Shown piece by piece: positions 1-64,000 of a DNA stretch of 64,000 bases (the first letter of the stretch is position 1; every line of letters starts with the position of its first letter). The position numbers were made by a program, and so were the translations under genes. The DNA is taken from positions 1-64,000 of the forward strand of contig JAUCBJ010007566.1 of NCBI GenBank assembly GCA_032718475.1, in the 5' to 3' direction. Under the pieces are notes generated by a model. The model did not search any database, had not been told where the DNA came from, and saw only the letters and a list, made by a program, of their open reading frames with translations. Source of the stretch: Nemertoderma westbladi (lineage: Eukaryota > Animalia > Xenacoelomorpha).

Positions 1-195
1 ATTTTTATTCTTCATTTAAAAAAACAAATTTGCAATCCAGCTCATTCCAGTCATATCCCAGATTCCCATACCCAGCTAACTTTATTGATCTCAAGTAAAA
101 GTGCGACTTAAAACATAACTCAGACCAAACAAAGGGTCGCAAATCACTCACTGTCAATTTCAAATTTTCAATTTCGGATAACACATTACAGGTTG

Positions 196-675
196 TACTA
201 GGATCGGCATGCTGCATTGCAGCTGCATTTTTAAGAATGCTGTGCCGGCTTATCGACAAAATTGCACCGCCACAACTCTCTATCACCCATGACATTTGCT
301 AGATCATCCGCATCTTCAAGGCCAGTGTCCTTTAAGATGCGTCTCAAGAAAGTCATGGGCTGTCCACCATGCTTATTCACTCCATGAGGCTGCTAAAGTA
401 GAGGATTATGCACTGGCTGGTCCTCACGGCGAAAGCAATGTCCTGCAAAGCGGAGGCGATTTTGTTCTAGTGTCAAGCTTGGGGGAACCAATGAGACACC
501 TCCAATGTTATATAGTGTCTCGTTGGAGATGTGTGCATTGTACTTGACACAATGAACCCGGCGTAGCATTCTTGTGAATGTGCCATCCAAAGATTTGGTG
601 TCCTCAGCAGTTAGAGCCCAGCATGGATTCCCATAGAAGAGTACTGGAACTACTGCTGCTCTAAATAATCGGACC
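196..675 (-). mobile_element. 5'-truncated RTE-type LINE 3' end, inverted copy of 1425-1904
   Basis: Reverse complement matches 1425-1904 (same 480-bp length, scattered substitutions); encodes RLFRAAVVPVLFYG...RLRFAGHCFRR. Confidence 0.9.
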
Positions 676-1904
676 ATGGAGCCCATTTTGGCACTTAGAA
701 GGATAATTGAAGAATTATCAAAAAAGAAAGACAGGCATCTGGCTGTTATCTTTGTTGACTTCTTCAAGGCCTTTGATTCAGTCTCTCGCTCACGTATGTT
801 CAGCATACTTTCATTATATGGGATTCCTGGTGAAATTATTGCAGCAATCAGATCAGTATACGATGGTTCGACAATATTTGTGTCTACTGTTGATGGTGAC
901 ACAGAACCATTTGAAGTGTTATGGGGCGTCCTCCAAGGAGACACACTTGCACCATTCTTGTTCATTATTGTGGTTGACTATGTTCTACGCATGTCCTTAG
1001 ATCATCATAATGATGATGGGGTGATGATAACTCCACCTACTGGCTCCAGAAGTCGAGGAAATCCTGCCAAGTACCTAACTGATCTAGACTTTGCTGATGA
1101 CTTAGGAGTACTCTCAGAATCATTAGAGGGAGCCCAACGGCTCCTCAGCTCATTAGAACATGCTGCTTCTAGTGTTGGTCTTTTTATTAACTCCAGAAAG
1201 ACCAAAATTATGACAGTTAACTTTGAATGTCCTCAGCAAGTCTCTGATCGGATGAGCATAAGCTCAAAGGATGGTATGCTTGAGCATGTGGACGACTTCT
1301 GTTACCTTGGATCATGGATCCGGAAGTCAGGTGATGACCTTCGAATATGTAAGGGAAAGGCATGGGCAGCCTTGAATAGGCTTTCCAGGATTTGGAAGTC
1401 ACCGAGAATTAATCGGAAACTTAAGGTCTGATTATTTAGAGCAGCAGTAGTTCCAGTACTCCTCTATGGGAGTCCATGCTGGGCTCTAACTGCTGCGGAC
1501 ACCAAATCTCTGGATGGCACATTCACAAGAATGCTACGCCGGGTTCATTGTGTCAAGTACAATGCACACATCTCCAACCAGACACTATATAACATTGGAG
1601 GTGTCTCATTGGTTCCCCCAAGCTTGACACTAGAACAAAATCGCCTCCGCTTTGCAGGACATTGCTTTCGCCGTGAGGACCAGCCAGTGCATAATCTTGT
1701 ACTTTGGCAGCCTCATGGAGTGAATAAGCATGGTGGACAGCCCATGACTTTCTTGAGACGCATCTTAAAGGACACTGGCCTTAAAGATGCGGATGATCTA
1801 GCAAATGTCATGGGTGATAGGGAGTTGTGGCGGTGCAATTTTGTTGACAAGCCGGCACAGCATTCCTAAAAATGCAGCTGCAATGCAGCATGCCGATCCT
1901 AGTA
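676..1904 (+). mobile_element. 5'-truncated RTE-clade non-LTR retrotransposon (RT domain to 3' end), one premature stop
   Basis: RT motifs FVDFFKAFDSV, GVLQGDTLAPFLF, DLDFADD, FCYLGS; C-terminal RLRFAGHC; TGA at 1429-1431 is CGA in the inverted copy; ends GATCCTAGTAGTA. Confidence 0.9.
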
Positions 1905-2031
1905 GTATAACAGCCCTCCCTACTATTTAATATTTGTAGAAACTTGACCAATTATAAAATTACAAATTAACCATATCGACGTTAATGAATATGATGTACC
2001 GACTGGTTAATAATTATTTAGAATAGTTTGG

Positions 2032-3066
2032 TTATGTAAAATACACCGATATGAAATTAGAACGGAAGAGCTGGCCATCTTGCGCACCGTCATAGTTTTC
2101 GTTGACCTGGTGATTTTCATAGCCCTCCGTATCTGGTGGGAGTGGGTCTCCCCGCATCATAGCAATGTTATGTAGTATCGCGTATGCTACAATAATGTGA
2201 CATACTCTTTTGGGTCACATTCTCATCTCACCATGGAGGCAGTGAAACCGACGTTTAAGGATTCCAAATGCGCGTTCTACCACATTCCTGGTTTTCTTAT
2301 GGGCTGTATTATAACGCCTTTCCGCCCTCGCTTCTATCTCTGGTTCTAGGAGTGGGGTGAGTACTGAGTAGCCAACGCTGACAAGGATACCCGCTGTCTC
2401 CCAACAGAATTCCTTTACGTTTGCCGGTTGCGAAATCAATTCCAACTTTACTATTCTTTAAAACACGTGAGTCGTGCACACTGCCAGGCCAATCGGCAAC
2501 AATTTTCAGAAATATGCAATTTGCATCGCAGATGGCTTGAAAATTTACACTATAATAACCTTTGCGGTTGACGTAGAAGACACTCTGGTCCCCAGGCGGT
2601 GCTATTATCTTCACATGAGAACAATCGATCGCGCCAACTATGCCAGGAACACCAGCAACCGCAAATAAGTCCTCCTGAAGTTTCTGCAAATTAGCTTCGC
2701 CGGTTGGCAAACATATGAATTTATTTAAATGTTTCAGGAGAGCGTTCGTTACTCGAAAAATTGTCCTGCTAACACAAGACTTCGATATTGGAAATGTGTC
2801 ACCAACCACATTTTGGAAGGAACCCGATGCGTAAAACCTCAGAGTAACTGCTAGCTGTAACTCAACACTCAAAGCTTTGTTGCGCTTAGTTTTACGTTTT
2901 AGATCGTGCTTGACGAGGTGCAAATGTAGGCAAATGTTGGCTTTGTAAAACGGTAGCGCTGGAAGAATTCAGTGCTATTATAGTAATTCAGTTGATTTAT
3001 TTTAGTTCTATTTTTTCTAACTTTCTTTCTTGTAGTGAGATTAATCAAGAGAGGAACGAATGCCAT
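2032..3066 (-). pseudogene. PIF/Harbinger (HARBI1-like) DDE transposase, frameshifted, with an internal stop
   Basis: Motifs LRFYASGSFQ, GAIDCSHV, NRKGYYSVNFQAICD, WPGSVHDSRV, LLGDSGY, RNVVERAFGILKRRF, ILHN spread over several frames. Confidence 0.9.
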
Positions 3067-3194
3067 AATGGTACAATGCAAATAAATAACCGTTAAAATT
3101 AACTATTAAAAAGCATGTTATCCTTTGTAAATTTATAGCTAAAATTAATTTTCTTTCTAGAAACCATTTTTAATTAACCTGTGTAGCTTACTTA

Positions 3195-3333
3195 AGTTTT
3201 CCCTTAACTTATAAAAGTTAAATGTACATTTAACTTTTGAGCAACCGAAATTAAAGTTAAATGGACATTTAACGATGAAACCTTAAAGTTAAGGGATCCC
3301 TTAACTTCAAGGGAGCTTTGAACAACCAGCCCC
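3195..3333 (-). mobile_element. Putative Harbinger terminus (TIR plus subterminal palindromes)
   Basis: Minus strand begins GGGGCTGGTTGTTCAAAGCT, resembling Harbinger termini; repeated palindromes AAAGTTAAATG(T/G)ACATTTAAC just inside. The opposite TIR was not found. Confidence 0.55.
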
Positions 3334-3399
3334 TAGACTTACTACTCCATACTTACTACTTACTAACACCTTAATAACTTCTCTAATAAAATTGGCCAC

Positions 3400-4330
3400 T
3401 AGAAAGACACCGTTCTCGTTCATAAACTGGTTCATAGTGTTAAGTACAGTTGTAAGGTATTGTGCTGTAACCGATTGCGTCAAAAAACATGTCGATAATA
3501 GGTGATGTTCTGTCTGTATCTCGCCGGACCAAAAGGGCATGTGCGTTCTTCCTGCGAGGTGTTTTCGACCATCGGCCTAATTTTGTACGTAATCGTTGAG
3601 AGCTTAAACGAAAAGGAGATACATTGACACGCATATGATCTGGTATGAATCTATCCGTTGTATAAATACTATGCACCGATAAAGTTGGATTCATTTCTAG
3701 TATGTAGCAAACTTTGTATGACCCGTAGTAGAATTATGAAATATTTATTTTTTCAAACTGCGTAAACTATCCGAAATGTAATTAATGTCTGATTTATGTA
3801 TTCATTCTATCTAAGTAAAGAAAAGCGGGGGTGTTTGCAACTTTACATAAATTATACACAAAATATAATGGATCGTTTACATTCCAAGATGCAATCTGCT
3901 TAGATATTGGTTTCTTTATATTACTCTTAATTATCGCTTCTACCTCAACCATCCCAAGTTCTACTGAGTAAAGTACATTTGGTGACAAAGTGGCAGTATC
4001 ATCTAAAAATAAAATAGCATGTAAAGTTCGTAGATCATTGAACTTAGTAACAAGTAAATCGATATAAATAGTACATAGAAATAAACTACTAGGTGCACCT
4101 TGACGTACTCCTGTGTTTGTACGACTATCAAGTTCATTCAACTGCAAAAACGTTCTAGAATATTTTTTTCTATATTATTTATATTTTTTTTATTTTCAGA
4201 GCTTTTATCATGTTGTAATCACAACCTAATGCCAACAATTTAGACAATAACATAGGTCTTGAAACTCGGTCATAAGCCTTGCTAAATCCATCGAAAACTA
4301 TAAATAACCACGCTCGTTTACATACCGCAT
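3400..4330 (-). mobile_element. Highly degraded non-LTR retrotransposon RT fragment
   Basis: Broken RT motifs FSKAYDRVSR, TGVRQGAPSS, LFLDDTATL, and C-terminal FRLSSQRL..LGRW. Confidence 0.7.
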
Positions 4331-5973
4331 AATCGAACAGTAACCTTTAAGCTAAGTATATAGGCACGTTTCCGTGGGTTTCTGAGATTTTTTTAACCTT
4401 GTTTTGCCTTTTCTATATTAGTGAATGTTCTAGAATTAATTTATAAGTATAATCACTATTATTTCAACCCAGCTTTGTTCTTCGAGCGCGTTTTCAAACT
4501 ATTTATTAGCTATTTTGGAACTTTATTCTATTTTTTAGGTTTAAACTTTCTATAAAATTCTCTGATTCAACTTGAATTTCTACTGATTTTTCAAACTAAA
4601 AAAAAAGCTCAAAAAAAACAACGCGGAAACTGGCCTTTGGTCGAGTTGAGGGCAACCTGGAACAGATTGCAATAACTTTAGTTAGCCATTTGTTCTCGAC
4701 ACACATCCGGAGATATCAGCCCGGAGGAACCTGCCTCTCACAAACCCCAATGAACTAACTCTACGATTAATTCACATATAATTACATTGCACTACTGTCT
4801 GATATACATTGTTTATGATATTTATAGATTCTGTAGCCCAAATCACTAAAGAAAACAATAGATTCCAATCTGTTCCGGGTCTCTCATTATCTTGACTCGA
4901 CCGATTTTAAATAGGTTTTTAGTGTTCTATTCAGTGTATTGTATTGTTTCCGTTTATTTTCTACCATTTTCTTACATTTGTTTTGCTATATTTGATATAA
5001 CTAAACTCTCCTTCATACCCAAATGCACTGGAATATAGTATCTTAACTCGAACAATAACGTTGATACGACTGGTCCAATATCGACGGAGAACGCTTGTAG
5101 CAAAATAATGAAATCGAAAATATAAATTCTGATATCCCCGGTGAACAGTTGGGAGGTTAAGCTGTTTCATACAACATACAATCACATTGAGATATGTAGA
5201 AGAAGTAATATACTATATTCCAGGACATGGTGTATTAAACTGTGGAGATTTATTGAATTTATTCATCTTATTTTAACCAACTCAATATCTCTCCCTCCCT
5301 CTTGTTGTATTTTCAATATTTGGCTCACAAATATACGGCGAAATTTGCCTCATCTGTGGATCGACCGCGGTCTGAGGGGGCGGGGCTGAGTAATTTCCCG
5401 GAACTTAATTACCGGGGTCGCGATCCATACAAATATATTAGTAATTTAATCCACGGTGGTTTTCAGATTAGGGATCTGCATGGAAAGGCTGTTCCAATGA
5501 CTACATGCAAAAGTCCATAAATATAGCCGATGCAGGTGGGGAATAGACGTAACGGCTTGTTATATCGAAATAATTCGGAAATTGAAAAGTTCGGCTCTGC
5601 CAGCAGTAAGAAAAGTTGTCGAACTATTATACTGTAGGTTCCATTAAGGAGTGTTATGTCGTCGTCTGTCGTCTTCTAATTTTTGACCGCTAATAACTCA
5701 GTCATTCCTTAATGAAATTAAACCAAACTTGGTACGAACGTGTAATACTTATAGGAGTTATGAGTAATATAAACAAAACAAATAATATAATACTGCAAGG
5801 CACCAACTGCTGATAGCATAAATAGTAAATGGTAGCTTAGTCATATTCCCCAAATGGAAATATAAGCCAAACCTCCCGAATTCTGATTATATTGAGGGCC
5901 CATTCAATAATTTGAATCCACTCAACCCACAGGTTTGAGACACTCAGTAATTCTTGTCTATTTCTCCCAACAG

Positions 5974-6204
5974 CGCCCCCTACCACCCCAACACGGGCAT
6001 CTAGTCGTCCCTCCACCCAACGCCGTTACATGCTCTCCAGAGACTCACTAGATGGCGCTCTAGACAGCCCAGTGAGAGCTGGACCGGCGCCGAACTCCAG
6101 ACAGGGCCGACCTGGTCGGGAGAGTCCCGACTCACTCGATTGGGACATGTACCTCGAATCATTGGATGCTGAAGCAGCCAATAGGGGCCATTTCATCCAA
6201 GAAG
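5974..6204 (+). CDS. Nesprin/SYNE-like gene, internal exon with adaptive-domain-like motif (upstream exons not seen in window)
   Basis: Acceptor ttctcccaacag, donor GAAG|gtaagt; GRESPDSLDWD resembles the nesprin GR(D/E)TP.SVDSIPLEWD motif; phase fits the next exon. Confidence 0.7.
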
Positions 6205-6304
6205 GTAAGTTGGTTGGAGGTTCCTTTACTAGCCAACGATTTGGTTGTATATTATGTGATTTATTTGACAATCGTAATTTTATAATAATTATTAATTATT
6301 TTGC

Positions 6305-6555
6305 AGATGGGGGGGGGGGGGGGGGAGTTTCGACGCAATAAAAATGGATCCCTCTCCAGGGGAAATTCGACGAAAATAACAGCTGATCTCTCAAAAAAGT
6401 AAAACTGTGTATCCTGTTCTATTGACTTCAGTTTATTGTTTTGTTTAGAAAAACGTGCCACTGTAACCTGCTCCTTTCCCTAAATTGAGAATTTAACATT
6501 GAGGCGGGATGTTAATTCGCCGAGATGGGATTTGCGTCCAGTTTCCCCCTTGTCT
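6305..6555. mobile_element. MITE-like element (same family as 27363-27610)
   Basis: Body nearly the same as 27363-27610; right end TTGCGTCCAGTTTCCCCC; left end degenerate with a G-run. Confidence 0.75.
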
Positions 6556-6638
6556 TAAGTTTTGTTATTCATATTGATTTATTTTTTTATGACCTCTTTG
6601 GTTTCGGTATGTTTTATATCTCGGTTATTTATTTTTAG

Positions 6639-6884
6639 ATGAATTCGGAATAAAGTTGTCCTCCTCGACCCCTAAGCGGGCCCTCCATCGGCTGGGGTTG
6701 GACGACTTGCAGCGGACGTTGGAGGACAGCGCCGCGAGGTTGACCCGCGTGGAACTGAGTACGCGATCGGCACTGCCGTTACCGGGACCCCATGTGGACG
6801 CCGCCGCCTACGCCCGCAACGTGGCCGCATGTAAAGCCTCCGTCGAGTCCAGTCAGTCATTGGCGAATCGTCTGTCTGCTTCAG
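6639..6884 (+). CDS. Nesprin-like gene exon (helical/spectrin-repeat region)
   Basis: tttttag acceptor, TCAG|gtaagt donor, 246 bp, phase 1-1, open GC-rich frame. Confidence 0.8.
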
Positions 6885-7398
6885 GTAAGTTACCTAACCC
6901 AGTAACACCGCGATACTACTAAATAGCGCACCCTAATCAACTCATGAGTCACTACTGCTACATACCGACACAGCCAACACAACCCTGTTAATTGTGTAGT
7001 TATACTACACAATTAACACCCTTTGTGACCTCCACTGCAACACCACAGTTTACCAAACACCACAGTTACCAGTACTTTTAGTGATAAAATTTAAGAAGAA
7101 GAAAATAAAATTTAAGTTATGAACGTGAAACATGAGACAATGGATGCAACCCCCAAACGCTCCCCTCTCTTGGCAGTTACCTGTAAGGAAGGTAATGCCC
7201 AAAGCTCCCAAGAGTGAACGCTCCTTATCAAACCAACCATTTCTTTACTCCCACACACACCATACCAGGTTCCTATTAATCCCACTAATATCCAAAGTGT
7301 CTTGGTTAGGGAGACAACAATGCGAATTTTATACAGACATTAGTCGAATTTGAACCTGCGATCTTAAAATATTTTTTAATGATTTTTTTTTTATTCAG

Positions 7399-7643
7399 GA
7401 GGGTTAAGTAATCGCGAGGATATTCAGCAGCTGTTGGATTCTGTCACTCACCGCTGGGGGGTGGTGCGTGCCTTGGCTATGGAGCGGCACGGCCGTCTGC
7501 AAGCCCTCCAACGGGACTGGCAGCATTTTCTGTCTGAGATTGACACGATCGAACGATGGTTGGAGGAGGGAGAGACGGCGTTAGGGAAACTATTCCTAAG
7601 CGACGATATCCATCAGATGGAAAGAACCATTCGCAAACACAGA
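7399..7643 (+). CDS. Nesprin-like gene exon (spectrin repeats)
   Basis: ttattcag acceptor, AGA|gtaagt donor; ...VTHRWGVV...LQRDWQHFLSEIDTIERWLEEGE spectrin-repeat Trp pattern. Confidence 0.85.
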
Positions 7644-9150
7644 GTAAGTTGGAAAAAACCATCCGCACACACAGAGTAAGTTGGAAAGAACCATCCGAAA
7701 ACACAGTAAGTTGGAAAGAACCATCCGCGAACACAGGGTAAGTTGGAAAGAACCATCCGAAAACACAGTAAGTTGGAAAGAACCATCCACACACACAGAG
7801 TAAGTTGGAAAGAACCATCCGAAAACACAGTAAGTTGGAAAGAACCATCCGCGAACACAGAGTAAGTTGGAAAGAACCATCCGAAAACACAGTAAGTTGG
7901 AAAGAACCATCCACGAACTGTGACGGGATTTATGAAGGATCCCGGTTTATCCGGTTTTCAATCTACGCGTCCCCGCCGTGTGTGTGTGAAAGGTAAAGAG
8001 AGTTATTGATCGCTGTATATAGTCTTCCGGGTATAATAGTATAGATATAATATAAGATACATAAATGATGACACAAAGGTATTGGATACACGAATGGTAT
8101 ACGAAGACGGTAATTGAAGTTCCGGTACTACCCTAGCTAAGCTGACTTACTATAAGTGAATGAAATGATTACTGTACTGACAATATATATTGCACGGTTG
8201 GCCAAGTTACGTTACCCAGCCGGTGCCTTCCCCCCATTGGCTAATAACCCTGTTGTCGCCCTTTGCCTCCCCTGAAGTGCTTCCCTTCGCCCCTGCTATT
8301 CTCTCTTTCAGGGGTGTAACCCCTGACCCTTATTGTGCGTATGTTTCTCCTTCCCACTTTGTTGGGGTGACACGAGGTTGATATTAGTAATCAACCTCGT
8401 GTTCCCAATATTGCTTAACGGCTCACTTTATGGGGTAGGTTAGCGGAATTGGATAAGCTAACACGAACACAGTAAGTTGGAAAGAACCATCCACACACAC
8501 AGAGTAAGTTGGAAAGAACCATCCACACACACAGAGTAAGTTAGAAAGAACCATCCGAAAACACAGTAAGTTGGAAAGAACCATCCACACACACAGAGTA
8601 AGTTGGAAAGAACCATCCGAAAACACAGTAAGTTGGAAAGAACCATCCGCGAACACAGTAAGTTGGAAAGAACCATCCACACACACAGAGTAAGTTGGAA
8701 AGAACCATCCACACACACAGAGTAAGTTGGAAAGAACCATCCACACACACAGAGTAAGTTGGAAAGAACCATCCGCGAACACAGTAAGTTGGAAAGAACC
8801 ATCCACACACACAGAGTAAGTTGGAAAGAACCATCCACACACACAGAGTAAGTTGGAAAGAACCATCCGCAAACACAGTAAGTTGGAAAGAACCATCCGC
8901 GAACACAGAGTAAGTTGGAAAGAACCATCCGAAAACACAGTAAGTTGGAAAGAACCATCCGCGAACACAGTAAGTTGGAAAGAACCATGCACACACACAG
9001 AGTAATTGGAAAGAACCATCCGCACACACAGTAAGTTGGAAAGAACCATCCGAAAACACAGTAAGTTGGAAAGAACCATCCACACACACAGAGTAAGTTG
9101 GAAAGAACCATCCACACACACAGAGTAAGTTGGAAAGAACCAACCTCGAA
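7618..9150 (+). repeat. 29-32-bp minisatellite built from the exon 3' end plus splice donor, interrupted by a solo LTR
   Basis: Unit TGGAAAGAACCATCC(G/A)..ACAC(AG)A-GTAAGT; the first unit overlaps the real exon end. Confidence 0.95.
7919..8463 (-). mobile_element. Solo LTR related to the LTR of BEL element B (50838-51377)
   Basis: TG...CA ends (TGTGACGGGA...ATAAGCTAACA), 5-bp TSD CGAAC at 7914-7918 and 8464-8468, collinear similarity to 50838-51377. Confidence 0.92.
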
Positions 9151-9393
9151 CAAGTAAGATAAACTAGTTAATCTTAGTAAGAGTAATATTGGTAGTGTAC
9201 ATGCAATGTTAATCTTCTAACATAACTAACTGATAAGGGCCCGCCTGTTCCTGGTAATGAATGTCCTTTGGGTAAGATTTTACATATCACGGTCAACTGT
9301 GTCTACTCTTAAGAACCGACAGTCTGCAAATTACAAATTATAATTTAGTTTTTTTTATTAAGCTTCTACTACTACAGTGACATTTTTTATTAG

Positions 9394-9564
9394 GAATTCC
9401 TACTGGCTATGGAAAACCACAAGGCAACTGTACTGTCCATCAACATTACCAACCGACGATACATCGATACGGCGCCCGACACATTCCATCGGATAAACGC
9501 CGCCAATTCCAGATGGGACATTCTGTGTCGACAAGCGATCGAGTGGCAAGCCAAACTACAACAG
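9394..9564 (+). CDS. Nesprin-like gene exon
   Basis: ttttattag acceptor, CAG|gtcact donor, 171 bp, phase 0-0; EFLLAMENHKATVLSIN...NSRWDILCRQAIEWQAKLQQ. Confidence 0.85.
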
Positions 9565-10025
9565 GTCACTCAAATAAAATGCTTAAAAATGTACATACAG
9601 TACGTAGCTTTCCTTGGACAGTAGCTATTCTTTACTCATAAGTAAATATAATATTATCCCTCATATTTTTCTTCGTGCGCTTATCCTAAACAGAATTCAA
9701 ACCATTTCTCAAGAAGGTCAGAAGTTCAAGATAATAAAGATCCTGCTCTCTAACAGGCGGCTCTCTAACCTGTTCTTTTCCAATCCACATCCATCAATGA
9801 ACACGTCGCTTTAAATTAATACTTGTGCTTATTGGCGGGTGAGAAGTCAACGAGTTTTTGGGCATCCATTATGTCGGTCGACCCTATCTGGGCGTAGAAC
9901 CTCTTTTTGAAGCTGATAAAGTCTATATGGTCTCCGTTAAAGCTGTTTTTTCTACGGTTTCAAATAAATATTTTCATTATTACATTTAATTGATTACATT
10001 AATTACCAATGACTTCCTCCTTTAG

Positions 10026-10397
10026 GCGGTTATCGACTGCCAGGAGTTCGTCTCGACCGTGGAGGATCTGACCCGGTGGCTAACGGCCGCCGAATCCCGC
10101 CTCGATCGAATGGAGCCGATAGACCTCGACGCGGGGGAGTCGGTCCTGCAGCGACGGTTCGCGGCGATACAACGGCTCCACGCGGATCTGGTAGAGTCCC
10201 GACCGCGGGTCGACTCGCTCATAGAGCAAACCAACAGGTTGCTACTGACCACGGACCACCGGTCCTCCGTAGATTCCGAGTACCGGGACCGACTGCAACT
10301 GATCGCGGGACGTTGTCGCGGTTTAACTTCCCGTTGCCGTCGACATATCGGAACAATCCGGTCCCGTTTAGCGAACCCGCCTCGCCCTGCCGACACT
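10026..10397 (+). CDS. Nesprin-like gene exon (last spectrin repeat)
   Basis: cctcctttag acceptor, ACT|gtgagt donor, 372 bp; AVIDCQEF..TVEDLTRWLTAAESRL continues the preceding LQQ as in nesprin C-terminal repeats. Confidence 0.85.
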
Positions 10398-10841
10398 GTG
10401 AGTTGAATTAGTTGTCTTTAGTCGTAGAAGAATAACATTGGGGTAACTCGTACAATTTATTGTAAATATCGAAGTTTATTTAATTGCCTGTAACTTATTG
10501 AATAATCAACTGGTAATTTAATTTTATAATTGAAAATATTACACCACCATCATCACCGTTATTAGGCACTTCATTATTTTTGTAACTGTAAATTATTAAT
10601 TTAGACTGACTAATTAATGTAGATAAGTTGAAATGATATCATCTTCTCCTATCTTTGACTTTGCTATAATCATATAAGTCTCAATAAAGTCTCCCACACT
10701 TTCTGTAACTGGAACTAATCATAGGATATTGCCAGACCTGACCACCGCATTAGTGAAACCATATTGAGACCTACCGAGCTTGGAAAGTTACACATACTGG
10801 TTTCAATATTTTGTATTTTGTTGAAACTCGGTTTCTCTTAG

Positions 10842-10879
10842 GTTCGCATTGTTAGGGACTTTAATGCAACCAAGCCAAG
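10842..10879 (+). CDS. Candidate 38-bp alternative exon (phase 0-2)
   Basis: tttctcttag acceptor, CAAG|gtacgt donor, open frame VRIVRDFNATKP; phase fits the KASH exon. Inferred from splice signals only. Confidence 0.35.
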
Positions 10880-11480
10880 GTACGTCGCCAGCTACAGCTA
10901 CTGTAGTAGCTAATTGTTTAGCAAGCTAGAAATCTGCCGCCGCTCTTCCTACTAAATGCCTAGAAAATGCTTAAATTTTAATCAATATCTCGGATTCTTG
11001 CATTCTCATTTACTTACTGATTAAAAATATTCCAAATTACAGAGGTTTGGAGGTCTAATTTTCCAAGCTTGGTTTGCTATTAAACTCTCTACTCCAGTCC
11101 AGATCATTACAATTAGACAATTAATTCTTAACTGTTTCTGCATTTTAATACGGTAATTATTAATAAACCTGACCAACATCTTATCGTTACTAACGTTACT
11201 ACAAGGACGTGTTTCAGTTGTATACCAACAGCAACAACTACAAGGACGTGTTTCCCATGATGAAATATTTAATCTAGATCTAAGGCCTAATCACTGAATT
11301 TAGTGAATTAATATTGAATAAATATCATATAATACTTCTTGGTGTACAAAACCTTAATTTCATTATTAATTAAGTTCTTCCATAGCATTATCTATTCTTT
11401 AAATGAATTGAAGTTAGCAATTGATGCAACTGTAATTGAAATTTAAAAAATAAGGAAGCGCGTCACCAGGGGTTGAACCA

Positions 11481-11524
11481 GTGCTATACATACGTTTCGG
11501 CCTATCAGGCCTCATCAGTAGCGC
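11481..11524 (-). ncRNA. Minimal type-I hammerhead ribozyme (Penelope/retrozyme type)
   Basis: Minus strand: gcgcta CUGAUGA ggccu-gau-aggcc GAAAC guau GUA uagcac; full core, stem I GCUA/UAGC, stem II 5 bp, very short stem III, GUA cleavage triplet. Confidence 0.8.
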
Positions 11525-11598
11525 TAACCAGTTCAGCCACTTGCCCCTGACTATTTATTACTCTCCTATCTAATATTGAACAGGCGGTCTTAGGTTTC

Positions 11599-13760
11599 TG
11601 TTATCGGGTGTTTACCGGTTAATGGTTAATGATTCATTCATTATGACATTAAATGATATCACGGTCACAATTATTGGTGTCAGAAGTGGCTAGTTCTGTA
11701 GTTCGTGTACCGGTACTGCATACTGTGGTAGGTACGTGTACCGGTAGGTTGTCTGTAGTTGGCTAGACTAATACAGTAATACTGTAATATACCTATTTCA
11801 ATATTTTTCTCCATAGTTTTCATTCATTTGTTTCATTCATTCATTTTTCTCGTTAGACAAGGAGAAATGATTTTTATTATGGCGTCAGAAAATATAAATT
11901 TATTTTATAGCGTTGGGTTTAAATAACGATGATGTGGCGGTGAGGAAGGCGACACTGCTGAATCTGTTGGGTGATGCATCGCTCGATGTTTATAATAGTT
12001 TTCGTTTGGAAGATTCGGACAATGCGACATTTCAATCACTAACAAAAGAGGAATTGATTAATCAAGTGTTCTGTTTTCGAGTAGTCTGTGGGACAAGTGG
12101 AGAGGAAATCCAGAAAGCCATGTTGAAGGAAACGGATCTAAATCTCAATAAAGCACTTGATTCATGAAGCTGCATCCTCGACGCAGCGAGTCCTCAACAT
12201 GGCTGATAACGTTCAGCCTGGTCAAAGCAACAGTTCTGAAGTGACAATGTTAACTGGAAACCCGCGAATGCGTGAGGATCAGACAAGGACTTCCTGACCG
12301 GTTCCCTGGGGAAACTCTACAGTTAGCGACACTTCCAGTCAAGCAATGAATCCGGTTGTCAACTGCAAGTTTTGTGGAAGATCGCATGCACGTAGTTGAC
12401 AAGCTTGTCCTACATTAGGCAAGGATTGTAGTAGGTGTCATCGCCGTAACCACTCCAACATGTTGCCCATCTAACAGTAACAGGCAATACAGAGGAGGGA
12501 GTTTTCCGAGTGGAAGAGGCGGCGCAACTTTTCTGGATGTTGGGGAGCAAGATGAGGTTGACAGTAGCTCGGTTAATGAATACTATACAGGGAGCTTCTG
12601 TATTCTACCAGATAGAGTAGAACATCCGATTGATCAGAATAAACCTGTTGTTGCTCTCAGTAATGCAGCTAATTCCAGTGTTTCCTCCTTTAAAGAACTA
12701 CGTTTAAAGTTACCCCTTGATTATGTTACTGGTTATGTAGATTCATGCTCCCACTTTTTGCTCATGAGTAGTTCATATTTTACCCAGTTATTTTCTGGAC
12801 GTATACACCTTCGCAAAGCACAACCAGGATCGAGCGTTATTTGTGCTAATGGTGAAAAATTAGTAATTGATAAGGGGCTTCTGTTACTACACCTGGAGAT
12901 AAACTGCGACCTATCATGTTTCGTGTTGTGCATGACTTGACAACCAGTTGTTTGATCTGTAATGATTTTTTACAATCATATGAAAAGGTGGAATTAGTCA
13001 ATAAACCTGGGCCGAATGTAACTGGTCATTTAGTGTTAAATACGTCAAAATGTCTGAATGTGACGAATAGTACATCTACTGAAACTGAACAGAAGGTCCA
13101 GATGAAACCTCCTTATAATATTAAAGAAGCTGCTGCTGCTTACCGAGATCGTTTACTCAAAGATTATGCCGACATTTTTGATAAACCTATTGGAGGGGCA
13201 TATGTTTAATGATTCTAACCCTCAGCCAATTATTCAAGTAGAAGCTGGATCTAAATTTCTATATGTCCCTGTTAGGACAGTACCAGTGAAACATAGAGAT
13301 TTCATCCATGAAAAGGTTCAAGAACTTTTCACTGAGTGGGTTATACAGAAGTCCAATTCATCATACAGACATAATCCTGTGGTAGTTCCAAGGTCGAGTG
13401 GTGATGCATTCCCTACACCTCGAATGGAAGATGAATTGCGAAAACAAAATGGAAATTATGTCTATTGCAAAATTGACTGCACAATTTTATTACCAAATTC
13501 CATTACATTATTCTGACTGTGCTAAATATTGAGAAGATAACTCTGGATCAGCATACTCGAATTATATGACTTAGGAACCTTTGAAAAGTTATAATTTATT
13601 AACTAAACTGAACAAATTGAACTTGTAGGATTTTAGACAAGGATCTCTTGTAAATTTAGGAACAGAAGTTAGGATTTTAGACAGTAGGGGTGAAGGTGTT
13701 ATCGGGTGTTTACCGGTTAATGATTATTTCATTATAACATTAAATGATATCACGGTCACA
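11599..13760 (+). mobile_element. Internally deleted, degenerate Ty3/Gypsy-type LTR retrotransposon with 71/64-bp LTRs
   Basis: Direct repeats 11599-11669 and 13697-13760 (TG...CA), 5-bp TSD GTTTC on both sides, PBS-like TGGTGTCAGAAGTGG, PPT AGTAGGGGTGAAGG; gag (RKATLLNLLG, CKFC..H, CSRC..H), protease-like YVDS and RT N-terminus relics with stops. Confidence 0.88.
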
Positions 13761-13786
13761 GTTTCATATCATATCTCTAACTGGGG

Positions 13787-13840
13787 ACTGATAAACCGAA
13801 ACGTATAGCACTGGTTCAACCCACGGTGACGCGCTTCCTC
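13787..13840 (+). repeat. Inverted partial copy of the hammerhead-bearing segment 11453-11508
   Basis: CCGAAACGTATAGCACTGGTTCAACCC.CGGTGACGCGCTTCCT is the reverse complement of 11453-11508; the ribozyme core is incomplete here. Confidence 0.8.
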
Positions 13841-14331
13841 ATTTTTCCCCTTTCTGAACATAACCATAATATTACATCATTATTATATTCTTTTAAGAGC
13901 TATAACTTTATATGATTCTAGTGCGATAGTAGTAAAATCCGAACACCACCCCGTGGGTTTTAATTTAGATTAAGTAATCCTATAAAGTGCGAGATTAAAA
14001 GACTTAGCAAATAGTTCTTAATGAAAATGAATATATTTTTTTACACCGAGTAATCATTCTGATATTAAGTTATTTACCAAATTAAGTAGAGCTTTGATTT
14101 ATACCAAACAATATCACAAACATATGAAAAATATAATCTTCTAAAAAACGCTTTAATATACAGTATTACAATCAATTTCGTATTAAAAATATGAGTTTTG
14201 TTCTTATTTTTAATATACTTGCTCCACAATATATTCTTGGTATCTGACCAATAACAATACAGCCATAACTATACTAACAGTCTTTATTAACCACCTGTTG
14301 TTTTATTTTCTTTCTATGTACCGGTACGCAG

Positions 14332-14474
14332 ACGTCACTAACAGACACCTCTTCCATGGCTATGCGTGACGTCAGTTCCGTTCTATTGGTCGGCGCTTTG
14401 GGCGAGTTGGAATTGAGCAGCACTCTGTTGCCCCTAGATACGAGTCGGTTGCTAGCAACCCTCGATACCGATAG
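14332..14474 (+). CDS. Nesprin-like gene, likely penultimate exon (phase 0-2)
   Basis: Pyrimidine tract and gtacgcag acceptor, AG|gttggt donor, open frame TSLTDTSS...TLDTD joining in phase to the KASH exon. Confidence 0.6.
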
Positions 14475-14706
14475 GTTGGTTGGGGTCGCAAAGGGGATAA
14501 TTTTCTCGTGATATTTTTGATTACGTCAGATTTTTGTAACAAGATCATTTGTAGGTACAGTGGGTTAGGTATGTCATAATTATTCTTCAAAATATGATTT
14601 GTAACGCGTCATTACCAAATTTACCCATTTATATTTGTCTCGACGTATTAAAAATTGGTCTAATTAAATTATAATTTAGCTAACTATTGTTCGCTTTGTG
14701 TTACAG

Positions 14707-14932
14707 TTCTAACGCCCACGCGCTCAGAAACAAGAAGGTTTCTCGACCTTTGACCTTTTGGTCCCGGGTGCGACGGGCTGCGTTGCCCTGGCAACTGTTT
14801 GGTCTCTTCCTGCTGGTCTTCGCCTATTGGGTACCGTTCACAGAGGACGATTACTCCTGTCTGCTGCGGAATAACTTCGCGTATTCGTTGGAAACAAGAT
14901 TTATTTATCCCAACGGAATGCCACCCTTTTAG
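14707..14932 (+). CDS. Terminal exon encoding the KASH domain
   Basis: FWSRVRRAALPWQLFGLFLLVFAYWVP (TM) then EDDYSCLLRNNFAYSLETRFIYPNGMPPF-stop: conserved Cys, NNFA, and PPx C-terminus. Confidence 0.93.
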
Positions 14933-16515
14933 ATATGTTATCATGGACGAATGGGTGCTTTATTAATAAATTAATTAATTAATCGAATTTGCTAAGCTTT
15001 GCGCAACGAAATTTATAGTCGTTTCAGATGGTTTATTCTTTAAAGGTCCACATATTATGTATTTTATATAATAAGTTCAGCCATTTATTTCTGCCCCTCC
15101 CAAAACCCGGGAGTTAAAAATTTATTGATTTTGTTCAACTTTTTGAATGGGATTCAATATTTCAAAACATAGTTCATGACCCCAAACTGTTTTGTGGCGT
15201 GGAAAATGGCGTTATTGTGGCGTTATTGTATCCTGCAATATTTTCATCTCCCCGTGTCATTCAGCTGTTGGAATTATTATTATTCAAAGTACATTATTTT
15301 AGATATTTAAAAGTGGCTGCGCAATTTGAGTGCTGATATATTTGTAAATAGTCTAGTATAAGTATAATATTCACGGATTCTACCTTTATGTAAAATCAGG
15401 TCAATAAAACATTATTTTTACTTTCACTTTAATATTGTACGTAAAGTTCATTTTGTAGCGAATTTATTGGTTTTGAAATATATACGGTAGATTGTTTTTC
15501 AGAAGGAATGTATGTTTATATATTTTTCAACATGCCAAAGGCAATATTTGATTTAGTAAACTCTATGGTCTACTTTACAAGGAGTTTTTTTTATTATTTT
15601 CTAAAAAGTCCATTACTTACATTGAATGTATTATTTGTTTTTGTTTCAATCTATTGTACATAATATATTTTCTTTATATTGCTAAACTCCCAAGTGTTTC
15701 AGTGAAATATTATTGAGTATATAATACGATAAAATTAATTTAGTGTCAATCAATAATACCTCAGGTTTATTTACTGGTATGGGGACGGGGGGGGGGGGGG
15801 GATGTATATTGAACGTGTCTGTACCAAATCAAGATTGGGACAATAGGGGACTGGGACTGGGACGAATTCCTGAGCCCATAGCATAGGGGTGGGTGCGCGA
15901 AAAAAGTGTTGGACTAGAAAAATTTTAATGAAAGCCTAACAAGGTGCCCTGGAATTGAGTGGTGGGTTGTGTTTTAAGGTTTTAATATAGAAATGCCGGA
16001 TTTAAGTACTGTAAGCCCGCAAAGACAATTTTGCAAACCGGCTGTAATGGTTATAGTAAATCTTACGTCACAAGTCTTTGGTTCCTTTAACATTAACTTG
16101 TGTTCAATGGAGGGCGATTTACATGGCTGGCCCCATATACCAGCAGACTGCGGTACAGTAGGGATAACTCATCAATCATCAGTAGCTAGTCACGGACTAC
16201 GCCCTGACACTGCAGCACTGACTCAGGATTGTAGATTGTACTGTTGTACTGTACTGTACGTAGGCCTAGATGCTAGAGCCCTACAGCTCAGTACCGATAC
16301 CGACACATTATACAGCTCGATGCTCCGCACTCCAGATTTTATGTCTATCGCTGATCGCTCTACATCAGTACATCCATACAGTATTAAGCTAAGCAACCAG
16401 TAAATAAGTCGTTAAATAGTAAATAGTTATTTATAATATAACAAATCAATTTTTTGGGGATAATGTTTTTTGAGTTAGACAAATCCGATGGGTGATGTTA
16501 CATTCTATATAGTAC

Positions 16516-18925
16516 CCCACCCACCGAGACCGGCCCCATCCCCAAAACCAATGTCCCTCCCACCGAGACCGGCCCCATCCCCCACACCAATGTCCCACCC
16601 ACCGAGACCAGCCCCATCCCCAAAACCAATGTCCCTCCCACCGATACCGGCCCCATCCCCAAAACCAATGTCCCTCCCACCGAGACCGGCCCCATCCCCA
16701 AAACCAATGTCCCTCCCACCGAGACCGGCCCCATTCCCCACACCAATGTCCCACCCACCGAGACCAGCCCCATCCCCAAAACCAATGTCCCTCCCACCGA
16801 TACCGGCCCCATCCCCCAAACCAATGTCCCACCCACCGAGACTGGCACCATCCCCAAAAACAATGTCCCACCCACCGAGACCGGCCCCATCCCCCAAACC
16901 AATGTCCCACCCACCGAGACCGGCCCATCCCCAAAACCAATGTCCCACCCTCCGAGACCGGCCCTATCCCGAAAACCAATGTCCTTCCCACCGAGACCGG
17001 CCCTATCCCCAAAACCAATGTCCCACCCACCGAGACCGGCCCTATCCCGAAAACCAATGTCCCTCCCACCGAGACCGGCCCTATCCCCCAAACCAATGTC
17101 CCACCCACCGAGACCGGCCCCATCCCCCAAACCAATGTCCCACCCACCGAGACCGGCCCATCCCCAAAACCAATGTCCCACCCTCCGAGACCGGCCCTAT
17201 CCCGAAAACCAATGTCCTTCCCACCGAGACCGGCCCTATCCCCAAAACCAATGTCCCACCCACCGAGACCGGCCCTATCCCGAAAACCAATGTCCCTCCC
17301 ACCGAGACCGGCCCTATCCCCCAAACCAATGTCCCACCCACCGAGACCGGCCCATCCCCAAAACCAATGTCCCACCCACCGAGGCCGGCCCTATCCCGAA
17401 AACCAATGTCCCTCCCACCGAGACCGGCCCTATCCCCCAAACCAATGTCCCACCCACCGAGACCGGCCCCATCCCCCAAACCAATGTCCCACCCACCGAG
17501 ACCGGCCCCATCCCCAAAACCAATGTCCCTCCCACCGAGACTGGCCCCATCCCCCACACCAATGTCCCACCCACCGAGACCAGCCCCATCCCCAAAACCA
17601 ATGTCCCTCCCACCGATACCGGCCCCATCCCCCAAACCAATGTCCCACCCACCGAGACCGGCACCATCCCCAAAAACAATGTCCCTCCCACCGAGACCGG
17701 CCCATCCCCAAAACTAATGTCCCTCCCACCGAGACCGGCCCTATCCCCAAAACCAATGTCCCTCCCACCGAGACCGGCCCCATCCCCCACACCAATTTCC
17801 CACCCACCGAGACCGGCCCCATCCCCAAAACCAATGTCCCTCCCACCGAGACCGGTCCCATCCCCAAAACCAATGTCCCACCCACCGAGACCTAGCCCTA
17901 TCCCTAAAACCAATGTCCCACCCACTGAGACCAGCCACATCCCAAAAACCAATGTCCCTCCCACCGAGACCGGTCCCATCCCCAAAACCAACGTCCCTCC
18001 CACCGAGACCGGCCCCATCCCCAAAACCAATGTGCCTCCCACCGAGACCGGCCCCATCCCCAAAACCAATGTCCCTCCCACCGAGACCGGTCCCATCCCC
18101 AAAACCAATGTCCCTCCCACCGAGACCGGCCCCATCCCCAAAACCAATGTGCCTCCCACCGAGACCGGCCCCATCCCCAAAACCAATGTCCCTCCCACCG
18201 AGACCGGCCCCATCCCCAAAACCAATGTCCCTCCCACCGAGACCGGCCCCATCCCCAAAACCAATGTCCCTCCCACCGAGACCGGCCCCATCCCCAAAAC
18301 CAATGTCCCTCCCACCGAGACCGGCCCCATCCCCAAAACCAATGTCCCTCCCACCGAGACCGGCCCCATCCCCCAAACCAATGTCCCACCCACCGAGACC
18401 GGCCCCATCCCCAAAACCAATGTCCCTCCCACCGAGACCGGTCCCATCCCCAAAACCAATGTCCATCCCACCGAGACCGGCCCCATCCCCAAAACCAATG
18501 TCCCTCCCACCGAGACCGGCCCCATCCCCAAAACCAATGTCCCTCCCACCGAGACCGGTCCCATCCCCAAAACCAATGTCCCTCCCACCGAGACCGGCCC
18601 CATCCCCAAAACCAATGTCTCTCCCACCGAGACCGGCCCCATCCCCAAAACCAACGTCCCTCCCACCGAGACCGGCCCCATCCCCAAAACCAATGTCCCT
18701 CCCACCGAGACCGGCACCATTCCCAAAATCAATGTCCCTCCCACCGAGACCGGCACCATTCCCAAAACCAATGTCCCATTCTCTAAGACCGGTTCCATCC
18801 CCTAAATCAATGTCCCATTCCCTGAGACCGGTTCCATCCCCAAAATCAATGTCCCATTCTCTGAGACCGGTTCCATTCCCTAAATCAGTGTCCCATTCTC
18901 TGAAACCGGTTCCATTCCCTAAATG
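16516..18925. repeat. 39-bp C-rich minisatellite, about 60 copies
   Basis: Unit CCACCGAGACCGGCCCCATCCCCAAAACCAATGTCCCTC, with occasional 38-bp units and a diverged right edge. Confidence 0.97.
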
Positions 18926-20053
18926 AATGTTTCGACTGAATTGGTAATTCGTTTTGGGTTAGCCCATATTTTTGTATACATTGACTAAACTAAGAATAAA
19001 TAATAATAATAATATAACACCTACATTGAATGAACGAATAGTTAGTTACCTTAGTTATTCAAAAACTGTTAATGTTCTAGAATACTCTACCAAATGTGTA
19101 AAAATAACCAAATACTTTTGTTTTCGGAACATTTTAAACAAATTTTATAAATAAAACGTACAAAAACATAGCTGCCGGAAAAATACCTAGAATAATTTCC
19201 TAGAAAGGATCATCAGGCACAATGATTTGTCTTTTTCTGACAATTGTGGGATTTTTATTAAATAATTAGATCCACAATTTAAAATAAATACTAAAATTCC
19301 AAACGCTTTTCGGCATTCAAACAATCTGTCTGCTCCGGGCTAGGCTGTTATAAGTTGTCAAGGTAACTTAATGTGATTCCTAATATAATAGCAGTTAATG
19401 GGCCGCTATGGTTTAGTTGCAGATTTTCCTGTTGGTTTGAACATAAAATCAATAAAAAATACACTGAAAATTTTTACATTTTGTAACAAAAAGATTAGAT
19501 TCGGCCTATAGATAGCAGAAAATATTTGTTCTAGAACATTCATTTATTTTTTGAACATCGGGATTTCTGTAGCCCTACTATTCTTTTCCAACAATTGTTC
19601 TCTATACCAAATATTTGTTTGTTTATACTTTTTGACAAATTGTTAATCGTATTTATTAATGATTAATTAAATCTACCTGAAATAATTACCGAGTCATAAT
19701 AAAACAAAATGGAAGGAGGTGTTGTCAGGGCGAAGTAGTACCAAAATAAGAGTCGATTTCGGAACTCTAGCCATTTATCATAATTTATCAAAAAATCATT
19801 ATGATACTTGAAGTTATTTATGTGAAATAAAAAAACTCATAAAAAAAAACTAAATTAAAAAATTTTCTAATTATAGAACAGTAGCTATCGGTACCATGAA
19901 AAAATATTAGCTAATGTCTCTGAGAAGGTAGAATTAATGTTCTAGAACAAAAATACCTCATAGCTATTAGCATTTTCAATAATATTTGGTCAGAACAATT
20001 TGATACAGAACTTCTAATTGAGACTTTTCAACGGATATTCAACTAAATCAAAT

Positions 20054-21774
20054 ATGTTATCAAAAACATCTTCGGCATCAATTATGTTATCAAAAACGTC
20101 TTCGGCGTCATATTATTCAGCCAAGGAAAGTTTACCTCCGAATGAAGAAGAGATTATACCTGCCCCGGAGGAACCACAGCCAGTCCCGTCTGTCCCGCGC
20201 AGAAGGAGAAAACGGACATCGGTGTTGAAGCGATTGTGGCGATACATAACAAGCCATGGACCCTGTTTCTGGTTCTGTAGGGCCTTCATTGCTCTCTGTG
20301 TTCTTAGTGTTCTTTACGTGCTGGCGAAATTAGCGATGGGGGATGATTTAAGGAAAGACAAAGTGGATGGGATCAAGACTGATGGCGTATTTGACACGGA
20401 TGAATATGTTAAGAGTCGATGGATAACCCGGGGTTATGGTACAGAGATACCAGCCACCGACAGTACCACTGGTACAGGGATATCAACCACCGACAGTACC
20501 AATGGTACAGGGATATCAACCAACGACAGTACCACTGGTACAGGGATATCAGCCACCGACAGTACCACTGGTACAGGGATATCAGCCACCGACAGTACCA
20601 CTGGTACAGATATATCAGCCACCGACAGTACCAATGGTACAGGGATATCAACCAACGACAGTACCACTGGTACAGGGATATCAGCCACCGACAGTACCAC
20701 TGGTACAGGGATATCAGCCACCGACAGTACCACTGGTACAGATATATCAACCACCGACAGTACCACTGGTACAGGGATATCAACCACCGACAGTACCACT
20801 GGTACAGGGATATCAACCAACGACAGTACCACTGGTACAGGGATATCAGCCACCGACAGTACCACTGGTACAGGGATATCAGCCACCGACAGTACCACTG
20901 GTACAGATATATCAACCACCGACAGTACCACTGGTACAGGGATATCAGCCACCGACAGTACCACTGGTACAGGGATATCAACCACCGACAGTACCAGTGG
21001 TACAGGGATATCAACCACCGACAGTACCACTGGTACAGATATATCAGCCACCGACAGTACCACTGGTTCAGGGATATCAACCACCGACAGTACCACTGGT
21101 ACAGATATATCAGCCACCGACAGTACCACTGGTACAGGGATATCAACCACCGACAGTACCAGTACTGGTGAGGTTTCATCCACAACAACGATAATCTCCG
21201 AGAAGGATGACGTTTATCGGTCGTTTATCGACTGCGATAGAAGTAAAGGAGAATGCGATCCCTATGATCCTCAAATATGCGATAAGCCGACAGAATCCGA
21301 TCAATATACCGTCGATATCGGAAGTCAACTCAAATATGCAAGAACTAAAGACGGGAAGCTGAGTTGCGATGGCGATTGGATCATATTTTATAGACGTATC
21401 CCCAACACCAGTTTCACTGGCCAGTACAATATGGGATTCGGAGATTCCAAAGGAAGTTACTTCCTGGGCCTGTATAATATGTTTGATCTGACAAGGATAG
21501 GGAATGTTTTATGAAGATTGATTGTGGTACAGCGACGGTTTTATACAGAGGCTTTACTATGGGTGCTGGTTATCCTCTAAAGATTACAAGATATTACAAT
21601 GAGTCCAATACCGGTGTATCTGCTAATGAAAGAAACTGCGATCTTTCTGTTTACAACAACGAGAAGTTTGATTTAAATATAGGATGGTGGCATGGCGGAT
21701 CTCCCCCAAGTGAATGGGAAACAAAAACTGAAACTATTGAGATGAAGGTGAAATGCAAGAAACCAGTCGTGTGA
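20054..21774 (+). CDS. Intronless type-II membrane protein: TM, Ser/Thr 11-aa repeats, divergent fibrinogen-C-like domain; 1-bp frameshift near 21492
   Basis: Basic RRRRKR then hydrophobic FIALCVLSVLYVLA; TGISATDSTTG repeats; FReD-like GDWIIFYRR, GFGD..GSYFLGL, GWW, EMKV; second half continues in ORF 21511-21774. Confidence 0.7.
20436..21168 (+). repeat. 33-bp coding tandem repeat (about 22 copies)
   Basis: Unit GGTACAGGGATATCAGCCACCGACAGTACCACT, length-conserved and in frame. Confidence 0.95.
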
Positions 21775-21987
21775 AACATTCGAGATGAAACTGAAACACA
21801 TAAAGTAACAAACTGTACAGTAGCGCAGTAGGTAACGTAACTAACATTATAATTATAATATACAACAAATTAATAATATCCTCTGAGTTACAATGAACAA
21901 ATGAACGGCACTGCCGTAGGTCGTGTGGCCTCCGTTGGGAACGTCGGTTCCAGGAACCGCGGTAGGAATCCCATAAAGGATAGATGG

Positions 21988-22210
21988 AACCCGTAGACCC
22001 AACGGGTAACCCGTGGGTTACATCCAACCCGTAGACCCAACGGGTAACCCATGGGTTACATCCAACCCGTAGACCCAACGGGTAACCCATGGGTTACATA
22101 CAACCAGTAGACCCAACGGGTAACCCATGGGTTACATCCAACCAGTAGACCCATCGAGTATCTCATGGGTTACATCCAACCAGTAGACCCAACGGGTAAC
22201 CCATAGGTTT
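21988..22210. repeat. 38-bp tandem repeat with internal palindrome (about 6 copies)
   Basis: CCCGTAGACCCAACGGGTAACCCATGGGTTACATCCAA; contains the palindrome GTAACCCATGGGTTAC. Confidence 0.92.
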
Positions 22211-22829
22211 GATCCATAACGAAACGCCCTCCGTCTGTTTAAACCTAAAGGGAAGATAAATTATCTAGTTTATAAATTAATTAAGAGTTTATTATTGTTT
22301 CAGTAAGAATAATATAATTCGGCTATAGATATTACAGTATTAATAATATGTTACTTACTATTATTAGTTATTATATTTAGTCTCTTTACTTGAACTCAAT
22401 AGGAAACTGATCGTAGATAATCGTTTGGGACGTTCCCAGCAGCGACCGCAACGTTGGTTTCACATAGAACATCGTGATTCTTTAATTTAATCTGACAAAG
22501 ACAATACAATGATATGTAAAGATTAAACTGTAACGTAACTGTAGGCCTATCAACTAGTCAACCTATGTGATACTACTCTATAATAGAGAGAATAATATTG
22601 GTAACTAGAGAACTTCAGTAATAACAGTTTGGTACGCTGGTGTAGGCTTTGAACCAGAGCGGAGAAACTGAAAGTAAATAGTACCGGTAGAATTAGAAAA
22701 GGGGTTCATAGCTAATGGGAGTGATAGAATACAGTAGAACAGAGTGATAGGAGGAAAGGGGACAGGGGGGGGGGGGGGGGCAATGCCCCTGGGCGCAGAG
22801 TACTAAGGGGGGCGGGCGCACAAATTTTT

Positions 22830-23211
22830 ATAATAATAATAATATTTATATTTATATCGCGCCTTTCTCTGAACTTTAAACAGGGCGCCAGAAGTAAAAA
22901 GTAAAATGCAGAATTCCTGCATGTACATAATAAAACAACATTCTAAAAAATACTTAGACAATAAATGAGTTAAAGTTTTTTAAAAAGTAATATTTGCACA
23001 GAGTAGTGATGGCATCAATAATTCAATTGGTTGTTGCGTTGTTGTATTCCTGCATGTAAAGATATGTTTTGAGTTTCGCTTTGAATATCCCAATGGAGTC
23101 AGCGTTTCGTATGTCATCAGGTAGCGCATACCAAATGGTTGGGGCAGATGCTGAGAATGTTCGCTTACCATAATGTTCCAGGCGGTAGCGTGGGATTACA
23201 AGTAGACCCAA
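22830..23211 (-). mobile_element. 3' end of a CR1/L2-type LINE
   Basis: LVIPRYRLEHYGKRTFSASAPTIWYALP..IR....FKAKLKTYL C-terminal signature; (ATT)n tail near 22831. Confidence 0.75.
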
Positions 23212-24971
23212 AAATCATAATTATATAATGAAAAAAATAATCGTTTTTGCACTCTAACTTGAAATTTTATTGAAATTCAGCCATTTTTTATTGATGAACT
23301 TGTGGTACAGTATAAACGGAGTTAAACTCTACAGTCTGACTGTAGGTTAACTCTTATTCTTGAAATACCGTGCACACAAAGTACAGCTGAATGGGAAATT
23401 ATCCCCATTCTGTATTCCACATTTGGCAGAGACTTAGGAACCGGGGTCCTAGGGGGGCACGGTGCCTCCACTATTTCCACCAACATTTAGATATTGAAAC
23501 ATTACCTACTGTACGCTACAGGTAGTGCTGTAATGGGGGTATTATCTCCCCAAAAAAATATTGTACATAATAAACAGCGCCGTAATATAAGAACCTGATG
23601 TAGGGCCCTTAATGGTAATCAATGGGAGCCCATGTCGTGAAATCATTCCAGAACGTTTCTATATATTTAACTTGGGATTATTATTTATTTAACTTTATGA
23701 TTGTTTAATAACTTTAATTATTGGCCAATGCAATTTAAAAGTAGGCCTACTCTTTATAAGCTGTTAATTTTAATCATAATAATTTTAATTATGTTAACCA
23801 AAATAACTGTAATTAAATACTGCACAGTTGAAAGGGGATGGGGGGGGGGGGGGTTGGGTGAGGGGTTGGGGCGATTTTAGTTCGATTTACCCCTGGACGC
23901 TGCGCACCCTCGATCCACCCTTTTTAGCGTCAAACATTCCCAGCAAGGGCGACAACGATGACAGACTGCCAATTAATTATACCGCTACTCCAAGGCTCAC
24001 TTAGACTTCGTGGCTCGCCCCACACAAATTATTTACTGATAATTGGCAGTAAACAAGGTCGCAAGGTGACCCCTGTACATGTAATATATAATAATAGGCA
24101 TAATGTTTTGCCATGGCACAATTTTTTAATATGAATTTAATGAACATTAAAGTATAAAAACACGATGTTAATTTAAACATATTGTTGTTAAATTATGTTA
24201 AATTGAACTTTATAGTATCCCGGAGATTACAGTGTCTGGTACGATACAGTTATTAGGACTGAATTAATTAGTAACTAATAAATTAATTGTTTGTTTCGTA
24301 ACCTCGTCGTGTCGCACTAGTATCAGTATAGTAATTAATAATATATAGTCATTGGGGTTAAAATAACAGACCGCTTTGTGGGGTATAAAAAAAACATTGC
24401 ATAACTCAAGTTCACTTAAAAGTGAGAAAGTGATATTGCTACCATTTGAAAGAGCCTTTTTTATTGGCTTAGCCAGTATCCAATCAAATCACCTCAGCCT
24501 ACAATATGACATTGTTTACCAGCTGATTTCAAGTTGTTGTTATTTTGGCTGGTGGAGGGTTCCAACCACAGTATTTCCCAACCATGAATTATATTGGTTA
24601 CTTCGAATTCACCATAGTGTCTCAATTCCCTGAATACTAAAGTGGCAATGCTCTCTCCAACACAAAATATGGTCTCATTGTATCATGCCAACCAGTTCGC
24701 TCTGTACAACGTGTCTTTTTTTAACCCCTAAAATGTATGTGTGGAGTAAAAAATACAGGGTGATTCCAGCCGTTTCACACTGAACAATACAAGAACAAGA
24801 CTGAACTCAAAAGTATAATAATCTGTGAATACCTTAGAGTACTGATACGAGGTTATAGGTTTCAAAGGTTGCGTGTGATAGAACACCAAGGCCTTCGCGC
24901 AGCACGAGGCTAAGATCAGAAACCAGTTGCCAGATCCGGTGATCCTGGCAGCCCGGTATGAGAACCACGTA

Positions 24972-25012
24972 GGACCGGACCCGGACCCGGACCCGGACCC
25001 GGACCCGGACCC
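24972..25012. repeat. (GGACCC)n microsatellite
   Basis: About six hexamer copies seen directly. Confidence 0.9.
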
Positions 25013-25208
25013 GTAGGACCATACTATTGTACTAGTCAGAAAATTTTCGCATATATTGTTAGATTGTATCTCCTCATGTATCTTTAAATAAATAGCAGCT
25101 GCAGGGATGGGGGGGGGGGGGGGGGGGGGTGGGGTACACGATCTAAACAACTACCCGAGCCTGATTACCAGACTGTATGATTCGAGTCTGATCGATTGCT
25201 ACGTCGGT

Positions 25209-25548
25209 ACTGTGTCAAGTACAATCAATGCACACATCTCCAACCAGACACTATATAACAATGGAGATGTCTCTTTTGTTCCCCCATGCTTTGACACTCA
25301 AATAAAGCCGCCTCCGCTTTGCGGGACATTGCTTTCGCCGTATGGACCAGCCATTGCATAATCTTCTGCTTTGGCAGCCTCATGGAGTGAAAAAGCATGG
25401 TGGACAGCCCATGACTTTCTTGAGACGCATCTTAAAGAACACTGGCCTTGAAGAGGCGGATGATTTAGCAAATGTCATGGGTGATAGGGAGTTGTAGCGG
25501 CGCAAATTTGTCGATAAGCCGACACAGCATTCTTAATGCACGCTGCAT
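25209..25548 (+). mobile_element. RTE 3'-end fragment (same family as 676-1904)
   Basis: Collinear with about 1548-1885, with indels. Confidence 0.88.
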
Positions 25549-25734
25549 TGACAAAAATATATTTGTTAAGCCAGTATATATCTCAATGTGCAGCTTCAAT
25601 GCAGCAAGCCGTTTATAGTAGTAGATCGAATTGTCATTCAACAGATTCAACACAGAGTAGTTTCTATCCGCCTCATTCACCGAAATCCATGTCAGATATG
25701 CGGCCTGATCCTTCCGTTGTTGCGTGATTTAGCC

Positions 25735-26810
25735 ATACCGAAAGTACCACTGGTACAGGGATATCAGCCACTGACAGTACCACTGGTACAGGGATATCAG
25801 CCACCAAAAGTACCACTGGTACAGGGATATCAGCCACCGACAGTACCACTGGTAAAGGGATATCAGCCAACGAAAGTACCACTGGTACAGGGATATCAGC
25901 CACCGACAGTACCAGTACTGGTGAGGTTCCAGCCACAACAACGACAATCTCAGAGAAGGATGATTTTTATCGGTCGTTTATCGACTGCGATAGAAGTAAA
26001 AGAGAATGCGATCCCTATGATCCTCAAATATGCGATAAGCCGAAAGAATCCGATCAATATACCGTTGATATCGGACGTCAACTCGAATATGCAAAAACTA
26101 ACGACAAGAAACTAAGATGCGATCGCTATTGGATCATATTTTATAGACGTATCCCCAACACCAGTTTCACTGGTAGTGATGACGAGTACCTGTACGGATT
26201 CGGAGATTCCAATGGAAGTTACTTCCTGGGCCTGTATAATATACGTGGTCTGACAAAGGGTAGGGAATGTGAATTGCCTCCGCTTTGCAGGACATTGCTT
26301 TCGCCGTGAGGACCAGCCAGTGCATAATCTTGTACTTTGGCAGCCTCATGGAGTGAATAAGCATGGTGGACAGCCCATGACTTTCTTGAGACGCATCTTA
26401 AAGGACACTGGCCTTGAAGATGCGGATGATCATGGGTGATAGGGGGTTGTGGCGGTGCAATTTTGTCGATAAGCCGGCAGAGCATTCTTAAAAATGCAGC
26501 TGCAATGCAGCAGGCCGATCCTTGTACTAGGGAATGTTTTATGAAGATTGACTGTGGTACATCAATGGTTTTCTACAGAAACTTTACTGTGGTGGGTGTT
26601 GGTGATTATCGTCTAAAGATTACAAGTTATTACAATGATTCCAATACCGGTGTATCTGCTAATGAAAGAAACTGCGATCGTTCTGTTTACAACAACAATA
26701 AGTTTGATTTAAATATAGGATGGTGGTATAGCGGACTTCCCCCAAGTGAATGGGAAATAAAAACTGAAACTATTGAGATGAAGGTGAAAGGCCAGAAAAC
26801 AGTCGGGTGA
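25735..26810 (+). pseudogene. 5'-truncated duplicate of the fibrinogen-like-domain gene, interrupted by an RTE
   Basis: About five 33-bp repeats, then sequence collinear with 21165-21800, with frameshifts and an insertion. Confidence 0.85.
26271..26527 (+). mobile_element. Short RTE 3'-end insertion with 10-bp TSD
   Basis: Matches about 1638-1903; flanked by TAGGGAATGT at 26261-26270 and 26528-26537. Confidence 0.92.
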
Positions 26811-26856
26811 AACATTCAAGATGAAACTGAAACACATAAATTTGCAAAGTCGGCAA

Positions 26857-26930
26857 TGACGTCCAGGTGGGATCGAACTGGTGACCTCCGGGTTGGAAGT
26901 CTGACGCTCTAACCATTCAGCTAGCGGCTC
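26857..26930 (-). mobile_element. tRNA-derived SINE head or tRNA pseudogene
   Basis: Pol III A box TAGCTGAATGG and B box GTTCGATCC, but acceptor and anticodon stems pair poorly. Confidence 0.6.
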
Positions 26931-27362
26931 AGGTAAAAGATAGACCTGGAAATACTATCTGATACCTTGTATGTCCGCAATTTACCTCCTCATGGCCTCC
27001 CATCTGTCATACCATCATCTGCTGCCACTGTACTCAACCCTAGAGTACTTGACCGTCTTTAACCACTCGCTACAATGAAAGGGTAGTGTATATTAACCCT
27101 GAACCATCACGGCCACAATGATTAATTACACACTCTAGCTACTAATTTCGGTAGGACAGGTCGCATTTCTCTATGGGTGTAACTGTCCTGCCGAAATTAC
27201 AAATTACAAACTAACTACATATGAACACTAACATTGAGTTACTCAATACTAACTGATGCATGTTAAATTCTAACTTACTAACTGATGAAACTACTAACTA
27301 CATACATATGAACACTAAAATTGAGTTATTCAATACTAACTTTTTTTTAACATTGTCACTCC

Positions 27363-27610
27363 AGATAGGGGGGAAACTGGACGCAATAAAAATTAATCCC
27401 TCTCCAGGGAAAATTTGGCGCAAATAATAGATGAATTTAGCCTACTCTCAAAAATAAAACTGTAACCTGTTCTATTGACTTTAGTTTATTGTTTTGGTTA
27501 AAATAACGTGCCACTGTAACCTGCTCCTTTCTCTAAATGGAGACTATACCATTGAGGCGGGATATTAATTCGCCAAGATAGGATTTGCGTCCAGTTTCAC
27601 CCCCCTGTCT
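27363..27610. mobile_element. MITE with about 24-bp TIRs
   Basis: AGATAGGGGGGAAACTGGACGCAA ... TTGCGTCCAGTTTCACCCCCCTGTCT; second copy at 6305-6555, fragment near 29110-29160. Confidence 0.8.
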
Positions 27611-27835
27611 CTGTCAGTCAGTTCATCAATGGACAAAAATTGTACATGTTATGGTATAGAAGCCAAATACGATTTACGCAAATATAGTAAACCATTAAAC
27701 TTCTAAATGAATAATATTACTGGGAAAAGTAGTAAGTTTTTCCAATTGCAGGACATTTACTAACTGATGTTCAATATTAAGTTACAAACTTATGTAACCA
27801 CTAACTACATTTAAACTCTACCACCATGTTGTTAC

Positions 27836-28996
27836 CTATGTAGTTGTGTTTAGTTGCTGCATCGCATAGGGGAGATAAACCGAGAAAAATATAGCCGAAG
27901 CGGCGACATAGAAACCAGGGAATAATATTTTGGACCACCAGTCTATACTGGAGGCGTAGTTCTTGGTGTAGCGCTTAGAGGCCAGAGCGTCGTCGTAGGA
28001 TTTACCGAAGTGGCATACGGCGGCAAACTGGATGAGCGAGGCGAAGACAAAGAACAGACCGATAGCGAAGCTGACGTCGAGAGCTTTTATATAGGAAACC
28101 TTAGGGAGACGGTTGTAGGTGTTGAGGGTGAGAGTGAGCAGCGTGAGGATGGTGGTTATTGCTAGAGAAGCGCGGGCGGGGATGGCTTTACGGTCAACCC
28201 ATATACCAATCCATGACATTACAACAATCAGATTCAAAGGGAAAAACACACTGATAATATAGGAACTGGTCAAACGGTCTAATTTGACTATCATATTGAT
28301 TCTAGAATATTCTCCCATAACGGTAACAATTGTTCCCTGATCCACTGTAACCATAGACGTATCTATTTCAACATGTTCGGGTAGTTGTATCGGTCGTACG
28401 ACCTCTGCGACTGATCCATTCAACTTCTTTGGTTTGAAAACCACATCCCGTACCGGGTAACTATAACTCTGGAATGTGATTGGGCAATGCTGCGTGTCCA
28501 TGGGGAACACAGACAAGTCGAACTTACAGTGAACATTTAGGATTAGGCGGGTGGATTTGTTTATATCTCCGTTCGGTTTTAGATTCAGCATTCCCTCGCC
28601 CTCTGAGTGGGAGTTAAATTCATTTGTGACGTAAACGGCCGGATTCCATATCTTAGAGGTAATACTCGGATCCAAAACGATGTCTCCGTTAAAGTGATAA
28701 TCAGTGAAGTTGTTTCCGAATGCGAGACGTTTATCGTTCCATGTGAGACGCAGAAAGACAACGGCTTGGAATGTCATCGACGAATCGTCCACGTTGGCGA
28801 TGTTATTGAGACCGAAACTGACGCCTACATTCAGTGGAAGGTCCCCCCCGGGTCGGGTGTACTTGTTAAAAGTTGGTGACGTAATAATGTCGTCTACAAA
28901 TGACTCTATTTCGCTTCTAGTTGTGGGAACTGAAACTGGGATCTGTTGCAACAATATTACTATTACATGTAGGAGACAAATCCGAGAGAGTGCCAT
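27836..28996 (-). CDS. Intronless Cys-loop ligand-gated ion channel subunit, anion-selective type (GABA-A/GlyR/GluCl-like)
   Basis: Signal peptide from ATG 28996, RP motif, Cys-loop CKFDLSVFPMDTQHC, PAR motif before M2 (AIPARASLAITTILT), LPKVSYIKALD, IDWWSKILFP in M4. Confidence 0.93.
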   Translation of the reverse strand: MALSRICLLHVIVILLQQIPVSVPTTRSEIESFVDDIITSPTFNKYTRPGGDLPLNVGVSFGLNNIANVDDSSMTFQAVVFLRLTWNDKRLAFGNNFTDYHFNGDIVLDPSITSKIWNPAVYVTNEFNSHSEGEGMLNLKPNGDINKSTRLILNVHCKFDLSVFPMDTQHCPITFQSYSYPVRDVVFKPKKLNGSVAEVVRPIQLPEHVEIDTSMVTVDQGTIVTVMGEYSRINMIVKLDRLTSSYIISVFFPLNLIVVMSWIGIWVDRKAIPARASLAITTILTLLTLTLNTYNRLPKVSYIKALDVSFAIGLFFVFASLIQFAAVCHFGKSYDDALASKRYTKNYASSIDWWSKILFPGFYVAASAIFFSVYLPYAMQQLNTTT

Positions 28997-29934
28997 TTTC
29001 GACAAATTAAAATTATAACAATATTTAATTAATCAGATAGTGGCGCACTTTGACCGCAAGCGAAAATAGTGATCTTCAGCGCAAATTGACCGCAAGTGAA
29101 ATAATGTATAGTTTATTGTTTTGGTTAGAAAATACTGCCACTGTAACCTGCACCTTTCCCTTAATATTTTTTATTTAAAATAAATTAATTTTTCAAACCC
29201 ACTAAAATTTATTTTGTGTTTGCTGTCAATCCGCGCCATTGACTCTAATTAATATAGGCTGAAAACAATTTAGTGTGAAATATAGAATATATATTAAAAG
29301 TATTAAAACGTCAATAAATAAATAATTAATATGATAAATAAGACTTATATTTTTAATTACATTTTTTTTTCTTTCTGGGACTAGAAGAAGAAAGTGAGTG
29401 ATGACATGATCCATGACGATTCTAGTTATAAGAATACTCCTCCATCCGTTGAAGGAAGCGTTCGGTTCCCTAGAGGCCACAGTATGCATTTATTTTGATC
29501 CACCACCTAATCTAGTCTAACTGTTTCTATCCACCTAATTACCATAAGTTAATTTAGTTTTATCGTCTCCCTTTACGACCTGCCTGCACTGCTTCACCAC
29601 ACACACCTTGCTTCTTGTCTGTCCAAATCCAACGGGAGTGAAGTTTTCCCTTGCGAGACAACAAGGTTGAGCGTATTGTTTCCCTAAAAGTGATACTACT
29701 CATCACGTTACAAAGTAAATAACTTTAGGCTTAAGGAGGGCTGATTCGGTTAATTTTTTCTTTTTTTAGTCGAAATAACGTTCACAAAGGTTATAATCTT
29801 AATGAAAAAATAATTGTGAGTGAACATAGAGTTATCTGGGAGCATAATTAGATGAAAGCAAACGTTATCTAATAAAAAATAAGAATTTAAAACTTTAGTT
29901 AGAATGTCCTAACTATTCGAAGCACGGGAGAATA

Positions 29935-30200
29935 TTGAAAAGTCATCATAATTTACACTGTTTCAAATGCGTGATCTCTTATACATAGCTGGAAGCATGG
30001 GTGTAACAGGTTTGCCAAGATACGTTGGAAAATCAATACGCCACTTTAAGGTCAGAGTGTCGGAGCATCTAGGGTTATCACCCCGTGTACAGGAAATCTG
30101 TTACACCCAAGCACTCAGCTATACGAGATCACTCACTTGAAACATATCATAGTGTAAATTATAATGACTTTTCGATATTCTCCCGTGCTTCAAATAGTTA
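29935..30200 (+). mobile_element. Penelope-like element GIY-YIG endonuclease relic
   Basis: From 30021 YVGKSIRHFKVRVSEHLGLSPR, then after a frameshift HSAIRDHSLETYHSVNYNDFSI. Confidence 0.7.
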
Positions 30201-31869
30201 AATGCAGTAATTTAAAGTCTTATCATCAAAGCAACATTTAAAATAAAATAACTACTGAATCCTAAAAATGATGCGGAGAGATTTTTTTTGCTTTATTTTA
30301 CTTCTTAAACAAAATAAAACATAATTATCCTTCCTTAACCAGCCCAAACGCTAACATCGCGTTCTTACTGGGTTTTTAATTTAAAACATGTCAACATTTT
30401 CGTCGTAAAATAATTTTTCAATACCCCCATAAAGTCCGCTACCGAAGCCTCACAAATACTTTGAAACATTGAGAATGAATTTATAGCGGCTCCTAAACCA
30501 CATAAAAAGGGAGGTTGCTGTAACCCAAGTGCTTGGTATTTATTGAATATCAAACGAATAAACAACAAAAGCACACAAAACAAGTTAGAGTGCCGCGTCG
30601 ATTGAAAACAAATTAACTATTGATTTTGTGGCCCATTAATGTCTGTGTTGCCGCCTGCCGAAACGCTTTGAAACTCTTTAAAAATATTCATCATTCCAGC
30701 CCTAATCCTCCTCCGTTAGCCAACTGCTATGCAGGCTGACTCGAAACTACCCGGCCAATTCTCTTTCGGTTGTTATATCAATTTTAATCATAGATAAAAA
30801 TCTTGAGATAAAAATTGAATCTTCAACACAGACATAAAGCCAATGAATAGTCCGGTATTCGGTTCGTTTATATTCGATTTGTTTGCGTTCGTTAATATCT
30901 TATATTCACATTTGTTGTCAAAATATCTCTGCTGAAAGCTGCAATCCCTCATTCTGAATCTGAGAGGTGTCCAAGGTGACTGACTGACTTTATCTAGTTG
31001 TCACTTATCGACATGGAAAGTAATTTTTAAATTGTGACTTCAAATGACCAAACAGATGAGTATTCCTAAGATGTAAGTAAGTATGCAATACACCCCCTTC
31101 CTTCCATTCCACCCTCTCCCCTTGAGTAATACAAAAATACATCGTCTTCCCCTCTCCTTTAATACTGGTACATTTATATATATTAGTACAATAAACACAA
31201 TATAACACATCTTTAATTAATCATTATCATTTAACCTCTCTAAAAATAATGTAGTATAATGTTTAGAATTGAAAGTGATTTCGAATAATGGCCACCTCGC
31301 ATGGCCGAGCCACTACATCTCCTAAGGCCCGATGGTCCCATGAGCTTTCATTTTTCATCATTCATCTTCCATCTTTTATATTTTTAGAAATCACTGTCTA
31401 ATGGAGACATTCACACATAATGACATTGTCTTTCATCTTACAACTTTCATCTTTCCAATTACAGTGTGAATGTTCTACTTTGTTGAAACATGAAAGATAA
31501 TGGATTTCCACATATTGTAGCTTTGTTTAGTAGTAATTTGTAGTATTATTATAGAGTATTAAGTATATATTGTATATATATATTATATTGTATATATATA
31601 TTATATTGTATAAGTTTGTAGTTATATAGATTGTATATTACAAAAACCAGGTAACCATTCTTTCATTGCCGATTTCACAGGTTACAGGTTTTGGAAAAAC
31701 AATAATTATTACCTGATGGATAGACCATAACCGAAATTAACGATATTGCAAGAAAGATATATATTAGAGTTGGTTTTTAGTACTACTGTAATTTGGAAAC
31801 AAAATTTTTGCGACGAATCTTTAGAAAAATATATACAGTACTATATGCTGGACAAATGAATCAGTTGAA

Positions 31870-32432
31870 CGGAGTAGGCGACTCTGAAATTTTTTTTCGA
31901 CTTTTCGTTGGTTCCATTTGAAAAATCCCAGAGAGCAATTTTACTTGAAAAAATAATATTAGGTGAGTTGGAGAGCGATTTTAAAATGCAAAATTAAGCA
32001 AAATCAAAAAATCAGGCTGTTTTCGGAAAACTGCATTAGTGACGCCACTAACGCAGCACAAATTTTTCAATGGTTCCTATACAATATAATTTATCTTAGT
32101 AACTAAAATAAATATTGTAGACTGTAAGTAATATTTATTTGGTGTGTTTTTGTGCTGTGTTAGAGAATGTATTAAGAAATAGTAAAAACACTTTTTTCCC
32201 TCATCCTTCGGCCTCAAAATATTTTATATTAGCCAATCAACTGCGCTTGGCAACTGTTGTTATGGATGACGTTCCGTTCCTAAAACGGCCTGATTTTCGA
32301 TGTTTCAAATTGCGTTTTAAAATCGCTATAACTCAGACAATATTATATTTTTTTTAAGAAAATTGCTCTCTGGGGTATTTCCACCTGCTCTTTCAAATGA
32401 AACTAACGAATAAATGTCTGAGTCGCTATCCC
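31870..32432. mobile_element. Degenerate MITE-like element with about 90-bp imperfect inverted ends
   Basis: GCGACTC..TTCGTT.GTT.CATTTGAAA..CCCAGAGAGCAATTTT on the left recurs as reverse complement at 32340-32432. Confidence 0.55.
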
Positions 32433-32459
32433 CATACACCCACAACGTTTTTCAAAAAT

Positions 32460-33483
32460 TTAGTTGACTTTCTTAGTTTCTCGTTGAGTAACTTTATTTT
32501 GAGTTACAGAGGCGAGTCTTCTATCGAAGTAACCCAACACAACCACAACAAGCAGTCGCAACGGCCCTGCGAGTAACACCTGAACGAATGTTTCTAACAC
32601 AGAGTTCGGGGGAGGGGACATCCCTGCAGTAAGTGTAGCGAGCATCCACCCGCCACCTCCGACCCAACTAGTAAACATTCCCGACTCAATATCCCCCATC
32701 AACCTCCGAGCAACATCAACTGCCTCCATGATTACGTAATTCCTTCCCAACACAGCCTCTCTTTCCTCGCACTTAATCAACGACCCTTTCCTGTGCATCG
32801 GGGTGTCCGCAGCAGGGGGATGATTAAGGACGACTCGAATACCGAAGGGACGAACTTCCATCTGTAACGACTCGCAAAAACCACGGAGCGCGAACTTAGA
32901 CTGTTCTGTTAGAGGCGCTGTAAATGCTGAAACCAGGTAAACCAGCCTGTCCGGCGTTAGAAGAAATGTATACAAGGCGACCACTCGTACGTGCCTTCAT
33001 AGATTCTAGAACAACTTTACTGGTATAAATCGATCCTAAAACGTTGACGTTTATAAGTTCTCCGATTTCATCTGCCGATTCTTCCTCCAGCGTTTTAGCC
33101 AATAACACACCGGCGCTATTGATGAGACAATCCACGGGCCCCGATTGGGCAACCGCCTGGCCAATAGCTGAATCGATAGCCCCATAACCCTCAGTTAGAT
33201 CTACCGAGATAGCGTTCACCATCTGATTGTTTCCATTCGCTGATTGGCTGACCCGATATACAGCCTGACTCAACCGCTCCCGATCGCGAGCTAACAGGGT
33301 CACGTTCGCCCCGCGCTCGGCAGCGCAGATGGCGATCTCCAACCCGATCCCACTGGATCCCCCCGTGATTAGAACATGGCTGCCATGGAAACTGAACGGT
33401 TTGGCGCGGGGTGTGTTTATCCATATGACAATAAACACCGTTAGCAACACGCAGAAACCAATAATACAACATAGACATAACAT
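32460..33483 (-). pseudogene. KDSR: Intronless 3-ketodihydrosphingosine reductase-like SDR with a 13-bp frameshifting insertion
   Basis: N-terminal hydrophobic segment, HVLITGGSSGIG, GANVTLLARD, LINSAG, YSAS|KFALRGFCESLQME, GWMLATLTAGMSP, FVQVLLAGPLRL; insertion within 32896-32913. Confidence 0.82.
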
Positions 33484-33740
33484 TGTGCAGTAGTGGGTAG
33501 TGAATTAGGCAGTCCATCATAACAGTTGAGGGGCCATGCCATGGCCTACTTAAACTTACTTTTTAGCCTTAAAATTTAAGGCCATTGCAAATAATATCTT
33601 ATTTGAAACATAGGGTATATAGTTTCTATTATACGTCTTTATTGTTTATTCTTAAAATATTGTATTTCACAACTGTAGTGTAGGGCGTTTTCCATAGTGG
33701 GGCGAGCCACGAAGTTGGCGGAGCCTTAGCGAACTGACAC

Positions 33741-35006
33741 TGTTTGTACGCGCTTTTGAAGACCTTTAGCAGTTTAACCTGCCAAAATTTATATGTCTTT
33801 TGGTTTATAAATAGACTTTAGAAGTTGACAAATATTTAATACCAATAAACACAACATTAGCAGAAGCCAGCCTAGTGCGCGTCCATTCACCCGCTGGATA
33901 TACCCGGGAGACTGGGTTCTGAGGGCTTAGATTATTATTGCAGTGTAAGCTTACTGTATTATTCGATTGATCGTTAATAAATAATTTCTGACTAATATTA
34001 TTCACTTTCGGGAAATATTAACAGTTCCTTTAGGACGTGGCGCTCTATCTAGGTAAACAGAGATATGACTTATACTAATCACAACGGCAAGTCTGTAAGG
34101 CTTATGATTCACGTATGAGGCGCATTCTTTAGGAAATGCTTAGTTATCAGTCACAATCAGGCACACTACCGGTAACACACAATACTGCTCACTAATTTGC
34201 CGACCGTCAATGAATTTTATCATATATAAAGAGAACAGCAACGGACTCATGTAGTGCTTATCAAATAGCATTAAATTCACTACAAACCACCATAATATAA
34301 GTCGCAATCGCTATATATAACCCGTCTCTCTAACCTGTAGTGTATCAAGAAAATTGGGAAATTTGGGTTCTTTATAGATGTTCTCCAAATAATATTCAAC
34401 CAAAACACAACAGTAACCAGCAGTATAATAATGTATGTTGAACCGATAATGTAAGACTGAATTGAGATAAGATAAGCCGATTGATATGCACTGATAACAG
34501 TTATACGCTCTATAATCTTAAGCCTACTATTGTTTCTTCTAAAGTATGAAACGAATTGACTCTAGAGCCGGTGTTCCTGGCCTAGATAGAAAACAACACA
34601 ACAGTATCAAGAAAAACAGTAAGACTGAACACTCCTAGCACGATCGGCCGAATATCTCCACATCGACAGAAAAAATCGCTCTGATTGGCTGTTAAGCTAA
34701 ACAAAGAACCATGTGTCCAATGGCCGTTTCCATGTCAGCAACCAGCTGTTAGATGTCGTAAGCTGAATCATCAAGGCTAAGCTGTGCCAGGGTATTTGGT
34801 GCATTGCGGGTTTTTTGCCTTACCATGTCCGCCAAAGCACACATATAGAAGAATGACGTTTATGTCCGTTAAAACACTTATAACGGTACCTTGCGGGCGA
34901 GGGGGATATATATATAGTTAGAGAGCTTTTTAGAGTATTCCAGCGCCTGGGGGGAAACTGGATTGCAAAGCAAAAGGGCCAGTTATATCCCACAGAAGCT
35001 TTTACA
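33741..35006 (-). mobile_element. 3' LTR of element A1
   Basis: Minus strand TGTAAAAG...AACA preceded by PPT-like GGGAGCGG; homologous to 37679-38934. Confidence 0.8.
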
Positions 35007-35084
35007 CCGCTCCCAGAAAATGGGATTTGAGTCTATAAAATATACAAAATCACAGTTTCTAATATACGTAAATACTCTAAACAG

Positions 35085-36170
35085 TTAGTCTTTCTAACGC
35101 GGACGGCGTTTACGCAGTTTTTTAAAGCTAGCCAGAGTCTTTTTCTCTTTGGGGCGAGCCACTTTACAAGGAGGGCTATAACTCCTGGGTGAAGGGTGCA
35201 ATATGATTGCATCAGAAGGTGTAGGATTATGGTCGGTGTATCCGCCAGTCGAAGTACCGGGTTGATTGACATCAACGTCGGGGGAGAGGGGTCTAACGGC
35301 TTTGAGAGCTCGTTTTAAGACAGCCGCTCTTACGGGTCCTTTATGAGTGGTCTGAACGAGAGCCGTGGGTGGACCATAGGCAGTTAGAAACCTCCGGGGT
35401 TTAATGGTTCTTTCTAACTCGCGTTCGCAGGCTCGGTATTCATAAGGCCGTCGATATACTTCCTGTAACTCGGGGTGTGAGTTAACAAATAAGTCTCCAT
35501 AGTCCGGGTCCTGACGGATATAATTGATTAAGCTATAGGAATGAAGGTCGCTAGGATTAACACTCCTGAGAAATTTGTGTACGAACTTGGTTGAAATACA
35601 TTCTCCGACGCGCTTCAGTAGTTCGTAACTCGATATGCGTGATTTCTGTTCGACAGAAGCGAATAGATAAGGATGGAACGCATAAACTCCTTCGTAAGCG
35701 CGTCCAGGATAATAACGATGGCGCGAATCACAATGTAAATCAGCGTTCGCTTCCCAAGCTCTGATGTAACGTAGTGTGATCATTTCATCTACGCTTTCCA
35801 AATCGTGATTAAAAAGGGCAATCGAAACTGGCGCGTCCCTTTAGTTGACAATGGTGCCATTGAGTCATAAATTGAGGGCAAACCGCAAAAATGTGCAAGT
35901 TATTGAGTCTGCAATACGCGCAATAAATTTCCATCGCCGGTTGTTCGTGGAAATAGGAACAGCGGACGTTTGTGTCCATGGGCGTAACATGGTCTCTCGA
36001 TGCGCATAACCGACAACGTTGCCGAGAAACATAGTTGGCATGGCGATAATTGTACGCAGTGAGACACTGTGGACCTTGATACCATTCTAGGATATAATCG
36101 TTGTCGCTGTTCCGGGCGCGATAGGCTGAATCTCCTCAGATTCTAGGCATATTGGTTCGTCTTCCCAGTC
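35085..36170 (-). pseudogene. A1 accessory-ORF remnant (zinc knuckles and basic tail; exonuclease part absent)
   Basis: Collinear with about 39013-40095: CRLCASRDH, YCAYCRLNNLHIFAVC, then ESVDEMITLRY...KKLRKRRPR; frameshifted. Confidence 0.82.
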
Positions 36171-36534
36171 TGTTACGAATAGAATTTTCGTGATCTATTC
36201 TCGGTTTATCGTTATGACTCCGCTGGGTATGATATTTAAATAGAACCATTTCCCTTTCAGTGTCTACATCGTCCGTATCATGTAAATCGATAGGATGGCC
36301 GGTAGTTAGGAAGTCCATATACGTACTATTACGATGCGTATAGCGAGCGGTGAATTTTCGATAGTCCAATTCACGCGTAAGTTGCTCTTGGGACATCGGC
36401 GGTTCGATATAACGACCATCGTCCTCCGTAATGGTTGGATCGGTTTCACTGCGTATCAAGCTATCCACCAATGCTTGTAAAGGTAGAGTATATCGCTCCC
36501 TGATACCAAGATCATCTTCTATCAACTCCGTCAT
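36136..36534 (-). other. 132-aa ORF inside A1, unassigned (possibly the N-terminus of the deleted accessory ORF)
   Basis: ATG-initiated and abuts the accessory remnant out of frame; no recognisable motif. Confidence 0.35.
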
Positions 36535-37678
36535 ATCTGCTATCTGAGTTTATTAATATCGAAATGAGTTTATGTTTAGGCGAGCGGACGTCGCTGCCTA
36601 CCTCACTTTGCCCCCGGACAGTGGGATTCTCATCGCCGATGTACCGTCGTCGCGGTGTTTACGCCAACATGTAGCAACAGCACGACAACGATAACCGGCA
36701 CAAGTCACTCCACTGTCCGTCCCAAAGGCTTGAATCCACTTTAGGTTCTTTCTATAGGAGAGTTGGGCTACTTTCACAATTGCGACTAGCTACTGTAAAC
36801 ATACTTTAGCAGTAACATTCATCTATAAACGCACAAATTCCACACAACTGTCACCAATTGTACACATACAGGCCATTTGTCCGTTAGTCAGTGCCTTCCA
36901 GAATGTCACGTTATTACTGTGTATCTTTGGATACTAACAGTGTGCTATGTATTCTCTATGCTATGCAATGGGACAAGCCTTCTATTGTTCTTTTAACTTG
37001 CTTCTAATTCTAGCGTGGGTGTTGCTATGGTGACATTATGGAAAACTAGCGGTAGAATTAGGGTAATTCTCATGCATACAGATCTGGAATGCTATTTAAT
37101 AATAATTCTTTAATTGTCAATAGCCTCTTTATACATGATTTTATTAATTTTATTGGCTATTGACTATATGTCGGAGATTCTCGCACTCTAATACACTCAA
37201 TGGGATGAATCTCCGCTCCCATGATCTATTAATTAATGGAATTTTGGGAATGTTATAAATTGCACAAAACGACAATTTATGAATTTCATTTAAAGTATGA
37301 ATTTAAATTTATTCCCGTGAATTTTATTATTTGATGTTAAAATTGACACAATTTGATTCCAGAGCAGGTCTGGGGACATAGGATCCTTAATTCTATGAAA
37401 TTTGTCTTTTAAGAGTATCGGGAAGTGCTACGATATCTTAATCGACTAGAATTGTTAACGGATCTGAATTTTACAGATTTTAATAAATATTAAATTAATA
37501 TTTAAGATGGACACCGATTTATTCCAGAACTTGTCTGGGGACGTTAACCATTGATTCTAGAATTTGTCTTTCAAGTATATCGGTGGGTGCCGCGATATCT
37601 TAATCGACTAGAATTACAGATGGTCAAAAGGTTTAACAGATTTATTTGCTTTTTACGCTACTGTTAGAGGGACATCAC

Positions 37679-38934
37679 TGTTCGCGCTTTCAGACCTTTG
37701 GCAGTTTAACCCGCCAAATTAGGATGTCTTCTAGATAATAAATCACTTTTAGCCTCTGACAAGTATTTGATTCACTACACTAGTCGAAACCAATCGGTGC
37801 GCGATCATTCACCCGCTGGATATACCCGGGAGATTGGGTTCGACGGCTTAATCTTATTGCTATGTAAGCCTAATGTATTATTCGACTGACAGTATTATAT
37901 AATCTCTGACAATATTATTCACCTTCGGGGAATATTAACAGTTCCTTTAGGACGTGGCGCTCTATCTATATAAACAGAGTTATGACTTAAACTACTCACA
38001 ACGATATGGCTTAGTTACAATTCACATATATGGCGCATTCTTTAGGAAATGCTTCGTTATCAGTCTCGCTCATACACAACGCTGCACAATACTGCACACT
38101 GATCTGCCGATCTTCACTGATTTTAGTCACATATAAAAGGAACACAGACCGACTCATGTAGGGTCTATCAAATAACATCAGATTCACTTCAAACCACTTT
38201 AACATAAGTCACAATCGTTATATGTAACCTGTCTCTCTTACCTTCTGTATATCAAGAATATTGGGTTTTCGGGGTTATTTATCATTATTCCAAATATAAT
38301 AATTCATCAACCATATTATGAAGAACTGACAGTAAATAGCAGTATAACAATATAAAGTATGCACAGGTATATTAGATTAGGTATGTTGCGTTGATTGAGT
38401 ATGGGCCAGTTAACCAGTGGCCAGTGTGCCGTGGTTTGTTTGCAAGTTTGAGACAATCAGATAACGGATATATGTCCTTATAATTAAGCCTACTAGTGTT
38501 AGGCTAAAACAGAAAAGCACAAAATATTCCCAAGCCGCTCTCTCCTGGCTCAGGACAGAATGTAAACACTGCCCATAATGCATTGCGTGATTTCTAGGAA
38601 ATTTCTGTACAAGAGCCATAAAAATGCTCTGATTGGCTGACTGAACTGAGAGACGCCGTAGAACAAAGAAAATCGACACGTATGAATATCAGCTGTTAAC
38701 CGTCGTCATAGTAACTACTGTTCAAGAGTAGCTATCACCTTTTGCGTCACGGAATTGCCATAGAATCATCAACTATGCCTTTCACAGTACACATACGGAG
38801 GAAATAGCTCTTAGATCCTCTAAAAAACACCGATACAGCAATAATACGGTCTCTTACACCTATTAAATCAACTACAGAGTATTTTAATGTAAAAATAATA
38901 AAAATAACGGGGCAATTCAGCAAAGGCTTTTACA
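37679..38934 (-). mobile_element. 3' LTR of BEL/Pao element A2 (element spans 37679 to at least 50837)
   Basis: Minus strand TGTAAAAG...GAACA preceded by the same GGGAGCGG PPT-like tract; 1256 bp. Confidence 0.82.
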
Positions 38935-39012
38935 CCGCTCCCAGAAAATGGGATTTTCAGTCTATAAAATATAAAAATCACAGTTTCTAAAACCTAAAGA
39001 TACTCTAAACAG

Positions 39013-42000
39013 TTAGTCTTTCTTACGCGGACGGCGTTTACGCAGTTTCTTGAGGCTAGCAAGAGTCCTTTTCTCTTTGGGGCGAGCCACTTTACGAGGA
39101 GGGCTGTAGCTCCTAGGCGAAGGGTGCAATACAATTGCATCAGAAGGTGTAGGGTTACGATCGGTATACCCGCCGGTCGAAGTACCTGGTTGATTAATAT
39201 CAACCTCGGGGGAGCGAGGTCTAACGGCCTTGAGGGCGCGTCTCAGGACAGCAGCTCCTACGGGTCCTTGACGGGTCGTCTGGACACTAGCGGTGGGTGG
39301 ACCGTGAGTGGTGAGGAACTTTCTTGGTTTAATGGTTCTCTCCAGCTCGCGTTCTCGGGTTCGATATTCATATGGTCGCCGAGATACTTCCTGTAGTTCA
39401 GGATGCGAGTTCACAAAGATGTCGCCATACTCAGGGTCCTGACGGATAAAATTGATCAGGTGATATGTGGTTATATCATTAGGGTTAACGTTTCTAAGGT
39501 ATTTTCTGACAAACTTGGTGGAAATACACTCACCAACACGCTTCATTAACTCGTAACTTGGTACGCGTGTTTTCTGTTCAATCGACGCGAATAGATAAGG
39601 ATGGAACGCGTAAACTCCCTCGTAAGCTCGTCCAGGGTAATAGCGATGTCGGGATTCGCAATGTAAATCCACGTTCGCTTCCCAAGCTCTGATGTATCGC
39701 AGGGTGATCATCTCGTCTACGCTCTCTAAATCGCGATTAAAGGGACAATTGTAACTTTCATGTCCTTTAAGTTGACAGTAGTGACATTGAGTCATAAATT
39801 GTGGGCAGACGGCAAAAATATGAGAGTTATTAAGCCGGCAATAAGCATAATATATTTCCATCATCGGTTGTTCGAGGAAATAGGAACAAGGTACGCTCGA
39901 GTCTAGAGGGGTGAAGTGGTCTCTCGATGCGCATAATCGACAACGTTTTCGAGAAACGTAGTTGGCGTGTCAATAATCGTACGCTGTGAGACGTTGTGGA
40001 CCTTGATACCACTCTATGACATAATCATTGTCACTGCTCCAGGAAGCTGTAGGCTGAATCGCTTCTGATTCCAAGCATACTGGTTCATCCTCCAGCTGTA
40101 TAGACGAAGTGGGTGCGTCGGTCTCAGTAAGTGGACCCACTGTCTTTATTTCCACGACAGAATAACCTGTAGGTATTCGGGGTCTTTGTATAACAGATGA
40201 ATGTAAGTTCTGTATACAAACGTCTTGAAAAACGGCAAATCCAGCGCTACTCAGTTTCTCCGCAGCTGAGTCTCTCAGACTGAGTTTGGTCAGCGCGCGG
40301 TCCTTGAACTGACTATCGACGTTACGGAACGGAGTCAGAAAGCGCCGGAAACATTCGAAACGTATGAACTTATTGTGTTCGTCTAACTTGGCGAGTTTAG
40401 TTCCAAGTATTAATGGATGAGCGCGTATGGTACGACTGCACACATCGGCTAGCCAACCGGCAAGTGCTGCGTTTTCAAAGATCGTGTATATAGCTAAGGA
40501 AGGGCGAAGTGGAACACTCATAAAGTTATATACGGCACCAGGCGCAGTTAATGGTCCATCAAAATATAAACGAGAGTAATGATCTCCATATACTTGCTGG
40601 TAATTGATAGGATTTCCAACTTTGAAATTCCATCCATATTCTTGAAAGGCAAGATGTCCGATGGATGTCCGTTGTACCTTAGTAATGTCGCTGGGTGTAT
40701 TGGCATACATAGTGCGAAAGAAACCTCGGCCTTCGGCCCAAGGAGCAATCAGCTGAGTATCAACGAAAGGGTATGGAATGTTTTCCATATTCCGGAAGTC
40801 GTTTTGGAGATCTCCATAAACAGCTGAGCCGATTTTTAGGATTCTTTCGTTAAACAACATTTCGAGCACAGGTTGGGGTAACATTGATCCATCGATACCC
40901 ATGGCCGGTTTGCGCTCGGTGTCGGTGACGTAACGCTGCGCGAGCTCGAATAGTCCATGTCGAAGTTTCTTTTGTGTCTCCGTAAGGGTTTCAAAAGAAT
41001 AATCAATCACGTCGGAACACGCTCGAGTGAATACGTGGGTAGAACCAGCGAGTCCTCGTATATGTATCATTCGCGTAGTTCCTAGTTCTCCCACCGGAAC
41101 GCTACCTTCGTTGTCATAAGTAACAACGCCATACATCTCGATAACGTTAAGAGTTTCGTTCCATTCTTTAGTGGCGTTTTCGAGAGTCATTCCTACTGGA
41201 TGCCACAAAGTAGCGCATTCGCTGGCATTGGGTAAATCTCTATACTTTAAGCATTGTGTAGTATAGGTTTCCACATCTCCGTATCGTTTTATTCTTTCTT
41301 CCTCGAATAACACGTCAAGATTCCAGTGCACCAATCGAGTTTTAATGAATCCATCAAGATTGTACGGAGGTAATATTTCTTTCTCTATTCTGGAAATATT
41401 ATACGGTTTTCGAAATGAGTTTAGTTTAACTAGCTGATCTAGATGTTTTTGTAGTTGTTCGAGTTCGACAAGGTCGAGAGGATTGATTAATGGTAGAAAC
41501 CTCAGACTATGCGTAGGATCTTCCGGTTTTACCATGTAATATTGCTTTAAATTGACGTAATAAGGATGATCCTTAATTCCATAAAATGAGTCCGGCAAAG
41601 GTCTAGCGCGTATGTTAACATCGTGTACCATGCGACGGACTAGATCCGCTCTATTGTCCGGAGGCTCAACAAGTACACCATCGACACGAGCAGCCGCGAT
41701 GGGTGGACGTTGTATCATAGGAGCGTCAGCAATGAGCTCTTGAGATCTGAGATCGGTATTAACCGGTTGAGGCTGTACCGTAGCAAAGAGCTTGTCTTTA
41801 AAATGAGGAACCATCGAGGGGTGGAGGATCGTTTTGGAATAGAGATCCGTCACGAGAATTTGAGTTTCTGGTTGGGCTAAAGCAGCTTCTTCCCTCTCAG
41901 TCAGCTCTATATGTCTCTCCTCGAGCTGATTTTCCTCCGCTTGTTGTTGCAAGCGCTCGTCCAGGAATTCCTGTAGGGAGTAGGTTCGTCCACGTTCGAT

Positions 42001-42447
42001 GTCCTCCTCTAGATTTTGTATTTCTCTATCGAACTGGGGCAAAGCTAGTTCTTTCACCGCTTGGACTTGTTGTTGCAATTTACGTTTCTCCAAGCAATCG
42101 TAAGTTCCTTTTCCGATTTTCTGCCGAATAGCGTCCAATGCATTTCGTATCACGCTCTCTTCGACTTCTGTAACAGGTTGGATCGGAGGGAGGCCAGGAC
42201 GGTTGTAGGGGTTAAACGGTGATATTAGATGACCGCGTCCTAGTCCAGCGAGGTAAGGTTGGCGAATATCTAACGAACCCACTACCGGAGTGCCACCAAT
42301 CAACTGTTCAGGTAACACTAGATCTTTGAACAGTGAGTACAGCTCGGGAGGATCCGTAATACTATTAGGATCGAGAGTTTGAGGTATCACTTGGGAATGA
42401 GGAGGTCTGACCGAGTATTCCGGAACTCTGATCATGGGTTTATTCAA
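39013..42447 (-). CDS. A2 accessory ORF: DEDDy-like 3'-5' exonuclease, 3 zinc knuckles, basic tail (one frame split by TGA at 39970-39972)
   Basis: VVTYDNEG, MIHIRG..THVF, LPQPVLEMLFNERILKIGSAVYGD, FVDTQ, SIGHLA; ORFs 39970-42447 and 39013-39864 are in the same frame, and the stop codon is CGC in A1. Confidence 0.78.
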
Positions 42448-42930
42448 TGATCGTTTAAGGCGCGCGACCGTAGGTGATACGTCGAAAAGGTTTCGCTCGA
42501 AACTCCCATAAGTATATCGCGTAAAACTGTGTTTAGCACAACGTCTCCGCGGATGTTTATGCCTTTCGATTTGCTGGTTAGGTCTAGGTCATTCGTCACA
42601 GTAATACCAAAGACGCACGTCTTGAAGGGGAAACGCGGGTGATCGCTCTCCAGTTTTACAATATTCCTCCATCTGTTCGAAGCTATCTGGAACGACAGGG
42701 AGTGGTCGATCGGCGGTAAGATACATCATCGTAAAATAGAGCCGTTTGAGTTCATAGGATCATAGGATCTGGATGTATACCTTGAGGATATCGAGTTTCG
42801 AGGTTTTGTTGACTAGCAACATTGAGATAGGTCTCTCTTAGGAATTCTAGATATTCGTTGAAGCCACTACGTTTATCAGGTTCTTCAACGTCTTCTCTTT
42901 CGAGTTTATTTCGATGACGATGATGATGAT

Positions 42931-45900
42931 TTAACGATGATGAAAACATCGTTTTAAATAGGTGACGGCTTTACAGAACCGATTCCAGGAGCTGTAGTGA
43001 CGTATCGCTCTCTGCAAGAGGGGTGAGAGTCCTTGCGCGATATCTGGTATTCCAGATTTCCAATCCTTGTCACGGATTTCCAAGACTTCTTTAGTCGTGG
43101 CGGTGGGTTTCTGATCCAAAGCATCCTCTCCGGAAGTAAATAATACAGATAGATCAACCGCAGGTTTAAACAACTTCGATTTACTCGCTCGAGTTTTGGG
43201 TTTAACTTTCTCCGCTCCCTTGGCCTGTCTGATCTCTGCTGTTGTGAGATGGGGAGGCCATTCTTCTTCTTCTCTGTAGAGAAAGTCGGGTCCACCTAAC
43301 CATTCGGGAGTATTTACTAATTCCCTTGGAGTCACTCCTCGGGAAGCGATGTCTGCTGGATTAATCGTTCCGGGGCAATGTCTCCATTGGTCCATCGTCG
43401 TGCGACTAAGTATGATGGCTACTCTGTTGGTAACGAAGACGCTGAACTGACAGACTTCATTGGTTATATACTCTAACACGAGTAAAGCGTCGGTCCAATA
43501 GACAGTTTTCTCTAATGGATAGTCAATCTGTTCTGTTACATTCCGGCCGATGGCTGTAGCGTATAGAGCCGCTTTTAACTCCGCTCGAGGAACTTTCAAC
43601 TTGTTGTTGATTAATGCCTTAGAAGTAACCAAGGCGACTTTGATTCCATCCGGAGTTTCCACTCTTAGATAGGCTACTATACCTATTCCCATATCGCTGG
43701 CGTCTCCAAACACATGGAGTTGATAGGAATACGTAGGGAGAACATGACCAAAATATGAACGGGAAATTATAAAATCCTCGATAGCCGGCAGAGAATCTTC
43801 CCATTTCATCCACTTCTTTAATAATTCTCCCTTAAGTGGATCGTCCCATGAGTGGTTTTCAAGCCACATTTGTTGTACCAAACTACGAGCAATCAATATA
43901 ACTGGGCTAATAAATCCCAATGGATCGAAATAAGTGCTCAGTATACTTAAGCAAATCCGTTTGGTTCGAACTGGATTATCTCGCTGTTTTAGCTGGAAAA
44001 ACAGGATATCTCGCTCTGTGTCCCATTTCAAGCCGAGTGTCTTGGTTTCTGGCAGATCATCTTTGATCAAATCTAGATCTTTCGCCCCTCGATCTTCCGC
44101 AGGGATCGACTCCAGAAACTCACGGGAGTTGCTGGTGAATTTCGTTAATCGAAACCCACCTCTTTTTAAGCACTCTACCGTTCCTTTAGCGACCTCAATG
44201 GCTTCCTCAACTGATGGAAGGGACTTCAGATTGTCGTCCATGTATATGTCCCGCTTGATGTTGTCGATCACTTCCTTAGAGAAGGCCTCTCGGTTGTCCT
44301 CTGCAGTGGTACGCACTACCGAACAGGCGTTGGAAGGGCTTGAGATTATCCCAAAGGCCTGGATAGTCATCCAGTACTCCACCGGTTTCTGGTTGAGGTC
44401 TCCTTCGGGCCACCACAGAAATCGTAGACTATCTCGATCCCTATCTAACACCTTGACTTGTAAGAACATGCCTTCTATATCGGAGGCGAAAGCAATCGAA
44501 TATTGTCTCAATCTTAAAAGAATTCCCAACAAAGATTGAAGTAAGTTGGGTCCGGGTAACAATTCAGAGTTAAGGGATTGACCCATGTAAAGAGCGGAGC
44601 CATCAAACACTACTCTCACTTCATGTGGTTTACCGGGTTTAGGAACGTAATGGTGAGTTAAGTAATACGTTCTTTCAGTCACAGGTGTTTCTTCCGGTAC
44701 TCTCTCCGCGTATCCCTTACTAATAAATTTCTCCAGCTGTGTTTGATACATTTCTTTAGCTGAAGAATTAGCCGTAAGGCGTCGATGGAGTTGCGCGATT
44801 CTTTTTTCCGCCAAGGGTCTGTTATTGATGAACTTCGGTTCTCTCTTGCGGAAAGGTAGACCGACTTCATACCTACCTTGATCTTTGAGGAAACGTGTAG
44901 TTGTCTCTTGGATCTGCTTGGCCCTTTCCTCTTCCACCGACAAGGCTTTATCGTAGGAATTGGGCTCTACCGCCTCTTGCGTAAAGAATCGTACGGCATG
45001 TTCATCTCGAGTCTTGGCATTACAACGCTCAATGACGTCATTTAGCTCGTCGTTATAAGCTTCTCGTTCAGATAGATAAAGAAGTTGACATAAGTTCACT
45101 TGGTTTTGCCAAGCCTCGTTTTCCTTAAGGAGATCGATGGTATTCTCCTCATCAAAAAGCTGGTGAACGTCGTCGTTATCTGAGGAGTATGGGGTTCCCT
45201 CAGTTAAATCGTCTCCCTCACTACTATCATCTTCCCATTCACTCACCTGGCAGACGCGCTCTTGCGGTAGTCTTTCTCTGAGTGTTCTACGGGAAGGGCC
45301 AGTAAAGTACCAACCTACTCTAGTTCTTACCGCATAGGTCTGTAGGGGCTGCGGTTGAGCAGGCCGTTTCTCTAATGTCTCCAGCGCCTCATGCGCGTTT
45401 TGGCCGATGAGTATTTGCACTCCAGGATAATCAGTCTGGAATCGAGGTATGTTAAGATGTTGGATGCTCTCATCCTCATCCCAATTATAAAGGTCTGCTT
45501 GAGTAGTAGCGAAGTTCTTTATAGCCACCATTTTCACTGACCTTATGCTATGTTCTCCTAGTTCGTCCTGGGGGGTGGACAACGCTCCTACATAATAATC
45601 CGCTGTTACTGTAGATTTCCAAACTTGCATAATTCCTGACATATTTAGCTTGGTTCGGAACTTGGGTTGTCCAGCGAAGATGTCTTCGGCTAGTTCTTTA
45701 TCAATGAATGTTCCTGTGCTGCCGGAGTCCAGGAGGGCGTTCACTATATAGCTCTTCTGAGGTCCATGGACCCGTAACTGGACTACAGGAAATTCTCGGA
45801 TTCCTACATCGGAAGTTGGTGCTTTCCACGATGGTTGTCGATCAGAAGTAGTTAGAGTGAAGTCGCTGTCTGTATCTTTTTCATATGTGAGTGCTCGATA

Positions 45901-48900
45901 CACTGCGGTATTTATCATGTAACAGGATTCATTTTCGTCGGAGAACTCGTCCGTATAGAATCCTTCCATCTCAGATTGATCAGTGTCATTCACATCACTG
46001 AATTGGACATGTAGCTCGGAATCACTTACCTGATTAGGACTATTTCGATCGAATTCAGCGTGCAACAAGATATGATGTTTCGCACCACACTTTGCACACC
46101 TTATGTCAGAGTAACAGGTTCGCCGTTGGTGTCCTTGTCTGAGGCAATTATAACATAACCGCTTATCCCACATGACTTCGCGTCTCTCCGTTAATGACTT
46201 CTTCAGGAATTCATCACACATATTCAAACGGTGGGTCCCGTCACACAGCGCACATTTCGGTTTGATGTTACTTACCTTATTTTGGGTGACAGTGTGCACT
46301 CTCGTTCTTTCTTCGGGCTTTCTTACCTGAATTCTCTTGGGAGACGTAGGAGGAGTTTTTCTTACCTGTTCTCTCTTGTCATTGGATCGAGACTTAAATT
46401 TACTTCCCTGTTCGTTAGGTGTTTTATTGATATAATAAGATCTTTCAGTGTCTTTCCCGCTATCCTCCCCTTGGGAAGCTTGGCTTTCGCCGTCGTCGGT
46501 ATAACACACTGGTGTTACCTTTCTTCTGGAGACGGGTTTCTCACTTACCTTGTTTTCCGATGTCTTCTCTCTGGACTGTTTTATGAGCTGTAATTTCACT
46601 TCGCCATCCAAGAATGTCATGAGATCAGTCATGGTAGGGTCTCGTTGTTGTTGTTCCATCATGTATAACACCTTTTTGTCCCAGCGTGTACCTACTCCAC
46701 CCTTCGGTAAAGTAGAAGCCACTGCTCTAATAACCATAGCACTCTGATACTCATGAGACTTACCTAGCCAATCTAATTGTCTGCAGATCTCCTGAATTTC
46801 ATCGGAAAACTCTATAATCCCGTTGCTAATAAACTTTCGGGGCGCTACCAACTTTGCATACAAATACCCAGCTATGTTATTCCTATTACCATACCTGATG
46901 TTTAGCGTATCCCAAACTTGTCTTAATCCGTCTGGATGTCCAATAAACTTTAACGCCATTAACTTGGGAGATCCTTCCAAGCACTCGATGAGGAATCTAA
47001 GTTTCTCTCCATTAGATAGTACAGAGTTCTGTATGTTATCTTTGTAATATTCATTAAATGGTAACCATTTCATCTCATCTCCATTGAACTTGACGATCTC
47101 TCCCACCTTCACCGCTTGCCGGGCTTCGGTTCTAGCCATTTGACGCGTAAAACTTTCTTGGGCCATCGTGTTATTTAATATCGAGTTATCGGTATATAAA
47201 TTTCTCGGATTATGATCAGGTCTATAGGGAATGTCATTATCAACAGGTCTATAATTACCCTTAATAGGGTTCACTATAGGAGTTTCTACTTCGCTAGCAG
47301 TATATATGCGTGTAGGCTCCACACCTTGCGCATGAGATACTTCAGACCTAACAGGTTGACACATTGTTACCGAGGGTGGTGGTATACCCCTTTGCGTATT
47401 TACTAATTTATCGCGTTCTAGCGCGATACTTTGCTGCACTTCTTGCAACTCTAGCCTACTTTCCCTTACTGTGCCCTTGAATTGCTGAACAGTCTCCTGC
47501 ATCTGCCCGAGCAGGAGATCCATCCCCCGCCGTCTCTCGTCCACCCATTCGACCGCCGAAGCGGGAGTCGCCAACGTTGTAGCGGGCGGACGAGGGACAA
47601 CGGGCGACAAATCATGAATATTTCGCTCGGGGTCCAGGACCTGAACTGTCTCCTGGGCAGTTCTACTGGGCACAGGTAGCTTAGTGCTATGCAGAGGGAA
47701 TTTAGAGGTAGCTTCAGGGAGCACAGGTGTGTCTATCACCGAAGGGGTGATTTCAAGAACAGGCCTAATTATTTCAGGCTCATCTACTATAGTAGGGAGT
47801 CTTTCTATTTTAATTATTTGGTCTGTGGGCTCTGTACTACCTAAGTTGGTGTTATTTAGTTGCCTTCTAACAGCTGGAGGCAAATCAGGCAATTTCTGAT
47901 GGTGGAATGTTCTTTTACGTCTGCTTAGACGAGATCTATTTCCTTTGCCTTCAGTATCGGTGGTATCGCCTTCCTCAGATGATGTATATCCCTGTCTTTT
48001 GGGAGTAGATCGATTCATCATCTGCATATTACTAGCTGTTAACTGTTTATTTATGCAGTCTTGATTCTCCTGAATGTTTTCCAATTCTAATTGGGTGGTT
48101 TCTTCAGTCGCTCTCCGTTCTGCTTCTGCCACTGCCTCTGCCGCCTTTCTTTCAGCTTCGGCCGCTTTTGCTTCTGCCGCTGCCGCTGCCGCCTTTGCCT
48201 CTGCCGCTGCTTCTGCCGCTGCCGCTTTTCTTTCTGCTTCTGCAGCTACCACTGCTGCTTTCTTTCTGTCTTCTATACGTTTTTTCTTTACTTGTTCTTC
48301 TTGGACTCGTGTCAGGCGGAGTTGTTCATCAAATTTAGCCTGATTCGCAGCCCTCATTTCCACATCGATGGCATCCAACACACGCTGAGTTCCTTCGCTA
48401 TTAGGGCTAAGTCCATCTAACCTTCTCCTCAACTCGTCATCACCTAAAAAACGTTGATAGTCTGACAGATAGATGTCAATGGCATCTCTCTTATGCGGTT
48501 TCTCTGCCGTCGCTTCACTTTCCACTTGGGAAAAAGTAGCGTCTGTTGATTCTCCATGGGTTGAGCGCTCCTCCAGCTGAGCTTTCCACTGAGCTGTTCC
48601 TTGAACTTGGCGACTCACCCGTTGAAACCAAGTCTTTACGGCAACTTGCAACGACGTGTCTTGTCTTCTTTTAGAAGCCTCTTCAAAGGCTGATAATATT
48701 AGCCTGATTCGCAGAATTCTTTCTCTAACTTGATAAAGCAGTTGTCCCTGCTCTTGAGGTCCTTGAGGTTGTTGTAACAGTTGTTTTTCTACTCGCTCCA
48801 TAGAGCTGAAGAATCCCTGTGCGTATCCGGCTGCGGACCTCTTCCACACAGCTGGATCGATGGTTTCCTTGGCTACTCCCATCCGGTGTATGTCTTCCCA

Positions 48901-49437
48901 GGCAGCTTCTGATAAATCAAACGGGAGTCCGGGTCCGGGGAAGTTCCATTGCGACTCGACCATAGACTTCAGTTCTTCCCTTGTGTATCCCGCATAACTA
49001 TCTTTAGTTGAGCGCTTACTTCTCGCCCAATCGATCTGGTGTTCTTCCACAGCGATCAATAACCTAGGGAGTACGGCTGCAGGAAGGATGAGAAGGGGAT
49101 CCGAATAAACCGCATCCGTCATCCTTGCTCCGCGCTCGGGTGTCAGTTCTACAGTATCTTCACTACTGGAGCTGTCGGGCCGCTGAGAAATAATTTCTTG
49201 GCTCACGGGTTGTTGCTGTTCCGCTGCTTCTTGGTCCCGCTTGACCTGAGCTCGAGTGCCTATGATAGACCTACGATGTTGGACCAGCCTAGGTTCTGTT
49301 ATTACTACAGGAGGGATGACCTTCCTCACAGTGGGAGGTGAACTGAACTTACGACTAGACGGTTCTACGCCTCTATCTGAGTCGCAGATAGTTACATCTA
49401 ATAAACTATCGGACAGGTTCTGCTTAGTATCAGACAT
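42931..49437 (-). CDS. BEL/Pao Gag-Pol of A2 (Gag knuckles, protease, RT, RNase H), integrase missing
   Basis: CALCDGTH..C, CYNCLRQGH..C, CAKCGAKHHILLH; LLDSGS; DIEGMFLQV, YMDD; KTLGLKWD, FDPLG; VFGDAS, HCPGTINPADIASRG; stops after YSSWNR. Confidence 0.93.
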   Translation of the reverse strand: MSDTKQNLSDSLLDVTICDSDRGVEPSSRKFSSPPTVRKVIPPVVITEPRLVQHRRSIIGTRAQVKRDQEAAEQQQPVSQEIISQRPDSSSSEDTVELTPERGARMTDAVYSDPLLILPAAVLPRLLIAVEEHQIDWARSKRSTKDSYAGYTREELKSMVESQWNFPGPGLPFDLSEAAWEDIHRMGVAKETIDPAVWKRSAAGYAQGFFSSMERVEKQLLQQPQGPQEQGQLLYQVRERILRIRLILSAFEEASKRRQDTSLQVAVKTWFQRVSRQVQGTAQWKAQLEERSTHGESTDATFSQVESEATAEKPHKRDAIDIYLSDYQRFLGDDELRRRLDGLSPNSEGTQRVLDAIDVEMRAANQAKFDEQLRLTRVQEEQVKKKRIEDRKKAAVVAAEAERKAAAAEAAAEAKAAAAAAEAKAAEAERKAAEAVAEAERRATEETTQLELENIQENQDCINKQLTASNMQMMNRSTPKRQGYTSSEEGDTTDTEGKGNRSRLSRRKRTFHHQKLPDLPPAVRRQLNNTNLGSTEPTDQIIKIERLPTIVDEPEIIRPVLEITPSVIDTPVLPEATSKFPLHSTKLPVPSRTAQETVQVLDPERNIHDLSPVVPRPPATTLATPASAVEWVDERRRGMDLLLGQMQETVQQFKGTVRESRLELQEVQQSIALERDKLVNTQRGIPPPSVTMCQPVRSEVSHAQGVEPTRIYTASEVETPIVNPIKGNYRPVDNDIPYRPDHNPRNLYTDNSILNNTMAQESFTRQMARTEARQAVKVGEIVKFNGDEMKWLPFNEYYKDNIQNSVLSNGEKLRFLIECLEGSPKLMALKFIGHPDGLRQVWDTLNIRYGNRNNIAGYLYAKLVAPRKFISNGIIEFSDEIQEICRQLDWLGKSHEYQSAMVIRAVASTLPKGGVGTRWDKKVLYMMEQQQRDPTMTDLMTFLDGEVKLQLIKQSREKTSENKVSEKPVSRRKVTPVCYTDDGESQASQGEDSGKDTERSYYINKTPNEQGSKFKSRSNDKREQVRKTPPTSPKRIQVRKPEERTRVHTVTQNKVSNIKPKCALCDGTHRLNMCDEFLKKSLTERREVMWDKRLCYNCLRQGHQRRTCYSDIRCAKCGAKHHILLHAEFDRNSPNQVSDSELHVQFSDVNDTDQSEMEGFYTDEFSDENESCYMINTAVYRALTYEKDTDSDFTLTTSDRQPSWKAPTSDVGIREFPVVQLRVHGPQKSYIVNALLDSGSTGTFIDKELAEDIFAGQPKFRTKLNMSGIMQVWKSTVTADYYVGALSTPQDELGEHSIRSVKMVAIKNFATTQADLYNWDEDESIQHLNIPRFQTDYPGVQILIGQNAHEALETLEKRPAQPQPLQTYAVRTRVGWYFTGPSRRTLRERLPQERVCQVSEWEDDSSEGDDLTEGTPYSSDNDDVHQLFDEENTIDLLKENEAWQNQVNLCQLLYLSEREAYNDELNDVIERCNAKTRDEHAVRFFTQEAVEPNSYDKALSVEEERAKQIQETTTRFLKDQGRYEVGLPFRKREPKFINNRPLAEKRIAQLHRRLTANSSAKEMYQTQLEKFISKGYAERVPEETPVTERTYYLTHHYVPKPGKPHEVRVVFDGSALYMGQSLNSELLPGPNLLQSLLGILLRLRQYSIAFASDIEGMFLQVKVLDRDRDSLRFLWWPEGDLNQKPVEYWMTIQAFGIISSPSNACSVVRTTAEDNREAFSKEVIDNIKRDIYMDDNLKSLPSVEEAIEVAKGTVECLKRGGFRLTKFTSNSREFLESIPAEDRGAKDLDLIKDDLPETKTLGLKWDTERDILFFQLKQRDNPVRTKRICLSILSTYFDPLGFISPVILIARSLVQQMWLENHSWDDPLKGELLKKWMKWEDSLPAIEDFIISRSYFGHVLPTYSYQLHVFGDASDMGIGIVAYLRVETPDGIKVALVTSKALINNKLKVPRAELKAALYATAIGRNVTEQIDYPLEKTVYWTDALLVLEYITNEVCQFSVFVTNRVAIILSRTTMDQWRHCPGTINPADIASRGVTPRELVNTPEWLGGPDFLYREEEEWPPHLTTAEIRQAKGAEKVKPKTRASKSKLFKPAVDLSVLFTSGEDALDQKPTATTKEVLEIRDKDWKSGIPDIAQGLSPLLQRAIRHYSSWNRFCKAVTYLKRCFHHR

Positions 49438-50837
49438 GTTTATGTGTACAGTTGAATGTCTACTGCTGTATTACAGTCTGAGCAAGTCTAGTAACTCAGT
49501 ATTAACTGCTAGCCTAGTAATTAATTACCGATACTGCTACTCAGTGTAGCGTGATATATATAATATATTAGAATACCGGTATGCTTATAGTATATATAAC
49601 TATATAAGTATTATTACAGACTAGGTTTATCACAGAATACCGGTATAATTTTAGCACAAAGATATATAAATATATAATAGGCCTATCGGGAATACCGGTA
49701 TACAGCTTACAGTTTGTAGTATATATAATTCTGGACTAGAATTAATTACAAGTACCGGTATAATTTCAGCCTAAATTTATAGAAATAAAGATAATAGGTA
49801 AATACCGACCGGTATATCAATTATTTTAAATAATTGAATTTCTGAATTTTAGGGTTACTTGGTTACTTTACTTACTTTATTACCGTTATTTGAGCAGTAA
49901 TCCAACTGATATTGAGACCTAATGGTTGTATGGTAGGCCTACTATTTATAAATCGTTAGATTTGATTTATAATATATATATACCCGTTTTAATGGGTTTT
50001 GTCGATGTTTGAAATAAATGTTATTATTTCTGGGGAGTAATCACTACACAAAGCGGTGCGCTTTCAGTGAAGTGTTACTTATAGGACACTAAAACAAATA
50101 ATGCTAATTTACCTAAGTTACTTAATACTACCAATTACTTACAATTCGGGTGAGATTACAATCTCTAAATAAACACAAAAATTTACAAAAAACACAAAAT
50201 ACGAATTTTCAGGGTAATTTTACAAGAAGTCTACAAACCAGCCTAACAAAGGGTTAGAATTCTGGTTATTACAACGGACAGGGTACTGCGGTATTTGAAA
50301 ATAATACGTAGTAGTAAATACACTGCGTTGTCCAGATAGGAAAATACCACCGCCTGACGACCTATAGCCGTATCGCTATAGGTACTACGTTATGTATCAC
50401 GGAGTGTTCCTACCTAGAAGTTAATAGAGCTAATCGAACGTGCCTATCAACCACTTTACAACACAAATATAATGCCTACACTAATTACTTTCGGAAAGCA
50501 CTGTACACTAAACCCTAAATTAGGTACGAGTACTTGTACAACATATAATCAGTAGTTAAATATACTTGAACAGCTAAAAGAACCACGGCATCTGCTGGAG
50601 TGACCGGTGCACAAAATCACCAGTCTTTACCTACGCCAAGCAGCCCGTGTAGTACCGGGGTTAATTTAACTATAGCGGTATGTATAACAAACACAATTAT
50701 TGTAGGAACAAACTTGGGGAATGAATGTTGCGAATAATCGCATAAACTCTGAATAATAAATATTACGCTACGCGTACAAACCACTCAAACAAAATGCAGA
50801 CCAAATACTGACAGACTACTATCAAGCCTAAATAAAC

Positions 50838-51377
50838 TGTGACGGGATCCAGGAGGGATCCCGATTTATCCGATGTGGTAATTTAGTCCACGCGTCCCCG
50901 CCGTGTATAAGGGTGAAATAAAGTAACTGAGTTCTGGAGTTCGGTGTATAATAATAATAGGGCATAGGATATAGATATAGATATAATGTGTACAAGGCGG
51001 GATACGGTAACTAAAGTCCCGTGATCCCCTAACTAAACTAATTGACTGTACCCTACGCTAGCACTGCTGCACTGAGATAACTGAATCACTGATTAATAGG
51101 TTATTGGTTATATTGCACGGTGGCCTTACTGCTACTCAATCGATGCCATTCCCCCCTCTGATTGGTTAATACCCTTGTTGGCGCCCCGTGGAGTATTCCC
51201 GTTCACTCCACCTGTTCTCCCTGGGTTAGGGGTTTGGCCCCTGACCCTCTATTGTGTGCTTCCTTCCCACTCTTATTGGGATGGCACGAGTTGGTTAATT
51301 GCCCAATCTCGTGGCTCCCAATATTGCTTATCGGCTTACAACTTTATGGGGTGTTGGCGGGATTGAATAAGCTAACA
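50838..51377 (-). mobile_element. 3' LTR of BEL/Pao element B (element runs past the window end)
   Basis: Minus strand TGTTAGC...GTCACA preceded by PPT GGGGGGGAG; both ends match the solo LTR 7919-8463. Confidence 0.92.
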
Positions 51378-52087
51378 CTCCCCCCCATGCTATCTTCCCG
51401 GTAAGAAGATAGCATCAACCAAAAAAGTGCGTTACAATCCCGCTGGATCCCGATCTAATATCGGGTGTGGGGTGGAATTCTTTTCTCTAGGAGCCGGCTT
51501 TCCAGGCCGCCCCCTATGGGTATGATAACGCTACCCTGTGTGCCTGGCGTCTCATGTCGGGCCGATCGCGCTCACCTCTTCACACGACCTTTGTTTCCCC
51601 AACACTTTCGCCCTATCTCACCTTCACTCTCACCCTAGCTCTCTCACATTCGGACCTCCCCGTCCCTTACTCAGCCTCTTATTCTCCCCTCCCACACTCT
51701 AGAATCGCGTCCGCACTCTCTTTGCACTCCACTCTATCACTCCGTCCCTCAACCTCACTTCGACTGTTTTATCTCTCCTGACGAACCTCCCCCCCCTCTC
51801 GTGCCGTCGCACTCGAGAAGTATGAAATTGTCAGTTGTCTCGTCCATAGTGCCACAGTCAGTTATCCCCCAGTCCCAGTAGCTAATTGAGAAAGGTTGTA
51901 TGACTATAGTACTTACTCCGATCGTGTATTTTACTGCTAATCACTACGTACGTACATACAAATTGCACTTATGTTATTTGCATTAATTAAGTTTGTATTT
52001 AATAGTTCGTACGTTCCATGCGGCGCCTTCCAGGCGCACCACTTTCCAGTCTCAGTCTCACTCCCTCGTTCCCTCGTCTCTGGGAAC

Positions 52088-54283
52088 CTATCTGTTCCTC
52101 CTCACGTCCTCTTCCCTGGCCCGTTTCTTGGTTATCACCGCTCCTCTGGCATCATCCGCTTTCTGCTTCCGGACCTTCGCCGCCACTTCCTTGCTGATCC
52201 CGGTCGTCGGCTCCTTGGGCGCTGGTGTTATTAATGCCCGATACCGCTTCGCCGGTGGCCCCTCAGAATGGCCTGGTTGTCTCCCTCGAGTGGCGTCCCA
52301 TAGGATCATTTTCATTGCCTTTGGTACGTGTTCCGCCAAGAAATCCCTAAACTCCCTCCGGTTCTCTGGTGTCCACCTGTCCAGGTACCGTTGCGTGTTC
52401 ATAACTCCGGCGAACGACGCCGCCGTTGCTACCTCTTGGTAGGTAAACGGTAACCTTCGCTTTATGATTTCCATGTGGGTCTCCTGGTTTATGAGGAAGA
52501 AACCCCACTTGAACTCTTGGGCCTTCATGCGCTGGCGCGTCATGGCCCCGACGTCGGCCCACTCCTCGAACCTCGTGAACTTCTCCTCGTCGTTCATCCA
52601 GTCACACTCGCGTCCGTAGTGTCCCCGAAAGTGGCACTTTGGACATCGGTTATGCAACCGTGGACACGCCCTCATCCTGTGACTTGGTTCTCTACAGTAG
52701 AGACAAAAGGTTCCCCGTTGGAACCGGTACAGGCAGCTGCTTTCCCGATGGGTCTGTCTCCCACAGTAGTCGCAGCCGAGTACCAATGTCTCCCGTCCCA
52801 CCTCGTCCTTCGTCCCAAGCGATCTCCGCGGTCTATGGAGTCGCTGGTAGGCGAACTTCTCTACGTTGCTCTCCCTGTTTACGTCGATCTCTCCGCCCCT
52901 CTCGGGCATCGTCTCCCCGAATACTATCCGTGGTGCCGTCCCCGGTTGCTCGCCCAACCTGATGGTGCTCCCCGCGAAATCCATCGCCGGCTCCTCGTGC
53001 ACCCAGGTCCGCTTGCCGGATCTGTTCCAGAAGGCCCTCGCCCCACTGGCCGTCACCACCCTTCCGCCAACCCAGTCCGTGTCCGAGTGGCCTATCCTCT
53101 CGATGGGCGGCATCTCTCCGAATTCGTCGTCGTCGTCCTCCTCTTCCGGTAGTGTCTCCAATCCCGGTATCCCGATGGATCCACTATGTCCCTTCCCGCC
53201 TTGGCTCTCGCCCGTAGCTCTCCATCCCTCTAGCTCCCTTAACTTCCTTGGCGGTTGGTCGCCCTCGGCGCCCGCTGGTATGGGCATCGTTTGCAACCCC
53301 GACGTCGACTGTTTCGGCGATCCCACCGTCCATCCCAATTCTCGCCCTAGAGACTCCCCCGAACTCCCTGACGAAGTCCAATGAAGTTCGTCTAGGCCCG
53401 CCTGTTCCTCGAAGCCGTAACTCTGTGCCCTGGCCTCCTCTTCCCTCTCCTCTGCTTCTATCCTCTCCCGTCTAGCGACTTCTTCCAGTCGCTTTGCTTC
53501 TCGTCTGTCCGCCTCTAGCTGCTCCCATCTCTGATACGGTGTATCTGTCTCCCCGTCTACCAGATGTCGGCTGTTGTAGTACACCGACTCGCCCTTCAGC
53601 CCCGGGTGGTCTACCAGACCGTCAAAGGCCACTTTAAAGGCTCTCCTGTAGCTTAGGGGTGATCCCGATAACAGAAATGCCCCTGGTTCCCTTTCGATAA
53701 CTACGGTCATGAATAAGTTAAGCAAACTTATCATCATCCAGTCCTCCTGCAGGATATATCGCTTCTGATATACCTTTATCGCTCCTCTGCGAAACTGATA
53801 TACCTCCTGCTTTCCCGGTCTCGCTCCCCACTTCAGCGAGTTCGCTAGTTCTGCTCCGTATTCTTCCCTAAACTTCCCCCAATCCATTGGTTTGTGGCAT
53901 ACGAGCCCCAATAATTGGCCCATCGCCACCGCCCCGCATTGGCCTGAGTTCTCGACCACCCCCAATCCATCCGGTGCCGTCATAGCCATAAAGACTTTCT
54001 GCATATCCAGGAGGTTGGTGGCGTCCGGACCGATGATCCTCTCCGCGTCCTCGCGAATCGCCGATCCCACTTTCGTCGTCGACTTCTCTCTTACTAAGAC
54101 TTGTACCGCTTTCGGCAATCGGTCTAATTTCGGCCCGTCCTTCTTCCCATACGTCCCTAGGTCGAATAAGAAGATGTCCCCATTCGGCGCGGCCAAATGT
54201 AGGAGTATGGTCCTGGCCGACCCTGCCGTTCCTCGTCTCGAACCCGCTTCGTCTTCCACGGTTCCCTCGTCATCTAGGATCAT
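52088..54283 (-). CDS. B accessory ORF: DEDDy-like 3'-5' exonuclease, 3 CCHC knuckles, basic tail
   Basis: MILDDEG, ILLHLAAPNGDIFLFDL, LPKAVQVLVREKSTTKVGSAIREDA, LLDMQ, QKRYILQED; CDYCGRQTHRESSC, CLYCREPSHRMRAC, CPKCHFRGHYGREC. Confidence 0.82.
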   Translation of the reverse strand: MILDDEGTVEDEAGSRRGTAGSARTILLHLAAPNGDIFLFDLGTYGKKDGPKLDRLPKAVQVLVREKSTTKVGSAIREDAERIIGPDATNLLDMQKVFMAMTAPDGLGVVENSGQCGAVAMGQLLGLVCHKPMDWGKFREEYGAELANSLKWGARPGKQEVYQFRRGAIKVYQKRYILQEDWMMISLLNLFMTVVIEREPGAFLLSGSPLSYRRAFKVAFDGLVDHPGLKGESVYYNSRHLVDGETDTPYQRWEQLEADRREAKRLEEVARRERIEAEEREEEARAQSYGFEEQAGLDELHWTSSGSSGESLGRELGWTVGSPKQSTSGLQTMPIPAGAEGDQPPRKLRELEGWRATGESQGGKGHSGSIGIPGLETLPEEEDDDDEFGEMPPIERIGHSDTDWVGGRVVTASGARAFWNRSGKRTWVHEEPAMDFAGSTIRLGEQPGTAPRIVFGETMPERGGEIDVNRESNVEKFAYQRLHRPRRSLGTKDEVGRETLVLGCDYCGRQTHRESSCLYRFQRGTFCLYCREPSHRMRACPRLHNRCPKCHFRGHYGRECDWMNDEEKFTRFEEWADVGAMTRQRMKAQEFKWGFFLINQETHMEIIKRRLPFTYQEVATAASFAGVMNTQRYLDRWTPENRREFRDFLAEHVPKAMKMILWDATRGRQPGHSEGPPAKRYRALITPAPKEPTTGISKEVAAKVRKQKADDARGAVITKKRAREEDVRRNR

Positions 54284-54623
54284 ATATCCTCCTCTGTTGA
54301 CGGACTCTATGAATCTTTTCCAGGTCCTTCCTCGGCGATTCCCTCGGATACTTCGGAATCCCGAACTTCGCCTCGTCCCCTTTCACCACGTAGTGGAAGT
54401 GTTGGAAGATCGCGTTGTCTAGTGACGGGGTCCCGTAGGTCCCGACCAACCGCTGTTCGTGCGCCTCCCGGAAGTGATCCTGCAGCGCTCGTGCCGCGTG
54501 ACCCCTTTCCAACCTCTCGTAGTATCCTCTCGTCTTCTCTTCCGGGTGTCTTTCGGTGAAATCCACCAATATTTCTTTTCCTCCTGACTCCGCCTTTCTC
54601 TTCCTGATCAGCTTACTCGCCAT
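54270..54623 (-). CDS. Probable frameshifted N-terminal part of the B accessory ORF
   Basis: ATG at 54623; overlaps the exonuclease ORF, whose frame reads TWKRFIESVNRGGY before MILDDEG, comparable to A2 EWNETLNVIEMYG. Confidence 0.5.
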   Translation of the reverse strand: MASKLIRKRKAESGGKEILVDFTERHPEEKTRGYYERLERGHAARALQDHFREAHEQRLVGTYGTPSLDNAIFQHFHYVVKGDEAKFGIPKYPRESPRKDLEKIHRVRQQRRIYDPR

Positions 54624-55124
54624 TCCGAACACTACACTCGCTCACCTGCAGGGTGGTGCCTTACCAAGGCGCAATACAGATGAGTGAAGAATTTAAGATG
54701 TTTCGTACAGTTCGATAATGGCCTACTTTCTACTTAATTGCGCCTTTCAAGCTTAATTTAACCTAATTAATTTCGGAGCTAGTAAATCAGCCTAATTTAC
54801 AATTTCTGTCCGTTACTTTTATTATGTTCTAGAATGACTTTCCTTGTGTTGCCACTATTTTACGATTTTAGCCCTATTCTATTTATTTGTTTATTTTTCT
54901 TTGATTCTACTGTCCTACTACTTACTACTGCCTATGGATTTATTCTATTCTCTGATCCATATTCTGGCCTACTCTGTGGGCCTATGCAGTACAGCAGTAT
55001 GCGTCGTGTGGCCACACGATTTATCCAGCTGCACTCATATGCCCCCCTCTCGCTACTAACTCTACTTACTGCTGATTAATATCTATATCCTATTTACCCC
55101 TTTTACCTCTTACTCTCTCTCTTC

Positions 55125-55812
55125 TAACTAATGGTACTACGTACCTACTAACTCTCTAACTATCGGTACTACGTACCCTCTAACTCTAACTCTAACTAGG
55201 TACTACGTACCTACTAACTCTCTAACTATCGGTACTACGTACCCTCTAACTCTAACTCTAACTAGGTACTACGTACCTACTAACTCTCTAACTATCGGTA
55301 CTACGTACCCTCTAACTCTAACTCTAACTAGGTACTACGTACCTACTAACTCTCTAACTATCGGTACTACGTACCCTCTAACTCTAACTCTAACTAGGTA
55401 CTACGTACCTACTAACTCTCTAACTATCGGTACTACGTACCCTCTAACTCTAACTCTAACTAGGTACTACGTACCTACTAACTCTCTAACTATCGGTACT
55501 ACGTACCCTCTAACTCTAACTCTAACTAGGTACTACGTACCTACTAACTAACTAACTCTAGGTACTACGTACCTACTAACTCTCTAACTCTAGGTACTAC
55601 GTACCTACTAACTAACTAACTAACTCTAGGTACTACGTACCTACTAACTCTCTAACTCTAGGTACTACGTACCTACTAACTAACTAACTCTAGGCACTAC
55701 GTACCTACTAACTCTCTAACTCTAGGTACTACGTACCTACTAACTAACTAACTCTAGGTACTACGTACCTACTAACTAACTAACTCTAGGTACTACGTAC
55801 CTACTAACTAAT
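55125..55812. repeat. Internal tandem array in B: GGTACTACGTACC hairpin plus CTAA-rich spacers (66-bp dimer of 32+34, then about 30-bp monomers)
   Basis: Seen directly between the pol stop and the accessory ORF. Confidence 0.95.
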
Positions 55813-55927
55813 TAACTATTATTTTTATTTTATTTTTTATTTTATTTGTGTGGGAAGGGCGTCTCGCCCTCAATCCCACCCCCCTCAGTCCAAAGCTTGG
55901 ACGACTAAACTCCACTCTAACTCCATT

Positions 55928-58900
55928 TTAAGGTGCCCCTTCTAGAAGACAGCATTTACCTACTGCTCTCCTGTAGGTTTTTCTGTCTTTCGCACCTATC
56001 TTTCCACCTATCCGCACTTCTACCGATCGGACTCTTCCGTCCTCGTCGGAGTAGGTGCCTACGACTCTCGCCAACCGCCACTGGTTGTTGATGATAGTAT
56101 CATCCGTGACGATTACGAGATCTCCCTCTCTTAACTCCCTGTTCGGCTTCCTCCACTTGCTTCGCTTATGGAGCGTGGGTAGGTATTCTTCGACCCACCT
56201 CCTCCAATACTCTGCGCTTATCGCTTTAGCGACTTTCCAACTCTGGCGGGAATGTATATGATCTGGGTCTACACCCCGCATATCGATGGTCGCTGGCCTT
56301 TCCATCAGAAAATGGCTAGGCGTCAACACGTCTAACGACTCAGGGTCATCATTCTCCGGGTATAGCGGTCTGCTATTAATGATCCCCTCGCACTTCGCAA
56401 GTACTGTCCGTAAGACGTCCTCAGTGACCATGTGGGTGTTCATTAACTTCGTCATTAGGCGCTTTGAACTACCCACCAGTCTCTCGACGCATCCTAGCGT
56501 ATGTGGTGCATACGGCGTCCTTCTCTCCCACTTTACTTGTCGTCTTCTCATGGCCGCCCTGACTTCTTCTCCTTCTAAGATTTCCAAGGCTTCTGCCATC
56601 TCACTCTCTGCGCCCACAAAGTTGGTGCCGTTGTCGCTATATATCACTGCGATCGTCCCACCTTTGCGGTCCCTAAACCTTTCTAAGGCGTTAATGAATG
56701 CTGATGCGGTTGCATCTTGGGCGAGTTCTATCCCTACCGCCCGTGTATTGTTGCATACGAAGATAATACCGTAGCGTTTCTCCGTGTGTCGCATCACCTT
56801 GATCTTTATCGGCCCGAACATGTCCACACCGCAATGCGTAAATGGCGGGTCGTGCTGTCTTACCCTACTCGCCGGTAGTGGCGCCATCTCCTGTACAGCT
56901 CGCTCCTTTTTCGCCCGTCGGCAGGTCTGGCACTGCCCCACTACCGCTTTAACCTTCTTCCTTAGTTGTTTGACCCAATAGGTCCTCCTTATCTCTGTGA
57001 GGGTTCGGTTAGTGCCCCCATGCAATATCGATTTGTGGGAGTTCCATATGATCTGGTGGACTATAGGCGATCCTGTGGGAATGATGATGGGTTTCGGTGG
57101 CACGACTATACTGTTGTTATATCCCACCCTAGAATTCATTACTAGAATCCCATCCTCGTTGAGTTGTGGCGACAGCGTAGTCAACTCGCTTTCCCGTCGG
57201 AGGTGCTGTTGGTTGCCGACACGTTCCACCTCGTCGCCGTAGTTCTTCCGTTGTTCATAGCGGATTATTGCCTTGGCCGCTCCTTCCAGATCTATGGTTG
57301 TCCTGATCTTCTTGTCCTTGCCGACTCCCGCAAGGAAATTCCCAAAGGCTCTCCAGTACGCCACTAATTTCTTGGTCTTATACCAACTAGAACTGTAGCT
57401 GAGGAGTTTATCCGTCGGGTTATCGCACAGTTCCCTTCCTGGTTGCACGTCCCTAATCTCCCTCACCATCTGGGAGTATATCTCTTCTCCCTCTGAGTCT
57501 CCCTCTTCTCCCTCTGATATTGGTTCCGAGCCCGGGTCCACCTTCCTCATCGGCGGCCAGGCCTCCCTATCGCTCAGAAATTGTGGCCCATGTTGCCACA
57601 ATACTTCCTTCTTTAAGAAAGTGTGGCGTTCCACGCCCCTTGACAGCAAGTCCGCTGGGTTCTCGTCTGTTGGGCAGTAGTGCCACCTTTCCAGTTCTGT
57701 GCTCGCCCTTATTTCGTCCACTCTATTCGCGACGAATATCGGGTACCTCGTCTTTTCGTTGTGTAGCCAACCAAGCACTACCATGGAGTCTGTCCAGTAG
57801 TGTGTCTCCACTATGTTGGGAATTGTATCCACTAGGTAGGCTGTGGCCCTAACTCCTAGTCTCGCAGCTGTCAATTCTAACTTGGGAACAGATGCTGAAT
57901 CTGGCGGCGTTGACTTAGCTTTGCTAAAGGCTAGTCTGGGCTTGTGAGCCCCCTCTCGTTGTACTAAATAGAGTGCCGCTCCGTATGCCTCTAACGATGC
58001 GTCGGAGAACATATGTAGGTCCAGATTCGTCATGTTCCCGTCCGGGAAATACACTCGCGGCATGTTGTATGTTCCCATCCTTTCCAAGTCTCCTGTCCAT
58101 TTGCTCCACTGTTTCTTGATGTCCTCTGGTACCTCTACGTCCCACTCATCCTTCAATTTATATACTCTCTTGAGTATCTGTTTCCCCGTGACTAGTAATG
58201 GGGATGCTAGGCCTAGGGGATCGTATATCCTTGCTATATACGATACATAACCCCTCTTCGTATGGGTGTCTGCGCCCTCCTGGCTCAGCTGATACTTCAG
58301 TTCGTCCGTTTTCCTATCCCACACGATTCCCAATGCCTTCTGCTGGGATTCCGTTCTCTTAATCGCCATGTCCTGTCCTTTGGCTGTTGTAGGGTTGTCC
58401 ATGGTCGATTCTGGTTTCTTGTCCTCTATTTTCTTGATAAATTCTTCTGAACTGGATTGGAATTTGGTCAGGTTGAAGCCGGATCCTTTCAGGATGTCGC
58501 GAACTTCGCGCCCTGTTTCCAGTATCTCCTCAACCGTATTTCCAGACTCCATACCGTCGTCTACGTAGAAGCCGCGTCGGATCATATCGACGGCCCTACT
58601 GCTGTATCTATCTTCCTTCCCCTTCACCGTGTCTCTCACTGCCATAGTCGTCGTAAATGAGGACGACTTGGCCCCCATGTTTTGTACTACCATCTTATAC
58701 GCTGGTATTATCGGCGGTTCTTCTTCGCCGTTATACCATAAGAAGCGTTGACTGTCACTGTCTTCTTCCGTTACACGGACCTGGTTGAACATGCCTTCTA
58801 TGTCACACGTGAAGGCGTGTTTCCCATTCCTAAATCTAAGTAGTACTTCTATCCCCGAATTGTATATGTTTGGGCCCTCTAGTAGGTAGTCGTTTAAGCA

Positions 58901-61900
58901 CTTTCCGTCGGTCTTTGCCGATGCATCGACTACCATCCTAAGTTTACCTTTCTTTGGGTCTAAAGCTACGTGGAGTGGCAGGTAATATGTCCTGTCCGTG
59001 TTCGGCTCGTCGACCGGTAACTCCACGGCCCATCCTTTCTCGACGTACTTCTTAATGGTTTTGTGAATGTACTCGTTCTTCTCGGGGCTCCGTTGTAGTG
59101 TTTGTTTCAGCTTGCGGAGTCTCGTGAGTACCATCCTTCTATTATCGGGTAACGGTATCTTCGGTAGTTTCCATACCATTCCTATAGTATACCGCCCCTC
59201 ATCACACGTCATCGATTCCTCCACACTTTGTAGAGCCTGCTTGTCTTCTACCGAGGTCCCGACCCCGGTCTCTTTCAGTCCCTCAAAGTCTTGTCTGAGC
59301 AGTCTTTTAAGCTGCTCCTCTGCTCCCTCATCACCCATTTCTTGCATTGTTCCCGCGAACATGCATCCTGATGTCTCCGACATCCTGAATGGTATCTTGC
59401 TCTTAATTGGACCACTCAGCGTCCACCCGAATGGCGTTAATATGGCCACCGGGTCGCTCTGCTTGTCTTCGCCGAAGACCGTTTGCTTTCTCTCGTGGGC
59501 CGTTGGGCAGTCCATGCCTACTATGATGGATACCTTCCTAACGTCCACGTCTGGGATTGAGAAGTCAATGTTGTCCAGGAATTTGTATTGCTCGACCTCG
59601 ATGTTGGTCGGCCGCCTGGCATTGATGTTAATTGACTCTATTTCTTGGATGGGGTCGATGGTTGCCCCATAATCGCATCCTGGTGCCACTGCTGCAATTG
59701 CGCACCGTCCTGTCCTCATCTCTAGGATCTCGTCTTTGCTAGAGATGGTTGTCACCGCCATCCTGCTTGGTCTCGTTCTCAACCCTATTTCTTCGGCTAC
59801 CCATTCCTCAACTAATGTGAAGGCAGCTCCACTATCAACCAGCATTAGTGTTGTTACTGATCGATTGCCTTCCCAGATCACTCGTACTGGTACTACTCCA
59901 AGTAGCACTGTGCCTCTTTTCTTCGCCCCTACCGTGCTCGTTGCCATCGTTTGGCCTCTCCTTTGGCCAAACTTGACCGGCTTCTCTTGGCATTCCCTGG
60001 CCTTGTGTCCACTCTTCACACATCGCGAGCAGATTTTATTGCTCGACGCGTAATCTATCTGGTCTTGCCTCGGTAGCGCCTGCCAGTACCTGCAATTCAT
60101 GGTTTTATGAAGCGCATTTGCGTGTAACTGGCATTTGCTCTTTGGGTCGTAGCCCTCTTTATACAATGCATTGCGTATCGCAGTTATATTCGTACCAAAG
60201 TCCCTACTATTCTTATTGACTGGGTTTGGCCTACTGGACGTACTGGGGTTATGTTTATTCATGTTGTTATTGTTCCCCTGTCCGTCCCTTGATGTTGTCT
60301 TATCTTCGTTTGTCTGTGGACTTGCAGTCCCCTGCGTCGCTGCATATGGCAATGATTGCCTGAGTCTCGGTAACGCGTTCGATGTGTTGTGCTCTGGTTT
60401 TGGTCTATGGTAGTCTGTCTTTGGTCCCTTTCCCAGGCTGTCTTCACTATAGACTGGGTCCGTTATTAGTTCGGCCTCGTAATTTAAGAAGTTTGACATT
60501 TCTTCTAAACCCGGTTCCGCACCCTTCTTGTCTCGAGTGGAGAAAGCGATCTTCCTCCATTTGTTGCGCAGCCAGCTCGGTAGTGCCTGCGCTATCGTGG
60601 TGATGTTATTGGACGCGTTGAGCTCGTATGGCGCGTCTAGCGTCTTCAGCACGATCAGCGCCTTCTCGACTTTGTTAGCAAACGTCTTAATGCTAACGGG
60701 GTTATCCTGTAGGCCACCCGATGTTATGCCTCTCAGCGTCTGCCTGATGATCTTGGCCGGGTGCCCGTATTCCCTATCCAGTGCCCGCCATGCTGTCGTG
60801 AAGCCGCCCTCTATTCCTTGGTATTGCCTCACGATATCATATGCTGGGCCTCCCGTGTACACTTGTAGATACTTTAGGCACTCCGCCTGCGTCAAGTTTT
60901 TTGTTAGTATTTCGTTACTATACATTCGCCGAAATTGTAAATATTCTTCCGGCCTACTCCCGTCGAACTTGAATGGTTCCACGGGTGGTAACTCGATCCT
61001 CGTTTTCAAAGCATCGATCAACGTGGCCATCCCTATCGCCTGCGCTTCCAATGGATTCGACGGGTGCTGTATAGTTTCCCTTGTCTGGTGCGTTCCGTCT
61101 GTCCTATTTCTTGACTTTCTCTGGCTTGGGTATGTCATTGGGGGTAGCGGCCCCCTCCATATATCTGTGTCACACGATCTGTTTTCGTCCAAGGGTCTCG
61201 TTGTTCTTGCTACCATCGGGGTATATTGTTGATATTGTGATGGGGGAATGTCACCCTGTCCCCCCCCCCCCACCGGTATGTCTGGTACTGGGGTTGATGT
61301 TAATATGTTGGGGCCCATGCACCTATCCGCAATAATTCCCCCCTCCCCTGGGTATATGTTATGTCCCTGCATGCTGTAGTCATACTGCTGTGCTGGTACC
61401 GGTATAGGCCTATCAGCTTCTGGCCTACCCGCCGGAATGTATTCCGCGACTTCCGGGTTTAATCCCGTTGTCCACGCTATCCTATCGCCTACATTGCCTC
61501 TCTCGGTATGGCCTACGGTATGTGCAGTAAGGCCTATAGTATGTCCTACAGTCTGCATGTGTTGTTCGGGATCGAAGTTTATTCTTCTCGAATAATCCTC
61601 CCCGCGGCTACCGTAATCTCGTCCGGTAGGTACATTCCGTCGGAAAGTTTCTCTCCGACCCCCCTCTCTACTGTTCTCATCCTCGTTCTGGTACATCGCG
61701 TACCCCTCTCTCGGCATGCAATGCGCCTCGCCGGGTCGCATCTCTCCGGGGCGACGGCAATCTCCCGGAGTCCGACCCCACTGACTCTCCGTTCTCATCT
61801 CGACTACCGACGGCTCGCTGTCCGTCCTCGCTCTTCTATCGTTTGCGGCGATACTTCTACTACTGTCTTCCTTTCTTCTCGTATCAGTGGAATATTCCCG

Positions 61901-62188
61901 CTCGCGAGATCTCTCGTCGACCTCCCGGTTAAACCCCACTGTTCTTCTTTCCTCCTCTGATTGGGCTCGACGCTTCGTCCGCCCTCCCGCAACGTCAACC
62001 TGTCTTTCCTTGCCCGGTCGCACGTCGCTGGGGATACTCGTAATCCCCCTATTACTTTCCGTCGCTGGTTGTTGCGGTTTACCTATTTCGGCCCTCGCAT
62101 TATCCGCTGACGGCTGTGGGACACTCTCTGCCCCCCCCTTCTCGCCGCTAACTCTCTGTTGTGGGGCCCTCGTAGCCCCCCCCCCCAC
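55928..62188 (-). CDS. BEL/Pao Gag-Pol of B (Gag core, protease, RT, RNase H, integrase), uninterrupted
   Basis: CSRCVKSGH..C; LVDSGA; DIEGMFNQV, YVDD; FSDAS, CPTDENPADLLSRG; H..H/CQTC, GVDMFG, SDNGTNF, CVERLV; WRRWVEEYLPTL..KW. Confidence 0.95.
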   Translation of the reverse strand: MGGGATRAPQQRVSGEKGGAESVPQPSADNARAEIGKPQQPATESNRGITSIPSDVRPGKERQVDVAGGRTKRRAQSEEERRTVGFNREVDERSREREYSTDTRRKEDSSRSIAANDRRARTDSEPSVVEMRTESQWGRTPGDCRRPGEMRPGEAHCMPREGYAMYQNEDENSREGGRRETFRRNVPTGRDYGSRGEDYSRRINFDPEQHMQTVGHTIGLTAHTVGHTERGNVGDRIAWTTGLNPEVAEYIPAGRPEADRPIPVPAQQYDYSMQGHNIYPGEGGIIADRCMGPNILTSTPVPDIPVGGGGQGDIPPSQYQQYTPMVARTTRPLDENRSCDTDIWRGPLPPMTYPSQRKSRNRTDGTHQTRETIQHPSNPLEAQAIGMATLIDALKTRIELPPVEPFKFDGSRPEEYLQFRRMYSNEILTKNLTQAECLKYLQVYTGGPAYDIVRQYQGIEGGFTTAWRALDREYGHPAKIIRQTLRGITSGGLQDNPVSIKTFANKVEKALIVLKTLDAPYELNASNNITTIAQALPSWLRNKWRKIAFSTRDKKGAEPGLEEMSNFLNYEAELITDPVYSEDSLGKGPKTDYHRPKPEHNTSNALPRLRQSLPYAATQGTASPQTNEDKTTSRDGQGNNNNMNKHNPSTSSRPNPVNKNSRDFGTNITAIRNALYKEGYDPKSKCQLHANALHKTMNCRYWQALPRQDQIDYASSNKICSRCVKSGHKARECQEKPVKFGQRRGQTMATSTVGAKKRGTVLLGVVPVRVIWEGNRSVTTLMLVDSGAAFTLVEEWVAEEIGLRTRPSRMAVTTISSKDEILEMRTGRCAIAAVAPGCDYGATIDPIQEIESININARRPTNIEVEQYKFLDNIDFSIPDVDVRKVSIIVGMDCPTAHERKQTVFGEDKQSDPVAILTPFGWTLSGPIKSKIPFRMSETSGCMFAGTMQEMGDEGAEEQLKRLLRQDFEGLKETGVGTSVEDKQALQSVEESMTCDEGRYTIGMVWKLPKIPLPDNRRMVLTRLRKLKQTLQRSPEKNEYIHKTIKKYVEKGWAVELPVDEPNTDRTYYLPLHVALDPKKGKLRMVVDASAKTDGKCLNDYLLEGPNIYNSGIEVLLRFRNGKHAFTCDIEGMFNQVRVTEEDSDSQRFLWYNGEEEPPIIPAYKMVVQNMGAKSSSFTTTMAVRDTVKGKEDRYSSRAVDMIRRGFYVDDGMESGNTVEEILETGREVRDILKGSGFNLTKFQSSSEEFIKKIEDKKPESTMDNPTTAKGQDMAIKRTESQQKALGIVWDRKTDELKYQLSQEGADTHTKRGYVSYIARIYDPLGLASPLLVTGKQILKRVYKLKDEWDVEVPEDIKKQWSKWTGDLERMGTYNMPRVYFPDGNMTNLDLHMFSDASLEAYGAALYLVQREGAHKPRLAFSKAKSTPPDSASVPKLELTAARLGVRATAYLVDTIPNIVETHYWTDSMVVLGWLHNEKTRYPIFVANRVDEIRASTELERWHYCPTDENPADLLSRGVERHTFLKKEVLWQHGPQFLSDREAWPPMRKVDPGSEPISEGEEGDSEGEEIYSQMVREIRDVQPGRELCDNPTDKLLSYSSSWYKTKKLVAYWRAFGNFLAGVGKDKKIRTTIDLEGAAKAIIRYEQRKNYGDEVERVGNQQHLRRESELTTLSPQLNEDGILVMNSRVGYNNSIVVPPKPIIIPTGSPIVHQIIWNSHKSILHGGTNRTLTEIRRTYWVKQLRKKVKAVVGQCQTCRRAKKERAVQEMAPLPASRVRQHDPPFTHCGVDMFGPIKIKVMRHTEKRYGIIFVCNNTRAVGIELAQDATASAFINALERFRDRKGGTIAVIYSDNGTNFVGAESEMAEALEILEGEEVRAAMRRRQVKWERRTPYAPHTLGCVERLVGSSKRLMTKLMNTHMVTEDVLRTVLAKCEGIINSRPLYPENDDPESLDVLTPSHFLMERPATIDMRGVDPDHIHSRQSWKVAKAISAEYWRRWVEEYLPTLHKRSKWRKPNRELREGDLVIVTDDTIINNQWRLARVVGTYSDEDGRVRSVEVRIGGKIGAKDRKTYRRAVGKCCLLEGAP

Positions 62189-64000
62189 TCGCTACATCTA
62201 ACTTCGCTACCTCTTTCCCCGCTATTATATACCTCTCTAGTCGACACATCAACCCTACCACAGTCGGGTCTGTTCACCCTCGCCTCTCCCTCTGTTATTG
62301 CATGGCCTACCAGACCCTCTACTCCCTGCCTACCAACTACGTGGCCTACCAGGCCCTCTGCTCCCTGTCTACTAACTACGTGGCCTACCAGGCCCTCTGC
62401 TCCCTGTCTACTAACTACGTGGCCTACCAGGCCCTCTGCTCCCTGTCTACTAACTACGTGGCCTACCAGGCCCTCTGCTCCCTGTCTACTGACTACGTGG
62501 CCTACCAGGCTCTCTTCCGCCTGGTTATGTAGGCCCGACGTGTTTACATTAATAGCACCCATATTAGAAACGGAATCAATTTGCTCGTTTGAAACAAAAC
62601 CATTTGCATTATTCTGCGCGACTACGTTATCTGAATTATTTTGTAAATTCGGGCTGAGATCATTATTTAAATTATTCGAATTATTCTGTGTAATTGCGTT
62701 ATTTAAGTTATTTTGTAGGTCCGAATTCGGATTATTATTTTGATTATTTGAATTATTTTGCGTAACTACATCAACATTAGGATTATTTTCTACATTAGTA
62801 TTGGGATTATTCTGATTTAAATTTAAATTACTACCACTAGGCAAAGTATTTCCTGCAATAAAGGTTTGATTAGTGTTATCCCATACGGTACTATTAATAT
62901 CAACAACGTCTACTGTACCATTATTATTATTACCCCCCCCGCCCGTACGGTTACACCAGTTTTGGGTCTGTCGTGCGGTCCCTGTCAGTGGGGTGTTAAT
63001 GAACGTGTCTACGGCTCCTGGCTCCTCAAAAATACTCGAGCCGGCCCCGCTTTCAGACGGCAACACTCGGACCAATTCCAGCTCGTGCGCCCGTCTAATC
63101 TTATTTTTTTTTGCCGATACACCTTGGCGTTTCTCTAATTCCCTTAACTCTCGCTCAGCCTTTGCCCCTCTCTCCTCACTCTCCTGGCTGTCCCGTCTGG
63201 CCGACTCTACTACACTCCTAGCGCTCTCCCTTCGTCTCGCCTCACGTTCTTTGCGTTCCTTTTCCCTTCTTGCCTCATATTCCTTGCGTTCCTTTTCCCT
63301 TCTTACCTCACGTTCCTCGCGTTCCTCGTCCCTTTTTGCCTCACGTTCCTCGCGTTCCTCGTCCTCCCTTGCCTCACGCTCTCTGCGTTCCCTTTCCTCC
63401 CTAGCCTCACGCTCTCTACACTCCTTTTCCTCTATTTCGTCACTCTCCCTAAGTCTCCTCAAAGCCCTTTCGACCCTCTCACCGTTCTCTTTAATCAATG
63501 CCGCTTCCCTCGCTAACCGCGCTCTCCCCTCCTCTAGCCGTTCCTCCATTTCCTTCTGACCTTGCTCTGCCACGTCGAGGCGGTATGCGGCACCTATCTC
63601 TCTCACCACTCTTTCTTTCGCGGAGGATGTAACAGACTTATCGGTTATGACGGACTTCCCCCGCCTTCCCGACCTACTAACTTTCCCCGGCCTCCCGGAG
63701 CTTTCTCCGACCGACGAGGCCGAATCCTCGGGGTTAACCTCGGATTCGCCCCCTTCGAGTCCCCTCCAACCCACTGGTTTTACTCCCCGGGCATCGACCA
63801 AGTATGGCCCTATGTACACTGGCGCTACACTAGGTTCCATACTCCCACACTCCCATAGTTCAAACAATTCGCCGGCTATCCTTTCTGCTCTCTCCCCGGC
63901 CAGTTCTCTCTGCCCAAAACGTATTAGGTAATTTAAGTGTCTATCCGACTCACCTAGTCGCTTTCTCAGTCTCACCTCGTCTACCTTCGCCCCTTTCTTC
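62083..64000 (-). CDS. N-terminal Gag region of B (R/E coiled coil, Asn-rich tract), offset from Gag-Pol by a frameshift in a G11 run; start probably outside the window
   Basis: 630-aa open frame reaching almost to the window edge, overlapping 55928-62188 at C11 (62176-62186). Confidence 0.75.
   Translation of the reverse strand, partial: KKGAKVDEVRLRKRLGESDRHLNYLIRFGQRELAGERAERIAGELFELWECGSMEPSVAPVYIGPYLVDARGVKPVGWRGLEGGESEVNPEDSASSVGESSGRPGKVSRSGRRGKSVITDKSVTSSAKERVVREIGAAYRLDVAEQGQKEMEERLEEGRARLAREAALIKENGERVERALRRLRESDEIEEKECREREAREERERREREAREDEEREEREAKRDEEREEREVRREKERKEYEARREKERKEREARRRESARSVVESARRDSQESEERGAKAERELRELEKRQGVSAKKNKIRRAHELELVRVLPSESGAGSSIFEEPGAVDTFINTPLTGTARQTQNWCNRTGGGGNNNNGTVDVVDINSTVWDNTNQTFIAGNTLPSGSNLNLNQNNPNTNVENNPNVDVVTQNNSNNQNNNPNSDLQNNLNNAITQNNSNNLNNDLSPNLQNNSDNVVAQNNANGFVSNEQIDSVSNMGAINVNTSGLHNQAEESLVGHVVSRQGAEGLVGHVVSRQGAEGLVGHVVSRQGAEGLVGHVVSRQGAEGLVGHVVGRQGVEGLVGHAITEGEARVNRPDCGRVDVSTREVYNSGERGSEVRCSEWGGGLRGPHNRELAARRGGQRVSHSRQRIMRGPK
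62302..62512 (-). repeat. 39-bp coding repeat in B Gag (QGAEGLVGHVVSR, about 5 copies)
   Basis: Seen directly, in frame. Confidence 0.92.

Follow-up and report, generated by a model that had tools for sequence, protein, structure and literature searches.

A putative exonuclease and triple CCHC-knuckle gene in two BEL/Pao retrotransposon families of Nemertoderma westbladi

Organisation of the two elements

We analysed a 64,000-nucleotide window of the Nemertoderma westbladi genome (GenBank assembly GCA_032718475.1, contig JAUCBJ010007566.1, positions 1 to 64,000). It contains two LTR retrotransposons on the minus strand, A2 and B, with B nested inside the 5′ leader of A2 and both 5′ LTRs outside the window. 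An earlier note on this DNA described two divergent BEL/Pao families sharing an accessory gene, and that observation has largely been upheld. Peptidase_A17 is matched in a Pfam scan of A2 and B with E-values of 7e-36 and 7e-40, DUF1759 scores above its cut-off in both, and by the sequence of these two domains both elements are assigned to BEL/Pao; their RTs are 44% identical. They resemble the BEL/Pao elements (Belpaoviridae) described in PMC8742986 and PMC3118150 in their Gag-PR-RT-RH-IN order, Pao-type domains, TG...CA LTR, polypurine tract (PPT) and third-gene position. The full Pol order PR-RT-RH-IN is present in B, whereas A2 has PR-RT-RH. Likewise, TG...CA ends, a PPT and a target duplication were found for B; for family A the window shows a PPT and a TGT start, and the LTR pair lies beyond it. 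At no less than 13 kb (B) and 14 kb (A), both elements exceed the 4.2–10 kb that these sources state for BEL/Pao.

The gag-pol of B (55928..63999, minus strand) runs in two frames (62083-63999 and 55928-62191), continues 5′ beyond the window and encodes capsid, protease, RT, RNase H and a complete integrase (H2C2, rve, DUF5641). A non-coding spacer (54642..55927) with a 32/66-nt tandem array at 55067-55850 separates it from the third gene, ORF3. The element closes with a PPT (51386-51378) and a 540-bp TG...CA 3′ LTR (51377-50838; together 50838..51386). A 545-bp solo LTR of the same family at 7919..8463, also on the minus strand and flanked by a 5-bp target-site duplication, matches this 3′ LTR at 72%.

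In A2, the minus-strand Gag-Pol ORF (42931..49470, first ATG 49437) encodes capsid (DUF1759), knuckles, protease, RT and RNase H. Its 5′ leader (49471..50837) is interrupted by B at 50838, where run X5 has a loose end. BEL/Pao elements, as the earlier note had it, normally carry one Gag-Pol ORF and sometimes env. The pol of A2 lacks an integrase: none was found by Pfam scan, and tblastn with the B integrase matched only B itself. Pol ends after RNase H at a deletion junction (42914/42932) where other copies have extra sequence, with loose ends on both sides, each in three of four public runs, indels, and 406 further letters in one contig from other family A copies. That family A has no integrase of its own and carries the exonuclease in its stead was considered and tentatively rejected, because the integrase loss sits where other copies carry more sequence. 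Beyond the junction lies a broken coding tail (42589..42930), recognised as coding by its frames and third-position bias, with a frameshift near 42755 and a terminal stop at 42589-42591 in frame with ORF3. The A2 PPT (38942-38935) and presumed 3′ LTR, which starts with TGT at 38934, occupy 36600..38942; the 3′ end of this LTR is not fixed, and its region is repeated throughout in the public runs.

The third gene

In each element, pol is followed by a long ORF in sense orientation, which lies ahead of the PPT and the TGT of the 3′ LTR, as the earlier note had it. In the ORF3 of A2, an in-frame stop (39970-39972) separates the exonuclease from the knuckles. The 5′ part of this ORF3 (39970..42588, minus strand) is an 872-codon frame whose first ATG is at 42435 and not, as proposed, at 42447; a ∼420-residue N-terminal region precedes the DEDDy-like exonuclease domain (40399..41187; D492/E494, D593 and Y701/E705 in frame P0001) and a linker. 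The domain contains YDNEG (41118), LP..V..L......KIGSAV..D (Asp 40812), DTQ (40764 region) and YTIFE (40488). The 3′ part (39013..39969) contains three CCHC-type knuckles (39942-39745), a helical post-knuckle region and a K/R-rich tail, with 16 K/R among the last 40 residues.

The main frame of the B ORF3 (52088..54382, minus strand, 764 codons) encodes an exonuclease domain, a ∼300-residue acidic linker, three CCHC knuckles (52774-52604), a post-knuckle region and a K/R-rich tail (13 of the last 40 residues). The domain (53678..54340; D37/E39, D112, W185 and Y209/E213 in frame P0004), which is compact and uninterrupted, contains LDDEG (54277), KVGSAI..D (Asp 54049), DMQ (54010 region) and YILQE (53758). 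A separate N-terminal frame (54270..54641, ATG 54623) lies in a different reading frame from the main part, and the shift is located between ∼54382 and 54335.

The motif order noted earlier is thus found in both sequences: D-x-E, D, D(T/M)Q, Y-x-x-x-E, three CCHC knuckles and a basic tail. The long ORFs of the earlier note are borne out by the length of the stop-free frames (872 and 764 codons, against longest frames of 254 and 246 from 300 base shuffles), but in these copies both are broken, by the stop in A2 and the frame change in B. Three Cys/His knuckles are present in each, but the second A2 knuckle opens with Tyr, where an older family A copy, A1, has Cys; A1 is also open at the A2 stop.

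An Env identity was rejected: none of the four ORF3 frames matches an Env family by Pfam scan or has a transmembrane segment, the maximum 19-residue hydropathy being 1.3, and ORF3 is therefore not Env.

Exonuclease identity

The earlier note matched these ORFs to the DnaQ-fold DEDDy exonucleases, an identity that is supported, but weakly in each test. Pfam gave no exonuclease match for either protein, even with E allowed to reach 10. In a scan of 18,950 NCBIfam models, the A2 domain matched only two, both RNase D (E 0.0037 and 0.027), and B matched none. When the 270 ORFs of the window were scored with a profile of 60 bacterial DEDDy domains, A2 came first (E 0.0097) and B second (E 0.037), ahead of the next ORF at E 2.6. 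Among the bacterial profile sets, significant matches came from the RNase D, no-Pol and full sets only, with none from the EXD2-like (11), NrnC (20) and Pol I (9) subsets. In both proteins the whole domain scored above 150 of 150 shuffles (z 3.9 and 5.4) and above every one of the 37 Gag-Pol control windows, and profile-profile comparison returned a probability of 75% (E 2.4e-5).

The part with statistical support is motif II with DTQ for A2, and motifs I-II for B. MAFFT places the D, E, D, K, W, Q and Y of B on conserved DEDDy columns. The motif I D-x-E of B is aligned by both HMM and MAFFT, and that of A2 by MAFFT, whereas a separate profile alignment chose another D-x-E in A2. The motif II Asp follows a K-containing strand and is followed by D(T/M)Q in both. 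Motif III reads Y-x-x-x-E in both proteins instead of the canonical YxxxD; its placement depends on the alignment, and the separate profile alignment did not place it in A2 or B.

Structure was modelled for B only. Unguided single-sequence AlphaFold gave a pLDDT of 35, and a model guided by 41 bacterial DEDDy rows gave a pLDDT of 73 and a pTM of 0.71, so that its fold match is partly circular. Its top Foldseek matches were Trypanosoma brucei RNase D (TbRND; E 9e-5), EXD2 and Nibbler, with the guiding bacterial RNase D type at rank 32. A wide structural search matched it to the DEDDy family with Z 10-12 and rmsd 3.3-4.4 over 152-184 residues; the WRN and Pol I proofreading domains tied at the top (Z 10.8-11.9), and Egalitarian and EXD1 were also among the matches. 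A DnaQ/DEDDy fold is predicted for the domain. No HRDC domain was matched by Pfam in the whole frames, a search that a very divergent HRDC would escape.

The Glu in motif III and the Egalitarian and EXD1 matches favour a different reading, which we consider somewhat unlikely: a weak or dead exonuclease serving, in the style of EXD1 or Egalitarian, as an RNA-binding module that, together with the knuckles and basic tail, would be an adaptor for export, localisation or packaging of element RNA. The K/R-rich tails could be nuclear signals, and a parallel would be the role of CERV for Cer1, whose ORF at the env position supplies part of an RNA-export factor according to the available text of PMC10309623. 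Against this, all four metal-ligand positions are acidic in two proteins only ∼23% identical, which is easier to explain if catalysis has been kept.

Relationship between the two genes

The A2 and B proteins align significantly over the knuckle block (BLASTP E 7e-5; z 8.2, 0 of 2000 shuffles), whereas the exonuclease halves reach a best E of 0.37, which is not significant. The protein alignment anticipated by the earlier note thus exists for the knuckles and not, by BLASTP, for the exonuclease. Nor is the latter similarity strong by shuffling: 4 of 1000 shuffles reach it with BLOSUM45 and 48 of 1000 with BLOSUM62. Together with unrelated N-termini and linkers, and with the at least two acquisitions of DEDDy ORFs by rotifer elements reported in the accessible part of PMC5408684, these values favour independent captures, or a common knuckle block joined to distant or convergent exonucleases, over a single inherited module. 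We judge this improbable. Domain order and position are identical in the two elements, and both share the contexts K(I/V)GSA(V/I)..D and D-x-E-G-(S/T)-V. The knuckle similarity is double that to Gag knuckles used as controls (z 3.5-4.5), and the N-terminal half of the exonuclease gives z 4.7; the C-terminal halves and the post-knuckle regions are at chance level (z 0.4 and 0.6). The proposal of an old module of a BEL sub-lineage draws on two families in one genome.

Selection and other copies

A1 (35094..36549, minus strand; PPT and LTR start at 35006) has lost the exonuclease and kept the knuckles and tail, and is 81% identical to A2 over 34998-36165. Between A1 and A2, dN/dS is 0.09 at dS 1.0 over 356 codons, a value limited to the knuckle half because A1 lacks the exonuclease. 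The knuckle half of the family A ORF3 is under purifying selection, in line with the selected accessory gene that had been proposed. In the four public runs examined for family A, this family occurs in many copies, and the A2 ORF3 region is covered in all four.

In this window ORF3 is broken in A2 as well as in B, and derivatives without the exonuclease occur (A1, and a joint 39157-41909 in runs X1 and X3), as they would if ORF3 were passive fragments of a captured host gene without function for the element. This is highly improbable: besides the low dN/dS between two element copies, which largely refutes it for the knuckle half, the gene is present in two families as divergent as their RTs indicate and has no introns. 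The data support a selected accessory gene, comprising a predicted DnaQ-fold DEDDy-type domain and three knuckles, in two divergent BEL/Pao families.

Related systems

Searches of a 5.8-billion-protein collection confirmed no homologue among 3211 candidates for B residues 15-300, 5630 for A2 residues 330-800, or 501 longer proteins for the knuckle alignment. A profile search of 1.84 billion representatives returned a single DUF11 repeat protein, rejected as a chance match. Metagenome contigs yielded 170 and 239 pattern matches, none confirmed; phage tblastn found no ORF3 homologue, PHROGs gave nothing informative for ORF3, and a PDB profile search gave one irrelevant match. The collections searched are poor in animal transposon ORFs, and these blanks are not proof of absence.

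Among known systems, the DEDDy ORF3 of the bdelloid rotifer LTR retrotransposons Juno and Vesta, present also in Athena/Terminon elements, comes closest (PMC5408684). The earlier note had pointed to this precedent correctly, so a gene of this kind is already known; in the literature as far as searched and available, it occurs only in that different retrotransposon group. There, as here, an RNase D-like exonuclease gene with an altered catalytic signature lies downstream of pol instead of env, and its function is a prediction. In the accessible text of PMC5408684 the Juno and Vesta carriers are not called BEL/Pao (they have a GPY/F-type integrase and dUTPase), the ORF3 signature is DEED as against D-E-D-E here, and two families have a Cys-His-Cys motif but none is said to have a triple CCHC block; these distinctions come from published descriptions. 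The BEL/Pao sources (PMC8742986 and PMC3118150), by comparison, list only an env-like third gene where A and B have a nuclease and knuckle gene. With the present gene, DEDDy ORF3s like those of rotifers would be known from a further LTR superfamily, and an exonuclease with tandem CCHC knuckles would join the architectures of retroelement third genes.

The closest architecture is TbRND (PDB 7C42), a DEDDy exonuclease followed by tandem CCHC fingers, without HRDC. It is the best PDB match for B both by knuckle sequence (7c42 knuckle domain, top match of the whole B ORF3, E 0.022) and by the guided exonuclease model. According to the available portion of PMC7797062, the fingers bind an RNA tail that the exonuclease trims, and the combination is termed very unusual. 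TbRND belongs to the cell and works in mitochondria; it has four fingers, a linker of 28 residues and the canonical Asp in motif III. In A and B the knuckles number three, the linkers span 170-300 residues and further domains are present; the similarity is weak (18-19% identity), and the likeness does not establish common descent. The exonuclease domains of EXD1/EXD2, Nibbler/Mut-7, Egalitarian and WRN belong to the same predicted fold family but, unlike ORF3, are host genes. None of them is matched at the sequence level, and the structural scores single out no subfamily. Several of these proteins trim small RNAs or bind RNA.

Possible functions

In both families the ORF3 product is a probable RNA 3′-end nuclease. 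As a tentative reading, to which we give rather less than even weight, this third gene, kept by selection, encodes a predicted RNase D-type 3′-to-5′ exonuclease with three CCHC knuckles that trims RNA ends against host surveillance. By analogy with TbRND, single-stranded RNA tails would be gripped by the knuckles a few bases before the end and passed on to a two-metal active site (D-E-D-E with Tyr). The substrate, the least supported step, might be RNA in or near the element ribonucleoprotein, either tails on element RNA or host small silencing RNAs, and 3′-end trimming would let the element evade host RNA surveillance. The protein might act in trans, because copies without the exonuclease exist. 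A stronger version is unlikely: an active RNase D-type enzyme with TbRND-like knuckles, made in family A maybe via Pol read-through, that removes host-added tails or destroys silencing RNAs and would be a transposon-encoded silencing suppressor in animals.

Alternatively, the protein may be a DNA enzyme of the particle, engaged in cDNA proofreading or in trimming 3′ overhangs or flaps at strand transfer or before integration. DEDDy domains are described inside some Dada transposases in the accessible part of PMC3706591. The DEDDy enzymes also include WRN and the Pol I proofreading domain, joint first in the structural search, and since a single stop separates pol from the in-frame ORF3 in family A, the protein could enter particles there as an extension of Pol. 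Yet in B, ORF3 is a gene of its own at a distance of 1.3 kb from pol, RNases (RNase D and TbRND) give the best matches at the sequence level, and CCHC knuckles usually bind single-stranded RNA; a DNA role therefore seems distinctly unlikely. For the RNA-end trimmer and its rivals alike, the B exonuclease is suited to bench tests of whether it is active or dead, prefers RNA or DNA, and counters silencing or aids replication.

Two BEL/Pao elements with a third gene

All coding parts of the two divergent BEL/Pao elements, A2 and B, and of A1, an older family-A copy, lie on the minus strand. In B, gag-pol occupies two frames (63999-62083 and 62191-55928) encoding the capsid (DUF1759), protease, RT and a Pao-type RNase H (Peptidase_A17, E 7e-40), and the integrase is complete. 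A 1.3-kb spacer containing a tandem array leads to the third gene, where a first frame of 123 codons (ATG at 54623) overlaps the main frame of 764 codons that ends at 52088. A 0.7-kb 3′ UTR, the PPT and the LTR follow. A solo LTR at 8463-7919, which is 72% identical and has a 5-bp duplication at its flanks, defines the borders of the 3′ LTR (51377-50838; 540 bp, TG...CA). By eye, an 11-bp hairpin with perfect pairing and a 7-nt loop (51387-51415) directly precedes the B PPT. PPT-like G-rich runs were also seen in the 3′ UTR (51862-51876) and just past the pol stop (55879-55891), the latter at the place expected for the PPT of a BEL element that lacks a third gene.

The A2 Gag-Pol (2179 codons; Peptidase_A17, E 7e-36) terminates after RNase H and is followed by a broken coding tail and then by two frames of the third gene, ORF3. 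The 5′ frame (42588-39970, 872 codons) is closed by an in-frame stop, and the 3′ frame (39969-39013, 318 codons) runs to the PPT, after which the LTR starts at 38934. No integrase was found in A2. This copy has probably lost it, because contigs from public sequencing runs end on either side of the junction at 42914/42932, one of them with 406 further letters there. A1 (36549-35094) is 81% identical to A2 across 1172 bp, retains the knuckles and lacks the exonuclease; its frame at 36549-36175 has no counterpart in A2, and the LTRs of the two copies have only ∼700 bp in common, at 76%. The arrangement is an apparent triple nesting, with B inserted in the A2 leader at 50838 and the A2 3′ LTR abutting the A1 interior near 36600.

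The third genes are real and under selection

An earlier note had described a shared series of motifs in both third genes, from an acidic D-x-E to three Cys/His knuckles and a basic tail. These motifs are present in both, in that order, in frames far exceeding chance length, but both genes are broken in these copies and one A2 knuckle is degenerate. The third gene is real and selected, as measured on the family-A knuckle half. Across 356 codons covering the linker end, knuckles and tail, A1 and A2 differ with dS 1.02 and dN 0.094 (ratio 0.09; knuckle half, the exonuclease being missing from A1), and their differences fall 45/30/131 by codon position. That the gene is passive cargo is thus very unlikely. 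Public runs from four studies contain the family-A stretch, with 30/30 bins of 36600-52000 covered in 4/4 runs. In one run, up to 67 distinct contigs differ at single ORF positions, a depth that gives no copy number. A deletion derivative skipping 39157-41909, and with it exonuclease and knuckles, has its joint in two of the four runs (X1 and X3); the A1 deletion that removes the exonuclease is a different one. B was shown to be repeated in these runs only for its 3′ UTR and LTR.

Between their RT domains, A2 and B share 44% identity (101/229). The earlier note took the two ORFs for one shared accessory gene; here the knuckle blocks align (E 7e-5; z 8.2, 0/2000 shuffles) but the exonuclease regions are not significant by BLASTP. 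Three control comparisons with Gag knuckles reach z 3.5-4.5. With other matrices, 48, 4 and 16 of 1000 shuffles matched the exonuclease score, the similarity being concentrated in the N-terminal half (z 4.7, 5/2000 shuffles). No alignment signal was found in the exonuclease C-terminal half (z 0.4) or the post-knuckle region (z 0.6), and the two proteins are unrelated in their N-termini and linkers. These alignments make common ancestry of the two third genes likely, though not proven; independent captures in A and B, to which the unrelated termini could be ascribed, seem improbable beside the knuckle alignment.

A predicted DEDDy exonuclease

Pfam gave no exonuclease match for A2 or B. Among the 18,950 NCBIfam models, two matched the A2 domain (E 0.0037 and 0.027), each of them an RNase D model; B had no match. 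A DEDDy profile made from 60 bacterial domains ranked A2 first (E 0.0097) and B second (0.037) among 270 window ORFs of at least 60 codons, with the third at 2.6. An RNase D subset profile found A2 at E 2e-4; EXD2-like, NrnC and Pol I subsets returned nothing significant in the same ORFs. Whole-domain scores exceeded 150/150 shuffles per protein and 37/37 Gag-Pol control windows, and profile-profile comparison gave 75% (E 2.4e-5, 46 columns). By MAFFT, Asp, Glu, Asp, Lys, Trp, Gln and Tyr of B fall on conserved DEDDy columns, and the motif III Asp position is Glu. A pairwise alignment matched YTIFE of A2 to this B site; a separate profile alignment recovered motif III in neither protein and picked another D-x-E in A2. 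We consider a dead exonuclease serving as an RNA-binding adaptor unlikely.

AlphaFold modelled B alone at pLDDT 35; once A2 and 41 bacterial DEDDy rows were added, it reached pLDDT 73 and pTM 0.71, a guided model that is partly circular because of those rows. In Foldseek its top matches were T. brucei RNase D (TbRND; E 9e-5), EXD2 and Nibbler. E. coli RNase D ranked 32nd, a wider structural search placed many DEDDy chains level at Z 10-12, and the viral matches were 3′-5′ exonucleases. A PDB search with the full-length B sequence, independent of any model, also gave TbRND as best match, here through its CCHC domain (E 0.022). A DnaQ fold is predicted for the exonuclease region. Sequence and model evidence combined, the third genes very probably contain a DEDDy-family domain, whose activity is a prediction only.

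Relation to known systems and a possible role

DEDDy third genes are described in the rotifer elements Juno and Vesta and in Terminons (accessible portions of PMC5408684, PMC6431247 and PMC6338049), and DEDDy domains in some Dada DNA transposases (PMC3706591, in part). For BEL/Pao, the ICTV profile lists only env-like third genes (PMC8742986), as does the available part of a 62-genome survey (PMC3118150). In the gypsy element Cer1, a non-env ORF at the third-gene position forms an RNA-export factor (PMC10309623, in part). Our literature search found no exonuclease gene in BEL/Pao, although subscription journals, Repbase reports or supplements may contain one; combining DEDDy, retroelement and Pao retrieved only PMC5408684, where 'Pao' is an author name. 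The sequence collections searched held no relatives of the third genes outside this genome. DEDDy third genes are thus known, and what is new is the BEL/Pao host, the TbRND-like combination of exonuclease and triple knuckle, and the D-E-D-E signature.

The third gene is selected, and its non-membrane product combines acidic motifs with three knuckles and a basic tail. In TbRND, fingers grip an RNA tail that a two-metal site trims (PMC7797062, in part). By analogy, the product may be a 3′-5′ exoribonuclease binding single-stranded RNA ends. More speculatively, it could strip host-added tails off element RNA or degrade small silencing RNAs, and could act in trans. The full chain, an RNA 3′-end exonuclease acting on such substrates, is put forward tentatively. 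An enzyme trimming cDNA instead would also employ a DEDDy domain, but appears doubtful beside the TbRND-like knuckles.

Expression of ORF3 in family A

Coding-like sequence flanks the stop at 42589-42591 on both sides (42435-42760). Of 40 differences listed around the pol/ORF3 border, 38 were used (the stop codon itself and one within an indel were excluded), and third positions account for 27 of these (p 2e-6), including 5/7 between the stop and the first ATG. Just upstream of the stop, 6/8 copy differences are at third positions. The ORF3 coding region therefore begins upstream of its ATG. Among the differences listed, the stop is a sense codon in 13%, 33%, 89% and 0% of contig depth in runs X1, X3, X4 and X5, respectively. 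Read-through or splicing may give rise to the family-A ORF3 product.

Other features of the window

A frameshifted, intronless short-chain dehydrogenase (32460-33504, minus strand; adh_short, E 5e-35) adjoins the A1 LTR; it resembles 3-ketodihydrosphingosine reductase and is probably a processed pseudogene. The minus strand also contains an intronless ligand-gated ion channel ORF of 398 codons (27836-29032; Neur_chan_LBD, E 1e-31), which supports an animal origin of the DNA, and a DDE_Tnp_4 transposase fragment (2309-2968; E 5e-20). Inverted arms of 480 nt, 97% complementary (196-1904), enclose an RT fragment (637-1431; RVT_1, E 2e-18). Long tandem arrays occupy 16418-18900, 20423-21283 and 7557-9152, with units of 39, 33 and 30/32 nt, and the B-family solo LTR sits inside the last of these.
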